A program made the translations under genes and the position numbers. From Podarcis vaucheri (Eukaryota): a DNA stretch of 64,000 nt. The stretch lies in NCBI GenBank assembly GCA_965113315.1, contig OZ220363.1. One strand, written 5' to 3'. The notes below the pieces were generated by a model. The model was not told the origin of the DNA. It saw only the letters and a list, made by a program, of their open reading frames with translations, and did no database searches. This document shows, piece by piece, positions 1 to 64,000 of the stretch (position 1 is the stretch's first letter; every line of letters starts with the position of its first letter).

Positions 1-769
1 TCTCAGCAAGTCCCACAGCCTACCAGTACCAAGTGTGTTTGCTTGAGTTGCTTCCCCCTGCCTTTCATTTATTCAAGTTGGTTGCTCAAAGAGTGTAGCA
101 ATTTTGGCCAGTTTTAATCTTGGGGGAATTGTGTTTGTCCCTAATGAGTTGCAGTTGTGCCTCCTCTCATCCCCCAATGAAGAGTGCTTGGACTTCTTCC
201 TCCACCATCTTTATTTCTGCCAATGCAGTGCCCAGTGCTTCAAATATGGCTGCTTCATCTAGTTCCTCACGGTTTAGGTGGAGTTTAGAACAGAAGTTTA
301 GATGATTTCATCTGCTGCTTTTCCTATTTCTAAAATGCAGCACAAACGATTAGTTGTCAAAGAACACAGTATAGAACTAATTTTACAGTGGGTTCCTTTG
401 TTGTGAACAAAATCAGCTCCTGCATATATTGTCCTTTAATATTTTACATGCCAGAATTTTTCTTTTTTCAGTCCTTCTCAAAATTACCCATATCAAATGT
501 CTTTGAATTTCTACTACCTGTGTCAAGAAAAACCCACATCAGTAGCAACAGGATATCAATTAAAATCACCTTCTGTGAACATTTCCCTTCTAGAAATTAT
601 TTTGCCACCTCAACATTCAAGTAGATGCAATAGCTGTACTGAGACATGAGCCATTTACAGCTAATCTTGTTGGTAAGGGGGAGAAAGAAAAATGTAACCG
701 TAATCACAGCTGCTTTGGGTGTGGGTTGGTGCATTAATGCATTAATCAAAACTCCCCATCTAGCCTAGA

Positions 770-771
<2 letters not shown>

Positions 772-809
<38 letters not shown>
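772..809 (+). repeat. (CA)n microsatellite
   Basis: Direct. Confidence 0.95.
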
Positions 810-811
<2 letters not shown>

Positions 812-1539
812 CCAACTACAAAGATTATCGTAGGATAATGCCACTTTCCAAGAGTCTTCTGAACCAGTTTTCTAAATATATCTGCCCAGTACCTAATTGC
901 AACTTCCTACCCAGATTTCTAGTTGACAGGCACTGAATATGACCTCATACTAGCAATTCAGGTCTCCCCCACATAATCTGATATAGCCAATTTGACCAGG
1001 CTTCCACCATCAAACTGAACTCACCAACTTCTTCCTTCTACCATTCCACTTCACAGATTATGAATATGTTTGAGATAATCCCATCTTTTCCTGGATTCAT
1101 TTGCTTATGTTGCTAGCTTTCTTCTCTGACGTGGACAGCAGTTTTAGAAGCATGTTAGATAACAAGAAAACCTTTACATAATATAGGCAGTTTGGGGCTG
1201 TCATGGAGCCCCAAGAGGTAACCAATTGTTTAAGTTGGGCATTACCTGCAGAAGAGGTCACACTTCATTATTTGCTACCGCTGTGCTGAAATTTTCTTTT
1301 GTATATTTCCACCATTATCAATTTGTTGGAAAAGGGGAAGGATCTGAAAATTATCAAAGGGAAGAGAAAATTTCAGTGAAATTTTCATGGCTGTGGCACA
1401 GGATTTTGTTGCCTTTACCTAACTTTCATGGTAGCTTAGGGTTTTAGCAAGAGTCTACAAATAAGATGACTGGTGGGTCTGTATTATGTAGTCTTCCCTG
1501 GTACCTATGCTTCTTTAAAAGCACCCATCATGACATCTT

Positions 1540-2330
1540 TGGCTGAGAAGACCTCTCCTCCTCCCAGAGGGGAGGAGTTGTGAATGGAAGCAGCTTCCCA
1601 TAGCAGCAGGGAGGCGTATTCGGCTCCCTGCCTCTGATTGCCTCTGCTGCCATGGCCAAGCCTTTCAGCTGGCCAATAGGGCCGGGGGGCAGGTTTAGCT
1701 CCCCAGTCGGTTCCTGCTTACATCGGCTCTCCCACCCTCCCTCCCTTTTAGGTCAGCTTCCTCTGCCTATTGACCTTGCTATGGACTTTGGTTGGTTGCC
1801 TTGGTTGCCCAAGGGGCCTGGTAGAACTTTTTTATCAATTTGGCAAATTGGCACCAGCCTCTTGGTTTTTTTGCCTACCTCGTAGCAACTCATCACAACT
1901 TTTTTAGTATTGATGGTTAGGCATTAGAATATGTGTACTGTGTTGGAGGTTTGGGTATGGCCATCATCTACCCCTCCTCTTTTGGGTATTCCATTAAAGG
2001 AATCCGATGGTCGTGGATCCTGTCCGATGCCCTGCTGGTGGCTAGGGCCATGGCACAACCCCCAGTGACATCATGGGAAAGCTTCCAGTTGCCTAACAAG
2101 CTCCTCCCACTGGTTGTTAACCCCTGAAATGACTCCCCGCAGAGCGGGATGGAGTCATGTATTGCTGTTTTGTCCAATGCCTACGCCAATACCACTCACA
2201 TGCTGTAACCAATAAAGTTGTGGCCTAATTTTGCCCATTAACCTAAAATAATGTGTCTTTGTGTTTTATTATAATCCTATGTGGGTGGCGGGTCTTTGAC
2301 TCACAAAAAACAGCGGCTGCGTACCATACA
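1540..2330. mobile_element. GC-richer retroelement fragment, possibly a DIRS terminal region
   Basis: Compositional shift plus the motif ccAATAAAgttgtggcc (~2209-2225), which I recall from squamate DIRS-type terminal repeats. Recognition only. Confidence 0.35.
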
Positions 2331-3698
2331 CCTAACGGGTTTTTTATTTTTTAAAGTTCTGGTATTTTTTGTTATAAAGAAATTGGTGCAGAAAGATTTT
2401 TTTTTTCTTTAATAGGACTTCCCTTAAAAACCAAATCAGAGTGCACCAATCTCAGGTGCTTGTTAGCCAACGCCCCCTGCTTCCTGAGCTTCCACTAAAG
2501 CCATGGAATGGACTTGTCAAGTAACTGCTTCCATGGGGCTTTGTCAGATAAGGAACAAAGGAGCAGCAGAGAACTATAACCTCAACCCTACACCCACCAA
2601 AATTGTAAAGAAATTCTAGAGTGATAGCAAATGGGAAGGAAAAACAGTAGCCTCTTTCACAATGGAAGAAACTTTTGAGAAATTGAAAGACAAGTTTCAG
2701 CATAGTACAACCCTATTGTATGCTGCTGCTATCTTTTACTTTGACATTTATAATGTTTGTCTTTGGGCTTATAGTGTTTATGTTCCTGTGCCATATTGTC
2801 ACTTCCCTCTTCTCTTGAGATGCTTGTTTAGGACCAAACCATAGAAGATTGGGTCTCTTTTAAAAAGCAGTCTTAGCTAGTAGTGGCCAAAGCAGGGGTG
2901 AATTGGATAAAGACTGTGGTACTGGGAGAGAAAAGATTTATCTCTTTCCCCATGTCACTTGCCTAATCTAAATCACCAAGCTGGTATTGACTTCTTAAGG
3001 AAATCAGCTATGTACCCATATGCTTTCCCTAATGTGGCACTAGCAATTGCAGAGAGGAAAAGGATATTCACATCAGGAAACTCCTTGTGATTGGAACCTA
3101 TAATAAAGATGGCTATCCATAGTTTTCCTGGAGGTCAGACCCCAGAGGCCTCCAATGTGGAACTCTTCCTCCTCACCACCACCACCTGCCTGACTACACT
3201 AAAAGATTTAATGATTTTTGTTTTTTCATTTTTTCTGACTTTAAGAAGTTTAAGTTATGTAAGTTGCTTAGAGATTCCTTACGTAGCAAGTGACTAATGA
3301 ATTTAAATAACAATAATATTTTATGAAAATAAAGTACAGACCTTCTGAAGTGTACTTAAGTACTTGTGGGGGGGAAATCCAATGTGGTTCCTGTGCAGAT
3401 TTGTGTCAAGAGCAAATTTTGGTCAAAGACACTTTATATTTAATTACACTCACAGCTGTCTGGGTATGCGTTGAAAGGCTGTCACGATTATGGTTTGGCT
3501 TCCCGGTGTGTTTACAAATCATGCAAGCAATAGATGTTTCTGGGGGCTGTAAGTCGCCATTATGGTTTATAAGCATGACAGGGATATAAAGAAAATGAGT
3601 CAAATTAAACTAATATCAATACATAGTATCTTTTGGTCTGTTGTACCTTATTTCCACTGCAGTGGAAAAATATTGATTCAATTCTCCATCTATAAGTG

Positions 3699-3775
3699 GA
3701 GTTCAATTCCCCCTGCCTGTACGGGCCAGTTGTGTCCGACTCTAGGGTTGCGCGCTCATCTCGCTCAAGAGGCCA
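3699..3775 (-). mobile_element. Truncated Sauria-SINE/BovB-like insertion with 16-bp TSD
   Basis: ccagttgtgtccgactctagggttgcgcgctcatctc matches the Sauria SINE tail. Flanked by TCTCCATCTATAAGTG at 3683-3698 and 3776-3791. Confidence 0.8.
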
Positions 3776-4056
3776 TCTCCATCTATAAGTGCTTCCAAAA
3801 TGTTGATTTGTGACAAGAATAATCAGATATGTGTTTAGGGGGGGTTATTGCTGGATTGGTGCTAGCCAAATAATAATAATTCTGAAACAGGAATATCTGC
3901 AGATTAGCCAGGGAGCTGCTGATTAGGTCAAAATCAAATTCTTTGAACACTCTTCAAAACCTTATAGATATTGTTTTACTTTATCTTTTACAATCAAGTA
4001 TTATTTTCCACGTGTTTTAGTATAACTCTGTCCTTTCTCTCTCTCTCCCCCTGCAG

Positions 4057-4192
4057 GTTAATAATGAAAATGTAGTTAAAGTTGGCCATAGGCAAGTGGT
4101 GAACATGATTCGGCAAGGAGGCAATCATTTAGTTCTTAAAGTTGTCACAGTAACCAGGAATCTTGATCCAGATGACACAGCCAGAAAGAAAG
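4057..4192 (+). CDS. SHANK2: SHANK2 coding exon, C-terminal part of the PDZ domain
   Basis: ctgcAG|GTT...AAAG|GTacat. Translates VNNENVVKVGHRQVVNMIRQGGNHLVLKVVTVTRNLDPDDTARKK, which I recognise as the Shank2 PDZ C-terminus. 136 nt, ends in phase 1. Confidence 0.97.
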
Positions 4193-4689
4193 GTACATTC
4201 TTTTCATAGTTTGAACTGTTTGTCGTATTTCCTTTCATTGAGAGAACAATGTAAATGAGAAATTATTTAGAAATATGTAACCCTCCATTAATAGAAAAAA
4301 TACTGTATCACAGCAGTTTTGAAATCAAATATATCCCAAGAAAAACATTTTTTAAATAGCTGGAGGAAGGTCCCATCTAAGTGTTCTGAAAAATCTCCTT
4401 ATTGAGAAGTTTTCTTTTGCAGTAAAACAAGAAAAGAACTAACGAGGGACAACAAAAACCCACAACATAAAATGCATAAATCCACAAGAATGGTGTGTAG
4501 GGTCTAATTGATCCGAGAGGTTTTTTTAAAACACAAAACAACATATAATCTATTTATTTATTTATTTGATAGATTTATATTCCATCCTTCCTCCAAAATG
4601 GAGCAAAGGAATCGTGGTGTTAGCATACATATAACCTCATTATAAATTGTTACATGAGTATAACAATGCCGTTTACTGTGAGTTGCAAA

Positions 4690-5345
4690 CGACTTTTACT
4701 TGAGCAGCTTATGCACAATTGCCACATTACAACACCATGAATATGGGAGGCAGAATATTTACATAAAGCACATTGTTGCTGTGATTTTCTGCCATTGTGT
4801 CAATCACAGATATCATGCCTTCACCTTTTCCTGGTGTCAGCAAAGGTTGGCTCTACCAATTTTGGAGCTGCCGCTTGACATCCCAGGCAGGTTGGCTATG
4901 TTTCTATGCTCAGCTCAGAGTTTGATCATGTCCAGATACAAGTATATCAGGAAAATAATATTTTGGGATGTTCACTCTGTTGTGGTTTGCTTACCTTCCA
5001 AGCAAATATAGGCATTTAAACAGACACCATCAGGTCACAGTTGTGCATACTAGCTTTAGTTTTATTATAAGAAAGAATGATCTCAGACTTGTATTTGTTG
5101 ACTAAGATTGCTGCATTCTCATGCACTGAAGAAAGGAAAATCACTGTCCTTCCATTCCTTAGCACATAATATGTAAGTGCAAAAACAAAAAATGCTGCTG
5201 TTGACACTTCTGAATTTGTGGGAAAGGAACTCTGGGGGGATTTCTGGTTGCTTGTTTTTTCAGTGTTGTTGCCATAGTCAGGTTTTTTCCTGCTTATTGG
5301 TGAAAAAGTTGTTATATTCTGTCCAGAAGACTGTAAATAGGTTGC
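4690..5345 (-). pseudogene. piggyBac-type transposase remnant
   Basis: Minus-strand fragments SGQNIT/NFFT, KNLTMATTLKNKQPEIP, YVLRNGRTVIFLSSVHENAAI...EIILSYNKTKASMHNCDLMV, LYLDMIKL and a Cys-rich tail (CALCK...CISC), in the order of the piggyBac DDD core and CRD. Confidence 0.8.
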
Positions 5346-7369
5346 TTGCTTGTCAACCGCTGTCTGACCTGGAATTTGAGCTGCCGATCGCAGAGATGCC
5401 CAAGGCAGCTCTCAACAGCACATTTTGCAAATATCTTCATGTAAACAGATAAAATCTAAAGTTTCTCTATGGGGAGTTGCCATTAAGTCTGCCCACCTGC
5501 AGAGGGGGAGGTGCAAGTTGTTTGCAATTTTAAAGATGCAATTGAGGTGAAAATGACCCCCAAAGCAGAATAAATAAGTATTGTTCAAATGAAGTCTACA
5601 AGTAGCTATGAGGAAAACAATAGTTTGGCTGGGTAAACAAGGACCTTCTCACTGATAAAAATGTTTAATATACAGTATTAAGGTTTGAAAATGAGTTTTA
5701 TTAGCCTTTCGGGTATTATTGACCTCTAATATAATTTGTAGTGATACTGAGGAAAGTAAGTAATTTGATATGAAAATAGACCTTTTTCATCTTCTATTTT
5801 CCTTTTCACAAGAAATTGAAATAAAAGGTTCTAGGCTACGTATATGTAGACATGACAAGTAGCTAATAAATTAAGCAGCATTTTCTGAGGTCATTTTGAC
5901 CCCTAGCACCTAATGTGCATGGTTTTTCAATTTTTTAGTCATTCCAGTGGGGTGGAGTGACTTGGAACACCACATACCAGTTCAAACCTCATAATAGTTG
6001 AAGAATACATAGAACCTGGAATTGTGGAAGACTTGCACAGAAGTTTTATTTTTATTTTCAGCACAGTTGGAGTACATATGACCTCAATTATTGATGGAAG
6101 ATTAAGTTCAATTTGCACAATTTGAGCTTCATCCCACAATTTAATATGTGTTGTATTATTTTACGGAAGAGTTAATTTCCAAAGTTGAAAAAATGCTCTT
6201 TTTTAATAGAGATTAATTGACACGAGAACTAGTTTTTCCTGGTGCAGTTCTGCACTTTTGGAAAATGTGCAAGAATATCCCAACCATGTGGGCTTGTTTA
6301 ATGGGTCTTTCCTGATTGATTTGAATCCTATATACTATCTCTTATAACATGATCATTTCCTGCATATTCATTTGCCATGGACCTATGAAAAAGGGGTCAA
6401 CAGCATAGTGCATTTACGTATGAAGCTCATTTCCTTTTGAAACTTGACCAAAAATATGTCTGCTTGGAGTTGCTCTCCATTATCTACTACTGAAGCAGGG
6501 CATAAGTCAGTTGTACAGTTTGAATGCATGACCCATTAAGCTCAAACGGCTGCCAGTTTTATATATGTGACTTTCAGTAACAAACATAGTAAGGGCTACT
6601 TGAGATAAGCTGATTTGGGCAGGGTAGCAAAATTTGATCTAATACACTTTGGATGTAACAACTTAAATATTTATCTCTTGTTGTACGTTCTGGAGCATTT
6701 GACTGCTTTGAGCTCCTCACAGCTAATGTATCATTGTTTTGTAGGCTACAATGACTTACGTGTCTAACTCAAACTATCAATGAACACAGCTTCAATCATT
6801 TTCTTTTTAGTTCAGTTTACAATACAAAAGTTGCGTATAGCCTACTGCTTTTCAAAGATTTAGAAGCATTATTATAAACTGTCACTTTCTATGGTTCTCC
6901 TGTTCACTGCTTGTGTCCAGTCATGATTTCTGGTCAAACCCACTTGTCAGTCAGATAACTGTCAGGTCATTTGCTGCTATTGACATGAGCTGTTCATGTG
7001 AGGCTCTTTGAGTAACGTAGAAATGCAGAGCTTACAGACTTCTACAGTACCATGTCTCATTTGATAAACCTTTAAGCATATAAGATTCAATAGCATAAGC
7101 TTAGTTGTGAACGCGGCATGAATATCTCCTAAAATAAAATATATGTCAAAGAAATACTGTGGCGTCTTCCTTTCCTATGTGTGGAAACTGCTGTATGTAA
7201 ACTGCTGTAAACGTTGTTTCCAGAGATCAGTTAACTGATTAGCTACATAGAGAAAAACATATTTTCATTTAATTAGTATTGCATTTTTGTGTTGAATATG
7301 AATAATGCATATATGAGCATGCAGTGAGTGCTGTTTCTTATCATGTATGTCCTTCTGTTTAATGCAAAG

Positions 7370-7450
7370 CCCCACCACCTCCAAAACGGGCTCCAACCAC
7401 TGCACTGACCTTGCGGTCTAAGTCAATGACCTCAGAACTTGAAGAGCTTG
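7370..7450 (+). CDS. SHANK2: SHANK2 coding exon, post-PDZ linker
   Basis: aaAG|CC...CTTG|GTaaga. 81 nt, phase 1-1, encodes (A)PPPPKRAPTTALTLRSKSMTSELEEL in frame with the previous exon. Confidence 0.96.
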
Positions 7451-7801
7451 GTAAGAAAGTGTTTCTTAATGAGCATGCTGCAATAGCAGAGATGAAAAGG
7501 CAATGTTAAGACTGTTTGAAAGTGAACTGCACCCTGTACAGAACGTGGTATTGGAAAAATAAATTACATGGGAATGTTGCTTTTCTGGAGATTCCCACGT
7601 GTGCATGATGAGCATGAGTGATTTTGTTGTGTTTAATTTTGTTTCAAGCTCTGCGACAGAATGTGTTTTATCATTTATGTGCATTGTTATTTTACACATT
7701 AATTTAAAGCTATAAGCATATTTTATTAGCTTGTTTTCCCCCCCTAAGAAATCAGTTTATCTAATATTGTTTTATTTTAAATTTCTGTGGCCTCTCATTA
7801 G

Positions 7802-7810
7802 TGGACAAAG
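7802..7810 (+). CDS. SHANK2: SHANK2 9-nt microexon (VDK)
   Basis: ctctcattAG|TGGACAAAG|GTaagc. Phase 1-1; supplies the VDK of the known Shank2 sequence ELEEL-VDK-ASVRKKK-DK. Confidence 0.9.
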
Positions 7811-8024
7811 GTAAGCTGCTAGCTGTCGTTGTATAAATGCAGACCCAGAACCAAAGTGTTGTACCTGAAAGGAAACTATCTCTTATTGGTGTTCATTGCC
7901 CCCAATCCAGCAAAAGCAATTTGTTAGCTTAAAGCAGGTTTTGGCTCTCAGATGTTCCCTACCATAATTTCAATCTCTCCTCCTGGATTAGGGCCTACCA
8001 TTATTTATTTATCTATTTGATCCA

Positions 8025-8112
8025 GTGCAATCCTATAGATGTGTACTCAGAAGTAAATCCCATTGAGTTCAATGGGACTTACTTGCAGGTGTGTGTCTGT
8101 AGGATTGCAGCC
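8025..8112. mobile_element. Short palindromic MITE-like element
   Basis: tgcaatccta...taggattgca ends and an internal cccattga-gt-tcaatggg palindrome. Weaker relatives near 14180-14250 and 53150-53245. Confidence 0.55.
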
Positions 8113-8334
8113 TGAATTTGCATGAACAAGAACATTTCTTAATCTTTACTTCACCTAATTTTGTGCAGAAAAAAATAGTGCTGTAGTAGTAGTATCCATT
8201 TTTGCAATATTCTAGTTAAAATATTTCTGATATAAGGTCTTTTTTATTTAAAGAAAACAGTTCAGCATTTTCCTACCTTTTAGTAATCAAATATTTGTTC
8301 CATAGAAAACACTTTAGATATCCTGATGTCTAGT

Positions 8335-8495
8335 GCTGGATCTAGACACATCAAAGAAGTGTTTCAGTTTAAAGCGTAAATTTAAACAGGGAAAACAGGT
8401 AGAGAAAAAAGGGACTCCACATCGACATCTGGTGGCACATTATTGCACATACAACGCATATAAATCACTATTTCTTTACCAGTCTCACTGAGTTC
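8335..8495 (+). mobile_element. ~160-bp non-autonomous element, copy 1 (inverted copy at 57625-57790)
   Basis: Direct sequence match to the reverse complement of 57625-57790. Confidence 0.75.
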
Positions 8496-10659
8496 TAGGT
8501 AACATGGAGTTTGTTTATTTAACACCTTTAGGGGTATTAAGCTGAAACATTTTAAAATAGAAATTACAGAGGTTTCTCAAATGAAGGGTTTACTTTTTAT
8601 ATAATCTTCGTTTAAATTTATTGCTTGATTGTGAATTATCAGCAAGCAATTTACTGATAATATGCCTTCCTTTGTGCTATTTCTTGCTTTAAATAGCACA
8701 ACAGACCAGTTGCAATTAATACTGTTTAGGTTTTGGGGGGATTAGGTGGGAAATAGGGGGCTATTTTATATGAGAGTTATTGGGTTTTTAAATTTTTTTG
8801 CCAGCCATAAAATTCCTGTTTCACTTGTTTTGAATATCATGAAGTTATCCTTTTAAACAAATTTTTGTATCATAGCACAGTCCTTGTTCATTCGCCATGG
8901 AAAAATGGGAAAGGCTCCCTTATGAACCATAAAAATAATGATCTTGTTGGCTAACTAGGACATTTTTCTTCAATCTGGACATTGTAAGCTAACAAGAAGT
9001 TACACCTGAGCAGAGAGAGTAATCACCAGGGTGACCTATTAAAGCTATGGAAATGTGTAGTACTCAGCGTAATTGACTTCCTCACCATGCTGCCTTTCTA
9101 GGTCTTAGCATCCGACTCATGAACCATTTTGAGATTCAGGAAAAAGCTTTCTTTGGGCCACAACTGCACCTTCCTTCTGAGCTCCTTTCTTTTCCCCAAG
9201 AAAACCACACAACCTCAAAGGAATGGCAGTTCTTCGGCTGTAATTTGAAATCAACTGCCGTCAAGGGAAGACTTGGCCTCCACCATGGGCTGGAGTGAAT
9301 CACAGCAGCTCAGTCTCACTCGCTTGCATCAGAGGTCATCCTTGGGAACCTGACAGCTACCTGCAAGAGAAAAGTTGCTTCTGTCAGGAGCTGAGCAAGT
9401 TCCACTCCCTTCCCTCAGAGGAGATGTTGCCTACTAGGCAGTGGTGAAAAGACGATGTCAGCAAAGATGAGATCAGGATATGCCTGGATGATTAATCCTG
9501 GAACCATGTGGGTATCATGGTTGCTCACCTGCCTTCATCCTGGCTACCAGGCCGCACTCGCTTGCTGGCCAGCTGCTGGGGAAATTCCCCTGGGCCAGCA
9601 GTATCAGGGGGTGGTCTTCCTGCCAAGGAGGGCAAATTTGAATGGGAGCTTGAATGATATAAGCTCAGCAGGAAGGTCTAGTTGTGTCTGTAGGAAAACT
9701 TGTTCTTTCTTATAGTTCTTGGTAGAATGCTAAGACCTATAAAAGCAACTATGGAGAGAATCAATTGCTACACGTTTTAACACTTTAAACAGGTCAGCCT
9801 GATAATTACTCTGTCCTGGTGTAACTCTAGTTAGTTCACATTTCTCTAAAGAAATACAAGAAAAACTCTTGCCTTCTGGTTGCACATATTGGGTGTTTTA
9901 TTTTTGAGAAGGCTATCACTGAAAGGATAGGCATAAATAACCTTAAAGGAGTTGGCAATAAAGAAAATGTCTTCCTGACCATTATAATATAGAAATTTGA
10001 GGTTTGTTCGTCCTTCATAATTTTTATATTAAATGGTTATATAATTTTATAGAAAATTAAGTACTTTGCTATGATTAAAAATTGTCTTAATAGCTAGAGA
10101 TATCCACACCAAACGTGATTCAAAGTCCATGAATGCACACAGGAAACTTTGTATGAGTTGGAACTTCCTTATTTACTTCCATGACATAATTGGAAGCAAG
10201 ATTTTCTGGAATTGTGTTGAAGAGAACAGGACCCCCTTGATTATACAGGGAAAGAGCACACAATACTTAAAATATTCCTGCATGCCTACCAATGCTGCTA
10301 AATATGCAAAGGCTTTAGTCCTCTGCAAACTTAGGAGTAAATACCACTAATGTCATTTGTATGTTCCTCTGTGTAAACTTGCATAGGATAAGGCTGTAGA
10401 TGTGATGGTGTCTTTTGAAAGACCACCTACCATTTATAAGAGTATGCAAACGTTCATGCTGCACAGAATATGGAGTTGAAAATTACGTTTTAGTCATGGC
10501 AAAAGTTTAAATTATTATTGTTGCTGCTGTTGTTACTGTTTTTCAACTTCCTTTCATCAGTGATGTTCAAAAACTATATCTATTGTGCATATAAATGTTT
10601 TATTAACTAGTCTAAATGGCTTTAAAATATTTTTTTTATTTGCCAGTATATAAAAAAGA

Positions 10660-10830
10660 TAGACTTACAGGAAGCTGCCGTAGGAACATAGTACAAATAT
10701 TTGTCCATATATCCAAAATTGCCTACAATGACTCTCCATGGTTTCAGATGGGAATCTTGCCCAGTCCCATCTGGTGATGCCAGGGATTGAATTTGGAACC
10801 TTCTGCATGGAAAGCATGTGCTCACTATTT
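10660..10830 (-). mobile_element. tRNA-derived SINE fragment
   Basis: gatgccagggattgaatttggaaccttctgcatggaaagcatgtgctc is the reverse complement of a tRNA-like head with a B box. Confidence 0.55.
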
Positions 10831-12144
10831 ATCATTGATAGTGTATTTGTATTGTCCCTCTTCTTAATGGGTTCCTCTTCCTACTTTTCTCTGTACTCTC
10901 TCTACTTAAACTGGACCAGCCTCCCCCCACTCCACTTTCACAGGGCCATTCATTCCCCTTGAAAGCAGTGGGGGGATGTTGGTGACTTTTATAGTGCATG
11001 GGTGGGAAGCAATCAAAGAACTTTGGAGTCCATGTGGGTCTACACTTCAGTCATGAATACTTTATTTTTTTAACAATAGAAAAGCTTTGTTGCCACAGTA
11101 AATGACAACAGCCACCATTCCCCACCACCACCACCCTCAATAATACCTCTAGGAATAATACTACATCATGACACAGCATAATTCTCAGGGGGCATTCTGT
11201 ACTGAATTACAAAGGAGTGTCAATGCACTGCTCAGGGCAGCCAAGCTGCCACTTGAAACTTTGGCAGAGTTTTTTATGGTCCTTTACAAATATCCTCTCC
11301 CATCCCAGCCTGAAGATAAGCTCACTCCCACCCTAAAGTTCTTTGATTCAGATCTTCAGGGGCGGGTGTTATTCTTCCCCACCTCGAAAGCAACAATAGT
11401 CTGGGCTGAATGTCCAACACTACGATTTTCTTATTTGTGACCAATAATATTTCTTACCTTGTGGTATTCCAGTGGAATTTCTTTCTTTTCTTTTCTTTTC
11501 TTTGAATACATGACAGTGTCCCCCTTCTTGTGAATGAATTGTTTTGTTTAAGAACTCCCCCTCAGTTTTAAACCAATTTGCTATTCTGTGTATTAAGGGG
11601 CTGCTATTTTTGAGGAAACAGCCCATTGGGTCAAGGAACTAGTTTAGTGGTTCTGTGGAGCTCATGTTCAGCTTTGTGCCCCCTGTAATATTACACGGCT
11701 GCTTCCAAATTAGTGTTGCACAAACTCTAATTCATGTCTGCCCCTCTTTAGAATCTGCACTAAGATTGTCAGGAACTAATGGCCTAAGAAATTGTCACAA
11801 TTCTTTCCCCTTTGAATTCAAACTCTTAAAATATTCCCCGCCACCGCCCCTCCACAATCATGCTGATATTTTTAAAAATCTAAATCATGCTGTTTAACTT
11901 TTAGGATGAGATCTTCCTTTTCGGCATAGCCATGGTATTCTGCCTTTTAGATTGTATCTTTCGGAATTAGAGTTTAAACATAGCCTGTGCTAGTTTTGCT
12001 AATGCTTATGGTGATTTGAAAAAGGGAAAGCATAGTATTGAGTATGCTCAGTGTTGGTGCTTGAGACTCAAACAGGGATTTATCATTTTAGAATGACCTT
12101 CTCTTCACATTTTATTTACCATTCATTCCCTTTCTATTTTCAAG

Positions 12145-12165
12145 CTTCAGTACGGAAGAAGAAGG
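12145..12165 (+). CDS. SHANK2: SHANK2 21-nt microexon (ASVRKKK)
   Basis: ctttctattttcaAG|CTTCAGTACGGAAGAAGAAGG|GTaagg. Phase 1-1; encodes ASVRKKK as in Shank2. Confidence 0.92.
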
Positions 12166-13573
12166 GTAAGGGGAAGCATTTTATCTCTTTTAATTTATTT
12201 TTTCTCCCCTACACCTTTTCATATTAAAGGAGGATACATAGTTGTAAATGGTCCAGTTTGTCAGTCATAAAAATAATTTATTAATATGTTTTAGCTATTT
12301 AGATAATGAACTGAAGTCACATAAAATAACCTAATTTCCTTCACATTTGAAATAGATGATCCCATTTCTTTCTTTTGTCTTGCCTCCTTCATCCCCACTT
12401 CCTCTCCCTTTATATGTTTAAGATCCCTTCCCAGTTGTTCCCCAGTCATTATTTCAAAGTTACTGTGCTAACTGGTGATCACTTAGGGCTATTTCATGCA
12501 TGGCATGTCCCCAGGTAGGAAAAAAATATGTGCACACACGTCATGTTGTATGTCTGTTCTGCTGTGGTTACCTGTATTTGGAACCACCTGCTGAAGCTTC
12601 TGAACATGTGTAACCAAGGCAGAATAAACACTTGTGCCGTTTTCATGCCCAGCAATGTATGTGGGTGTACACATATTTTTCTGCACTGAGTTTCCCTTCA
12701 TGTAGGAAACTCATGAATGAAGCAGCCCTATGAAAAGCAGTGGCAAGTAACAGGAGTTTGGTGTAGTCCTGCATCACTTATTTCACTTGCCTGCTTAATA
12801 GCCAGTCGTTACTTACAAAAACCACACTGCCTCTGTCTCAAAAATAGGCACCTCACACACACCTTGAGTCTTTACCTGGAGAACTGCTGCTCTGCATAAT
12901 TTCAGGTTGAACTTAGCATCTTCCACACTGTCCCGTATGCATGGAATGCCCTCCCTGAACTGATCCATAAGGTCACAACTCTCCTCTCCTTTATCTCCTT
13001 GAGACCCACCTCTGCTGCAATGCCTACTGAGCCTATTGCACAACTTGCAATGACAGATTGCTATGTGAAAGGACAGATGGGGATTGTTGACATTTTGTAG
13101 TAATACTAATTATAAATAAATATATGTATATAAAGGTTGCATATATTTAGCTGCATCCCTTTTCTTCCTTACCCTTTGTATGTCACCTGCTTTCTTCAAG
13201 GCAGGGAACTTTGTTTTTTTTTGTATATGTGATTGCCTAGCACACTGCTAATCCATAGAGGTAGAAGAAATTGAGGATAAGTCATGTGTAGATTACAGAG
13301 TTGTGTGAAGCATTAATTTGGATGCTATGTTACAGTGGTGAAGCAAAGTGGCTGGAGTTAAATTTACCTAATTTTGTTTTTTGTTTTACACTTTTCCCAA
13401 CTCTCTCGTTTCTCTTCCTTTTGTTGATCATATTAACAAGAGCTCCAAGTACACCTACAGCACTGCCACTCAAATCATTCTACAGAAACCCATATAGAAT
13501 AAAACCTTGTAACTAGTTGTGAGCCCCAGTGACTTGGAACACTTTGTAGTGTAGATGGGTTCTCCAATAAGTA

Positions 13574-13575
<2 letters not shown>

Positions 13576-13623
<48 letters not shown>
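13576..13623 (+). repeat. (GT)n microsatellite
   Basis: Direct. Confidence 0.95.
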
Positions 13624-13629
<6 letters not shown>

Positions 13630-15287
13630 GCTTTTGTTTCACTGAGGGGGAGGATAAATGCCCTGGATATGGCTTTTGAAACCACGCACAGCCAGGTCCA
13701 CTTCACGTGTTATAACATTTAGTGTATATATGCAGTCCATACTCTCAAACTGACATCCACTTTGAACGATGTATACGTTGACACAAAAGTCATTACTTGT
13801 GCCAGAGAGACAAGAATTTGTCTCTGCCACATGTACACATACTTTAAAGCATATATGTTTCTTGTAAAGCAGACCTCACATGTGTAGAATTTCCTTTATG
13901 CGAAGTTGCACTGTACTTTGCATGGCATTCTGCATAGGCAGGGGCTGTCCCAATAGCAGGCATAGGTTCATATGGATACATTTGGTGTTTCCCCTTATTA
14001 CTCTTAATCAGAGCCCCTTATTTACAATGGAGCCACTGGATCAGGGCCGTGGTTTAGCAATACAGTTAAGAGATAAAATTCCTTGTAAGATTAAAATTAC
14101 TTCTGAATGTTGCATAGTGTTACTAAAAAAACCCAACTTCTCAATCTGTAATACATCTTTTTAGCTTCCAGTTATAGACTCACCTGCCATTAAGCCCCAT
14201 TTAACTCAATGGAGCTTACTTCTGAGTAGACTTTTACAGGATTGCACTGTTACATTGCTATTTTCCCTTTCATCATCCTTCTCAAACTCAGAACTAAGCC
14301 ATTCAACTTTAAAATACGCATTATTTCAACTTGAAAACTGGTCTTATTTCTTTTGGTTTACAATATTTTGAAAATTTAATACAAATTTGACCCAGAAAAA
14401 TACACAGTTGAATGTATTAATAAATGAATTAATCTAAATTGTAGGAATTTTTTTGGAGTATCCACTGCTTAGCAAGGTGGCTAGTCTAGACCATGAACTC
14501 ATGGGGGGGGGATCTTAAAATTAGCAAAACAAATAACACAGGGAGATTTTTGCATAATTCAGACAAAACTTTTGCATACCTTTTGTATCTCATAGAGTTT
14601 TAGAACAATATATTATATAGCAATATATTTCCTCTGTTTAATGTCTATGCATCCTTGCCCCGATCAAGAGATCACATATACACATGGTAGGTTATGTATA
14701 CGTATGTGTATGGTGTCTCCCAATCTTTTTAAGGACTTCTTCATTTTAGCGGATAGACCCAAAATAAGTGTGCCAATGATAGGACATATGGGGATAGGGC
14801 ACCTCCATTGAAATGAACAGAGAATTCCATTAACATGTCTTGGTGAAAACAAGATTTATCAGGGCATGTGATAATTCAATGCCCAACAAATCCCCACTGA
14901 ATCAATCAAAAACATACCCAAACAACAAGCAATATGATTATTTCACCAGTATAAGCACAATATGACTAGAATTTTTAAATTAAATAATTCCAGCATATTA
15001 ATTCATTTTTCAAAAATGAAGCAGCAACAAAATAAACCAGCCTATCTATAGATTATTATTTTTTAAAGAAATCATGAGGCAACGATGGCTTACATGACCA
15101 GATAGCTATGGAATTTGTAGGGGGAGCAGGTTTTGCATAGCTATTTTGGAACACTTTTCTAATTCATAAGTACCAAATTTTATCCTAGCAAATTTGGTGT
15201 ATCAAGCAATGTCAGGTTTCCTTTGATCTTATTTGAGATTTTAAGCCTAGCTAGTTGGTTTTTCCCCCTGAACAGTTTCTAAACTGG

Positions 15288-15421
15288 ATATTGTTCAATT
15301 CTCCATCTATAAGTGCTTCCAAAATGTTAATTTGTGACAAGAATAATTGGATATGTGTTTAGGGGATTTTTACTGCTGAATTGGTGCTAGCCAAATAATA
15401 ATAATTCTGAAACAGGAATAT
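15288..15421 (+). repeat. Paralogous copy of 3670-3896 without the SINE insertion
   Basis: Near-identical ttctccatctataagtgcttccaaaatgtt...ccaaataataataattctgaaacaggaatat, with the TSD present only once. Confidence 0.9.
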
Positions 15422-18400
15422 TTTTGCCTTCCTCTATTTTTGTTGATCTTTCTCTTGGGAGTATAAATTTTAATTCTAGAAGAATATTACAATATCACCT
15501 GCAGAAACATTAGGTTAGGTCATAGTGCAATTTAATACGAGATGCAACTCACCTAACAGAACAATGTTTCATAGTGGTATCTTCTAAAAGAAACGTATCA
15601 GTGGCATTAATAATAAAAGCAATAATATTTATAGTACATAGTATAGTATCATTTTTTTCCAGAAAAAAAGTGTGAAATGATGGCATTTGAAACAAGACAT
15701 AAATTAAATCCAATACTTGAATTCCAAATGTAATAGGGAACGAAAAGTGGCCTGATGTGAAAAGGCTACACACTGCGATTACAGGTATTTCAGCACTGTG
15801 GAATAGATCATAGGACTTTCACAACCAAGGAATAGTGAAAGCAGACATGGTACCAGCTCTAAAGTGTTCACACCTTCAAATATGATGATAATCTCGGAAA
15901 GATGTTTTGGACAGAATTATTTAAGTCATCAGAAAGAAACCTTGCCGTCAAAGATATGGATATTCCTGATGTTACCAATCTAACATGGATCCTCTGAAGG
16001 ATATTTGTGTAAGTATTAATTGCTGACACCAAATGATAATCTGAGTTAATATTACTATTTCATGGTATGCAGTTTTAAGTTTTGATGGAGATGTGTTGAA
16101 TGCACACTTAATCATTTTTAAGGGGTGATATTCCGTCTTCTCTTAGCAAATTTATTAAATAACTGTTCATTTATCCCAATGAGGTAAAGCCATATTTATT
16201 AGCATAGCAAGGAATCAGACTTCACTTGTTTTCTAATACGTATCAGTAAGAATGTTATCTGTTAAAGAGGTACAAAGGAGTTAGTGATGAAAGAAATACA
16301 AGGGGTGAATTTTTGAGTTCTGTTCAGTACTTTCTGGGAGTTCTCAGAGATAATGAATCCAGGTGCTGAATATTTCTGAAACATTCAGCATGATTTCATA
16401 ATCAGGTGGTGAAAATTGGTAGTGCTTCTGAAAATGCAGTCCTTAATACATGAGGGCTTTTAAAGCTTCCATGTTGCCATTGTTCTTGCTGTCTATTATG
16501 AGCAGAATATTCATACAATTATAACTAGTCATGCATCCCCACATGTAAAGCACTTCATTGTCTTTCTTCACTAGAGAAAAGTAATTGAGGGTGACTTTGC
16601 CATCCCAGTGAGGAAAACATTGCAAGAGAAAATAAAGTGATGGAATCGTAAGTATTCAAGAGAATCATATTACTACGGCCATTAGGTGTGAAATTTTTGA
16701 GCAAAACCCCTGGAAATTGTTGGCTGAAAGATGAGTAAAACTTTATTATATATTTTTAGACAGTTTGTTATTTAAGATTTTCAGAATTTAAAGGTTGCAC
16801 ATAGAACGCATTTTCAAAGCTTTTAATCTTTTTGTCTTTCAGGTGCTGTAATGCTGCCACTGTGACTTAAACTTCAGTATGCCTTATTTAAGGTACCAGA
16901 GAGGTGGACAGCATACTCTTCCTTTCTCTCATTCTTTATTTCCTTTCTTCCTGATTTCCTTCCTTATTTTTTCAAGGCCTTTTCTTCCCATTCCACATTG
17001 TTTGTTTTTTCAGTTGTTAACAATGTCATGTTGACTCCTAATTAAAACTGTAAAATAAATTACTCTAGGCATATTGTAGTTTGTTTTCATTTGCCTTGCT
17101 CAGTTCTACAAGCTGGCTCATGTGTTTGCAGAATTGCACCATAACTTACTATAATGTTTGGAAGATTGATTCCCCATCTCCAAATTCCATCTCTTCGAAT
17201 GCTGGCTCAAATCTAGCACATTTTGTTTCCACTTATTTTCTCAATTCTGAAAACCTTCCATGTTTTCAGAATGAAATAACTTTTTTTTTTTTGAAAAATA
17301 AATACTGTATTTCTAAAATAACTGTTGCTTCTGCAATGTAGAATATCTCTTGTGTTGTAAGATTACAAACATATGGAGCATCTATGCATACATTCACACA
17401 TAATATTTTTTTTCATCTGCATCTGGGAATTTGAGTTGTCATTCCATGTGATGGAGTAAGGTATAATCTAGCATTAGATAACAATGTTATCATGAGGTTA
17501 TCTTATCCCTAGCAGCTGGTTGTTTGGAATGACTAATTTAGAATGACTTTTCCTTTGGTTCTTCATTCGATAGAAACCACATTACAGAAAGGAAGGATGA
17601 GATTGGGGGTCAGTATGTTCATAAAACTTCCCAGTAGAATTAATTCAGCAGCAATATTAGTAAATATTCCCAAAAGGCAGATAGTCTAAAATTTGGCCAG
17701 CAGAGAATTAATGGATCCCTAGATATGATTCAAATGAATATCAAGTGATTCAACCTGTGTGGCTCTGTGTTCCTTAAGTCTTAAACGTTTTTACTAAAAA
17801 CTATTCTTGAAGCACGGCATATGTATCTAATATGACCCAGTCATCTCTTATTAGTTTCTGCCCATTGATTATAGTATAATTTATTAATCTATAAATATTA
17901 TCTTTCATGCATTAGAGTGAAATCTGATTACTGAAGCATACATCATATTTTCCAGATACCTTTTTAATTTGCATCTCTTCCAGATAAGAGGTATATAGGT
18001 GTTAAGATATTAGATGACAGGATTTGTAAATCTGTTGCTTTCGAATTAATATTTGGTATTAGTTTCATATACCATTTTCCCCACCCTGTACAATGATTCT
18101 ATCCTGTGCAATGTCTGATTTGAGGTTTGCCAAGACATGCAAGCATCTCCTCCCAGTTCTCTTAAACAGACTACCCATTTTAGAAGCCCTCTTGCATAAT
18201 CTGAAATTGTCAACTTCTTATGTTGGGCTGTACGGTTGCATACTTTACAATACACTGTCTTAATTTCATTTATCTTACAGTTTGGCTTGATTCAGACCTC
18301 ACACCAAAGCATGCTTTGCACTAATTGTAGCTTAGAACCCAAACCATGGTTTGAGCTTCCATATGTAAAGACAAAGCATGAGTTAGAGCTGCTTGTTTGC

Positions 18401-19199
18401 TTTTGTTTGCTCTGCTACATCATGTCAGTTCCTTCCCATGTGGAGCAAATATAGGTAACTGCCTAGGTCCAGTGCTCTCAGGGGCCCACACCTTAACACA
18501 GCACACATGACTACAGGTCCTGTACACGGACAAAGAGCTGGCCAGTGGCTAGGCAGAAACCATGCATTCAGTCACTCTTTTGTGGCTCCAGGAAATGCAG
18601 GCATAGGGTAGGGGCATGCCTGCTTTAAGAGAAAACTATTTCAAATAAACAATGACAGAAAAGTTATTATTTTCCCTCTCCCATGCGGGGTAGGGGGGTA
18701 TTGTTATTTTTTACCCTACTTACTTTGCGTCTCATCCCATGTTGAACTCCAAGAATGTGAGGCAACCACATTCACCTATTTAAACTGCATTTGAGGCTCG
18801 CAAATCCTGAATTCAACTAATTCAATAATATTTACTTGCGTAAAACCAAATATTGTTGTGAGTAATCCTACATAAATGGCATTATACTAAAGACCTTTAC
18901 TCTTAATAGTGAAAGTTAATAGTGAAAGTTATTACTAGTGCACTCTCTGCTCTTTTCTGTTTCTTGAAGTGGGGGTGGAATTGGACAGAATTTCTTACTA
19001 AAATCTCGTATGTTGAAACTGTTTTATAAGGCCACATGCTATATTTATAATGTATGAATAATGAAGGTGTAAAAAGAGAATATCAATTCTACATTTTGCT
19101 GTTACTAAAGCTATCTTATAGAGTAAGTGGTTAAGGTGTATGTCCTAGAAATGCTTTGTACAGAGTTCTAGATTCAAACGCAGGCACCGGTCTAAAAGC

Positions 19200-19415
19200 T
19201 TTATTTGATTTATTTTTTACATTTGTATCCCACCTTTCCTCCAAGGTAGAGTACATGATTCCTGCCCTTCCCTTCACAGCAACCCTGTGACATAGGTTAG
19301 GTTGAGAAGCACTAACTGGCCCAAATATCACCTAGTGAGCTTCTTTCCTCTGTGGATATTTGAACCTGAATCTTCCAGATTCTGCTCTGGTACTAACCAC
19401 TACACCACACTAGCT
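19200..19415 (-). mobile_element. tRNA-derived SINE (Squam3/MIR-like)
   Basis: Reverse A box (taaccactacacca), B-box-like tttgaacctg, core acagcaaccctgtga...ggttagg and a (ttta)-type tail. Confidence 0.65.
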
Positions 19416-20884
19416 TTTAGGTGTCTTCCAGATGTTTTCTCAAGACATCCAATTGTGGTTTCTCTACCTCCTGGTTTAGTTGAATTTCACCTGTATAAAA
19501 ATGTCATGGAGGTTAAACAACGTACTTTGTCCTGCATTGTGCACACCCTAGGAAAGACCTCCTATCATGCTAAACCATAATAGCAGAAACCATGGCTTGC
19601 AAGACCAGTTCATACCATGGTTTCTTATATGATTTGCTGGATAATCACAGGCTGTGTGTTGTCAATTCAGGCATCACATCATGGTTTGATTTGTGTCTGA
19701 ATTTGAGTCATTATGTCTGATTCCAGATTTAGATTATTTTATCTTGATACCATCAGTTCATCTTTAGTAGCATTCTTTTCGTAAATTACAGAACTTCTAT
19801 GTACAAAATATCAGACTCCCCTGAGATAACATTTTTATGTTATACATTTCACATATGGAGAGAATCTGTGTTTTGTGTCTTAAAATGTCATATAAAATAA
19901 GAATAATTTGATTGCATTCATTTTTGGCATCTGTAAAAAGCTTGCAAATGTTAAATAAATTAGCCACAAACTGAATATGGTATCAGTGGTTATTTCTTGT
20001 GAGCAAATGTAATTAACAGTCTGACCCGTAGCTATTTTAAGTTTGCTTTATTAAACTTTGTTAACAAATAAAATTTATGTAATAATAAAAGAGGAAAATT
20101 GTTCTTTTTATAATCAAATAAGTTAATCTTACATACATTTCAAACAGCACTAACATTTCCCCCCTTGCTTTTCCCATTCTTGACTATCCTTTTCTGGAAC
20201 CAATCTAAGATTAAACACTTGAATTTGTGCTTTTTCAATCTTTGAATTAGTCAATGAAACCATACTGGTTGATATGCAAATATTCAAGGTTTACTGGGTT
20301 ATAGATCAGGCTATAAAATCCTTTTTCTTAATTTTAAAATTACATCTTAATGCTAGTCAGCTGTTTAAGAGATGCCATGTCTAATACACGTACACAATGC
20401 ATTGAGAAACTATCTCAATTTACCTGTCAATGTAGACTTTAAGTCAAAGTATACATAGACATGGAATAGATCTATGTTGGACAGCCCCCACAACAAGGTG
20501 GGGAGCACTTTCAAGTGAAGTGAGTTTCCATTTGAAGCTGTCACTTTTATATCTTGCTCTTAAGTACATTGGGTGACTATATTGGGCTGAAATTCAAAAT
20601 TTCTGCCTTGTTTCCCTGTGTACACCAAGATTTCCGGTTTCCACATTTCACAGCAGCCTTCGGTGTCTCCCTGAGAAGCCTCTTAGGAAGATTAGACAAT
20701 TGTCCAGTGCAGTATCTAGCATAGTGCAAAGGACCGCAGCTGAAAGCAAAACTCAGCAGTATCTCACGTGTTTACAGAAGCACTTCAATCACATCAGCAC
20801 AGATGTATTTGGCTCTTGGCCATAATAACTCCAAAGTACCATTACTGTTGTTGGGGTTTTTTGGCCAGTCTTGAAGCCATGTTC

Positions 20885-21315
20885 TGATGATCCCTCGTAC
20901 CTACGGGACCGCTTCTCCTGGTATGTCCCACGGAGGAACTTATGATCTTCAAACAAAAACATCTTGGAGGTCCCAGGCCACAGAGAGGTTAGGCTGGCCT
21001 CAACCAGAGCCAGGACTTTTTTTGGCTGTGGCTCCGATCTGGTGGAACGCTCTGCCACAAGAGACTAGGGCCCTGAGGGACTTGACATTTTTCCGCAGGG
21101 CCTGCAAGACAGAGCTGTTCCACCAGGCCTTTGGCCAGGGCACAGCCTGACTCCCTCCTTTGGCAATCTTCACAGAACTCTAGCCCAATGGTTGCCATCA
21201 ATTTGATTTGAATTAATTTTATAATTAAATGATTTTAGAATGTTGTATTATTTTATTGTTGTTAGCCGCCCTGAGCCCGGCTTCGGCTGGGGAGGGCGGA
21301 ATATAAATTTAAAAA
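20885..21315 (+). mobile_element. L2-clade LINE 3' end
   Basis: APIWWNALPQETRALRDLTFFRRACKTELFHQAF (L2 ORF2 C-terminus), then 3' stem-loop gccgccctgagcc...gggagggcgg and a (TTA)n tail. Confidence 0.8.
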
Positions 21316-21370
<55 letters not shown>

Positions 21371-21373
21371 TAT
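21316..21373 (+). repeat. (TTA)n microsatellite, L2 tail
   Basis: About 19 TTA units. Confidence 0.95.
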
Positions 21374-24300
21374 TGAAATTATTAACATGAAAATGTTTCA
21401 GTTGAGTGAGAGATTTCTTGAGTTTCTTAAGTTTCCTTTGCCTTAATGAGAATTAGCAACACCCACAAAATCAAAAATATTAAATTATCATAAATTTAAA
21501 ATGTCCAAAGAATGTCATGGATACCAGCAGCCACAGCAAAGTAGTTTTAAGTCCTATTGATTTTAGTGGGTGAATTGAGTACATGTTTAAAATTGTGGTC
21601 CTGTGCACAGCTCAAGTAAACTTAGTGGGATTTGCTTCTAAGGAAGCATGCATATGTTTCCTAGTTGAAATCAGTTGGACTTGAAATTCTTAACTTTGGT
21701 TGAAACACACCACATTATTCCTTTATCACACGCCATATGCCCTCTTCTTCCCCCCCCCCCGCCATGCCTTTCTCCCTTTCCCTCCTAAAGCTGTTGAGAG
21801 ACAACTTAACGGTACTTCTTCTGCAGTGTACATGCTCGTGTTTATTGCTTTGCATCTGCAATGTCTGCCAAAAAGAGTGCTTTCAAAAGCCATCGATAGC
21901 TAAATATGCACAGAATTTACAAATGACTTTTTAATGTACATTTATGCTCTAATATTTAGGCAGGTACCTTTTGTAAGTTTTAGCTTCTTTCAAACACATA
22001 TTAGATAACATGGAATAGTTTTCTTTTTAATTGCTCTGAATAAGTAGAAAGCACACTTGAATTGTACTTCGCTTGGGATTTTGCAGTCTTACACTGACAT
22101 GAGACATGTGGTCTAGAACTTGAATGCAGATTCACACAACACCTTTCAGAATATGCATTTTTGCACTACTGTATGGTAGAATTTATACGAAGCTTTTTCA
22201 TTTTGTGAATGGCTCCCAGGCCATGGGATCGGCAACCCCTAAAGATTCAGGTTGTCAGTTGTGTGTCTTTTGGTGGGGAAAATGAACATGTGCTAGAACA
22301 CTTCACAAGTTCTACTTTTATATAGATCTCATAGCATGTGATGTATCGTCCTTTCATTAGTACATTGGGTGGGTATACTGGGAGGAAGAACAACACACAT
22401 GGAAAAATAGTGGTTATGGTTCATTTTCGAAGTTAATAATGTAGCTGAAGCCACAGTATGAAGGTGCAATGGATGTTGCACCCAGTTTGATGTAACCTAT
22501 TGTGCATGGCACAGTTTCTATCTGTATCTGTCTTAGGTATTCAGAAACTTTCATCCTATCTAAAGCAGCTTGAACAGTAAGAAGAAGGGGCATGCTGCAA
22601 ACATGGGCCTAAGTGCAGAGGAACAATTCACGGCTCCAAGAACTTTCTCAAGCGTGCTACTATGGCTGCTGCATTGCTAGCTGTATTTAATTGTACCCAA
22701 AGAACTTTCCAGTTATCTGGCAACAAAGAAGATCATACCTACTCCTGCAATCCAGCTGTTCATATGGGGGGAAAGGAAAGACTATATAAGGAAAAGAAAG
22801 CAATCCAGTAGTGGAGATGAAAAATCTGGTGGGATCTCAAAAGGAAGGACTCTTTGAGAGCAGCACTTCCCAGGGGAGGGATCAGCTGCCAATACAAGTG
22901 GCAGGTAAGACTCAACATGGCCATAAAGAGATAACTATTTTCAGTGAATCAATTGAAATATGTTTCTTATAGCTGAAACCTCTGATTATTATAAGTACTG
23001 TAGCCTGTGCTCTTTCCATATACTTCCTAGAACTAAGTTGTCCTTGGTGTTTCTTCTGTAGCTTTTATATCACGAATAACTTGTAAATGGTATCCTACAT
23101 TCACTGAGAAACTAGAAGCATGATAACCATGTTCAAGGAGCCAGCAGTACGCCAGCACCATGATCCTACCCAAGCATCTATGGAGCTGGTGTAGTCCTGA
23201 CAACATTCTGGCAACATTTGACAAACATCCTGTCCAAGGCAGCTTATACTTCAGGGCAGGGAGTAGGCAAACTACGAATAGTGAACACAAAATTATGAGG
23301 TGTATCATGCACATGGAGGTGTCAGAACAATACACCGAGGTGTATGACACAGATGTACTAAATCACAGAAACGAAGGAGGCATCTGATCACACTGAGGAG
23401 AGGGACTGTGAGAAGTCTAACACTGCCTCTTTGCACACAACACTTTAAAAATTCAGCCAGTTGACAAATAAAATAATGTTATAGGGGAGATACTGAAAAG
23501 AAGCCAAACACACTGGGGTTTTTTGTTTTTAATTCAGAAACAATAACACTATGGAACGAAAAACTAAAAGAGCACCCGGTCCAAAAATTACTAGGCTCTT
23601 GGCACAGTCCTCTTGCTTCCCCTTTCTCCGTCTGTTTTCAAATACATCTTTATAGTTGAGAACTCTGGTAGGCATGCCAGAACAAAATGCAACCAGGTAA
23701 TATTGATTAAACCATAGTATAGGAAGCCACGCATCCACATACCCTATAACTCACTGTATGTCTAGAAAGAAAGCGATTGAGTTAGCAGCGGTTTAAAAAT
23801 ACATTGTTCGGTTAGGTAGATGTAGTATGTAAGGGTGTTGGGGTCTGAAGCAGAGTGCAGACATGAGGGTGCTGATTTCTTAACCATGGTTAAGAGAGTG
23901 GGAGTTGGTCATGCACAGATACCTTGGGTTGGGTACAGGTTTGCGCAGAGCAGAATTGCACAAACTGGCAGGGTCGGCCCACCCATGAGGCAAGGTGAGG
24001 CATCTGACTCAGGCGGCAGGATCCACATGGACAGCAGATCCCAATGCAGATATTTATTCCTCCCCCGTCCTGTTCCTGATGCAGGTTTTCATTCACCCCT
24101 CCTTCCCTGGTGGGGAGGGGGCAGCCATGCAAACTGGATGCTCCCACAAATGGAAGCTGGAACATGATTTTCAATATTTCCTTTCCTCCTGGAGCCTTCT
24201 GTGCTCTCCAGAATCTGCTCCAGAGGATTGGGGGGGATCCTCCGGAACAGCATGGATATGGGTATGGAGGGGGAGAGGGGAACTATCAAAAGTTATCTTC

Positions 24301-27300
24301 CTCCTCTCACCTACGGGAGCCTCTGCAGGAATTGACTTGCTTTTGTGAATAGAAGGAGGCCTTCGATTTGTTGAACAGCAGGTCTGAATCTAACCCTCTC
24401 TTTCCTCTGTCTCCTTTTGTCTCAGGCATTCTTTCTCCTCTCTTTCTCCTTTGAACTTTAATTATATTTATCATTACATCTGCTTTGGTTTATTTGTTCC
24501 TATTTTAAATTCATCTCAGAGTCTTACATTTTGTCTTCAATTGTATTAACATGTTTTTATGTAGTGTCAGCTTATGTGCTGGTTTCCTATAGAAAGTCAA
24601 ATATTTTTGAGAATAATAAATAATCTGCAGTGGTACTAAGCGTGGTTAAAAGCTTGCCTTCACTAAGCATTAATCAGGATTTGAAGCAAGGCTTCAATAA
24701 GCTGGCAAACCCTGTAAAGCTGTTGAGCGTTAATCATGGTTAGTGTTAGCATTACGGTTAGCTCAGTAAATAACTCCTGTGTGATCCCAGTCTCTTAACC
24801 ATGAGTAAAAGATCAACAGTGTTGCATCTGCACTGGGCATAAATAATTGCTTCATTTTCTTTTCATTATTATTATTTCTACATCTCATTGAGCGTAACCT
24901 CAAGCTAGTGATTTGTGCCCCTGTAATGAAACCAAATCTGTAGATGAAAAGTATTTAGAAGATAAATGCATAATATTTATTTAGTTTACATGTTGATCCT
25001 TGCAGTCCAGTTGTTGTATGCTCCTGGTGAAGAACTAGGCAACAATGCAAGATCAAGGCACCTAATTCAAGAGAGACGTTAACTTGATTTTAATATTTCT
25101 AGTCACATGGTGCAGAAGCAGAAGCCAAAGCCATTTGATCATTCAGTCCTGCTGCTGAGCAGCACAGTTTCTAGGCACACCAAATTTCCATTGTCTCCAT
25201 ATTACCAAATGCACTTCTTTCACACCACTAACATAGCACTGGTGCCATCATCTTAACAACTTCCAAGTCCTGAATTTTATCAGGCCAACTTGCAGACAGC
25301 AAGAAAATGACCTTTCAAGCAGAGCCTGATGCATCAACCATTATCCCAAGTTGCCACAGTTGCTCTGCATTGAATGAAAATCAGCTTAAGGTTCTCTGTG
25401 CCCCATAATAATATTAAATAAAGGCTGTAAATCCTAGTTATTAGAGATGCTTGAACTCTTTGTTGTTAATGTTGCCTCTTGATTCAGCCCCTTCATTGTT
25501 AATGGCTAGTCTAACAACCCATCTTAACCTCTTTGAATGTATTCATGATTCATAAGTATTCGACAACAGTGTCAGAATTTAAGTCCATTGATTGTTTATA
25601 AACTGTTTACTCAGTTTGTTATTTGTGTGATTGGCCACACATGCCAATCTCTCTGATTGGAAGGCTGAAGTTATTTGCTTAGGAAGACGTTGCAGTGAAT
25701 AAAATGTTTCTGAGCAATAAGGATTTTTTTTTCAAGTTAGGAAACTGGATTCACCAGTAAATGGCAAATGAACCATCTACATAAATAACAAACTATGCCA
25801 AAATATTATTTTATTTGTATATCAATGTTCACACATCAGCTGGGGGTGGGATAGGTTATATTTTTCAGATTATTTTATCAGGTCTACTATTTTCCATTTG
25901 GTTCTGTTGTAAATGTTCAGACAAAGAGTTTTAAAATATGAAAAATGCCTGGCTTCATATGATCAATGATATCCAATAATAATAATATCCCTTCTTTAGA
26001 ATGGGATGGCCACCTTCTGCATTATAAGCGGCCACTCAGATCTCTAGATTCCATTCCTGGAAGGGGAGTATATTTTGCTGTCCAATTGGACCTTCTCGCA
26101 ACTAGTCAGAAGTTGTATTCAGCATGACCTAGGAAAAGCGGTTTCATAGTTATGGTGCATGTGTGCTGGATCATGATTTGGGCTGTTGCATTCAAAACCT
26201 GGAGATAGAATCATAGATTTGCACAGCTAACAACGTGAAAGGCTTCTCACACAACCTTTAAAAAAAATTTCCTTTTTATATAAAATGTTATTACTGATTG
26301 AAATGTAGCAGGGAGTAAGGCAGATAAAATTATTTCCTGGGCCACATCTTGCTCATGGGCCTCAGCTGGCCATCCCTGCTCTAGAGATTCAGTTAGAATT
26401 TTGAAAAAGACATTTGTTCATGTGGTTAAAAACATCCCTGTTTTATATGTGTACCCTAGCAGAGAATTCTGGAAAGTGGATTTTGTGGTCCTGCACTATC
26501 TATCTAAGGGATATAGGAATCACTAGTTACAGCTGTTGCTGGGCTGGTGGAGCAAAGGTGGGAATTAAAGTGCAAAAGCAGCAGGTATTACATTTAAATT
26601 GTCTCGTGAAGTCCCTTTTCAAAGTATCCATGCAGTGGAAGATCCAAGGCTTGCTTGCCGCTCTGTCTCCACATCCATTTTCATAAGGAACTCATGCATA
26701 TTATATACAAACAGTTTCATTCTCACTTTCCATAAACATGCAACTGGACAGTCTAAACAAACACAAACAGGTGTGAATACTTTGAATGTGAATACGTTAA
26801 TTAATAGATGGAGAAATTATTAGCGCTCACAACGTAATTAATGTTGAGATTAAATATTCAGTTATATTGAATCATGAAATGTACAAGACCCTTTAAATGA
26901 ATCTATGGTTGGAGGGGTTCAGGATTTGGAGTGGTGAGAGAGACCATGGTTTTCTCTAGGAACCACCTCCAACATCCCGCTCCCACTAAAATAAGATGGA
27001 TGATCTCAAAGGATAAGAAATAATAAGAAACATTGTTCCAATCAGACACATACATACATACACCCGTGTCCCTCTGGTGCAAATACACAACTCCAAATTA
27101 AGTTCATAAGAGCAGCATGTGGTGTGTGTCAATGAGCAGGAGTGACACCTAACCAAATACAAATTCATTTGGAGATTCTGCAAAGCAGGTGCAAATTACT
27201 TAGCACCAACCACACAGAGCAACCAGTTCACCAGGAATGATTAGTAGTAGTTACTCTTGTTTACTAGGTAGACTTAGTGAGAATCATGCTGTTCACACAC

Positions 27301-27659
27301 AAATCTTGCTTAAGATTGGGAAATGTACTTTGAATAAGTGATTATTATGATAATTTGAGAGGACATCTCAGATAAATATGAATGGGTAAATTGTCCCAGA
27401 GGCAGAAGGCTTACTTTATTTCCCCCCCCCAACCTAGGACATTTTCTCATTCTTCATTAGCCTGCATAATATATATAAATGCATAAAGTAACTGCTTAGT
27501 TAGGAAGTGCATGCAATATATAATCATTTTAAAGTGTTTGGGGATACATTTTCTTAAGAGTAGATGTGAATTTAAATAACATACATGGACAAATGCCCTT
27601 ATTTAATGCTTGACCTTTCTTTGTAAACTGCATTGTACACGTGTTATATAGCTCTTTAT

Positions 27660-28057
27660 AAAAGTACTCAGGCAAGGAGTCAGCAAGGCAAGTGCAAGGG
27701 AAATATTTATCTTCAGACAAACAAAAGGCATCCTGGTGAACAATGCCATTGTGCATAATTGGTTTCAGTTTAATATTAACAAAAAGGAAATGAATGCATA
27801 CAGAAGACCTAAGAGACATTGTTCACAGGATAAATTTGATTGACTGCCACACAGATTTTGTGGCAATAATTCTGGAAGGAGTTTAGGGGTGAGATGAAAC
27901 GCCGGACAAAAGAGAAGATAGCAAGCAGTGCTTCAAAAGTTGCCACACAAGCCAGTGGTGGAGCACATCTGACACCACAGGAAGCTCAGGTCGCTTGGAA
28001 AGTTGACTCCAAGTTCATCACAGAGATTTCTGACTGTGACATCACTACAATGCATAG
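27660..28057 (+). pseudogene. Degraded Harbinger ORF1 Myb/SANT-like exon
   Basis: WKEFRGEMKRRTKEKIA (27873-27923) resembles the W-x-D-M/L-KRR-x-K-x-K helix of Harbinger Myb-like proteins. In-frame TAA at 27867-27869, frameshifts upstream, donor AG|GTGAG after 28057. Confidence 0.7.
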
Positions 28058-28355
28058 GTGAGCTTTTTGCTAGGTTCACAGACATTTACTGTCACAATCA
28101 CAATAAGGTGTATTGAAAGATGTTCTTTGGGATCCAGTACAGTTGTATGTGTTATGGGTGCAGCACCGTGTGCATTTTATGAAGTGCCACTTGCACTTTT
28201 CAGTCTCTAAATTTTAGTCTGCCCAATTATTTGCCCAAACACAAACACTCTGGTTTCCCAACTGGCTTCTTTCTGTGTGTTGTCCGATGTATGTAGATTC
28301 CTCCATCTGCCTGGCCTCAGATACAGTGGTTGTTGCTCCTCTATTTGATTGCCAG

Positions 28356-29212
28356 ATGTCACTGGGCAGCAAGATGGGGAGGTTCCTGGATCTTCTGGAC
28401 AGCCCAGGCACCAGAGAGGAAGTTCACCATCCACACCTGCAGAAGAGCAAGAATCCTCAGTGCCAGCTTCTGATGAAGATTCACCAGCCAGAACTACAGA
28501 GAGTTGGCCATGGCCATTGTCATCATCTGAAACACACAGCAACCTGGGGGAAGATTTTGAGGGATTTCCAACACCAGAGCGGACTCCGCAGTGTACAATG
28601 GACATACAATCTCCTGGGGATCAGTCTCTCAGTAGGACTCCCCAATATGAGAGTGACTCTCCTGTGGAGGGAAATGATGAAATGAACGAAGAGCACCATG
28701 GTGTTCAGCCTGTCCCTAGGGATCGGGGTTGGAGAGGGCAAACTCAGCTGACAGAGGGAGAGAGGTTATTAATGGAAACCAATAGTAGGATTGTACAGCT
28801 GCTGGAAAATATCAAGAGAGAGCATGCACAGTCCATGGGTCTCATGTCACAGTCCATGGGCCGGATGGAGCTGCAGCTAGGCATTGTGGCTACATCCACA
28901 AGAGCCATCCATAACTACCTGTCTGAGATTTTAGCTTTCCTCAAACAACCAAGGACACAGGTCCTTGAAACACGTATCTCCCAAAGAGCCACACCTCATG
29001 TTGAGTTAACGAGTGCCTCAACGTGGACTGGTGAGGATGCAGTGGCAATGCCCACTGGATACTTACCAAGGGATGAAGGGATTAATGACTCTCAAGAAAC
29101 ACTGCAAGCCACACTGCCTCGTCGCAGTGGCCGAATGCAGAGAGCCATAACAGAAAGGGCCTCGTTGCCCATGCCCATGCGCCAAGCAAAGGGGGGAGGG
29201 AAGAAAAAATAA
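28356..29212 (+). CDS. Intact Harbinger-ORF1-derived exon (285 aa: acidic S/P-rich region, amphipathic/coiled-coil helix, basic tail); candidate alternative last exon of SHANK2
   Basis: Open from acceptor ttgattgccAG|AT to TAA at 29210-29212, with an in-frame TGA at 28346-28348 just upstream. Phase 1 matches the SHANK2 donors at 7450, 7810 and 12165. Confidence 0.7.
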
Positions 29213-29619
29213 TTTATCACACTAGTGATAGTATTTTTAAGGGTTTTTTTTAATGTGCCTGTCCTTTTAATTCTTAGCCATAAGGCCATGAGTGGCAGAA
29301 CTTGACCATTTTTACATTTGGCTAACATTGTATTCTGGCTGACTAGATTAGTCTTACATTTTGTAGTTTATATTTGCATTGTTAACAATGTGTGCTACTG
29401 GTATTTGAAGAACATTTGCTTCTGTTCTTTCACTTCAGCTTCATGAGAGCATTTTTTTACACTGTGCCAGACATTCATTGCTTTTCTTACAAATACAAAT
29501 CATTTCTGGACACAGTTGTTTTTTGAGTTTTCTTTTTCCATTATCCCCCCTTCCCCCTTTCCCTCTGAGCAAGCATTCTGGAGTTTTTGGTAAGTATGTG
29601 GGTCTTGGCAATATTCGCC

Positions 29620-30651
29620 TCAGAAATTGTGTTCGATCAGTCTTTGCCTGGTGTTTCTGGCATGCTGGCCTGAGGTGTTGGGATTAGCCTGTAAGTGCCT
29701 TTTTTGATAATAATCTTATCCTCTGTGGGTCTGACCAGATTAATCTCTTGCCTATTTTGTGGAAATTACATATCTTGGCTGGGTTGTGTAATAAGCAACA
29801 TGCCAGGACTATATTGCAGCATTTGTGACTTGTACAAAAACTGTGCCAGCAAACCTATCTAGGCACATGAACTACACTTTCAAAAGCTCCTTCCTTGTTG
29901 AACTGATGGTTTGGCGAGCAACATTGTTAACCCATGGGGAAGTTTGGAGATTTAGAAACAGAGGAAAATAGCAATGCATTTATTATATGTGAATCACATA
30001 AAGAAATATCATAGGAGAAACTATCCCTAATACTATCACAGATACTTACAGATCAAAGCAATCGCCTTCCTTTTAGCCAGACCTTCTCAGAATTTAAGAG
30101 TCATAACACGCTGTTGCGTTCTGTGCCACAATGTCTAAATAACAGCTTTGCATTGCAGACGATATGAAAATCTCTCCTCTTCCTTTAGGCCACCTCATTT
30201 ACTGATGCTAAGAGTGGTCCTAGCACACTATGCAGATAACTATTGCACATGGGTTGGAGAGCATTTTTATTACTGTTGGGACTGCCTCTGTGAGGGTTGG
30301 TTAAAAAGCGAGACACAAAAGCATCTAGATGCATATCAGGAATACAGAGTGGCTTCTGAGTGGTACTCGAGATCATCCTGTTTTCACCACCAAACTGGGT
30401 TGTGTGGTCGCCACCACTGTTACACAGGCACAGTGTAGGCCCTGCTTCACTTTCCAGTTTCACTTTGGAGCTAAATTCCCTAAAGAGCATATTTGTGAGA
30501 GCATATTTATCCAGCCCATATCTAAATCCAAGTTTGTGGCTGTATCTAAACAGGCTGTGGACCATGTGGGCCATCTCTTCCACCTACTCTTGTTTCAGAC
30601 GGAAGAAAACCTGAGAGCAAGAAGCATTTTGCTGCAGTACAAACCAGCCAT
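29620..30651 (-). pseudogene. Degraded PIF/Harbinger (HARBI1-like) DDE transposase
   Basis: Minus-strand fragments in shifting frames: FRYGLDKYAL, THVQ, IVCNAKLLF (30137-30163), YDS*ILRRSG (30076-30105), intron-like donor GTAAGT (30044-30049), LLK..FMCLDRFAG, KCCNIVLACCLLHN (29783-29824) and terminal RQRLIEHNF* (TGA at 29620-29622). Confidence 0.88.
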
Positions 30652-30921
30652 AATATGCTTCTTAGTGAAATATTTGCTTGTGGCTGCTTTTTGCTAAGTG
30701 ACTGGGCTAATGGTGAGATGCAGCTAGTGTGGGCTAACCCCTCATGCAGGCACAACTTACGGTTCAGGTATCTGTCCTGAGGTGAGCTGCCATGGGTGTG
30801 CTGTCTTGACCATAAACTCTAAATGCACCCGGTCTGTCAGGGATGACCTTTCACACCTGCAAACCACTTGTGCCCCATCTGTGCCTGTTTTAGTTCTTGT
30901 TTGTTTGTTAAACATAATATA

Positions 30922-31081
30922 CCGAATTTTTCCGTCTATAAGACACCTCCATGTATAAGACTATTTTGGGGGACTCAGATTTAAGAAAATGGGGGGAGAT
31001 GGCCCCATGTATAAGACGCCCCCTCATTTTTGACATTATTTTTTAGGGGAAAAACCTAGTCTTATACACGGGAAAATATGG
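30922..31081. mobile_element. Tc1/mariner-type MITE (160 bp, TA TSD)
   Basis: TA|ccgaatttttccgtctataagac ... gtcttatacacgggaaaatatgg|TA imperfect TIRs. Confidence 0.8.
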
Positions 31082-31699
31082 TATATATAGATGCCTTTAT
31101 AAATAAATACATTTCAAATTGAAGCATGTAAGAATCATGATGCAAGAATACACATTCTTACAAAATTACATGAAAAAACAACAACCAAGGGGAAGTGTCA
31201 CAAACAAGTATGAAACGCAAGTCCAGTCCAATGGATTTTGTTAAGGTTCCAATGTAGCTTTCAAAGTCCTAAACAAAAACAAGCTGCAGAGCTCTTTGAA
31301 AATTAGCCTTTTATTAATATGTCTGAAAAGGGAAATACATGGAGTTCCACAAACGTCCTGAGATCAGCCTAGATCTACAATATAATGAAGATGTGTTTAT
31401 TTGCATTATGTCACTCTAAAAGTGTGGTGGAATTGGGGAGGGGGGGTATTCAGAATTTGACAAATATACTACAGTTCAAACATAACCATTGTTGGAAAGT
31501 CCAGATTTCCTCCCTAAATTTAATATATTTAATTCATTGGGTTTTACTGCATCCCAACTTCACTATGCGATTAAAAAAAAAATCAGCACAAAATTCATTC
31601 TTTGCAGTAATATACAAAGCCCCCTCCCCATTCCAACTTGTTTCAGCTATCTGTGATTAGAAAGGGTTGTAATACCTGCCATTTTGAGTGGAAGAAGCT

Positions 31700-32250
31700 G
31701 TAGGGCAAGGAGAAATGAGCTGACAATAATAAGATCAACAAAAGATAGAGTTTCCCACTAACCTAATGTGTGGTGGCAATATCAGATTTTGTTAGCGAAT
31801 ACCTGCAAACTGATATTGTAGTCAGATCTAGTGCTTGGATCAGACTTCCAATACTGTCTTGCAAAATAATGGAGGTATGCATGGTTTTTATCATTTTCAA
31901 AGTGAATATCCCCATGCTTTTTTCTTGTATCTGTCAAAGCCTATTCATTATTTCCCTGTAGTTCTCATTGTCTGGCTAGAAATATGGCTACGTGTGTCTT
32001 TTCAGTTACAAATGTTATGAGTTTTTATGTGGAATATTACATTACTTGCAGACATTGAGTAACAAATACTTCCCATCTTCAAAATCTTTCACTGTTGATC
32101 ACAAAAGGTTTGTGGCATCATTTACAGGACTAGAGAGGCATAACACAAAATCTTCCCTCTTGGTGGTGGATATACCAGCAAACCCAAATGTCAAAGATGA
32201 AACCTGTAAGGTTTATGTTTTACTGCAAATTGGAAAGGTTTAGTCATAGT
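31700..32250 (-). pseudogene. Possible very degraded hAT (ZMYM1/Tip100-like) transposase remnant
   Basis: Minus-strand VAIFLARQ*ELQGNNE (~31944-31991) resembles FLARQxLxLRGxxE of DUF4371-type hAT transposases. Boundaries are guessed. Confidence 0.35.
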
Positions 32251-34486
32251 TTGAAAGACAGAATTCAGATTTCTGCTAAATTGAGTATAAATCTATCACA
32301 TTTGAATCTTTTAAAAAGCAGGCCAAAAAAAAAAGAATACTGAAAGATATTGATATTTACAAATAATCTATTGCATTGTCCAGTTCCATGATGTTGGCAG
32401 TAGAGCCTTCTCAGTGACTTAAGAATCTGCTCTTCCATGACAATTTTCTTCACAGGTAGAGAAGTTAACTGTGATTCCTATAAACACCATTGCCCTGATC
32501 CAGCTATCCCTTGTGGGCACAAGGGCTCTGATCTCACCCAACCACAGGATCTTCTCCATTCACTTCAGTGGTCGAGGCATCTCTGGTATCACATGCATAG
32601 AGATATGCACATAGATCTTTTCCATCCACTGCTGTGATTTGAGAAACCCACACATGCAGGGGCTCCTTGTGCACATTGCAGCACACACGGGGCTCTGGTT
32701 CAGGAAGCGTCTCTGCATTTAACAAGATGTGCTACATTAAAAGCCATTTTTCTTTTCCCATATACCATTCTAAACCACACTCTTAAGAGATGAATATGCT
32801 CTACATATCTAATTACAATCTCTAATTTCAACACTCTGCATGGGTGGAATTGTCTGTAGAAAATTATTGAGGTGACTGTATTGAGTTGGTAACTAATGGG
32901 CTAGTTTCTCTTTCTTCCTAAAGCAGTTTGCAATGCAGGTATTTTGTATTTAATTCTAGAAAAATCAGTTGGGAAGTATGATGCCTTTCAGACTTCAGTT
33001 GTCGGACATGATGAAAAAAAGAAATTGGTGGGCAATGGAGTCTCTTCCAGTTGTTACATAACTTTTTATGTATGCATATATGCTGAGTATCCAGGGCCCT
33101 GTGGTTAGGATGAATATTTTGCTAACTTTGCTTTGATAATCTAAATGTTAAAAAAACACCACTGCATATATATAGTCTGACTGCATTCTCTGAACATTGA
33201 TACTGAAGGTGTGGCAAAGAAAGAATATAGGACTATTTTTTATAGTATAAGGTTGGCTCTTATTCCAAGTGTGGAGGATGAATTGATGTGTGATCTTAGA
33301 TCAGTAAAATGACTCAGTTTCAACATAAATACAAAGGGATGATACCCATTGTATAATGCTATAATCCAGTTGTTGCCTAACTCTAGATTTGAACATTCCT
33401 CTTGCATCTTAAAAGGAAATCACTTGTATCGATTGCTTCTATTTTGGTTTGTGTTTGTAATTTGTCTCATTCTGCATTGTGCCGATTGGATCCAAATTTT
33501 CCTGTGCTACAAAGGGTAGAGATAAATTTTGTGTGGTTGGCCTCTATAGCACACTTAAAACTGAGGGCTGATTCTCTTCATAACCTTGTCCGTGACGGGC
33601 TGCTTTTATTTATCCAGCTCAGATTAGTTTTCCTACCTTTTGTCCATAGTGAAGTGGTCATACTATGACTTTGAGATCACAGTTTGATGGCCATCACTCA
33701 AACATACTCTTTGAACATTTGTGGCAAACAGTAACACCATCTGAGTTTGCGGTCAAAATGTTTCATGACTACTTCCTCATAGGCAAATGCAGGAAAATAG
33801 TACTCCAGAGTTTAGAAAGTGGTTTGCTACTAACAACGTGGCCATGAGAATTAGCCCTGAGATATTAATTGCCAGGCTTATAGCAAAGTTTCTAATGAAG
33901 ATTTGAAACTTGACTCATTGGACCTAAGTATGATTCATTTAACATTTAGAAGTCCATAGAAAATTAAGTATTTGCATATTTAAGAGACTTTAAAAAGTGC
34001 TGTTATAACAGTGCCAAATCGTTTTGTCTAATAGCCTGACATCAGGAATAGGTTACAAAGTAATAGCATAAAGAGCACTTAAAAATACCTATTATTGTCT
34101 AAAATTTCATTAGCATTCTAGTGACTACTGTGTGGAATAGTGCTCTGCAGGTGTAAAATTTCTAAAGGTTTTCTTTCCATTTCTATATAGATATTTTCCC
34201 TTCACATTTTGAAGGTTTGAAGAAGAGGATTGTTTTTCGAGTCACACTAAGTAAACATTAAATGCATGCAGGCTTAAAACTAAAGCATGCATGTTACGCA
34301 GCAACAATAAAAGTGCTCGGCTTGCACGACTTACGATGCTGAAGCGTTGCCTTGTTAAATTGCCAAAATCCCCTTTTTATTTGCATCTTTAAAAAAAAGT
34401 TAAACTCTTAATTTCACATTGCATTATTTAGATTTTCAGTCTTTGGACAAATTAGATTTATTTTAGCAAATATTTCTGTGTTACAG

Positions 34487-34617
34487 ATAAAGTTGATGAA
34501 ATAGTACCAGTTTCCAAGCCATCAAGAATTCCAGACAATGCAGCCGTGGACTCAAGAGTGGCAACAATTAAACAACGACCTTCCAGCAGATGCTTTCCCT
34601 CGGCTACAGATATGAAT
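34487..34617 (+). CDS. SHANK2: SHANK2 coding exon
   Basis: ttacAG|AT...AAT|GTgagt. 131 nt; (D)KVDEIVPVSKPSRIPDNAAVDSRVATIKQRPSSRCFPSATDMN contains the Shank motif VATIKQRPSSR. Confidence 0.95.
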
Positions 34618-36861
34618 GTGAGTAATGGCTCTTGTAAATGTACTTAAGAGTTCTGATATTTTGACTAAATTAAGATCTTTCCAGATTCCTAATAGTAGAG
34701 GATAATCCTCCAAGCTTTCCTTTTCTTTTTGCACACTTATCCTTAATTCTTCTGACTTGTGCCCATGATCACCTTCTGGAATGACACTCCTCACTGTAAC
34801 GGATTAAGATTTATTTCCTGGGAAAATTTACTTGGGAGTTAGTCCCATTGAAGTAAATGAGAGGCACCTCTAGAAGTGTGATATATTCATGTTCTATAAA
34901 ATTACACCTTTGTTACACCATATTCTTGAACTGGATCCATAGCAATGGTATATTCAAATGCCCTTTTAATAGCTAATTTCCAGAGTTTGAAATCAACATC
35001 AAAACCTTTCTCATGATTTATTGTAATGGTGCAATGGGACTGTATCTAGATATGAAGTAGATAAAAATATTGAATCAGATCTTGTTCCAGAATCACACAT
35101 AATGAACTTAAAGGTCTTCCTGACCCCAGAGTCGTCCGTGACTGGATCTAACGGTCAGGGATCCCTTTACCTTTTTTACAGTGCAGTATGGTGTGTTTCT
35201 TTTCCTTCCCATCAGAAATGTTGCTCAGACCAAGAAATATGTTCTGTCCAGGATGACAAATTTGCCACCTATTTCACAAATACTATCATTCATAGAATTT
35301 GATATGACTTTAGAAGCTCTTAGTTCAAATACCACAACTAGTGTGGAAGGCTCTGCTTTGTACAAGTTGTGTGCATCCACTACTCTTGATTCCCCACCTA
35401 CTGAGGCAGAAAGAATTAGGGGAGAAACTGACCTGCTGTTAGTTGGATTACTGTGTGTGATGGACAGCATACAGGAAGTAATGACCTCAGCTGGGTGGAA
35501 TAAGAAATATTCTCCTCCTCAGGGAAGACATGCCAAAGAAATATGAAACTTCTGGTTGTCTTGCTCAGCTCTGGCTTTGATACTTCTAGCTAGTCTAAAG
35601 TTTTCCCTTTTTCAGTAAGCTTTTGGGATAGCAGTTTATTTCAATGTATAAAGATACGGTTTCTGAACTGTATCTCCTTCAATCACAGTTTGCAGGACAA
35701 AAGATGGCATTAAATCCCGTGGCTCCTAGTAACACTTCAGGAACTTCTGATTCTGTGCTTTTTAGGTGCTTGAGGCAGATGTTTAGCTTTTCCCAGAAAG
35801 TAAAGTGCCAGAGGACAGAAGCATAATCTCTTGAGAATATTTTTGAAGAATTGAGACTGTCCACCTGTCCACCTCAACTTATCATCCCCAACCCATTGTT
35901 TTTTAAAAAATCTTTTTAATTTTAAATTTCTTTAGAAAAGTTATACCCCAGTCTTCAGCCAAAAAGGCTCCTGGAGTGGCTTGCATACAATCAAGATAGT
36001 CCCTGTCTGTCAGCTTACAACAAAAAAGAAACAGCACAGAAGGAAAAGTGTCCAGGGGGTGAAGGGTGGGGAAACTCAGAGGCCAATTCTTAAAGTTTAA
36101 ATAGTAGTTATTATCATGACAAGGTGGAATGGAATCAGTTTAGGGACAGGCGGTGTCTGATAGAGCTGGCCTTTCAGTAAAGCTATGGAATGAACCCCAC
36201 TTCTTATCTCTCTCACTGTTCATTTGCAAAATAATCATTTTCACTTTTATTCTCTATGCACTACTTATGCCTTATAAAATTATTTATGTTATTCAGTGGT
36301 CTTGTTCCTTCTCGCGTAAAATTCCAGCTGTTTAGCATCTACTTCCTCTAGGAACCTTTTTTTACTTGGGGGGGGGAGTTGGGGAGTGGAGACGGGCTTT
36401 CTTCAGATGTGCTGTATTCTTCTTTCAGGAGGAAAATAGATGCTGATACATGTGCTGCTTTTATTTGTGCGTTTTTTTTTGTTTTTAAAGAAAAGAATTG
36501 AGTCTAGGTTCTGGACTGGAGGACAGTCCCAAATCTATAATTAAAATGAAAAAAAATGTGAATTTTTGAGTAAAGCTCAGTGTGTGTGTGTGTGAGAGAG
36601 AGAGAGAAATGAGGAGACAGGTTGCATTTTAAATTGAAAAGTGCTTGCAAATTCAGGAGTGTGAGCCACTGCAGTGGAAACAAAAGAAACCTCTAGCTGT
36701 GTGCATAGTTTTCTCACATACTTGCACATAAATTTGGTCTTACAAATTGCCTGTTAACTGCTAGTTAGCTGTTGGTGTGCTGCATTCAGCATTTTTCTGA
36801 AGGTATCTGTAGTATTGTATGTGACCATGGCTCATGTTTTGTCCCACTCCAAATAACAATA

Positions 36862-37326
36862 CAGTGGAACCTTGGGTTACATACCATCCTCCTTACGAAC
36901 ACTTCGGGTAATGAGCTCTGGTAACCCAGAAGTAGGTCTCCTGGTAGCAAACTTTGCCCCAGGATGCGAGTGGAAGTCACACAGCGGCAGCGGGAGGCCC
37001 CATTAGCGAAAGTGCGCCTCAGGATAAGAACGGTTTTGGGTTAAGAACAGACCTCCAGAACAAATTAAGTTCATAACTGGAGGTACACCAGTACAGCCAA
37101 AAACATAAGACCCATGCTCGCGTTGCGAATGTGATTTGTGCAGGAAGCACGTTCGCAACGCAACGCACCGCCCTGTCTCTGTGCATGCGCAAAACGCGAT
37201 TTAGCACTTATGGGCATTTGCAAGCGCCGAAACCTGGAAGTAACCCATTCCAGTACTCCTGGGTTCGGTGCAGTGTGCAACCTGAAATCACGCAACCCAA
37301 AGCATCTGTAACCCGAGGTATGACTG
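36862..37326. mobile_element. Tc1/mariner(Tigger)-like MITE composite (two abutting units)
   Basis: TA|cagtggaaccttgggttac start, internal end ...ggaggtacaccag|TA at ~37091, second end gtaacccgaggtatgactg|TA at 37326. Confidence 0.7.
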
Positions 37327-37333
37327 TATAAAA

Positions 37334-37510
37334 ACAGTATGGTGTAGTGGTTAAGATCAGGTGACTCGTAATCTGGTGAACCGGGTTCTCGTCTCCGCTC
37401 TTCCACATGCATCTACTGTGTGACCTTGGGCTAGTCACACTTCTCTGAATAATCTCAGCCTCACTCACTTCACAGTGTTTGTTGTGGGGGAGGAAGGGAA
37501 AGAAGATTGA
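37334..37510 (+). mobile_element. tRNA-derived SINE (Squam3-like)
   Basis: A box tggtgtagtgg, degenerate B box gggttctcgtc, core gtgaccttgggctagtcac. Confidence 0.75.
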
Positions 37511-39026
37511 GGTCAATGTGTTGTGGACTGTTGAGGTCACCTGAGAAGACTAGTGAGGTCTTCTAATAGAAGACGTTATCCTTTCACAGTATACCTTAGG
37601 TTGTTATCTCTTTATTACTCCCTGTAAATGAACAAGGAAAACAAGTTTCTAGTTCTGTTCTGTGGTTTCTGAATAAATGTGATTGATTGTATTGTATTGT
37701 AGAGTGTTTCCTTTTCCTTCTTATTCTTGGGTGCACTGCTCAACTTCCTTAGTCCGGGAGCTCTGACTCTTTGCTTGATGTCAACACAAGTGGCACATGC
37801 CAAGGTGCAGACAAGAAACTGTCATGCAGGCCTAGTATAAGAAGAGACCCTTGGAGGGACACATTCTGCGGTCTTGTGCTATACTCTTGTCCAACAGTTT
37901 GTACCACCTGGCCAGTCCTCTGTGGATATGACCTCAATTCCCATACCTTTTCCTTAAGAAACCATGTATATCAAGGCATCGCGGGGACTTAACAATATAC
38001 TTCTGTTTCTTCCGGGGGGGGAGAGATTGTTCATACCAGAGCTGAATACTAGCACATTGCGGCTGTGGACCTATTGATTTCTGGATAGCATGTTATGGCT
38101 TACTTATTTATATTCCTTTTCCTACCTTGAGATGTTTAGGAGAGGTGTGCAGGATAATTGATCTAATAATTGATCTCAGACACAAGTCGGGGTTTTGAAA
38201 GGTGCCTTACCTGCTCTACATTAATGGCTTCTACTCTCAGTTCTTACTTTGCAATATTCTGGTCACCTATGTGTACGGTAGCACATACCACCATTTGAAG
38301 AAGATAACAATCATTTCCTATAAGTGCTTTTCTTCAAAGGGGATGTCTGTTCTTAGACATACTGTAGTCCAAAAATCCATTTGGTACCATTAGCCAGGTT
38401 TTCCTTCATCCCAGTTGTCCGGTTCTGAATAGATCCTTCCCCTACCTATGTTTAACTTTGCAACTGCAAGTGACTGAGGGAGGGCCTCTTGCAACACCTG
38501 ATGCCACTATGAAAGGTTTTGTGAGCCATCATATGTGGCAGACAGGTATGGACAGCTCTGGAAGAAGATCAGTTGTAAGAAATAAACTTGTGATCCATAG
38601 AAATGGCTTTCTCTTTTGCCAGTTGAGTACAAATATAAAGCCTTCCATAGCAAAAGCTCATAGTTCACTAGTTTATCAAACCTTCCTTTTTCTGTTGCCA
38701 TTTTCCTGTGTAATATAGAAATAATCTGCCCAATTTCCCAAATATCCAATGAAACAAATATTTTGGATGTCTCAAAATAATGGCCAAATTGTGTAGAGTA
38801 TAATGTATTTTTTTCCAAATTGTCACTTACTATTTGAAGTGAATATCAAAACTATGGCCAAGTTGACATATTTCTTTGAATTGTAGCATGTATTTTGCCA
38901 CTACCTCCTGTAAATGTTACCGTTCTGCACCAGTAACATAAAATTCATCTGCCTAGGCCAAATTACATCATTACCAACCACACTATTCACATCTGCCCCA
39001 ATCACTAGCATGCAATCTGTCCCTCT

Positions 39027-39187
39027 NNNNNNNNNNNNNNNNNNNNNNNNNNNNNNNNNNNNNNNNNNNNNNNNNNNNNNNNNNNNNNNNNNNNNNNNNN
39101 NNNNNNNNNNNNNNNNNNNNNNNNNNNNNNNNNNNNNNNNNNNNNNNNNNNNNNNNNNNNNNNNNNNNNNNNNNNNNNNNNNNNNNN
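39027..39187. other. Assembly gap (161 N)
   Basis: Run of N. Confidence 1.
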
Positions 39188-39303
39188 ACAATGAAGACAT
39201 ACTGCCCAAGGTATTGTGTAAACCAGGCCTATATGTGAGAATGAAACAGAACTTTAAATTATGGCTTCAGGTACAATTATTTTTTCTTTTTGTTTTTTTG
39301 TAG

Positions 39304-39415
39304 TCTATGTATGAGAGACAAGGGATTGCTGTGATGCCACCAACAGTCCCTGGGAGTTCCCAAGGCCCGTTTCTGGGTGTACCACGAGGTACCGTGAGAA
39401 GACAAAAATCAATAG
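39304..39415 (+). CDS. SHANK2: SHANK2 coding exon
   Basis: T-rich tract tgtAG|TCT...ATAG|GTaaa. 112 nt; SMYERQGIAVMPPTVPGSSQGPFLGVPRGTVRRQKSI. Confidence 0.95.
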
Positions 39416-39959
39416 GTAAAATGAAACTTTCTACAAGCGACGTTTCATTATTTTCAACAATTGCTTACAGTGTTTGTTTCAAATGCATTTGTTCATGGGT
39501 TGATTTTGAGTCTTGATCAAATAGCCATTGCGTGAGAACAAACTGGCCCGTTCACATGTCATATTGAACCATAAAATAAGCTGTACTTTAATGTGAGAGA
39601 GTAGCATGCAAATGCATGTTTGAGAAATGGCAGGTATTTTGCTCTTCCCCCACTGCTCCTGCTGCTGCCGCATTGCTGTGAAACAAGATGTGGTTTTGCT
39701 TCTCAAGTTCATGGTTTATTTTTATCCAAACAAACCATGAGCAGAAGCCAAGGTTTGTTATTGGCTTACCACTTTGGGGAAAACAAATAATGAGTCCAGG
39801 TTTAGACAACATGACATACATACCAGACCATGGCTTGTTTCGTGGAAGCACAGCATGAGCAGCAGAAGAGCAAAGCATCTCTGCTTTTTAGAAGCATGCA
39901 GCAGCACATTCACATTAAACCATAGCTAAGATATCATGTGACATGTGAACCAGGCCAGT

Positions 39960-40467
39960 CAGTGGCAGAGGAAGCCGCTCGGGCACTCGGAGCGGCAAAC
40001 ATGATGTGCACCCGGGGGCGGGGCGTCGCCACATAGCACACATGTGCGGCATCGCTACGTACGACGCATGCGCCATACGTAGCGACGCCGCAGAAGCGCA
40101 CTACGTAGCAGTTTGCTGGCGGCAGGGTCCCGGGATCCTCTGCTCGTGGCTGCAGCCGCGAATGGAGGATCCTCTACATGCGGCTGCAGCCGCGAGCAGA
40201 GGATCCCGGCCAGCAAACCGCTAGGTGCCGCCACAAAACCGCTACGTAGCACACATGTGCGCAAGCGCACTACATAGCGGTTTGCCGGCAGCACAGTGTC
40301 GGGATCCTCTGCTTGTGGCTGCAGCCACATGTAGAAGAACCTTCATTCGCAGCTGCAGCAGCGTGATGGCTGCTTGCGGCGCCACGGTGGGGCACGGCCT
40401 TGTCACCCCTGGAGACGTGGCACCAGGAGCACACCGCCCCCACCGCTACCCCATTGCGACACCGCTG
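39960..40467. mobile_element. hAT-type MITE, GC-rich, 8-bp TSD
   Basis: TSD AGGCCAGT at 39952-39959 and 40468-40475; ends cagtgg...ccgctg. Confidence 0.85.
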
Positions 40468-42150
40468 AGGCCAGTGTCTGTCAATAACATTGGCTGAATA
40501 TTGCAACTGGAATTTGTGCTCTTTGAAATATACAATTTCTTAAGTAATTCATTTTTTTTTAGCTTGTTTATTTCAAATATTTATTTACTGCTTAATATCA
40601 GAATTTCTTAGCATACAAAATGCATTTATAAATCAATAAGTAACAAAGTAACCAACAGCAGACAATCCCTATAAAGTATGGTAAAATCCAAACCAAATTT
40701 AATACACATTTAAATTTTATGTTTATTGAATCAAAAGCATCTACTTTTGCACATTTGAAAATGTTTTAGCATTCTGATTTCCATGTGTAGAATTTTGTTT
40801 ATATCACAATGCCAAATTCATACTACAAAAAGAAGAACAATAATTTTTAAAAAGACTATATTGGTAAAAGTTACTCAGAAGTTAGTTTTAAATGCAATCA
40901 TTCTTCTTTGCTTTATAATTGTGTTTTATAATCTGTGTATATGTGATAAGATGGTATTTTTGTTCAAAATAATTACAGAAAGCTTTAGTAAAATATATAT
41001 TAATTGGTCCATTTTGCTGTAGAAGTATTTGGTTGTACAATGAGGAAGTTAAACAGAGTCAACATATGCTTTATGGAAATGTATTTTTCTGCAAAATGAT
41101 GTTGTTTTAGTCATATTGGAAACTTAGTCAAAGGTCTTATTCCCCACAATTTCAATTGCTATTCTTGCTGTAATAGCAATGGCAAGCAGAGACCAAAAAG
41201 ATACATTTAACACCAAACTTTAATTAGAGCAGGTTGCAATATGGGAGTTAAAGCTGAGAGGCAACGTTTTTCTTGTCCTTTCTTCTCCTTTATGTTTGAA
41301 GGGATATTCTCTTCCCTGGTGAAATAATGAAGTTATTCTTTGCAACTCTCTACATAAAAATAGTTACAGGAAATACAGTGAAAGAAATGTATATTATCAA
41401 CTATTACAAGGAATAGCAATCAGCCCATAGCTTAGATAGACCCTTTTGCTGCTGTTGTTTCATCCTGAACACAAACCAGCAAGCCAGCTATATTAATTAT
41501 TACTTCAGAGACTGTCTGTGTAAGGAGAGCATCTCTTTGCTCTGTCTGTACCAGGAAGTACCACAAGTAGCTTGTGAAGCCATTGCCTCATGCTGTGACC
41601 TGCCCTGGTTAGTGCTTCACGTCTAGCTTTCCAGCATGAAATCTAGCACCTCATACAACAGGTAGCAATCTCACTCCAAAGTTACATATGTTTGTTTGGA
41701 AGGTTGTTTCACAATGCCTCTCAATCCACTCTCTTTACCCATGTAGAAACATTGTTTTATCATGTTTCATGCATGGCCACCTATTCACAAATGCCAACAT
41801 GCATACATTTATTTATTTCTAAGCTTTCCTTTCCTTTCTTCTTCCAGTCTTTCACAGCTTTTGGCTGATAACTTCCTTTTATGCACAGTTCATAAAAAAA
41901 CATTACTTTAGGGATGCACAATTCTCTGTGCACATATGTAAGAAAATGCTGGAAGATCAGCATAGGGACACTGAGGCAAGCCAAAATGTAAACTGAAGAT
42001 CTAGTTGCAGACATCTTCTAAAACCAAACCATGCATAGTAATATATAATACAGTATTTTCTGTACCTGGTTTACTATGTCTTTGGTGACAATGGATGATA
42101 ATTAAAATTCAAGAGCAATTTAAAAATTGTAGCTTGTGATTTTTTTAAAG

Positions 42151-44566
42151 GGATAACAGAGGAAGAACGGCAATTTTTGGCTCCTCCCATGCTAAAATTT
42201 ACCAGAAGTCTATCCATGCCAGACACCTCTGAAGATATCCCTCCTCCTCCACAGTCTTTACCTCCATCACCACCACCTCCATCTCCTTCTCTTTACAACT
42301 CCCCCAAATCTCCAGTGTCTAGAATATATGGGACAATTAAGCCTGCATTTAATCAGAATTCAGGTGCAAAGTTAGCTATTTCAGGTAGATCTGAAAATAT
42401 GGGAACGGTGATAAGGGACAAAGGGATATATTACCGGAGAGAGATGGACCGTTATTCTCTAGATTCTGAGGACTTATATAGCAGAAATGCCTCAACTCAG
42501 GCAAGCTTCAGAAACAAGAGAGGTCAGATGCCGGAGAACCCATACTCTGAAGTTGGAAAAATAGCAAGCAAAGCAGTGTATGTCCCAGCCAAGCCAGCAA
42601 GACGGAAGGGAATGCTAGTGAAACAATCTAATGTTGAGGATAGTCCAGAAAAAACCTGCTCTATTCCAATTCCAACTATCATTGTTAAAGAGCCATCTAC
42701 CAGCAGTAGTGGGAAAAGTAGTCAAGGAAGCAGCATGGAAATTGACCCACAGTCTTCAGAGCAACCAGGACAGCTCAGACCTGAAGATAACTTGACTGTC
42801 AGTAGTCCATTTGCAGCAGCCATTGCAGGGGCAGTGAGGGATAGGGAGAAAAGATTAGAAGCCAGGCGTAACTCTCCAGCTTTCCTTTCCACAGATTTGG
42901 GAGATGAGGATGTTGGGCTATCGCCTCCAATGCCACGTTTGAGACAGTCTAAGTTTAGTGATGAGGGAATGTTTGGTAATGAAGACAACTTTAGGCAACT
43001 TGTATCACCATCTCCTATCCCAGCACCTAGAGAGCCTGAAAATATTTTTAATAGCAGTGAATCAAGTAATCAAAATGATGCAAGGACACCAAACCCTCCA
43101 ACCCCAACATCCATGGGTTCAGAAAATAATGTGTTGGCAACTCAGAATGCTGGTATGTCCAGTTTGGATAACTATGTTCATCCACTCACAGGGAAATTAC
43201 TGGATCCAAATTCACCTTTAGCCCTTGCCCTTTCTGCCAGAGATAGAGCCATGAAGGAACAAACCCAGCAAATTCCAGGGAAAGGAGAATCTGGCAAAGC
43301 AGACCTTAATAAACCCCTTTATATAGATACAAAGATGAGGTCCAACATCGAAACTACATTTCCAGTGACAGCTACAATTGCTAGGCAAAATACGCGTGGT
43401 CCACTAAGGCGGCAGGAGACGGAGAACAAATATGAGACAGATACGGGGAAAGAGAGAAGGCCTGAAGAAAAGAAGAACATGCTGATCAATATTGTGGATA
43501 CCTCACAGCAGAAGTCCGCTGGTTTGCTCATGGTTCATACGGTAGATACAGCGCAGTCCAATGAGACCCCTGATGAAAAGGAAGAGGAAAGTGCTGAGAT
43601 AGATGTGGATACTGAAAAGCCTCCACCAGAGGCGCAGGAAAGTACAGAAACAGCAGAAAGTGGACTAGATGAAGCTGACATGCCTGAGCTACCTGCATCT
43701 CCCTGCAAAACTATTGTAGCAGTTGGCTCCGTTGATGATCCAATCATTTTACCGTTCCGTATCCCTCCACCCCCTTTAGCATCTGTTGACCTTGATGAAG
43801 ATTTCATCTTTACTGAGCCATTACCACCGCCTTTAGAATTTGCTAACAGTTTTGATATCCCAGATGACCATTCTGTCCCAGGCTCTGCACTAACAGACTT
43901 GCTCAAACACAGAAAAAATGGAACTCCGCCTGCTTCATTCAATCCTACTCAACCCTCAAATTCAATAGACAGTAAGAAACCAGTGGGTCTTTCAAACTGT
44001 TTGCCTGCCTCATTTTTACCACCGCCTGAAAATTTTGATAATGTCACTGACTCTGGGATTGAAGAGGTGGACAGTCGAAGCAGTAGTGACCATCACCTAG
44101 AGACAACCAGCACTATCTCAACTGTGTCCAGCATCTCTACCTTATCCTCTGAAGGTGGTGAGAACTTGGATACTTGTACAGTCTATGCAGATGGGCAAAC
44201 ATTTCTGGTGGACAAACCCCCAGTACCTCCTAAGCCAAAAATGAAGCCCATAATCAACAAAAGCAATGCACTTTACAAGGATGCGCTAATTGAAGAAACT
44301 GTAGATAGTTTTGTTATTCCTCCACCTGCCCCACCCCCACCTCCTATCAGCGCACAGCCCGGTATGGCTAAAGTTGTACAGCAAAGGACCTCTAAGCTAT
44401 GGGGTGATGTAACGGAGGTTAAAAGCCCAGTTCTCTCAGGCCCAAAGGCTAATGTCATTAGTGAATTGAACTCAATACTGCAGCAAATGAACAGAGAGAA
44501 ATCATCAAAGCCAGGGGAAGGATTGGAGTCACCTCCAGGAATAAAAACAGCAAGTCTTAGTACAAG
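42151..44566 (+). CDS. SHANK2: SHANK2 large proline-rich exon, with Homer ligand PPLEF at 43827-43841 and cortactin-SH3 ligand KPPVPPKP at 44214-44237
   Basis: ttttaaAG|GGATAACA...ACAAG|GTaaat. 2416 nt, phase 1-2; contains the 797-aa ORF of the track (GITEEERQFLAPPMLKFTRSLSMPDTSEDIPPPP...). Confidence 0.98.
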
Positions 44567-46119
44567 GTAAATGCAACTAAATTATTTTTTAAGTCTATAG
44601 TTTCCGTAAGTTTAAATTGCCTTTGCTTTCATTAATAATGTCTTAAATACCATTTAATCTTATGTTTAAAATGCATGGTATTAATGCTCCAGTGTTAATT
44701 TTTGACCCTCTTAAAAATCTACAAAATACGTTAATTGCTATTATCATTTTTCACCTTTGCCCTTCTTTGTTTATGATATTAACACATATTGAAACATGCT
44801 ATCTTTTACTATGCTGCTAGTTAAGAATCAATTTCACCTCTCCTTTCTAGAATCCCTGGTTATGTGTTTTATGGTTTACCCCTAACTTCTCCACATTTAA
44901 TGAAAAGGTTTCAAAGTGGCTCTAAGTGACAGCTGACTGGTTATAGTTCTGATTTAATTTCAAGTTGATATTGCTTCAGCAGTAGCTATCTTATTTAGAA
45001 TGTGTTGAGTAGTTTTGTGTGTTTTATTTTGCATGATACATATGTTTAGTTTACAATGCAAAGGGCCACATGTGGCGCTGCATGTATTTGCCAAGGTTTT
45101 TCGTCTTCCTGCTGCAATCCATTACAACCTCCAACAAAGCACTCCTGAGAATCCAGTTGGAGGTGGAAGGAAAGAGAGAAATCAGCAGTCCCACATGCAA
45201 ATGTAGAAGTGCTTTCTGCTCACACCTTTGGATCCCAGCCAGAATCTCTCTATGCTTTTTTAGTAAATGAAATAAAAATCTGTCCTTTATTTGATAACAA
45301 ATATTCTAATGCAACTTTAGAAAAAACCAAAAGTGACACATTTAATCTCAAAAATATTTATTTTATTGCATGGGCTTCAGCGCGTGCAGGAAAGGAGAAT
45401 GCACTAATGGACCATATTCTGGTTTCATTTTTTAAAATCAAGTTTCCTGCTGGATCATACCAGCTGCTCATTTGGTCTAGCATCTTGTTCTCACACTGTG
45501 CACATTCAGTTACTCCAGTAAAGCGATCAAGGTACATTAATGATTTGTTGTTTGAGCTGTTTGGTTTTAATTGTTGGAAGAAGAGTAGTCACAAAGCCTG
45601 TCCTTTAGTCTTTTCTAGGGTGGCCAGAGACAAAGGATACAAGGGCTTTTGCACCTCTCTCAATTGTGGAATTTTGTTGTGTGCATCTTATCATGCAGGG
45701 GTGAAAGCAGCTGCACTTTCAAAAAAATCATTTTCTACACAGCTATTAAAAATGTGAGAGGTCTGTCATCCTCTCCTCTTCATCAGAGCATACAACTGCC
45801 ATGGTCAATAATACATTACTTTTTAAAAACTTTTTTTTAAAAAACATGTTCTCCATGGTGGTAGTATATGGTGGCAGGGTCAGCTTTGTCATCCCATCTT
45901 CAACCACCCTGCCTTACAGCCAGTACCACTGAAAGATTGCATTTGTCAGACATATTTTTAAAGTCAATATTGTGAAATTTATTGAGCCTTTGGGTGGATT
46001 TGTTGCACTTGCTATGATAGGTTCTAGGACTTTCAACTGAAGGTAGTGACCCATGGTAGCGGAACAGTAGAGTGATGTAAGAAACCCCAAACTCTGAATG
46101 TACCATTTTTTACCTGTTG

Positions 46120-46162
46120 TTGAGCCTGGCTTTGGCCGGGGAGGGCAAGATACAAAAAAAAA

Positions 46163-46206
<44 letters not shown>
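46120..46206 (+). mobile_element. L2 3'-terminal fragment with (TTA)n tail
   Basis: tgagcctggctttggccggggagggc matches the 3' stem-loop at 21272-21298 and is followed by (TTA)n. Confidence 0.7.
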
Positions 46207-46209
<3 letters not shown>

Positions 46210-46271
46210 GGACCTGTTTCCTAGCAAAGTTTAAGCTTCAGCTACATGGGGACAGGTTTTATGTGGTAGAG

Positions 46272-46451
46272 CAGGGGTGTCCAACAGGTAGATCACGATC
46301 TACTGGTAGATTGCGTGGGGTCTGTGGTAGATCGCAGTCGATCGTGGAACCCTCCCCCCCCAAAAAAAGAAAGCTCAACAACTTTGGTAGATCACTGCGT
46401 TTTTTTTATAGTAAGAGTAGATCTCAGTCTCTTGAAAGTTGGACATGCCTG
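46272..46451. mobile_element. hAT MITE (180 bp), 8-bp TSD
   Basis: TIR caggggtgtccaac/gttggacatgcctg; TSD TGGTAGAG at 46264-46271 and 46452-46459. Confidence 0.9.
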
Positions 46452-48164
46452 TGGTAGAGAATTGTCATGACTCCCTCTGCCCATTACCATACATCTTATT
46501 GTATAATACAAATGATCCACAGGGATCCTATGTGCACAGACACTCAATTCTTGTGTCAGTTCTCACTCAAACTAGGGATCACATACCAGTGGGCAGTGAT
46601 GAAATTTCTATGTGGAGCTTCCATATCATGTTACTTTATGGGTCGAATGGGTGTGTGTGCTGTGCTGCTTCTCCAATATAATAAGCCAAGTGAATATCTA
46701 AACCACAAATGGATACCTAAAAATTATACTCCTGTTAGTGAACCTAGCAGTTCTTATTTGTTCTTCCCTTTCATTTAGCAATCTGATTTACCAGTGAATA
46801 GGCAAAGGGTTCATAAGGTGTACTCTTTGTAAAGTATTTATTTTATTTATTTCACTCCTGCCTTTTTATAAAACATAACTTTTAGGTGTAGGAAGGACAC
46901 ATTACTGATTTTCCCCTTCCCCTTGAAAATATGCTCCAGAAGATTTGTGGACCTTCCAGAACAGTGTTGTGGCTATGGGAAGAAGTGGGGTGGGATCATA
47001 CAAAGGGCTTCAACCATTTCTTCCAGTTCCAGTAGAAATCTTCTCTGGATCTCCGTCCTTTCCATATATGGAAGAAGCCCTTCTGTTCAGGAAAGGCCAA
47101 ATCGGAACCAAACTTGTAATATCAAAAGTACTGCTAAGTTTCTGTTACTCTATAAATTACAATGTTCTCCCTGTTCCAGGGGTCTGTTGGCACTCAGAGG
47201 TGCACATGGAATTCCCAAAAAATGTTGGTTTCCATTAGTTTCAATGGAGGGAGCTAAAACACAACAGGATTTACTCTTTCTATTCTTGGCTTAGGTCGCA
47301 GAGTGAGGAAAATCCAAAGGCACGGAGAGTCATATCCACAAGAGCTTGCTAAATCATGAAGTTTAAGTAATAATCAAAATGTGGCTAGCTTTCTGCTTGT
47401 TGTAGAGATGTGAACAGTATGGTTTGTGTGTCTTCAGTGTGTATTAGCAGTATTTGGAAATTATAATATTGGAAAGCGTATGTAGAATTGGCAGCCAAAT
47501 TTGCCATGACATTTGTGGCTTTCAGTAAGGAAATGTAGCAATCCTAGCAGTATACTGGAGTGTTGATTAACTTTGCAACTTTCAGTTTAGTATGAAGATT
47601 CATTTAATTTTAATAAGCAAATTAAGGTAATTTCTTCCTGTGCTGCATACTTATTAAAAATTTGTCCACTCAGCTGGCAGTGGAAGTCCCAATTATAAAC
47701 CAACTTAAATGTTAAGGTACTTCACAGTAATTGTATCAGTGCGATTCTTTCCTATGGTGCCAGTACACTCACCTTTTAATCAGATTTCCCTAATGGGGTA
47801 TAACAAATATAACATAGCTAAAACATATGAATTAAACTAGACAGAATTAAGGCAGTTTAAAGAAAAAGGATGCCACTCTATATTGACAATGTCATTGTCA
47901 ATTTTACAAGCTTATCTTGTAGTATCATTTGGATACAGATTTCCCTGAAAACTGTTTATTTTTCCGCATTGCTATAGTTTGTAGGTTCTAGAAATAAAAA
48001 TCTGTATACTTCCATATACTGATATTTGAACAATGGAAGGGTTTTTTCCTCATTGACTTTTATGTCATATTTCAAGAAGTAAAAACCAGGACACCCTGAA
48101 TGTTGTTTCTTCTTTTTTGTTTTTCAAAAACGCCGGGAACCACGATTTATTGTATTGATTTAGG

Positions 48165-48273
48165 CATGGGCATAGTCAAGGGGGGCAGTAAAGCAACAGA
48201 ATTACTTAACTAGATGGCCAATCACATCGGTTCTGTACCCCCCCCCCAAAAAAAAGTCCTGGCTACACCCATA
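48165..48273. mobile_element. Small degenerate MITE
   Basis: catgggcatagtcaagg ... cctggctacacccata imperfect inverted ends; TSD not evident. Confidence 0.4.
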
Positions 48274-48474
48274 CATGTGTGCATTAGAAGGCACCACCAG
48301 CTGTAGAACAGTGGTTTTCTGAGAGTGTAAAAAGCCTTGAAAATTGCTTTCGGAGAGTGCTCTCACTAATTTACATTCACACAAACACACACCCAGCAAT
48401 TCACACATTCAGCAATTGCTTCTTGCTCCTCTTGCAAGTGTATAAAGGGCAAAATTAAGAGTGCTCTTCCTCCC

Positions 48475-48510
<36 letters not shown>
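48475..48510 (+). repeat. (CT)n(CA)n compound microsatellite
   Basis: Direct. Confidence 0.9.
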
Positions 48511-49426
48511 TTGAAAAGATATAACCAGCCTACCTCCGTAGCAGTCTTAAGAGTTTGGATGTTTCCAAACAAGTTTTCCACCCTTTGGAGGAAAAAAAAT
48601 ATATTTCAACTACTATGCATTTCAAAGACACATTTGTGTGTGTGTGTGTTGAAATTATGCCATCAAAACCAAGTGCATAGTAAAATTGCCAAAATAAAAG
48701 AATTAAGTCCTTAGCTGAATTCAATCTGTAAATGACAAGCATAAAAAATCAGTCCCTGAGCAGATGGGTTAGTTTTTGTTCTTTGTACTCCCATCCTGCT
48801 TTAAGCTGTTTATGGGAAGAAATTGGGTGTCCTTGCCACATAATCTTTGTTAAATTAATCTTACAAAAAGCAAATTATAAAGACCTCACAAAAGCCTGTT
48901 GATTATCAGAGAGCAGCTGTTAGAGCTCCTTCTCCCCGGCTTTTATTATAAACTCTGTACTCCCTACCACCACCACCCATTCATAAATACGCAGGTAAAT
49001 ACATTAGCAAGTCAATAAGCAGGTTAATCTACCTCTGAACCAAATAGTTGTATTAAAACACAATGATCAAGTATCCACTGAATAATTACTGTATCAATAG
49101 AGTAAAGGAGGTAACTGTGAAGAGGGAAAGAAAGGGGCAGGAAGCATCTTGAACAATTTAGGCTGGAACCAGTATCTGTTATCCTGGAGGTTTATTCTAA
49201 TCCATAATGATGTTACAATAGTTGCAGGGTTGCCAGCCTGAAACTGTTGACTTAATATCTTATTCAGGGAAGATTCTGTTCTTCTGACACTCTTTTGTAC
49301 GCTAGTGATATTTTTTACTATGTGTCCTCAGTCCTTCCTGAAGCCAGGAGGTATTCAAGTGTTTCATTGCCATGCATTAATATACTGAGTTGTAAATGTT
49401 TCATTGTTGACACAATTTTGCCCCAG

Positions 49427-49430
49427 ACAG
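49427..49430 (+). CDS. SHANK2: Candidate 4-nt frameshifting SHANK2 microexon (ACAG)
   Basis: ttttgccccAG|ACAG|GTAAGT: consensus donor 4 nt after an acceptor that has a UGC motif. Inclusion shifts the last exon to a stop at 59176-59178. Confidence 0.55.
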
Positions 49431-49925
49431 GTAAGTGAAAAGTAAATCAAGAAGATGAGTATAAGCATTGGCAGATGTTGAATTGGTCACCTTTGAACCT
49501 CATAACCTTAGAGTTTCATAAATAACCCAACAATCAGAGAGGTGTTTTTTTAAAAGCTGAACTTTGTTACATCCTTTACTTTCACTTCATCTTGTTAACT
49601 GTTTGTCGGCCAATTTTGCAGATGCTTTTGCTTTGTAACTCTACAGTGTCTCAGTCATTCCATTTTGTCATTTTATTTGCTCTCATGACTGCCGTTAACA
49701 GAAGAGGGGCATTCTGAAGTGCCAAGAAGTAAGTGACAACCAAAGGGGGTTTATTTGGGGGTTGTTTCTTTTTTTAATCCATGCATTGGTTCACATTAGT
49801 TACTTTTTGTTCGTTTTTCATTCATAGTTTGGATTAGATATTTCTCCTATCCAGAAGTGGTAGCCATTCTTTAAAATTCACCATAGGTCTTCAACATTAG
49901 ACCCTTTCTTACATAAATTTCACTA

Positions 49926-50058
49926 ACAGATGGGTAGCCGTGTTGGTCTGCCATAGTCCAAATAAAAAAATTCCTTCCTGTAGCACCTTAAAGACCAACT
50001 AAGTTAGTTCTTAGAACTAACTTAGTTGGTCTTTAAGGTGCTACAGGAAGGAATTTTT
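49926..50058. mobile_element. Penelope-like fragment with perfect fold-back and 13-bp TSD
   Basis: gggtagccgtgttggtctg...gcaccttaaagaccaac resembles squamate Penelope termini. TSD ATAAATTTCACTA at 49913-49925 and 50059-50071; 46-bp perfect arms. Confidence 0.75.
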
Positions 50059-50522
50059 ATAAATTTCACTAGTACTCCTGTTAGGTATCATTCGTCAAGA
50101 AATAGGAAAAGGGTCAGGTAACTTTAAGGACATTTTCTATGAGTTCTGGGTGTGGTTTTCCAGGCTAATTAGGCACAGATGGTGGTGTGTATAAAGAGAA
50201 GAAGTTGCAGTTTGCAACTGCCTGCAAAAAGAAAACACCCACATGCTTTGTGTTTGTTGTTTGTATAGCCTTAATAAAACTCTTGTTTGAGTGTTTTACA
50301 CCAGTCTTGTGGTTCTGTCATCTGCCACCAGGGAAAATTTGCCTCCAACAACTCCAACTCTAGAGTTAGTGAAAGTGTGTAGTTAAAAAAAAATTAAATT
50401 AAAATATGAGGAATTGAGCCAAAGGATAAAATTCAGCCATGTCTAAGCCTTGTTGAAATCAATGACACAGTCAAATGCTTAATTTATATTGCATTGTACT
50501 TGTAAAGCCTCTTACCTAGTGT

Positions 50523-50724
50523 CAGTGATGACTGGTGCCCATTGGGAATGATAGGGCAGAAGGCCAGGTGACCAACAGTAGAGAGAGCCAGAGCCAGAGC
50601 CAGTGATTGGCAGAGCCATCCCCTAACTGGTTAAAAGTTGGACGTCAAACAGATATGAGTGCCTGAGAGCAGAATGAGGTTGATGGGGCAATGCCCATTA
50701 ACCCCAATGGACCAACCTCCACTG
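50523..50724. mobile_element. hAT-type MITE
   Basis: cagtg...cactg ends; TSD CCTAGTGT/CCTAGTAT (7/8). Confidence 0.7.
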
Positions 50725-52034
50725 CCTAGTATGGTGGCATGAACTATTGGCACGAACGATTAAGTTATTGTTCAGGTTGCTGAAAGTTTTCAGTTCAGTT
50801 TCTGTGAGGGAAAGGGAGAGTGTCAGTTTGGTTGGGAGTAAGAAGTTGCACGGGGGCAGACTTAGGACTGAAAATAGGTCCTGGGTTGTAGAGAAGTTAT
50901 TGGACAGAAAATTTAGAGACAAGGAATCCGAAGGAAGGCTCTGAGGAGGACAATCTTGAAAGTAAAGTAAGCGGAGAATGAGGTAAGGTGCAAAGATGAC
51001 AGAACTGTGGCAAAAGTGGTCTCTGAAGAAACTTCACATAGCTTATGTCACTCCTGACATATGCTGTAGAAGGAGAGCTGGGTAGGCTAGTTAAGAAAAA
51101 TATAGGTAACAAAGTAGCTGTTAGGTCTATAACAGCCTTCATCAAACTGGTGCCTTCCATATGTTTTGGACTACAACTCCCATGAGCCCCAGCCAGCATG
51201 GCCAGGTTGGCAAAGACTTATCTAGAATCTAAATACACCAAGAAAATTCTGCCAGTTATTAATTCTGCCTTTGGTGTAGCGTTGTGAAATGGCAACTAGT
51301 ATCAATAAGCAGTGCAGGTGACTGTATTTCACATATTGAGATTTTCTAGGCAGCCATTTCTTCTAGTCTATAATTGTATTGCACATAATTATGATGATAG
51401 AGAAGCCTCTGGTATTTGTTGGCTGAGCTGGTGCAAACTCATGCACTTTCCCAACTGCCAAGGAAACAGTGTTGTCAGAATATTTTCTGAGGCAAGGAGG
51501 ACCTCTGAAGAAATTGCATAATGCTTAAGGACTAGAAGGTCTATGGGGGAAGAGAGAGGAATGTTGTGGAGAATCTGCACATGCAGCAGATTGGCTAAAG
51601 CAGTGGGACAAAGTAGGCAGTGCATTAAAAAGCAGAGGTCTGAGGAAACGATGGGTGGGGAAGGGATGGGAGTTTAAGAAAACAAGAGCCAATGAAAACT
51701 TCAGATGGGGCCTAGGAACAATAGTGGCAAGACAGAAGTCTGAGTGTCACTTCTGGAGGGCTGGAGACTATTCTGGGTTGAAGACTATCAGGTTATAATG
51801 GAACTGCTATTCATTTAAGAGATACATAGATTGGAATTTGTGTTAGTGGTGGCATCTGCTGACTCCACCTCCCCACTTCCCACCAAAGCTGGGGTTGCAT
51901 GGCTTACCAGGTTACATGTCTGTAGCGTTGGCTTCCAGGTTCCCCTCCCAGAGAAGTGGTCGCAACCGGCTTCCACCAAAATCTCACCAGAACTCAGAAG
52001 CCTGCACTGCAGCTGCTGCTTCTGTGAGGTGTTC

Positions 52035-52870
52035 TGGGTTCCAGGCACTCTTGGAGGAAACTGATTTTCTAGACCCATTTCAGTCAGCATTTAGGCCAAG
52101 CTTTGGCACAGAAACTACATTATGATCTCTGTCAGGAAAGAAATGTGTTCCAGTCAATTATCAACTTCTCAGTGGCTTTTGATACCATAAACCGTGGTAT
52201 CCTTCTGGAGTGGTTGCTCGAATTAGGGGTGCGTGGTACCGCTTTGTGGTGGTTCTGGTCTTACTTGGATGGTCATTTCCAGAGGGTGAACCAAAGGGTT
52301 TGCGCTTTGGTCGTGCAGAATCTTCAATGTAGAGTTCCTTGGGGTTCAATTTTATCCCCTATGCTGTTTAACATCTACATGAAACCCCTGAGGGGAGATA
52401 CAGAGTTTTGGAGTATGTCATCAGCAATATGCTGGTGACACATAGCTCTACTTCTCCTTTGCATCTGCAGGTGAGGCAGTGGATGTGCTGGACTGATGTC
52501 TTGCCTCAGTTATGGACTGGATGAGAGCCAATAAACCAAAGCTCAATCCAGATAAGACAGAGGCACTGTTAGTGGATGGTCCCTGGATCGGATGAATGGG
52601 AGATTTCTTGCTTTTGATGGGGTTACACTCCCTCTGAAAGAGTGTTCTTGGGTGGTCTCAGTGGCGTGGAGTGTCTTCCATCAGCTTCAGCTTGTGGCCC
52701 AGCTGCACCCCTATCTGGACAGGGATAGCCTAACGTCTGTTGTCTATGCTCTGGTAACCGCTAGGTTAGATTACTGCAACGCATTATACGTAGGGCTGCC
52801 ACTAAAGACTGTTTGGAAACTTCAGCAGGTGCAGAATTCGGCATCCAGGTTGCTCGCCAGAGCAAGACAG
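52035..52870 (+). pseudogene. L2-clade LINE reverse-transcriptase fragment (disrupted)
   Basis: LEETDFLDPFQSAFRPSFGTET, FSVAFDTINRGILL, VPWGSILSPMLFNIYMKPL, YAGDT (degenerate YADD) and RLDYCNALYVGLP, with frameshifts and stops. Confidence 0.88.
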
Positions 52871-53360
52871 CTTGAGCTGCAAAATGACAGCCACTTGAAA
52901 GGGGACTGATTGCAGAAGTTGGGGGAAGAGACCTTCAACACAAATTCAGGATTTTCTCCCAATGCAAACAGCCGCTTCAAATGTATTATTTTCGTCATGA
53001 CTCCAGCAGGGAAATAATGATTTAATCTCTCACTCTCCCCACCCACTGACTGCTGCAATCTTGATCATTATAAGCCCCACACCAGGTAGCTATTATTTGA
53101 ATTATTTAAAATGCATATTAAAATAAAGATGAACATCATGTACAGTTTGGCTCTACATCCTGTGGTCCTTAGTTCACTTGCTAAATAGCAAATTCCATTG
53201 AATTCATGAGAACTTTCTTGTGAGTAAACATACATAGGATCACATTGTACATCTTAAAAAGATGTTTGGGCAACAGTTTGGCATATAAATAACTCTTGTG
53301 TCCATGTAGTTCATTTTAGCAGGAAAAAAACCACCTTGTATATTGAAGCTTTCTGCTAGT

Positions 53361-53624
53361 TAGGGCTGGGCAATGTCTGGTTTTCAACATTGTGATATAT
53401 CACCAGCTAAACATCACAATATACTGATATATCACAATGTCTGAAACAAGGATGGAGCTATGTAGAGGCATTGGCTGGCTTCATGGTTTTTCCCATACTG
53501 TAATTTTTTCATAGCATGCATGCGCACACACACATATTGTGATTCACGATACATTGCCAGGTCAAAAATTATGAAACTGATATCACTATATGGATTGGGC
53601 ATGTTGATATATTGCCCAGTCCTA
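53361..53624. mobile_element. hAT MITE (264 bp), 8-bp TSD
   Basis: TIR tagggctgggcaat/attgcccagtccta; TSD CTGCTAGT at 53353-53360 and 53625-53632. Confidence 0.9.
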
Positions 53625-53880
53625 CTGCTAGTAAACGTTTATTTAAAATGTAGTACTATATTCAAATCCTATTAAAATGGCTCAAAATAACTTTAATAGG
53701 AATTCATGCCTACAGACTGCTTTTCCTGGGAAAATTCAGTGATGTGACACAGTAATTACATATTGTGAAATAATCTAAGACAACATAATGTGTATTGCAA
53801 TCAGAGGAATCAAAGGAAGTGAATATTTGCAACAAAATATCACTGTATGCTTATTCCTAATAGAGCCAGCTTTTCATATA

Positions 53881-54930
53881 CAGTGGTGCCTCGCAAGACG
53901 AAATTAATTCGTTCTGCAAGTCTCTTCGTCTTGCGAGTTTTTCGTCTTGCGATGCACGTTTTCCCATAGGAATGCATTGAAAATCAATTAATGCGTTCCT
54001 AGGGAAACCGCCTTCAGACCAGGTCCGGGGACAGTCTGTCCCCGGACCTCTTCTGAAGGCTGGGGGGGGGACAAGGGCTTTTCTTCCCACCCCCAGCATT
54101 TTAAAAAACCCCGGGACAGCAGAGGACTTCTCCACTGTCTGGGCGATCTTAAAATGCTGGCGGGCGGCATTTTAAAATCGCCCCGGGACAGCGGAGGACT
54201 TCTCCGCTGTCCGGGGCGATTTAAAAGCCCCTGGGAAGGCAGGCAGGGGGGACAAAGACTTTTGCCCCCCGCCAGCCTTCAGAAGAGGTCCTGGACCTCT
54301 TCTGAAGGCGGGCGGGGGGCGAAAGTCTTTGCTCCCCCCCCGCCTGCCTTCAAAAGCCCTCCGGGACAGGCAGGCAGGGGGCAGCAAAGACTTTCGCCCC
54401 CCGCCCGGCTTCAGAAGGTGTTCCCTCCCCGCCGCCCGGCTTCGGAGCATCGTTCCGGGGGCGGGGGCAGGTGTTCCCTCCCCGCCGCCCGGCTTCAGAG
54501 CATCGTTCCGAAGCCGGGCGGCAGGGGCAGGTGTTCCCTCCCCGCCGCCCGGCTTCGGAGCATCGTTCCGAAGCCGGGGGGCGGGGGCAGGTGTTCCCTC
54601 CCTGCCGCCCGGCTTCGGAGCATCGTTCCGAAGCCGGGGGGCGGGGGCAGGTGTTCCCTCCCCGCCGCCCGGCTTCGGAGCATCGTTCCGAAGCCGGGCG
54701 GCGGCGGGGGGAGGCGTTCCCGCCCCACTGCCCGGCTTCGGAGGAGGTCCGAGGACAGTGGGGAAGACGCGCTGCGCTTCCCCGCTGTCCCGGAGATTTC
54801 CCTATGGGCTGTCGTCTTGCGAAGCAAGCCCATAGGGAAATTCGTCTTGCGAAGCGCCTCCAAAACGGAAAACCCTTTCGTCTAGCGGGTTTTCCGTCTT
54901 GCGAGGCGTTCGTCTTGCGATGTACCACTG
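53881..54930. mobile_element. Young Tc1/mariner(Tigger)-like non-autonomous element (1050 bp, TA TSD) with an internal minisatellite
   Basis: TA|cagtggtgcctcgcaagacg ... cgtcttgcgatgtaccactg|TA; repeated subterminal cgtcttgcga; CpG-rich. Confidence 0.92.
54417..54742 (+). repeat. 60-bp GC-rich tandem repeat (about 5 units), each unit carrying a hairpin
   Basis: Lines 54481, 54541, 54601 and 54661 align with period 60; unit cccggcttcgga-gcatcgt-tccgaagccggg. Confidence 0.95.
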
Positions 54931-57624
54931 TATATATATATTCCTGACAATATAAAAAGCCATATTAGAAAAGTAAATTTGGTTGGAAAGAATTGTCTCT
55001 AGTCTAATAACCGCTTATTGACAATTTACAGAAAAGGGTATAGTCCGAAGTTGCTAACGGATACTTTATTTCTCACAGCTATGGATGTGGATGTGTTTGA
55101 TATTTCTAGAAGAAACTCTTTCCCCGCTTCTGACAATCAATATTTTAAACAGCTCAATTTAGTGTTTTTTTATTTCTGAAAGACTTTTTTAAAATCCTTA
55201 ACTGCTCTATCTTAAATAAAATGCACAGCTTTGGTCTGGATGCCATTTAATGTAATTTTTTAAATATAAATCATTATTTTGGGTAAATTTTCAGGTCCTT
55301 TGTGTTTGAATTACAAATCAATAACCTTTGACCAATGTTTCTCTCACTGTGATTGTAAAATAATTATCACAAATTCAAAGAAACGATTTAGACATGCTGG
55401 GAATTGTAAGCGCTGGTGATTCGTATTTGACATTTTTCCTGCAGCACTTCTGTCAAAGAGAGAAGCTACTTTTTAAACTTAACAGATGTTTCCAACTTGG
55501 CAGTGGAAAGTGCAGCATTAAATACTTCTGAGTTGTCTTCTTCCTCCCATTCACCTAAATAGCTTCATGGGCAAAGTCTCCTCAGGGTACATTTTTAAGT
55601 CTGAGACATGTTTTTCTTTGTACCAGAGAATATGGTACAAACCAACCCAGACACCATTGGCCTGTTTGTTAGCATGCCATCAAAGGCATGTTGTCACTAT
55701 AGACATGCAGTTTGGTATATGATAAGGCCAGAAGCAATGCACAGAAATAAAGAAAGGAGCCTGCATGTGCTGTGCACATTTTGACCCTTCTCCTTAGTCT
55801 TTGTATTCTCTGAGATAACAATCTGCTAAGGATATAAAGCAAGATGTTAGAGACTGAAGGCCTGTCCACACTTTTGCTTGTCCCATGCCTAGAAAGCACA
55901 GTACCCAGAGGTTTTTTCCTTGCCCTGAAAAAACAGTTTACTGCTGAATTGGAACACATGGCAATCTGTAGAAAGCCCAATTGCCACTTGTTCCAGTTCA
56001 GTATTAAACCATGGGTTTTCCCAGGGGAAAGTGAGGGGGAAATCGGAAGTGTGGACAAGCTCTAAGCATCAACATTCTAGAATCCACAGTAATTTTTAAA
56101 TTATTTTTTACCCACTGTAATTTACAGTGATTTCTGCAGAAATTGAATACTGACCTTAGAAAATCTTTTCTTTAGTTACAAATAACATTTTTTGCATTCT
56201 TGTTAATTCTTTACTGCCATGTTGGGAAGATTCACTGTTTGATTCCCTTTATCCATACAGAGAGCTATTAATACTAGCCCATCCATGCTGCACTTTAAAT
56301 CGCTCCTTCTGCTCCTCTGTATAGGAATTTGACATTTCTGATGTCCCATACATTAGTTGTACTACTACTACTACGTAAGTTGTGCCACAAATGAACTTTT
56401 GAACTCCCTTTTATGACCACACCAGAGATGGAAGGGGGAAGCATGCAAACCTGGGGCAGGCAAGACTTGTTTCCGTCCATTGACCTGCATAATGCTAAAC
56501 CAAACTTTATCTCATTCCAGACAAAGTGTGATCTGTTAGCAAAGAATCATATGGTTTACCACACATGGTTTGTCTGGGGGAGATAAACTGTGACCAAGGC
56601 TGGTCCAAGACATTTTGACACCTGAGGTCTCATTATCATTTGGTGTAGAAGTTGATTTCGTTTTTAACTGAAAATAATGTTAGAATACAACTAATCAACT
56701 CTGTGTTGATAATTTAAAATGCACAGATTATGGCCCAAATCCCAGGAACTGTGCAACTTGCTTTACATATTCAAGAGAGTTTGTGCTTGTGTTTTTTTAC
56801 CCATTGCATGCCAAACGTATTTTGAAAACGAAGAGGTATTCAGAAGTAGTTTGTAATGTGATATGTGTCTCTGCTGTATGAAGGAAAAAAGTAAGATTCT
56901 CACTTGACATACCTGAAGTACCTATTTAGATCCAAGCCTATATTTTTATACTTAAAAGTTATTCACACAACAATCTTAAAAAGCACCAGAAAGGCACAGT
57001 TCTCACTCAAATCAAAAACAGATTAAAGATGGATTGGGAGTTGTGGAAGGAGGGGCAATGAGTGCAGCTGAGCGGATAGAAGCTGAGATATTGAAAATGT
57101 GCATGTGCTGTGACTTGGAGTGGACACCAACACCTGTTATATCCTCTCTGATTAGTCAGGCTTGCATTGCTAAGACTTCCTTGGATCTGTTGCTCCATCT
57201 TGATGCCCCAATTACAGTTGTAGGTAGAAGTCCTCTTTGCCAAGTTTACTGCAACCTGTTATTTCAGTTTTGTTTTAGTTACCAATTATTTATGCTTCGT
57301 GACCTCAAGGCTAGATTCATGTAATTGTCAGAGATCAGAGACCTCCTACCTGAATGGTAAACTTTCTTCCTTTGAAAGTGGAAGGCTAGCAGTGTTACGA
57401 GCTTCAGATTTCCCCAGGTTAAAAAGAGCCTTCAAATGAGCTGGATCTGTAATAGAATCTTGCTTTGACAAATAAAAACAGGGGCTGCTCTTATTTTTAT
57501 CCTTTAAAAAAATAAAAATGCATTATTTTGTATATTAATAAAACAGGATGCATCAGAAATGCCAAAAGTAAGGATCAATAAAAATCTATAGTCCATACAC
57601 ATTCATTTACTCTTAGTCCCAGCA

Positions 57625-57790
57625 CTCCGCTAGACTGGTAAAGAAAAAGCGATTTATATGTGTTGTATGTGCGATATAACATTGTGTCACCAGATAGCGA
57701 TGTGGAGTCCCATTTTTCTCTACTTGTTTTCCCTGTTTAAATTTACACCGCTTTAAACTGCAATTCTTCTTTGATGTGTCTAGAGCCAGC
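57625..57790 (-). mobile_element. ~160-bp non-autonomous element, copy 2 (inverted relative to 8335-8495)
   Basis: Its reverse complement matches 8335-8495. Confidence 0.75.
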
Positions 57791-58147
57791 CCTGATCATA
57801 ACATTAAAACAGGCAGGCAGATCTTCAGAGCAATTGATACATAATGTGTGTCTTTCATCCTTTAGTTACCTATTGATAAACCCCTCTTGCTTTCCACCCT
57901 GCCTAAGCATAGACCTTAGGGTTACTTGTCAGGAACCAAAGCATGTCAACAAGACCATCTCCAATCTAAAACTCTCTCAAAACATTTTTTTGAGTGAAGT
58001 TTCTGTTCACCAAATTCGATTCACTTGGTGCAAAATGTATTTCCTCTGGATTTTTTCGAGACTTCAGCTCTCTTTGATTAACTATGTGGGTATGCAAATA
58101 TCTGCCCCACCTCTGGACACTGTCACTTAATATACTGTACATAGGAC

Positions 58148-58452
58148 CAGGGGCGGAGGAAGGGGGTGCTGGGGTGGGTCGCCCCAGGTGTCACCACTAA
58201 GGGGGGTGACAAAACGCTGAGCGGCACTCACCGCCGGGCCTGCAGCACGCCCGAGCCATGCATCTCGTCTGGGAATGACACGGTGGCTTGGGCGCCTGCA
58301 GGCTCTGCGCTGCCCCAAACAGTCCACCCGCCTCCTCTCCGTCAGCTGAGCGTCCTGTCCTGGTTCGCCCCGCCCCATAGGCGGCTGGCTCTGCCCCTGG
58401 GTGCAGGGCACGCATGCCACCCCAGGCGCCCAATTGGCTTGCTCTGCCAATG
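58148..58452. mobile_element. hAT-type GC-rich MITE
   Basis: Imperfect TIR caggggcggag/ctctgccaatg; TSD CATAGGAC/CGTAGGAC (7/8). Confidence 0.65.
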
Positions 58453-59064
58453 CGTAGGACTACCCCTGGTGTGCCAGGTCACTGTACTAAGAGCATTCAG
58501 CTAGTTCAAAACACAATGGCCTGCCTCCTGAAGGTGAAGTTCCCAAGCATCAGAACTGGGTTCTTCTAGGATTCTGGCCTGTGCTTAGCAAGACAGGTTT
58601 CAGCATGTAACTTACCTTGGGAACTGCCTCCTCTTCTGTACCCTGTACCCTTCTGTCTTCTGATCTCTTAGATGTAATTTCCTTGGTGCATCAACTGTGC
58701 AACAAATTAGAACAATGACACAGAGAAGCATCCTTGGTTGTTTTGTCCAGTTTTGGAACTCTCTTGTGAGATTCACCACACTTAAATGCCTTCTGCTACC
58801 ATAATGCTCTTTGGGGCAATGATTCAGTGGCTAGAGTTAATTTTTAGCAGCATATTTGAGATTGTCTTTGACTTTTAAAATATTTGTAAAGCTTGCTCAT
58901 AGTTTTCTGCCACTATTGTTTTCATAAAGTCGTATGGTATCTCTTTGGCATTTATATATATCTTTAATACGTAATCGTGTCATAAGTTAGCAATGAGCTG
59001 ATTTGTATTTTTAATACTTGGAGAGTCTGAATATTCCCTGTTCATTTTTATTTGTTTATTTCAG

Positions 59065-59638
59065 GGGCACAGAAGTCATGAGCACTGTCTCAGGTACTCG
59101 AAGTTCAACCATCACTTTTACTGTCCGGCCTGGGACAAGCCAGCCAATCACACTGCAGAGCAGATCCCCAGACTATGATAGTAGGACACCAGGAGCAAGA
59201 CATGCTCCAAGCCCAGTGGTTTCACCAACAGAAATAAGTAAGGACATCATGCCAGCTCCTCTGACTGCTGCTGCTCCAGTTGCATCTCCTTCTCCAACAC
59301 TTTCTGATGTTTTTAGCCTACCCAGCCAGCCTCCTTCGGGGGACCTCTTCGCTTTGAACACAGGGCGCAGCAGGTCTCCTTCTCCCTCAATCTTGCAACA
59401 GCCAATATCAAATAAGCCTTTTACAACTAAGCCTGTCCACCTGTGGACCAAGCCAGATGTGGCAGATTGGTTGGAGAGTTTAAACTTAGGTGAACATAAA
59501 GAGACCTTTATGGATAATGAAATAGATGGCACTCACTTACCAAACCTTCAGAAGGAAGACTTGATAGACCTTGGAGTGACTAGAGTTGGTCACAGAATGA
59601 ACATAGAAAGAGCCTTGAAACAGCTACTGGACAGATAA
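59065..59638 (+). CDS. SHANK2: SHANK2 last coding exon, SAM domain and stop
   Basis: tttatttcAG|GGGCACA, phase 2. Ends ...WTKPDVADWLESLNLGEHKETFMDNEIDGTHLPNLQKEDLIDLGVTRVGHRMNIERALKQLLDR* (Shank SAM domain). Confidence 0.98.
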
Positions 59639-59912
59639 GAATGGCTGCGCTTGCCTCACATACCTTTGTTATAAATAGAGATGGGCTGGTACTGAAACAC
59701 CCCAAATGCCTTGGCTCCCCAAGAGTACCACTAAATTGAAGCATCAGTTGGTTGCTATAGTTTTTGATATGCAAGAGTATAGATTGTAAGTTTGGTGCCC
59801 GGGAGCAGCCCCAAGTAAATGCACGTTATTAAAGGGACTATATATTTCAAAGAGGAAGGAAGAAAGGGGAGAGAATAAGGAAAGGGGGGAAATGCTAATT
59901 TTTAAATATATA

Positions 59913-59935
59913 TGTGTGTGTGTGTGTGTGTGTGT
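59913..59935 (+). repeat. (TG)n microsatellite in the 3'UTR
   Basis: Direct. Confidence 0.9.
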
Positions 59936-62900
59936 AAGCTCTGGTCTTACTGAAAATATTTCTAAAATTATTACAGTATTTTTATTTATGGGGCATGGGA
60001 ATAACATTCATCCTTTGGTATTCATGAATTGTTTTCCTGCCCTTCAGAAATGCCCTTCTGCCTGAACAATACTGTGCCAGTTTATTTTTGGTTTGAAACA
60101 TATTGGTGTTTCTCCTTTCACAATAAAGTATTATGTCCAGCTCTTTTTGCAATTTCTGCTCTCCCCACCCCCAGTCATTCCACATGCCCATTGCACTCAG
60201 TTCCATGGCTCCTCCTATTTTGATTCTCACTTCTGCCAATTAGACACCCATACTAACATTCACATTTTTTCATAGCACATTTACTGGTTTTAATTAACAA
60301 TCAATACATTCGTGGGGTTGTAAAAGCAGAGATTTCAAAAAACAAACAAACAACTTTCTGACATCCTTTTGGCTTGTTTATTACATTCCTTGGTTTATCT
60401 CTAATGAATTTAGTTCTTGTCATCCTTTGTAACTAGTCACATAGCTTTCATTAATTTTTGCCCTCCCACACAGTTAGATTCAGATCTGAATGAGCTGTTC
60501 ATGCAAAGAAAAGTATTTTTATGCACCGATTGCTTTTGCTGTGTCAAAGTGATCACGTGTGGTGAGGGACTCAATTACTGCTATGATCCAAAGTATAAAT
60601 AAAAGAACAATATATATTGTTTCTACAGTTCTGCATGTGAATGCACAAACCTTTGCACAAGCTATGTTCACAACTGTGCATAGGGTAGGATTTTCCATCT
60701 CAAAAGATCATCTTTCTGCTCTTGCTGAATCCACGTGGCACAAAGCCTGTTTTTACATGCAGAAGTGTATCTTTATGTGTTGGCACCAGGAAGAGGAAAA
60801 TCTAAAAGCGATTGCCTGCAGAAACTGAAACTATAAGCAAGATGCATGGTTTTTTTTTCCAGAAACCTGGTGGGCACCTATTATAGATGCAAGGAACAAT
60901 TTTCTATAAATTCAAGTTAGCTTCAGTTCAGAGGCGCCAGGTTGCCCACCAGATTGAGGGGTCCTGGCATGCTTTGTACACATGTGATGTCTTGCGTGGC
61001 ACACACACGTTGTGTCACAGGCAATGCACACTGCGACATCACAACACCCGGAGGAGGCCGAGTGCTGTGGAGGAGCCAGCCACTGATACTGCAGCATGCG
61101 ACCCACTCAACATTGAGAGGGCCCGACCCCATTCCAACAAATATTCAGGGTGCCAAAGACACGTCAGCCACCTAAAGTTGGCACACCGTCAGTTTGACTT
61201 TGGCTTCAGTTTGACTGAAAATCAAAAATCCCAAAGTTCACTTCTGCATTGCTGCATGAACTAGAGCAGCATTGCAGGAGAATACATTTGTTCTCACAAC
61301 TTGGGTTGAGTTTATTTGACACTGAGTTGTAAACCAATGAAATGGCTATGAATTGGTTGGAATGCATATTTAGAATGATAGTCTTTATTGTGGGATATAT
61401 ATTTAGAGATTTCGTAACCTATGGAGATTAGCAGTATTCTCCCACCTTATTCTCTCTCCCACTGTAAGTAATACACATTATGAATTTTGTGGTTCCCGCC
61501 TTCCTGAAGACTTCAGCCTATAACAGAAGGTTAAATCATATGTGGTTACTCAGTCATCAAACTACTTAACTTTCAGAAGGCCTCATATTTTTGGAAGGCA
61601 TCTAAATTCTTTCCTTAATACATCCCAGCCTATCTCTAATTATATTTTCTCACAACGAAGTGTCTAATTAGGTCTAGAACTAGTACATAAAATTTAGCAA
61701 TTTCAATATCTTTCTTTACTGCAAGTTTAAATAGTTGTACAGATAGTTTATAAGCACAATATTTTAAGAATATAAGTGGCTGGTCTACTGGGCAGCCTTT
61801 GTGCCACTTCAATGCTAGAAATTTAAAAAAATAAAATAAAACTTTTGTGGTTTACTACTATTTCTGTGGAATAATTATTAAGTCTTGACCTTTTTAAATC
61901 AACCTCATTTGGATGCATCTGAACCAGCAGAGCTGTGTTATATTTTCTATCTTTGCTAGAACTTCTTCAGAAGATGAGTGTTTCTTCAAACATGGTTACA
62001 ATTAACAATGCAGTGGTTAATTATGAAAACTAATATTCATCTCTCTCCTCTCCCCCCACTTCACTTTCTGCAAAAACTGGTCTTTTGACTTAACATCTGT
62101 TGTTGTATCCTTCACAGGTTCCTATTTGCATTTGAAAGTTCCAAGTAACCTTATAATTAAAATCTAGTTTAAATGCAAAAGTCCTGAAATTTCCATAATT
62201 ATATGGATTATGTAGAGGATGACATTCATATATTCAGTGGCTACAAAAAGCCATCAAATATTTTTTTTTGTGGTGGTGGGGGTGTAAAAAAGGAAATGAT
62301 AATTCAGCCATCATTGTCTTCCATTTGGTGATATTGCAGAATTCAGTAAATAAACCACGAACGCCATGCTCCTTTTTGCTTCTTTGAATGCATTTGGTGT
62401 TACCTCTACAATATGTGCCAGGAAATACAAAAGGACACATGGTAGGAAAAGAAAATAGAGAGAATTATTTCTAAGCTGCTGTTAATCATACCCTTTTACT
62501 GTTGAATATCTTATGATGGTGTACACCGAAGTTACAAGTGATGGTAATCCCTTTCTTAAAAGGGGTCTCTTAGATACGTATCTCTTTCAGGCACTTACAT
62601 AGTAGGTACAATAGAATTAGTAGAAAAGAGATTTAAACATCAAAGAGCTAATGAAATAGTTTATTTTTACATTGTGTCTTATGATTGAAAGAGTAATAGG
62701 GCCTACAAGGAACTGCTTTTATCAATAAAATACACCTTTGCCAAGAGGAAGTAGTCTTTAGTACTGTTTGATGGTTTTATCACAGAAAGCAATAGTAACA
62801 GATACAGTTGCCTCCTAACATTTTTATCAGTTTTGAAAATGTTGGGAGCAGGAAAGGCCCTTCTAATCTCCTGCTACTATGATGGTGCAAAATAAGGTGT

Positions 62901-63487
62901 TAGAGATAATCTTGTTAATGATATTCCAGGTTTTAGGAACAACTTTTGTTTATATACTGTAATTTAAATAAATTGCATTTACATGCCTAGTTTCTGTAAT
63001 ATTTGTGTATACAATACCAAAATCACACAAGATGTAAATTGTGTATAACTGCACAGACTCTATTCCCTGGGTGTCTGGGAACATTTTAAGTTTTAATTCA
63101 TATATTATAAAATGACTATATGTGACTGTTGATTTACAGAATTTACATATCACAAAAGCTAACTATTTGTGGTACCTAAGTTAATAAAAGTGATTTTCTG
63201 ATTCTGAGTTCCTTTACAAACAAGCATTACCCAGTTGATCTGGCAATGACTCTGTGTATGAGCCTCTAATACTGATAATTTTTCCATTACATTTATTTTA
63301 TTTTCTAGATAGTAATGTTTCTCGCTATAGTTTGTGTAACAACTTGTGTTCATGTTATCTTTGTTGCTGTAATTTTTGTGCTTTAATTCCTCTTATTTCA
63401 AATTGATGACAACAAAATCAAGCTCCTGTAACTTGCACTTTCCCTAATCCTTACTACTCTTGTATGGCAACCAAAATTACTGTAAGA

Positions 63488-63493
63488 AATAAA
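63488..63493 (+). terminator. Candidate poly(A) signal AATAAA
   Basis: Upstream TGTA motifs (63427, 63461, 63481) and downstream GU/U-rich tracts (ggttgtggtt at ~63511, T-run at ~63551). Confidence 0.6.
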
Positions 63494-64000
63494 TATAATA
63501 TTGCACTAAGGTTGTGGTTCTGATTACAAACAGTAAGAACATTCTGAATCTTTTGTTTTTGGAAAGAGTTGCCAAAACTTGCTGTTTAATATTTCTTTTT
63601 TTAAAACTGTTCCAGTTACCTTTAATTTAGCTCCCACAAGATATCTGACTACTTATCATTATTGTGGATTCCAAATCCGAATTTCAGATGAGAAATGTGT
63701 GTTGTAGAAATATGAGAGAACACACGTTTATGTAAGGGTGATTTGAGTTCTTGCTTTGATGGATGTTTTTGCAATCTCCCCCCACCCACCCCCGATTGTA
63801 GTGATTTCAGTGTTCTGAGCTTCCCAAAGGACAATTAGTTGTCATTTCAGATGTTAAATCATTATACTTTAGTGAAAGGCCCCCATGTTAAGGCACCTTA
63901 CGACAGAGACGCAAGGGCTGTGACTCAAAGGTTCTCACATTCCTCACTGGGCTGCAAATAAGTAGCACCGCCATTGCACAGAAGGCCCACCTCTCAGCGT

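Follow-up and report, generated by a model that had tools for sequence, protein, structure and literature searches.

Among postsynaptic scaffolds, SHANK2 is a core member, and its gene is linked to neurodevelopmental disease. In mammals, translation of a short isoform, AF141901, begins from the ProSAP1 start codon; its product retains the PDZ domain but terminates ahead of the proline-rich region and the SAM domain (PMC3276563). It ends via an alternative 3′ end in "exon 22b," which, judging from the exon order, we place 3′ of the intron considered here, and neither a separate conserved module nor a nested gene is described there (PMC3276563). A second kind of precedent comes from the Harbinger-derived NAIF1, MSANTD family, and TSNARE1, the last of which is a fusion of a Harbinger Myb-like part with a host gene (PMC9392472). 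The notion that part of a transposon protein becomes fused to a host gene or is captured by one is common to these cases and to the initial annotation of the present locus. They retain a recognizable Myb/SANT-like domain, whereas for the exon described below neither a domain of this kind, nor a transposase, nor similarity to their sequences was found.

Orthologues include gene models from birds, turtles, and crocodiles labeled "uncharacterized protein LOC..." (Harpia LOC128152587, Struthio XP_009686704, Caretta LOC142072520), which are 88 to 91% identical over the whole exon and share its core unchanged. These models likewise consist of two exons, the first of them short and joined to the second in phase 1 (...QVA/DVTG), and the location in a SHANK2 intron is shown in one bird contig. 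The entries carry neither name, domain, nor publication. A literature search on SHANK2 with Harbinger or transposase, on chicken SHANK2 isoforms, and on the LOC identifiers found no description of the exon. The statement in the initial annotation, which was made from the letters alone, that this is not a described gene is therefore half right: no paper was found, but the exon has been annotated many times, both as uncharacterized LOC and as SHANK2 isoform models.

Here, we analyze a window of 64,000 nucleotides from the lizard Podarcis vaucheri (contig OZ220363.1 of assembly GCA_965113315.1), the exons of which were analyzed singly.

RESULTS

An open coding exon with a phase-1 acceptor inside a SHANK2 intron

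The part of the window discussed first contains these exons:

7370 to 7450, + strand: SHANK2 exon ending SELEEL, with a phase-1 donor (G/gt) that is the donor in the chicken and turkey fusion models
7802 to 7810, + strand: 9-nt SHANK2 micro-exon VDK, with a phase-1 donor (G/gt)
12145 to 12165, + strand: 21-nt SHANK2 exon ASVRKKK, with a phase-1 donor (G/gt) that is the donor in the crocodile model
28356 to 29212, + strand: main coding exon, 285 codons plus TAA, with phase-1 entry and an open frame
34487 to 34617, + strand: next constitutive SHANK2 exon (DKVDE...), the normal partner of the 7450, 7810, and 12165 donors

The main exon has the same orientation as SHANK2 and is located in the intron that separates the ASVRKKK micro-exon from the DKVDE exon. 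The last base of its acceptor, ...ttgattgccAG, is 28355, which places the exon start at 28356. A TGA at 28346 to 28348 closes the frame on the 5′ side, and from there the frame is open to the in-frame stop, a TAA at 29210 to 29212 (287 codons when counted from 28349 and 285 when counted from the acceptor). An ATG first occurs at codon 84 (MDIQ...). Both alternative frames carry 6 to 20 stops, in lizard and bird alike, and the frame is also open in the bird at the syntenic site. The initial annotation had claimed this open frame with its TGA, phase-1 acceptor, and ATG at codon 84, and each element was found again on rereading the sequence. Its view that this is a spliced exon rather than a stand-alone gene is likewise supported: translation can only follow splicing into the phase-1 acceptor.

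The acceptor phase fits the upstream SHANK2 donors. As had been claimed, those at 7450, 7810, and 12165 are all phase 1 and end in G, and G/AT gives Asp exactly as at 34487, where the normal next exon begins with AT. An origin of the exon by internal duplication of SHANK2 coding sequence was considered and rejected, as there is no similarity to the large SHANK2 exon.

The frame is under purifying selection

For dN/dS and synteny, bird DNA was taken from one metagenome contig. The order of conserved blocks in this contig, including the flanking SHANK2 exons, is the same as in the lizard, and the block at 34133 to 34632 is 88% identical. Between lizard and bird, the exon has a dN of 0.056 and a dS of 0.53, giving a dN/dS of 0.105 (Fisher p = 6e-28), with 17, 17, and 77 mismatches at the three codon positions. 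Over the 80 codons before the first Met, dN/dS is 0.059 (Fisher p = 1.6e-15), and therefore translation must start in an upstream exon. The C-terminal third has a dN/dS of 0.42, and dS is low, 0.39, in the 3′ two-thirds. For the same species pair, dN of the large SHANK2 exon is 0.084; the 28356 exon is more constrained than the SHANK2 proline-rich exon.

We considered that the frame might be open by chance, or that the region might be a purely noncoding conserved element. Conservation of the flanking intron and 3′ stretch equals or exceeds that of the frame, and the dS in the 3′ two-thirds of the exon would fit a noncoding element. The codon-position bias and dN/dS argue against this, as do the stops in the other two frames of both species. 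A chance frame would have to account for 287 stop-free codons, compared with a maximum of 193 and a mean of 124 in 200 shuffles of the 22-kb SHANK2 intron. The tests of selection and frame length refute both versions, to which we give virtually no weight. The segment at 28356 to 29212 is a real protein-coding exon under selection, and the earlier claim that selection keeps its frame open is borne out.

Orthologues, proposed in the initial annotation as a check, were found in squamates, sea turtles, Crocodylus, and more than 50 birds, one per species and 88 to 96% identical, and in a bird the exon is on the same strand in the same SHANK2 intron. A core of about 100 residues shows little or no variation among 27 sauropsid sequences. 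When the exon profile was compared with 1.84 billion representative proteins, no real homologue was found outside its own, sauropsid-only cluster; the single extra match, P0039, is spurious, being a translated tandem repeat. A second search via the chicken fusion, which reached proteins of 252 to 801 aa, added zero new clusters. On these sequences, the coding unit is single copy and conserved in sauropsids.

A dedicated first exon at 22817 to 22904

Upstream of the main exon, in the same intron, is a second coding segment:

22817 to 22904, + strand: first coding exon of the nested gene, with an ATG at 22817, 29 codons plus 1 base, and a phase-1 donor (G/gtaag)

A tblastn search of the window with bird proteins P0003 and P0006 matched 22826 to 22912 with 72% identity (E = 7e-8), and the DNA block at 22772 to 22927 is 79% identical to positions 5506 to 5660 of bird contig L001. 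The segment corresponds to exon 1 of the bird "uncharacterized protein LOC..." models, which are 312 to 313 aa long, and across birds, from ostrich to crow and penguin, the peptide of this exon is unchanged. The lizard exon begins three codons before that of birds, at a different ATG; an ATG and the phase-1 G donor are kept in both lineages. One extra C in the bird contig would break the frame of this exon and is probably a homopolymer error, because the bird protein models read through it. A TATATAA sequence lies about 30 nt 5′ of the exon (22784 to 22790), and its letters are not fully kept in the bird.

The main exon is thus accompanied by a first exon of its own, whose start codon and compatible donor are conserved between lineages, and the frame of the main exon is under purifying selection (dN/dS 0.105, and 0.059 before the Met), both of which are marks of a nested gene. 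Since this first exon is conserved, and invariant within birds, the stand-alone models do not look like a mere modeling artifact. The initial annotation had overlooked it, and by its own standard, under which splicing from a non-SHANK2 first exon would indicate an independent nested gene, this exon points to such a gene. That annotation had read 28356 to 29212 as essentially an alternative last exon of SHANK2, so that stand-alone models would be 5′-incomplete fragments. The phase-1 G donors at 7450, 7810, and 12165 are in keeping with this, as are the fusion models in chicken, turkey, and crocodile and the shared strand and intron in a bird. However, it leaves unexplained a separate first exon whose ATG and phase-1 G donor are conserved from lizard to birds, with no variation within birds, and we regard it as very improbable.

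SHANK2 fusions exist as public gene models

Splice junctions into 28356 were taken from automatic public gene models. Stand-alone "uncharacterized protein LOC..." models (312 to 313 aa, in more than 50 birds) are the majority annotation. Of the three SHANK2 junctions predicted by the initial annotation, two are present in models of other species. Chicken A0A8V0ZZV9 (458 aa) and turkey A0A803YIF5 join SHANK2 to the exon at SELEEL/DVTG, the 7450 type, and Crocodylus XP_019407090 joins it at ASVRKKK/DVTG, the 12165 type. Varanus KAF7252051 is also a model of a SHANK2/exon fusion, and the 7810-type junction is absent from the public fusion models. The chicken fusion has the full N terminus, a complete PDZ domain, and an uninterrupted frame. 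These models come from Ensembl-derived UniProt entries (chicken, turkey), NCBI (crocodile), and a third-party annotation (Komodo). Some models are imperfect: the Komodo model reads through an intron, the crocodile model starts within an intron, and a Pelecanus model has another first exon. Models starting at Met84 exist in turtles and songbirds.

It may be argued that only an independent nested gene exists, and that the fusion models are read-through or chimeric-assembly artifacts of overlapping transcripts on the same strand. The flaws in several fusion models are compatible with this, and the Met84-start models of turtles and songbirds imply that transcripts exist with 5′ ends other than those of SHANK2. 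A first exon with its own ATG, conserved in the lizard window, and the predominance of stand-alone annotations with an invariant first-exon peptide point in the same direction. Yet fusions were modeled independently in three pipelines, with exon borders joined exactly, at two distinct SHANK2 donors; the chicken model is complete through the PDZ domain in an unbroken frame; and three SHANK2 donors all have the required phase and base. On balance, a nested gene alone seems rather unlikely.

The exon encodes an acidic region, a long helix, and a basic tail

The exon product consists of three recognizable parts:

28356 to 28753, + strand: acidic, disordered region rich in Ser, Pro, Thr, and Glu (pLDDT below 50), which includes the 80 pre-Met codons
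28754 to 28942, + strand: single long amphipathic helix of 63 residues (AlphaFold2 residues 134 to 196, block pLDDT 75 to 96)
29113 to 29209, + strand: basic C-terminal tail with a net charge of +9 over 32 residues and a Gly-Lys run at its end

The acidic region has a net charge of -18 over 124 residues, and the whole exon product contains nine SP/TP motifs. AlphaFold2 gave a mean pLDDT of 54.7 and was confident for one helix only. This helix has an unbroken heptad register, with Gly at i, i+7, and i+14; in one register, 13 of the 18 a/d positions are hydrophobic, which was equaled by 97 of 20,000 shuffles. In its length and continuous heptad pattern, it agrees with a coiled coil, and it lies within the invariant or nearly invariant core of about 100 residues. 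The tail residues are mostly invariant, and the linker before the tail is the least constrained part. The order claimed initially, an acidic SP/TP region followed by a heptad helix of about 60 aa and a basic tail, therefore holds, and the helix that had been placed at 28760 to 28948 is the one modeled by AlphaFold2. A Pfam match of the exon to BCDHK_Adom3 is at chance level (E = 0.04 to 0.07), and a sequence search of the PDB with the family profile and two downstream ORFs returned nothing.

Noncoding DNA around the exon is highly conserved

Comparison with the bird delimited three further segments:

27886 to 28239, + strand: conserved noncoding stretch that includes the "Myb exon" of the initial annotation (27894 to 28057) and a conserved AG/GTGAGC donor
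28240 to 28355, + strand: acceptor-proximal intron with a pyrimidine tract and the AG acceptor, nearly invariant between lizard and bird
29213 to 29740, + strand: highly conserved 3′ untranslated stretch

The first segment is 56 to 80% identical to bird DNA, with indels of 7, 5, and 2 nt. In the bird, GTG replaces the ATG of the "Myb exon" and the frame is not kept, and Pfam found no match in the region or in its bird counterpart. The segment may be a noncoding alternative 5′ exon or a regulatory region. The claim that in the MKRRTKEK frame the 28057 donor is phase 2 was correct on rereading; the in-frame TAA reported for that exon was not found between the ATG at 27894 and the donor.

Identity with the bird is 90% at 28240 to 28299 and 100% at 28300 to 28359, which exceeds that of coding sequence. 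On the 3′ side, it is 83 to 97% at 29260 to 29499 and falls below 60% beyond about 29740; a conserved donor-like GGTAAGTAT lies within this stretch, near 29588. A scan for AATAAA and ATTAAA found none in 29213 to 29740 and none before 31102, and the "terminal" status of the exon is therefore based on its stop codon. Predicted RNA folding is unremarkable for both the acceptor-proximal intron (z = -1.3) and the conserved 3′ block (z = -1.0), and an Rfam scan of the whole window found zero known RNA families. In a translated comparison with the bird contig, stop-free segments of the + strand flanks matched only in the conserved intron and untranslated blocks. These matches are not coding, because several frames matched and stops are present.

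A Harbinger origin is unsupported

The initial annotation placed the exon inside a fossil Harbinger element with a flanking transposase and Myb exon, and this was reproduced by no tool. A Pfam scan of 237 stop-free segments of at least 35 codons, from both strands of 16.5 to 33.5 kb, found no match to DDE_Tnp_4, Plant_tran, Myb, or MADF at E ≤ 1. As a positive control, a decayed ORF at 52.1 kb was recognized by the same scan as reverse transcriptase (RVT_1, E = 2e-7). No Myb/SANT-like domain (trihelix, MADF, Myb_DNA-bind) was found by Pfam in the exon, in 27894 to 28058, in the flank segments, or in the bird counterpart, and the bird flanks gave no match to DDE_Tnp_4 or Myb. The ORF at 30329 to 30694 was rejected as a transposase, as it has no relatives, no PDB match, and no bird counterpart. 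The surrounding 30150 to 30700 can, in our judgment, be lined up by eye with Harbinger transposase motifs; this alignment failed every tool test.

Independently of how the exon is used, it could have originated as the C-terminal exon of a Harbinger Myb-like gene that was domesticated in the sauropsid stem, the Myb exon and transposase having since decayed. A sauropsid-only family without relatives fits such a lineage-specific birth, and an acidic region followed by a long helix is, as we see it, loosely reminiscent of how Harbinger Myb-like proteins such as NAIF1 are built in their C-terminal halves. Against this, the flank segments and bird flanks contain no transposase or Myb match, although RVT_1 was found at 52.1 kb, and the exon profile matches only its own cluster and a tandem-repeat artifact. 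Furthermore, ORF 30329 to 30694 is without relatives or a bird counterpart, the "Myb exon" keeps neither frame nor ATG in the bird, and the exon is missing from a survey of vertebrate Harbinger Myb-like domestications (PMC9392472). Harbinger derivation is thus unsupported, and we consider it improbable.

DISCUSSION

The observed exon, with its selection, synteny, splice phase, and dedicated first exon, likely serves two upstream exon classes, being both the body of a nested gene and an alternative last exon of a short SHANK2 isoform. Either class would provide a start codon and complete the Asp codon with its first base. By the first route, 22817 to 22904 would be joined to 28356 to 29212 to encode an independent protein of about 314 aa, orthologous to the bird LOC models. 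By the second, the SHANK2 donors at 7450, 12165, and possibly 7810 would be spliced to 28356. The resulting short SHANK2 isoform would keep the PDZ domain, with the exon-encoded tail in place of the SAM domain and the proline-rich Homer/cortactin region. The acidic disordered region is probably phosphorylated, and the helix may be a module for oligomerization or partner docking. Placed on the PDZ domain, it could couple PDZ ligands to another set of partners without SAM-driven sheet assembly, and the free protein might bind the same partners with SHANK2 absent.

More tentatively, this may be a sauropsid orphan exon that has been kept for about 300 million years, by our own dating, serving both the nested gene and a genuine alternative SHANK2 C terminus. 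In that case, it was either born in the sauropsid stem, de novo or from an unrecognizable mobile element, or lost in mammals.

The fusion is already in the databases as gene models, and a paper describing it was not found. Reptiles and birds have a 285-residue module in a SHANK2 intron, whereas the known mammalian short isoform just stops early. If the fusion is real, birds and reptiles would have a form of SHANK2 with a different assembly logic, lacking in mammals. If it is not, the locus still holds a cleanly delimited, lineage-restricted orphan gene under strong selection in a well-studied locus. In either case, its splice-site and 3′ untranslated flanks are unusually conserved.

A long open exon in a SHANK2 intron

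The 3′ half of SHANK2 is present in the window, on the same strand as the exon under study. Reading the sequence directly, we found 287 codons without a stop at 28349-29209 (+), and codon 84 is the earliest methionine of this frame (Met84). The initial annotation had described a long open frame behind an acceptor, with three upstream SHANK2 donors of matching phase, and its reading of these sites was accurate. The landmarks of the locus are:

~4051-4194, +, last PDZ exon of SHANK2
7450, +, SHANK2 donor, exon ending …SELEEL, phase 1, G before gt
7810, +, SHANK2 donor, 9-nt micro-exon VDK, phase 1, G before gt
12165, +, SHANK2 donor, 21-nt exon ASVRKKK, phase 1, G before gt
22817-22904, +, dedicated first exon, ATG at 22817, 29 codons, G/gtaag after 22904, phase 1 with G
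28346-28348, +, TGA closing the frame upstream
28355, +, end of acceptor AG; exon from 28356
29210-29212, +, TAA, stop codon of the exon
34487, +, start of the usual next SHANK2 exon, with AT
~42134-44570, +, large proline-rich SHANK2 exon
~59018-59638, +, SAM exon of SHANK2 (SAM_1, E 3e-22)

Since the longest stop-free run in 200 shuffles of the 22-kb intron was 193 codons (mean maximum, 124), a frame of 287 codons is not expected by chance.

The exon is conserved in sauropsids and syntenic in a bird

We searched 5.8 billion proteins by word index and obtained five clusters with 88-100% identity to the exon and no others; absence outside sauropsids is judged from protein collections. Orthologue models include an "uncharacterized protein LOC…" (312-313 aa) present in over 50 birds ranging from ostrich to passerines, models of 204-206 aa starting at Met84 in sea turtles and songbirds, a Crocodylus model, raw-assembly ORFs (95-96% identity) and a Varanus model (96%, tblastn). 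In an alignment of 27 sequences, a run of about 100 residues around the predicted helix (below) is invariant or nearly so. The product has no relatives in Pfam, PDB or a representative library of 1.84 billion proteins.

One scan of metagenome contigs yielded L001, 20.8 kb of host DNA inferred to be neoavian; its ORF shares 99% identity with a penguin model. It is collinear with the window in the order first-exon block, two small blocks, a 2-kb block (27886-29925, 82% identity), two small blocks, the 34487 exon, 39282-39423 and the large SHANK2 exon. A bird therefore carries the exon in the same SHANK2 intron, the synteny that the initial annotation had proposed to check. The four small blocks (25512-25565, 26610-26798, 30675-30751 and 31784-32047; 67-84% identity) are probably non-coding conserved elements, because their matches fall in several frames with stops. 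Block 39282-39423, just 3′ of a run of N at ~39030-39200, is probably a SHANK2 exon. The ~350 nt of intron before the 34487 exon (34133-34486) match the bird at ~88% identity, a further case in this gene of strong conservation next to a splice site.

Selection acts on the whole exon, which must be spliced

We estimated selection by Nei-Gojobori counting in a single pairwise comparison, window versus L001. Differences fall 17/17/77 by codon position, and the whole exon has dN 0.056, dS 0.53 and dN/dS 0.105 (Fisher p 6e-28), as expected if selection keeps it open. In the large SHANK2 exon, the same species pair gives dN 0.084, dS 1.07 and dN/dS 0.079. By dN, constraint on the exon protein thus equals or exceeds that on SHANK2's own sequence. 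For the 80 codons between acceptor and Met84, dN/dS is 0.059 (dS 1.02, p 1.6e-15), so they must be translated. From Met84 on (28600-29209), dS is only 0.39, versus 1.02 in those codons and 1.07 in the large SHANK2 exon, a hint of extra RNA- or DNA-level constraint.

No start codon within the exon can reach the pre-Met84 codons, and the TGA seven bases upstream is kept in the bird. The exon must therefore be entered by splicing, as first proposed, and is not a stand-alone gene. Between lizard and bird, the acceptor and last 60 nt of the intron are 100% identical and the preceding 60 nt 90%, both above coding-sequence identity. Conservation of this kind is the hallmark of tight splice-site control. 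On the other side, 29260-29499 shows 83-97% identity, above most coding sequence. The region 3′ of the stop codon (29213-29740) contains a conserved donor-like site, GGTAAGTAT, near 29588, no canonical poly(A) signal and no Rfam match; its folding is unremarkable.

Two sets of upstream exons may feed the exon

For transcript structure we relied on others' gene models. Searching with bird proteins (tblastn), we found that their 26-residue first exon matches window 22826-22912 (72% identity, E 7e-8). This dedicated first exon was overlooked by the initial annotation. Its phase 1 donor, ending in G, is exactly what the acceptor requires, and TATATAA lies ~30 nt 5′ of this first exon. The DNA block is 79% identical between window and bird, and the peptide is identical across birds; the in-frame ATGs of lizard and bird differ in position by a few codons. 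L001 carries an additional C within a run of C close to the first-exon end (5620-5640), which would put it out of frame with every bird protein model. A homopolymer error in the metagenome assembly is the probable cause, though the base could be a real variant.

SHANK2 donors fit equally in phase, and fusion models are already public. The 7450-type junction (…SELEEL to DVTG…) occurs in chicken A0A8V0ZZV9 (458 aa, complete PDZ at residues 41-129) and turkey A0A803YIF5, and the 12165-type (…ASVRKKK to DVTG…) in Crocodylus XP_019407090. A Varanus model named SHANK2 includes the exon after some read-through sequence. The Met84-start models and a Pelecanus model, whose first exon is different again and lies just upstream, suggest that there are more 5′ variants, with non-coding 5′ exons.

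A transposon origin is unlikely

The initial annotation derived the exon from a Harbinger element. From 16.5 to 33.5 kb, every stop-free segment of 35-38 codons or more, on either strand, was compared with Pfam (237 segments, E≤1). None matched DDE_Tnp_4, Plant_tran, Myb or MADF, and the lowest E-values, 0.004-0.005, are chance level for 120 queries. The method can see fossils, because it detected the remains of a retroelement in a SHANK2 intron further downstream (ORF 52103-52438; RVT_1 at 52103-52435, E 2e-7). The supposed Myb exon (27894-28057) is 67-75% identical to bird DNA. Indels of 7, 5 and 2 nt, GTG for ATG and a middle portion in a different reading frame rule it out as a conserved coding exon. 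Given its conserved AG/GTGAGC donor, the stretch may serve as a non-coding 5′ exon or have a regulatory role. For the most transposase-like ORF (30329-30694), searches gave no relatives in the protein collection and no match in PDB, and L001 has no counterpart. By eye, 30150-30700 can be aligned with Harbinger transposase motifs, and the product's acidic-then-helix layout recalls NAIF1; each is a lead, not evidence. We regard a transposon origin as improbable. The 2022 survey of vertebrate Harbinger Myb-like domestications does not include this locus (PMC9392472). The exon and SHANK2's own large exon are unrelated.

Repeats occur elsewhere in the window. At 30900-31070, ...tataagac... motifs recur with partial inverted symmetry; not conserved in the bird, they look like a lineage-specific short interspersed repeat. 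A G+C-rich tandem repeat at 54416-54793 (60-nt unit, ~4.8 copies, 93% matches) creates spurious open frames of up to 297 stop-free codons on both strands, and a microsatellite at 46098-46457 translates to an Ile run within a spurious ORF.

Predicted product and relation to known SHANK2 isoforms

The predicted order of acidic SP/TP region, ~60-aa heptad helix and basic tail held. Ser, Pro, Thr and Glu abound in the acidic N-terminal 124 residues (net -18), which are still strongly constrained; the whole product carries nine SP/TP motifs, and the C-terminal 32 residues are basic (net +9). AlphaFold2, run on the 27-sequence alignment, gave one confident element, an uninterrupted helix spanning exon residues 134-196 (28754-28942; block pLDDT 75-96), inside the near-invariant stretch. 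The rest is predicted disordered (mean pLDDT 54.7). The heptad register is unbroken: of its 18 a/d positions, 13 are hydrophobic, a score that 97 of 20,000 shuffles reached. Gly recurs at three positions spaced exactly seven residues apart.

Gene-model pipelines have already annotated the exon; we found no publication on it or its models. The mammalian short isoform AF141901 begins at the ProSAP1 start and, using an alternative 3′ end within exon 22b, stops short of SAM (PMC3276563). By our reading of exon order, that end lies at a different, more downstream place, and that paper describes no conserved added module. PDZ-terminated SHANK2 isoforms are therefore already known, and the predicted sauropsid version is a new form of them, which shares its body with a nested gene. 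Of the initial interpretation, then, the exon, its selection and its SHANK2 compatibility are borne out, with fusion models on record, and the Harbinger origin lacks support. The helix would act as an oligomerisation or docking module. On a PDZ-only SHANK2, it would stand in for SAM-driven assembly and Homer/cortactin binding, and the free protein would bind the same partners without SHANK2.

Follow-up and report, generated by a model that had tools for sequence, protein, structure and literature searches.

Alternative exons and C-termini of Shank genes

The neural microexons of Shank2 measure 9 nt (exon 19) and 21 nt (exons 20 and 23) according to the available text of PMC3276563, PMC7821500 and PMC11283458, and reporter constructs show a response of the 9-nt exon to SRRM4 (PMC11283458, available text). 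The accessible part of PMC6060255 gives exons 19, 20 and 23 together with the exon 22 donor as the alternative exons of the gene, and it also states the zinc-dependent role of the Shank SAM domain, as assumed in the original prediction that a 4-nt microexon switches this domain on and off. That prediction had further appealed to SAM-less Shank2 isoforms reported in mammals. This support is lost, as the precedent, SHANK2 AF141901, arises otherwise, through use of an alternative 3′ end within exon 22 (PMC3276563, available text), and was undetected in mouse or rat (PMC6060255, accessible part).

Another case is that of the Shank3 variants E21-22S III/IV and E18S III/IV, in which a frameshift brings a premature stop into the last exon and removes the SAM domain. 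However, they arise when exon 21, or a part of exon 22, is skipped; they involve no microexon and lose the proline-rich region as well (PMC4113141, available text). Finally, NMD-insensitive splicing of non-triplet segments generates alternative C-termini and dual-coding regions, for example through a microexon of C. elegans tnt-3 (PMC13247117, the available text of which leaves Shank unmentioned).

A candidate 4-nt exon in the last intron of a lizard Shank2 gene

The window, the whole 64,000-nt stretch of DNA analysed here, covers the 3′ half of Shank2 from a Podarcis-like lacertid lizard. By sequence comparison, the gene is the Shank2 orthologue. Compared with Shank2 isoform X7 of Podarcis muralis, its large exon (42150-44566) shows 99.75% identity and its last coding exon (59065-59638) 100%. 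The latter matches Pfam SAM_1 at its residues 126-187 (E 2e-22), and the paralogues Shank1 and Shank3 were located on other contigs of the same genome. Annotated lizard Shank2 proteins join 44566 directly to 59065, across a last intron of 14,498 nt. Two stretches of this intron (54416-54793 and 49917-50357) hold a 60-bp GC-rich tandem repeat and two dispersed repeats, all ordinary. The features on which the argument turns are the following.

42150..44566, + strand: large proline-rich penultimate coding exon of Shank2 (start approximate to the codon; donor AG/GTAAAT at 44567)
49391..49426, + strand: candidate acceptor region (35-nt AG-free zone, short pyrimidine tract, CAG at 49424-49426)
49427..49430, + strand: candidate 4-nt exon ACAG, the terminal AG of which could alternatively act as acceptor in recursive splicing with a zero-length exon
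49428..49436, + strand: CAG/GTAAGT donor, the sole one in the window, both strands considered, to match the U1 consensus at 9/9
59065..59638, + strand: last coding exon of Shank2, canonical frame with the SAM domain (from sequence identity and Pfam)

The sequence AG/ACAG/GTAAGT occupies 49425-49436 of this 14.5-kb intron, with the acceptor AG at 49425-49426 and the donor GTAAGT at 49431-49436. The layout described in the original prediction (TGAC, UGC and AG/ACAG/GTAAGT) was verified at all coordinates. The TGAC at 49408-49411 places a branch A 17 nt 5′ of the candidate exon, matches to yUnAy are found at 49400-49404 (TTCAT) and 49407-49411, and the UGC at 49419-49421 lies inside the pyrimidine tract of the candidate acceptor. 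A UGC near the acceptor, a long AG-free zone and a nearby branch point are features of SRRM3/4-type microexons. The candidate site has all three, and it also has the size and splice sites of this class (3-27 nt, canonical AG, strong GT donor). It sits in single-copy DNA; a transposon origin was rejected, as repeats start about 490 nt downstream and none of the 40 candidates scored covers the site. No RBFOX motif was found within 2 kb of it, and the last introns of Shank1 and Shank3 in the same genome contain no 4-nt site.

The candidate resembles the known Shank2 neural microexons in gene, short length, strong donor and AG-free upstream zone. However, those exons have lengths divisible by three, are located 5′ of the proline-rich exon and appear in a mouse catalogue, whereas this one is 4 nt long, lies in the last intron and is uncatalogued. 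The predicted form and AF141901 both lack the SAM domain, but AF141901 also lacks the proline-rich region and carries an extended exon 22 with no frameshift. As in the class of PMC13247117, inclusion of a non-triplet microexon ahead of the last exon would alter the tail; the cases in the available text of that work have RNA or annotation support, whereas the Shank2 candidate is a sequence motif of just 4 nt.

A second microexon-like site was observed 271 nt downstream, at 49702-49728 (+). It is 27 nt long, with a 7/9 donor, a UGC, a 45-nt AG-free zone and, just upstream, a YCAY cluster in the top 1.4% of 60-nt windows. Included alone it would lead to a stop after five residues, and behind the 4-nt exon it would be open in the shifted frame. 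Motifs as strong as this second site arise in 40% of simulated introns.

Other uses of the same donor

Two other readings start from the same letters. In recursive splicing, an acceptor AG regenerates a donor with the end of the upstream exon. Here, the AG at 49429-49430 would be the acceptor and the strong donor would be regenerated, so that splicing of the intron would proceed in two steps and leave a canonical mRNA. An AG directly followed by the donor consensus is present (CAG/GTAAGT, 49428-49436), this YAG/GTAAGT lies behind an AG-poor tract, and such a site predicts the blank in proteins and catalogues reported below. Nevertheless, we judge a recursive site quite unlikely. The intron measures just 14.5 kb, whereas in vertebrates recursive sites tend to lie in much longer ones; an AG is present four bases upstream and should be encountered earlier; and YAG/GTRAG is found four times in sense and six times in antisense in the window.

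The donor at 49431 could also close a longer cryptic or poison exon, and exon definition is easier at such lengths than at 4 nt. The best candidate is the following.

49332..49430, + strand: candidate rival exon of 99 nt ending at this donor (stop codon at its nt 8-10, which leaves 89 nt to the last junction)

The early stop of this 99-nt exon would trigger decay, while with versions of 41, 83 and 125 nt the last exon would be read in the third frame, which stops after a few codons. Of the 20 AGs within 300 nt, the acceptor of the 99-nt exon is the richest in pyrimidines (fraction 0.75). However, the branch-like motifs and the AG-free zone favour the AG at 49425, and none of the 194 protein models described below contains such an insert. 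We judge a longer exon unlikely.

Frequency of the motif

A 9/9 U1 match is found at one of the 851 GT sites of the last intron, and for the perfect donor 9-mer by itself the expectation is 0.045-0.069 per intron and 0.20-0.31 per window strand. We simulated 400 Markov introns per order (orders 2 and 4) with acceptor, pyrimidine and AG-free criteria; the thresholds of both the simulation and the window scan were fixed after the site had been seen. The numbers of introns with the motif among 400 simulated (order 2, order 4) were as follows.

9/9 donor with UGC: 1 and 4 (0.25-1%)
9/9 donor, UGC not required: 5 and 9 (1-2%)
Donor of at least 8/9 with UGC: 25 and 17 (4-6%)
Donor of at least 8/9: 62 and 59 (15-16%)
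Donor of at least 7/9 with UGC: about 160 (40%)

The window scan, at a donor score of at least 6, returned 31 sense rows and 22 antisense rows, one of the latter with an 8/9 donor and a UGC. It recovered the true 9-nt Shank2 exon at 7802-7810 and missed the true 21-nt exon, which has an AAG acceptor. The motif signal is thus moderately beyond chance. Given the simulation rates, the post hoc thresholds and the antisense rows, the 4-nt site is unusual, yet within what scanning many windows would turn up.

The shifted reading frame

Inclusion of ACAG moves the last exon into the +1 frame, which yields a 37-residue tail and loses the SAM domain. The arithmetic of the original prediction holds for the frameshift, for the loss of the SAM domain and for a stop within the last coding exon, and the TGA is followed by a TAG in the same frame. 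A transcript with the ACAG exon would probably escape EJC-dependent NMD.

59065..59178, + strand: last exon read in the shifted frame (37 residues, among them 6 His and 2 Cys; TGA at 59176-59178)

The segment 59065-59178 had been proposed to be dual-coding. We reshuffled synonymous codons 20,000 times under two schemes, gene codon usage and uniform usage. The +1 frame stayed open over 37 codons with P 0.09 and 0.28, respectively; at least six His appeared with P 0.009 and 0.08, and at least eight His plus Cys in 0.14% and 1.5% of shuffles. When the two exons were cut into 26 non-overlapping windows, the tail had the most third-position C (z 2.5, against 2.1 and 2.0 for those ranked next), in a single genome and by a statistic picked since its value looked odd. 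The shifted frames of Shank1 and Shank3 both close at codon 4. The canonical frame of 59066-59180 (+) is conserved from sharks to mammals, and a related short motif occurs in Shank3. As this frame is itself conserved, conservation of the segment needs no second frame. What stands of the dual-coding proposal is a mild open-frame and third-position signal in one genome, and the product is absent from all the junction-reaching proteins examined below.

Metal binding by the His- and Cys-containing tail, also proposed at the outset, is unsupported by the sequence comparison. The closed shifted frame of Shank3 contains 6 His and 1 Cys in the same 37 codons, behind its stop at codon 4, which weakens the idea, and the 37-residue tail matches no Pfam family at E 0.1. 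Each His in the shifted frame corresponds to a third-position C ahead of a Thr, Ile or Met codon, and the His-rich frame would be a by-product of such C-ending codons in a Ser/Thr-rich segment.

Search for use of the exon

We stored 224 Shank2 proteins from 20 clusters, sampling large clusters in part; 194 reach the junction and 30 stop short of it. The shifted tail is found in 0 of these 194 proteins, 129 of which continue into the SAM domain, while 60 end at the donor and 5 have unrelated ends. All five short proteins that reach the junction end at the donor. The 60 proteins ending at the 44566 donor are most likely gene calls on genomic contigs that reflect the donor consensus. Read-through of this donor (44565-44570, +) gives Arg-stop immediately. 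The pigeon model P0016, which has R-Q after the junction, was considered as a shifted tail and rejected, the rest of its tail being unrelated. A weak search of 5.8 billion clusters gave no candidate homologue of the tail, and there were 0 matches at E 0.001 among 1.84 billion representatives. These blanks in protein databases weigh little, because ordinary aligners and gene models miss exons this short; indeed, STAR and HISAT2 lose sensitivity for exons below 8-10 nt (PMC7821500, available text).

At the nucleotide level, contigs from 4 of the 24 listed runs were compared with 58800-59390. Three contigs from two runs matched, all intronic, and there were no exon contigs, joints or loose ends at 58800-59390 in these four runs, none of the runs being recorded as RNA. 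A 21-base pattern, used to look for orthologous DNA, was matched in metagenome contigs and rejected, as 14 of 14 loci fall in one bacterial gene family with dissimilar flanks. Scans of prokaryote and viral contigs for related loci found nothing.

The look-up of the last intron in mouse used an end position of the Shank2 gene that we take to be correct. The intron coordinates themselves were derived from exon positions in the part of the PMC12148930 supplement that was available, and were compared with the mouse MicroExonator table (PMC7821500, file 2; 2,988 rows, built on a GENCODE plus VastDB library from 289 bulk samples). This file contains the 9-, 21- and 21-nt Shank2 microexons in consecutive rows and no row within the last Shank2 intron. 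It also contains no ACAG exon, with eight other 4-nt rows for the six tetramers queried. The mouse blank is the strongest evidence against a mammal-wide 4-nt exon; a reptile-specific exon is beyond its reach.

No report of a last-intron Shank2 microexon was found in the literature searched, which excluded subscription papers and several supplements, nor was any mouse study describing a very small exon late in Shank2. A last-intron exon goes unmentioned in the available text of PMC11449796, PMC12148930, PMC11283458, PMC11328446, PMC13080001, PMC12953806 and PMC13240960. Long reads captured for Shank2 in PMC11328446 comprise 495 transcripts from mouse cortex and 277 from human. Supplements of PMC5630039 (11 of 27 files) and PMC4317164 (4 of 5 files) and those available for PMC11283458 hold no informative SHANK2 row, 12 of the 19 files of PMC7935315 hold SHANK2 expression rows only, and in 12 of the 20 files of PMC12148930 the rows concern upstream Shank2 exons only.

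Exon turnover elsewhere in Shank2

The 22-kb intron 12166-34485 contains a single-copy open frame of 287 codons at 28356-29212 (+). It is 80-94% identical to inserts in Shank2 gene models of cobra, turtle and bird, and the insert occurs in 10 of the 224 Shank2 proteins; mammals, amphibians and fish are not represented among these 10. The acceptor at 28356 matches the phase of the preceding exon. Use of an internal donor after 29030 would give a 675-nt in-frame cassette (28356-29030) adding 225 residues between the PDZ domain and the proline-rich region, and reading on to the TAA at 29210-29212 would give a protein with PDZ and a new tail, without the proline-rich region or the SAM domain, as in model P0168. 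The frame matches no Pfam family above the cut-off. Judged by these matches, 28356-29030 is coding sequence conserved in reptiles and birds and, as a putative exon, better supported than the 4-nt one.

Orthologues of the 9-nt (7802-7810, +) and 21-nt (12145-12165, +) Shank2 brain microexons are present in the window, the former identical to mouse. The 21-nt exon 23 of mammals and frogs was found neither in intron 39418-42149 (+) nor in the retrieved sauropsid proteins, and its loss in reptiles and birds is possible. Exon turnover in Shank2 is real, as exon 23 was not found here and the sauropsid-only exon 28356-29030 is present.

Discussion

Our best explanation, held at slightly below even confidence, is that the candidate 4-nt site is a silent exon-like motif, a pseudo-exon in the last Shank2 intron. 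Shank2 would normally splice 44566 straight to 59065 and produce the SAM-bearing scaffold. A 4-nt exon is probably too short for ordinary exon definition and would be skipped unless a dedicated microexon enhancer pathway, such as SRRM3/4, acts on it; any inclusion of ACAG would be low-level noise. The pseudo-exon reading is favoured by the blanks in the 194 proteins, in tail homologues and in the mouse catalogue, by paralogue introns that have no 4-nt site and frames that close at codon 4, by antisense controls that yield comparable motifs, and by a silent literature.

Several observations argue against a pseudo-exon. This is the strongest motif in the window and is rare in simulations (0.3-6%). 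Its shifted frame is open over 37 codons and rich in His and third-position C, whereas both paralogues close at once. It lies in single-copy DNA, gene models miss 4-nt exons, the mouse blank is silent on a reptile exon, and Shank2 gains and loses exons by lineage.

The same observations leave some room for a genuine 4-nt microexon under neuronal regulation, probably restricted to squamates or sauropsids, which we regard as a doubtful but serious alternative. SRRM3/4-type factors acting at the UGC would promote inclusion, the +1 frame would end at the stop at 59176-59178, and the mRNA would likely escape EJC-dependent decay. Shank2 would then keep its PDZ domain and proline-rich region and be unable to polymerise through SAM, which may loosen or cap the postsynaptic lattice. 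The complete anatomy with the only 9/9 donor of the window, a comparable motif in just 0.3-6% of simulated introns, the open and C3-rich shifted frame, and a scan that also finds the true 9-nt exon at 7802-7810, identical to a mouse row, speak for such a microexon. So do the precedents of frameshifted SAM-less Shank3 variants and non-triplet C-terminal switches (available text of PMC4113141 and PMC13247117). Its absence from gene models could be explained by aligners that cannot place four bases. However, it is missing from the mouse MicroExonator table (PMC7821500, file 2), its tail is in 0 of 194 proteins and has no homologue, the thresholds were set post hoc, and the His count is equalled by the closed frame of Shank3. 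Of the original prediction, the anatomy, the frameshift and the SAM loss stand, while use of the exon found no echo in the mouse catalogue or in the proteins. It is somewhat unlikely that a reptile-lineage neural microexon of 4 nt toggles between zinc-polymerising, SAM-bearing Shank2 and a SAM-less form with a dual-coded 37-residue tail.

At present, the 4-nt Shank2 exon is a prediction that is easily tested and not a result. Non-triplet microexons that alter the C-terminus are a known class, so the Shank2 site, if true, would add a new case to it without introducing a new principle. If used, the ACAG exon would rank among the shortest exons known to be regulated. A SAM-less Shank2 that keeps the PDZ domain and the proline-rich region is not described in the literature examined, and, if the prediction is true, it would constitute a natural on/off switch of SAM-dependent Shank2 assembly with all other binding sites kept.
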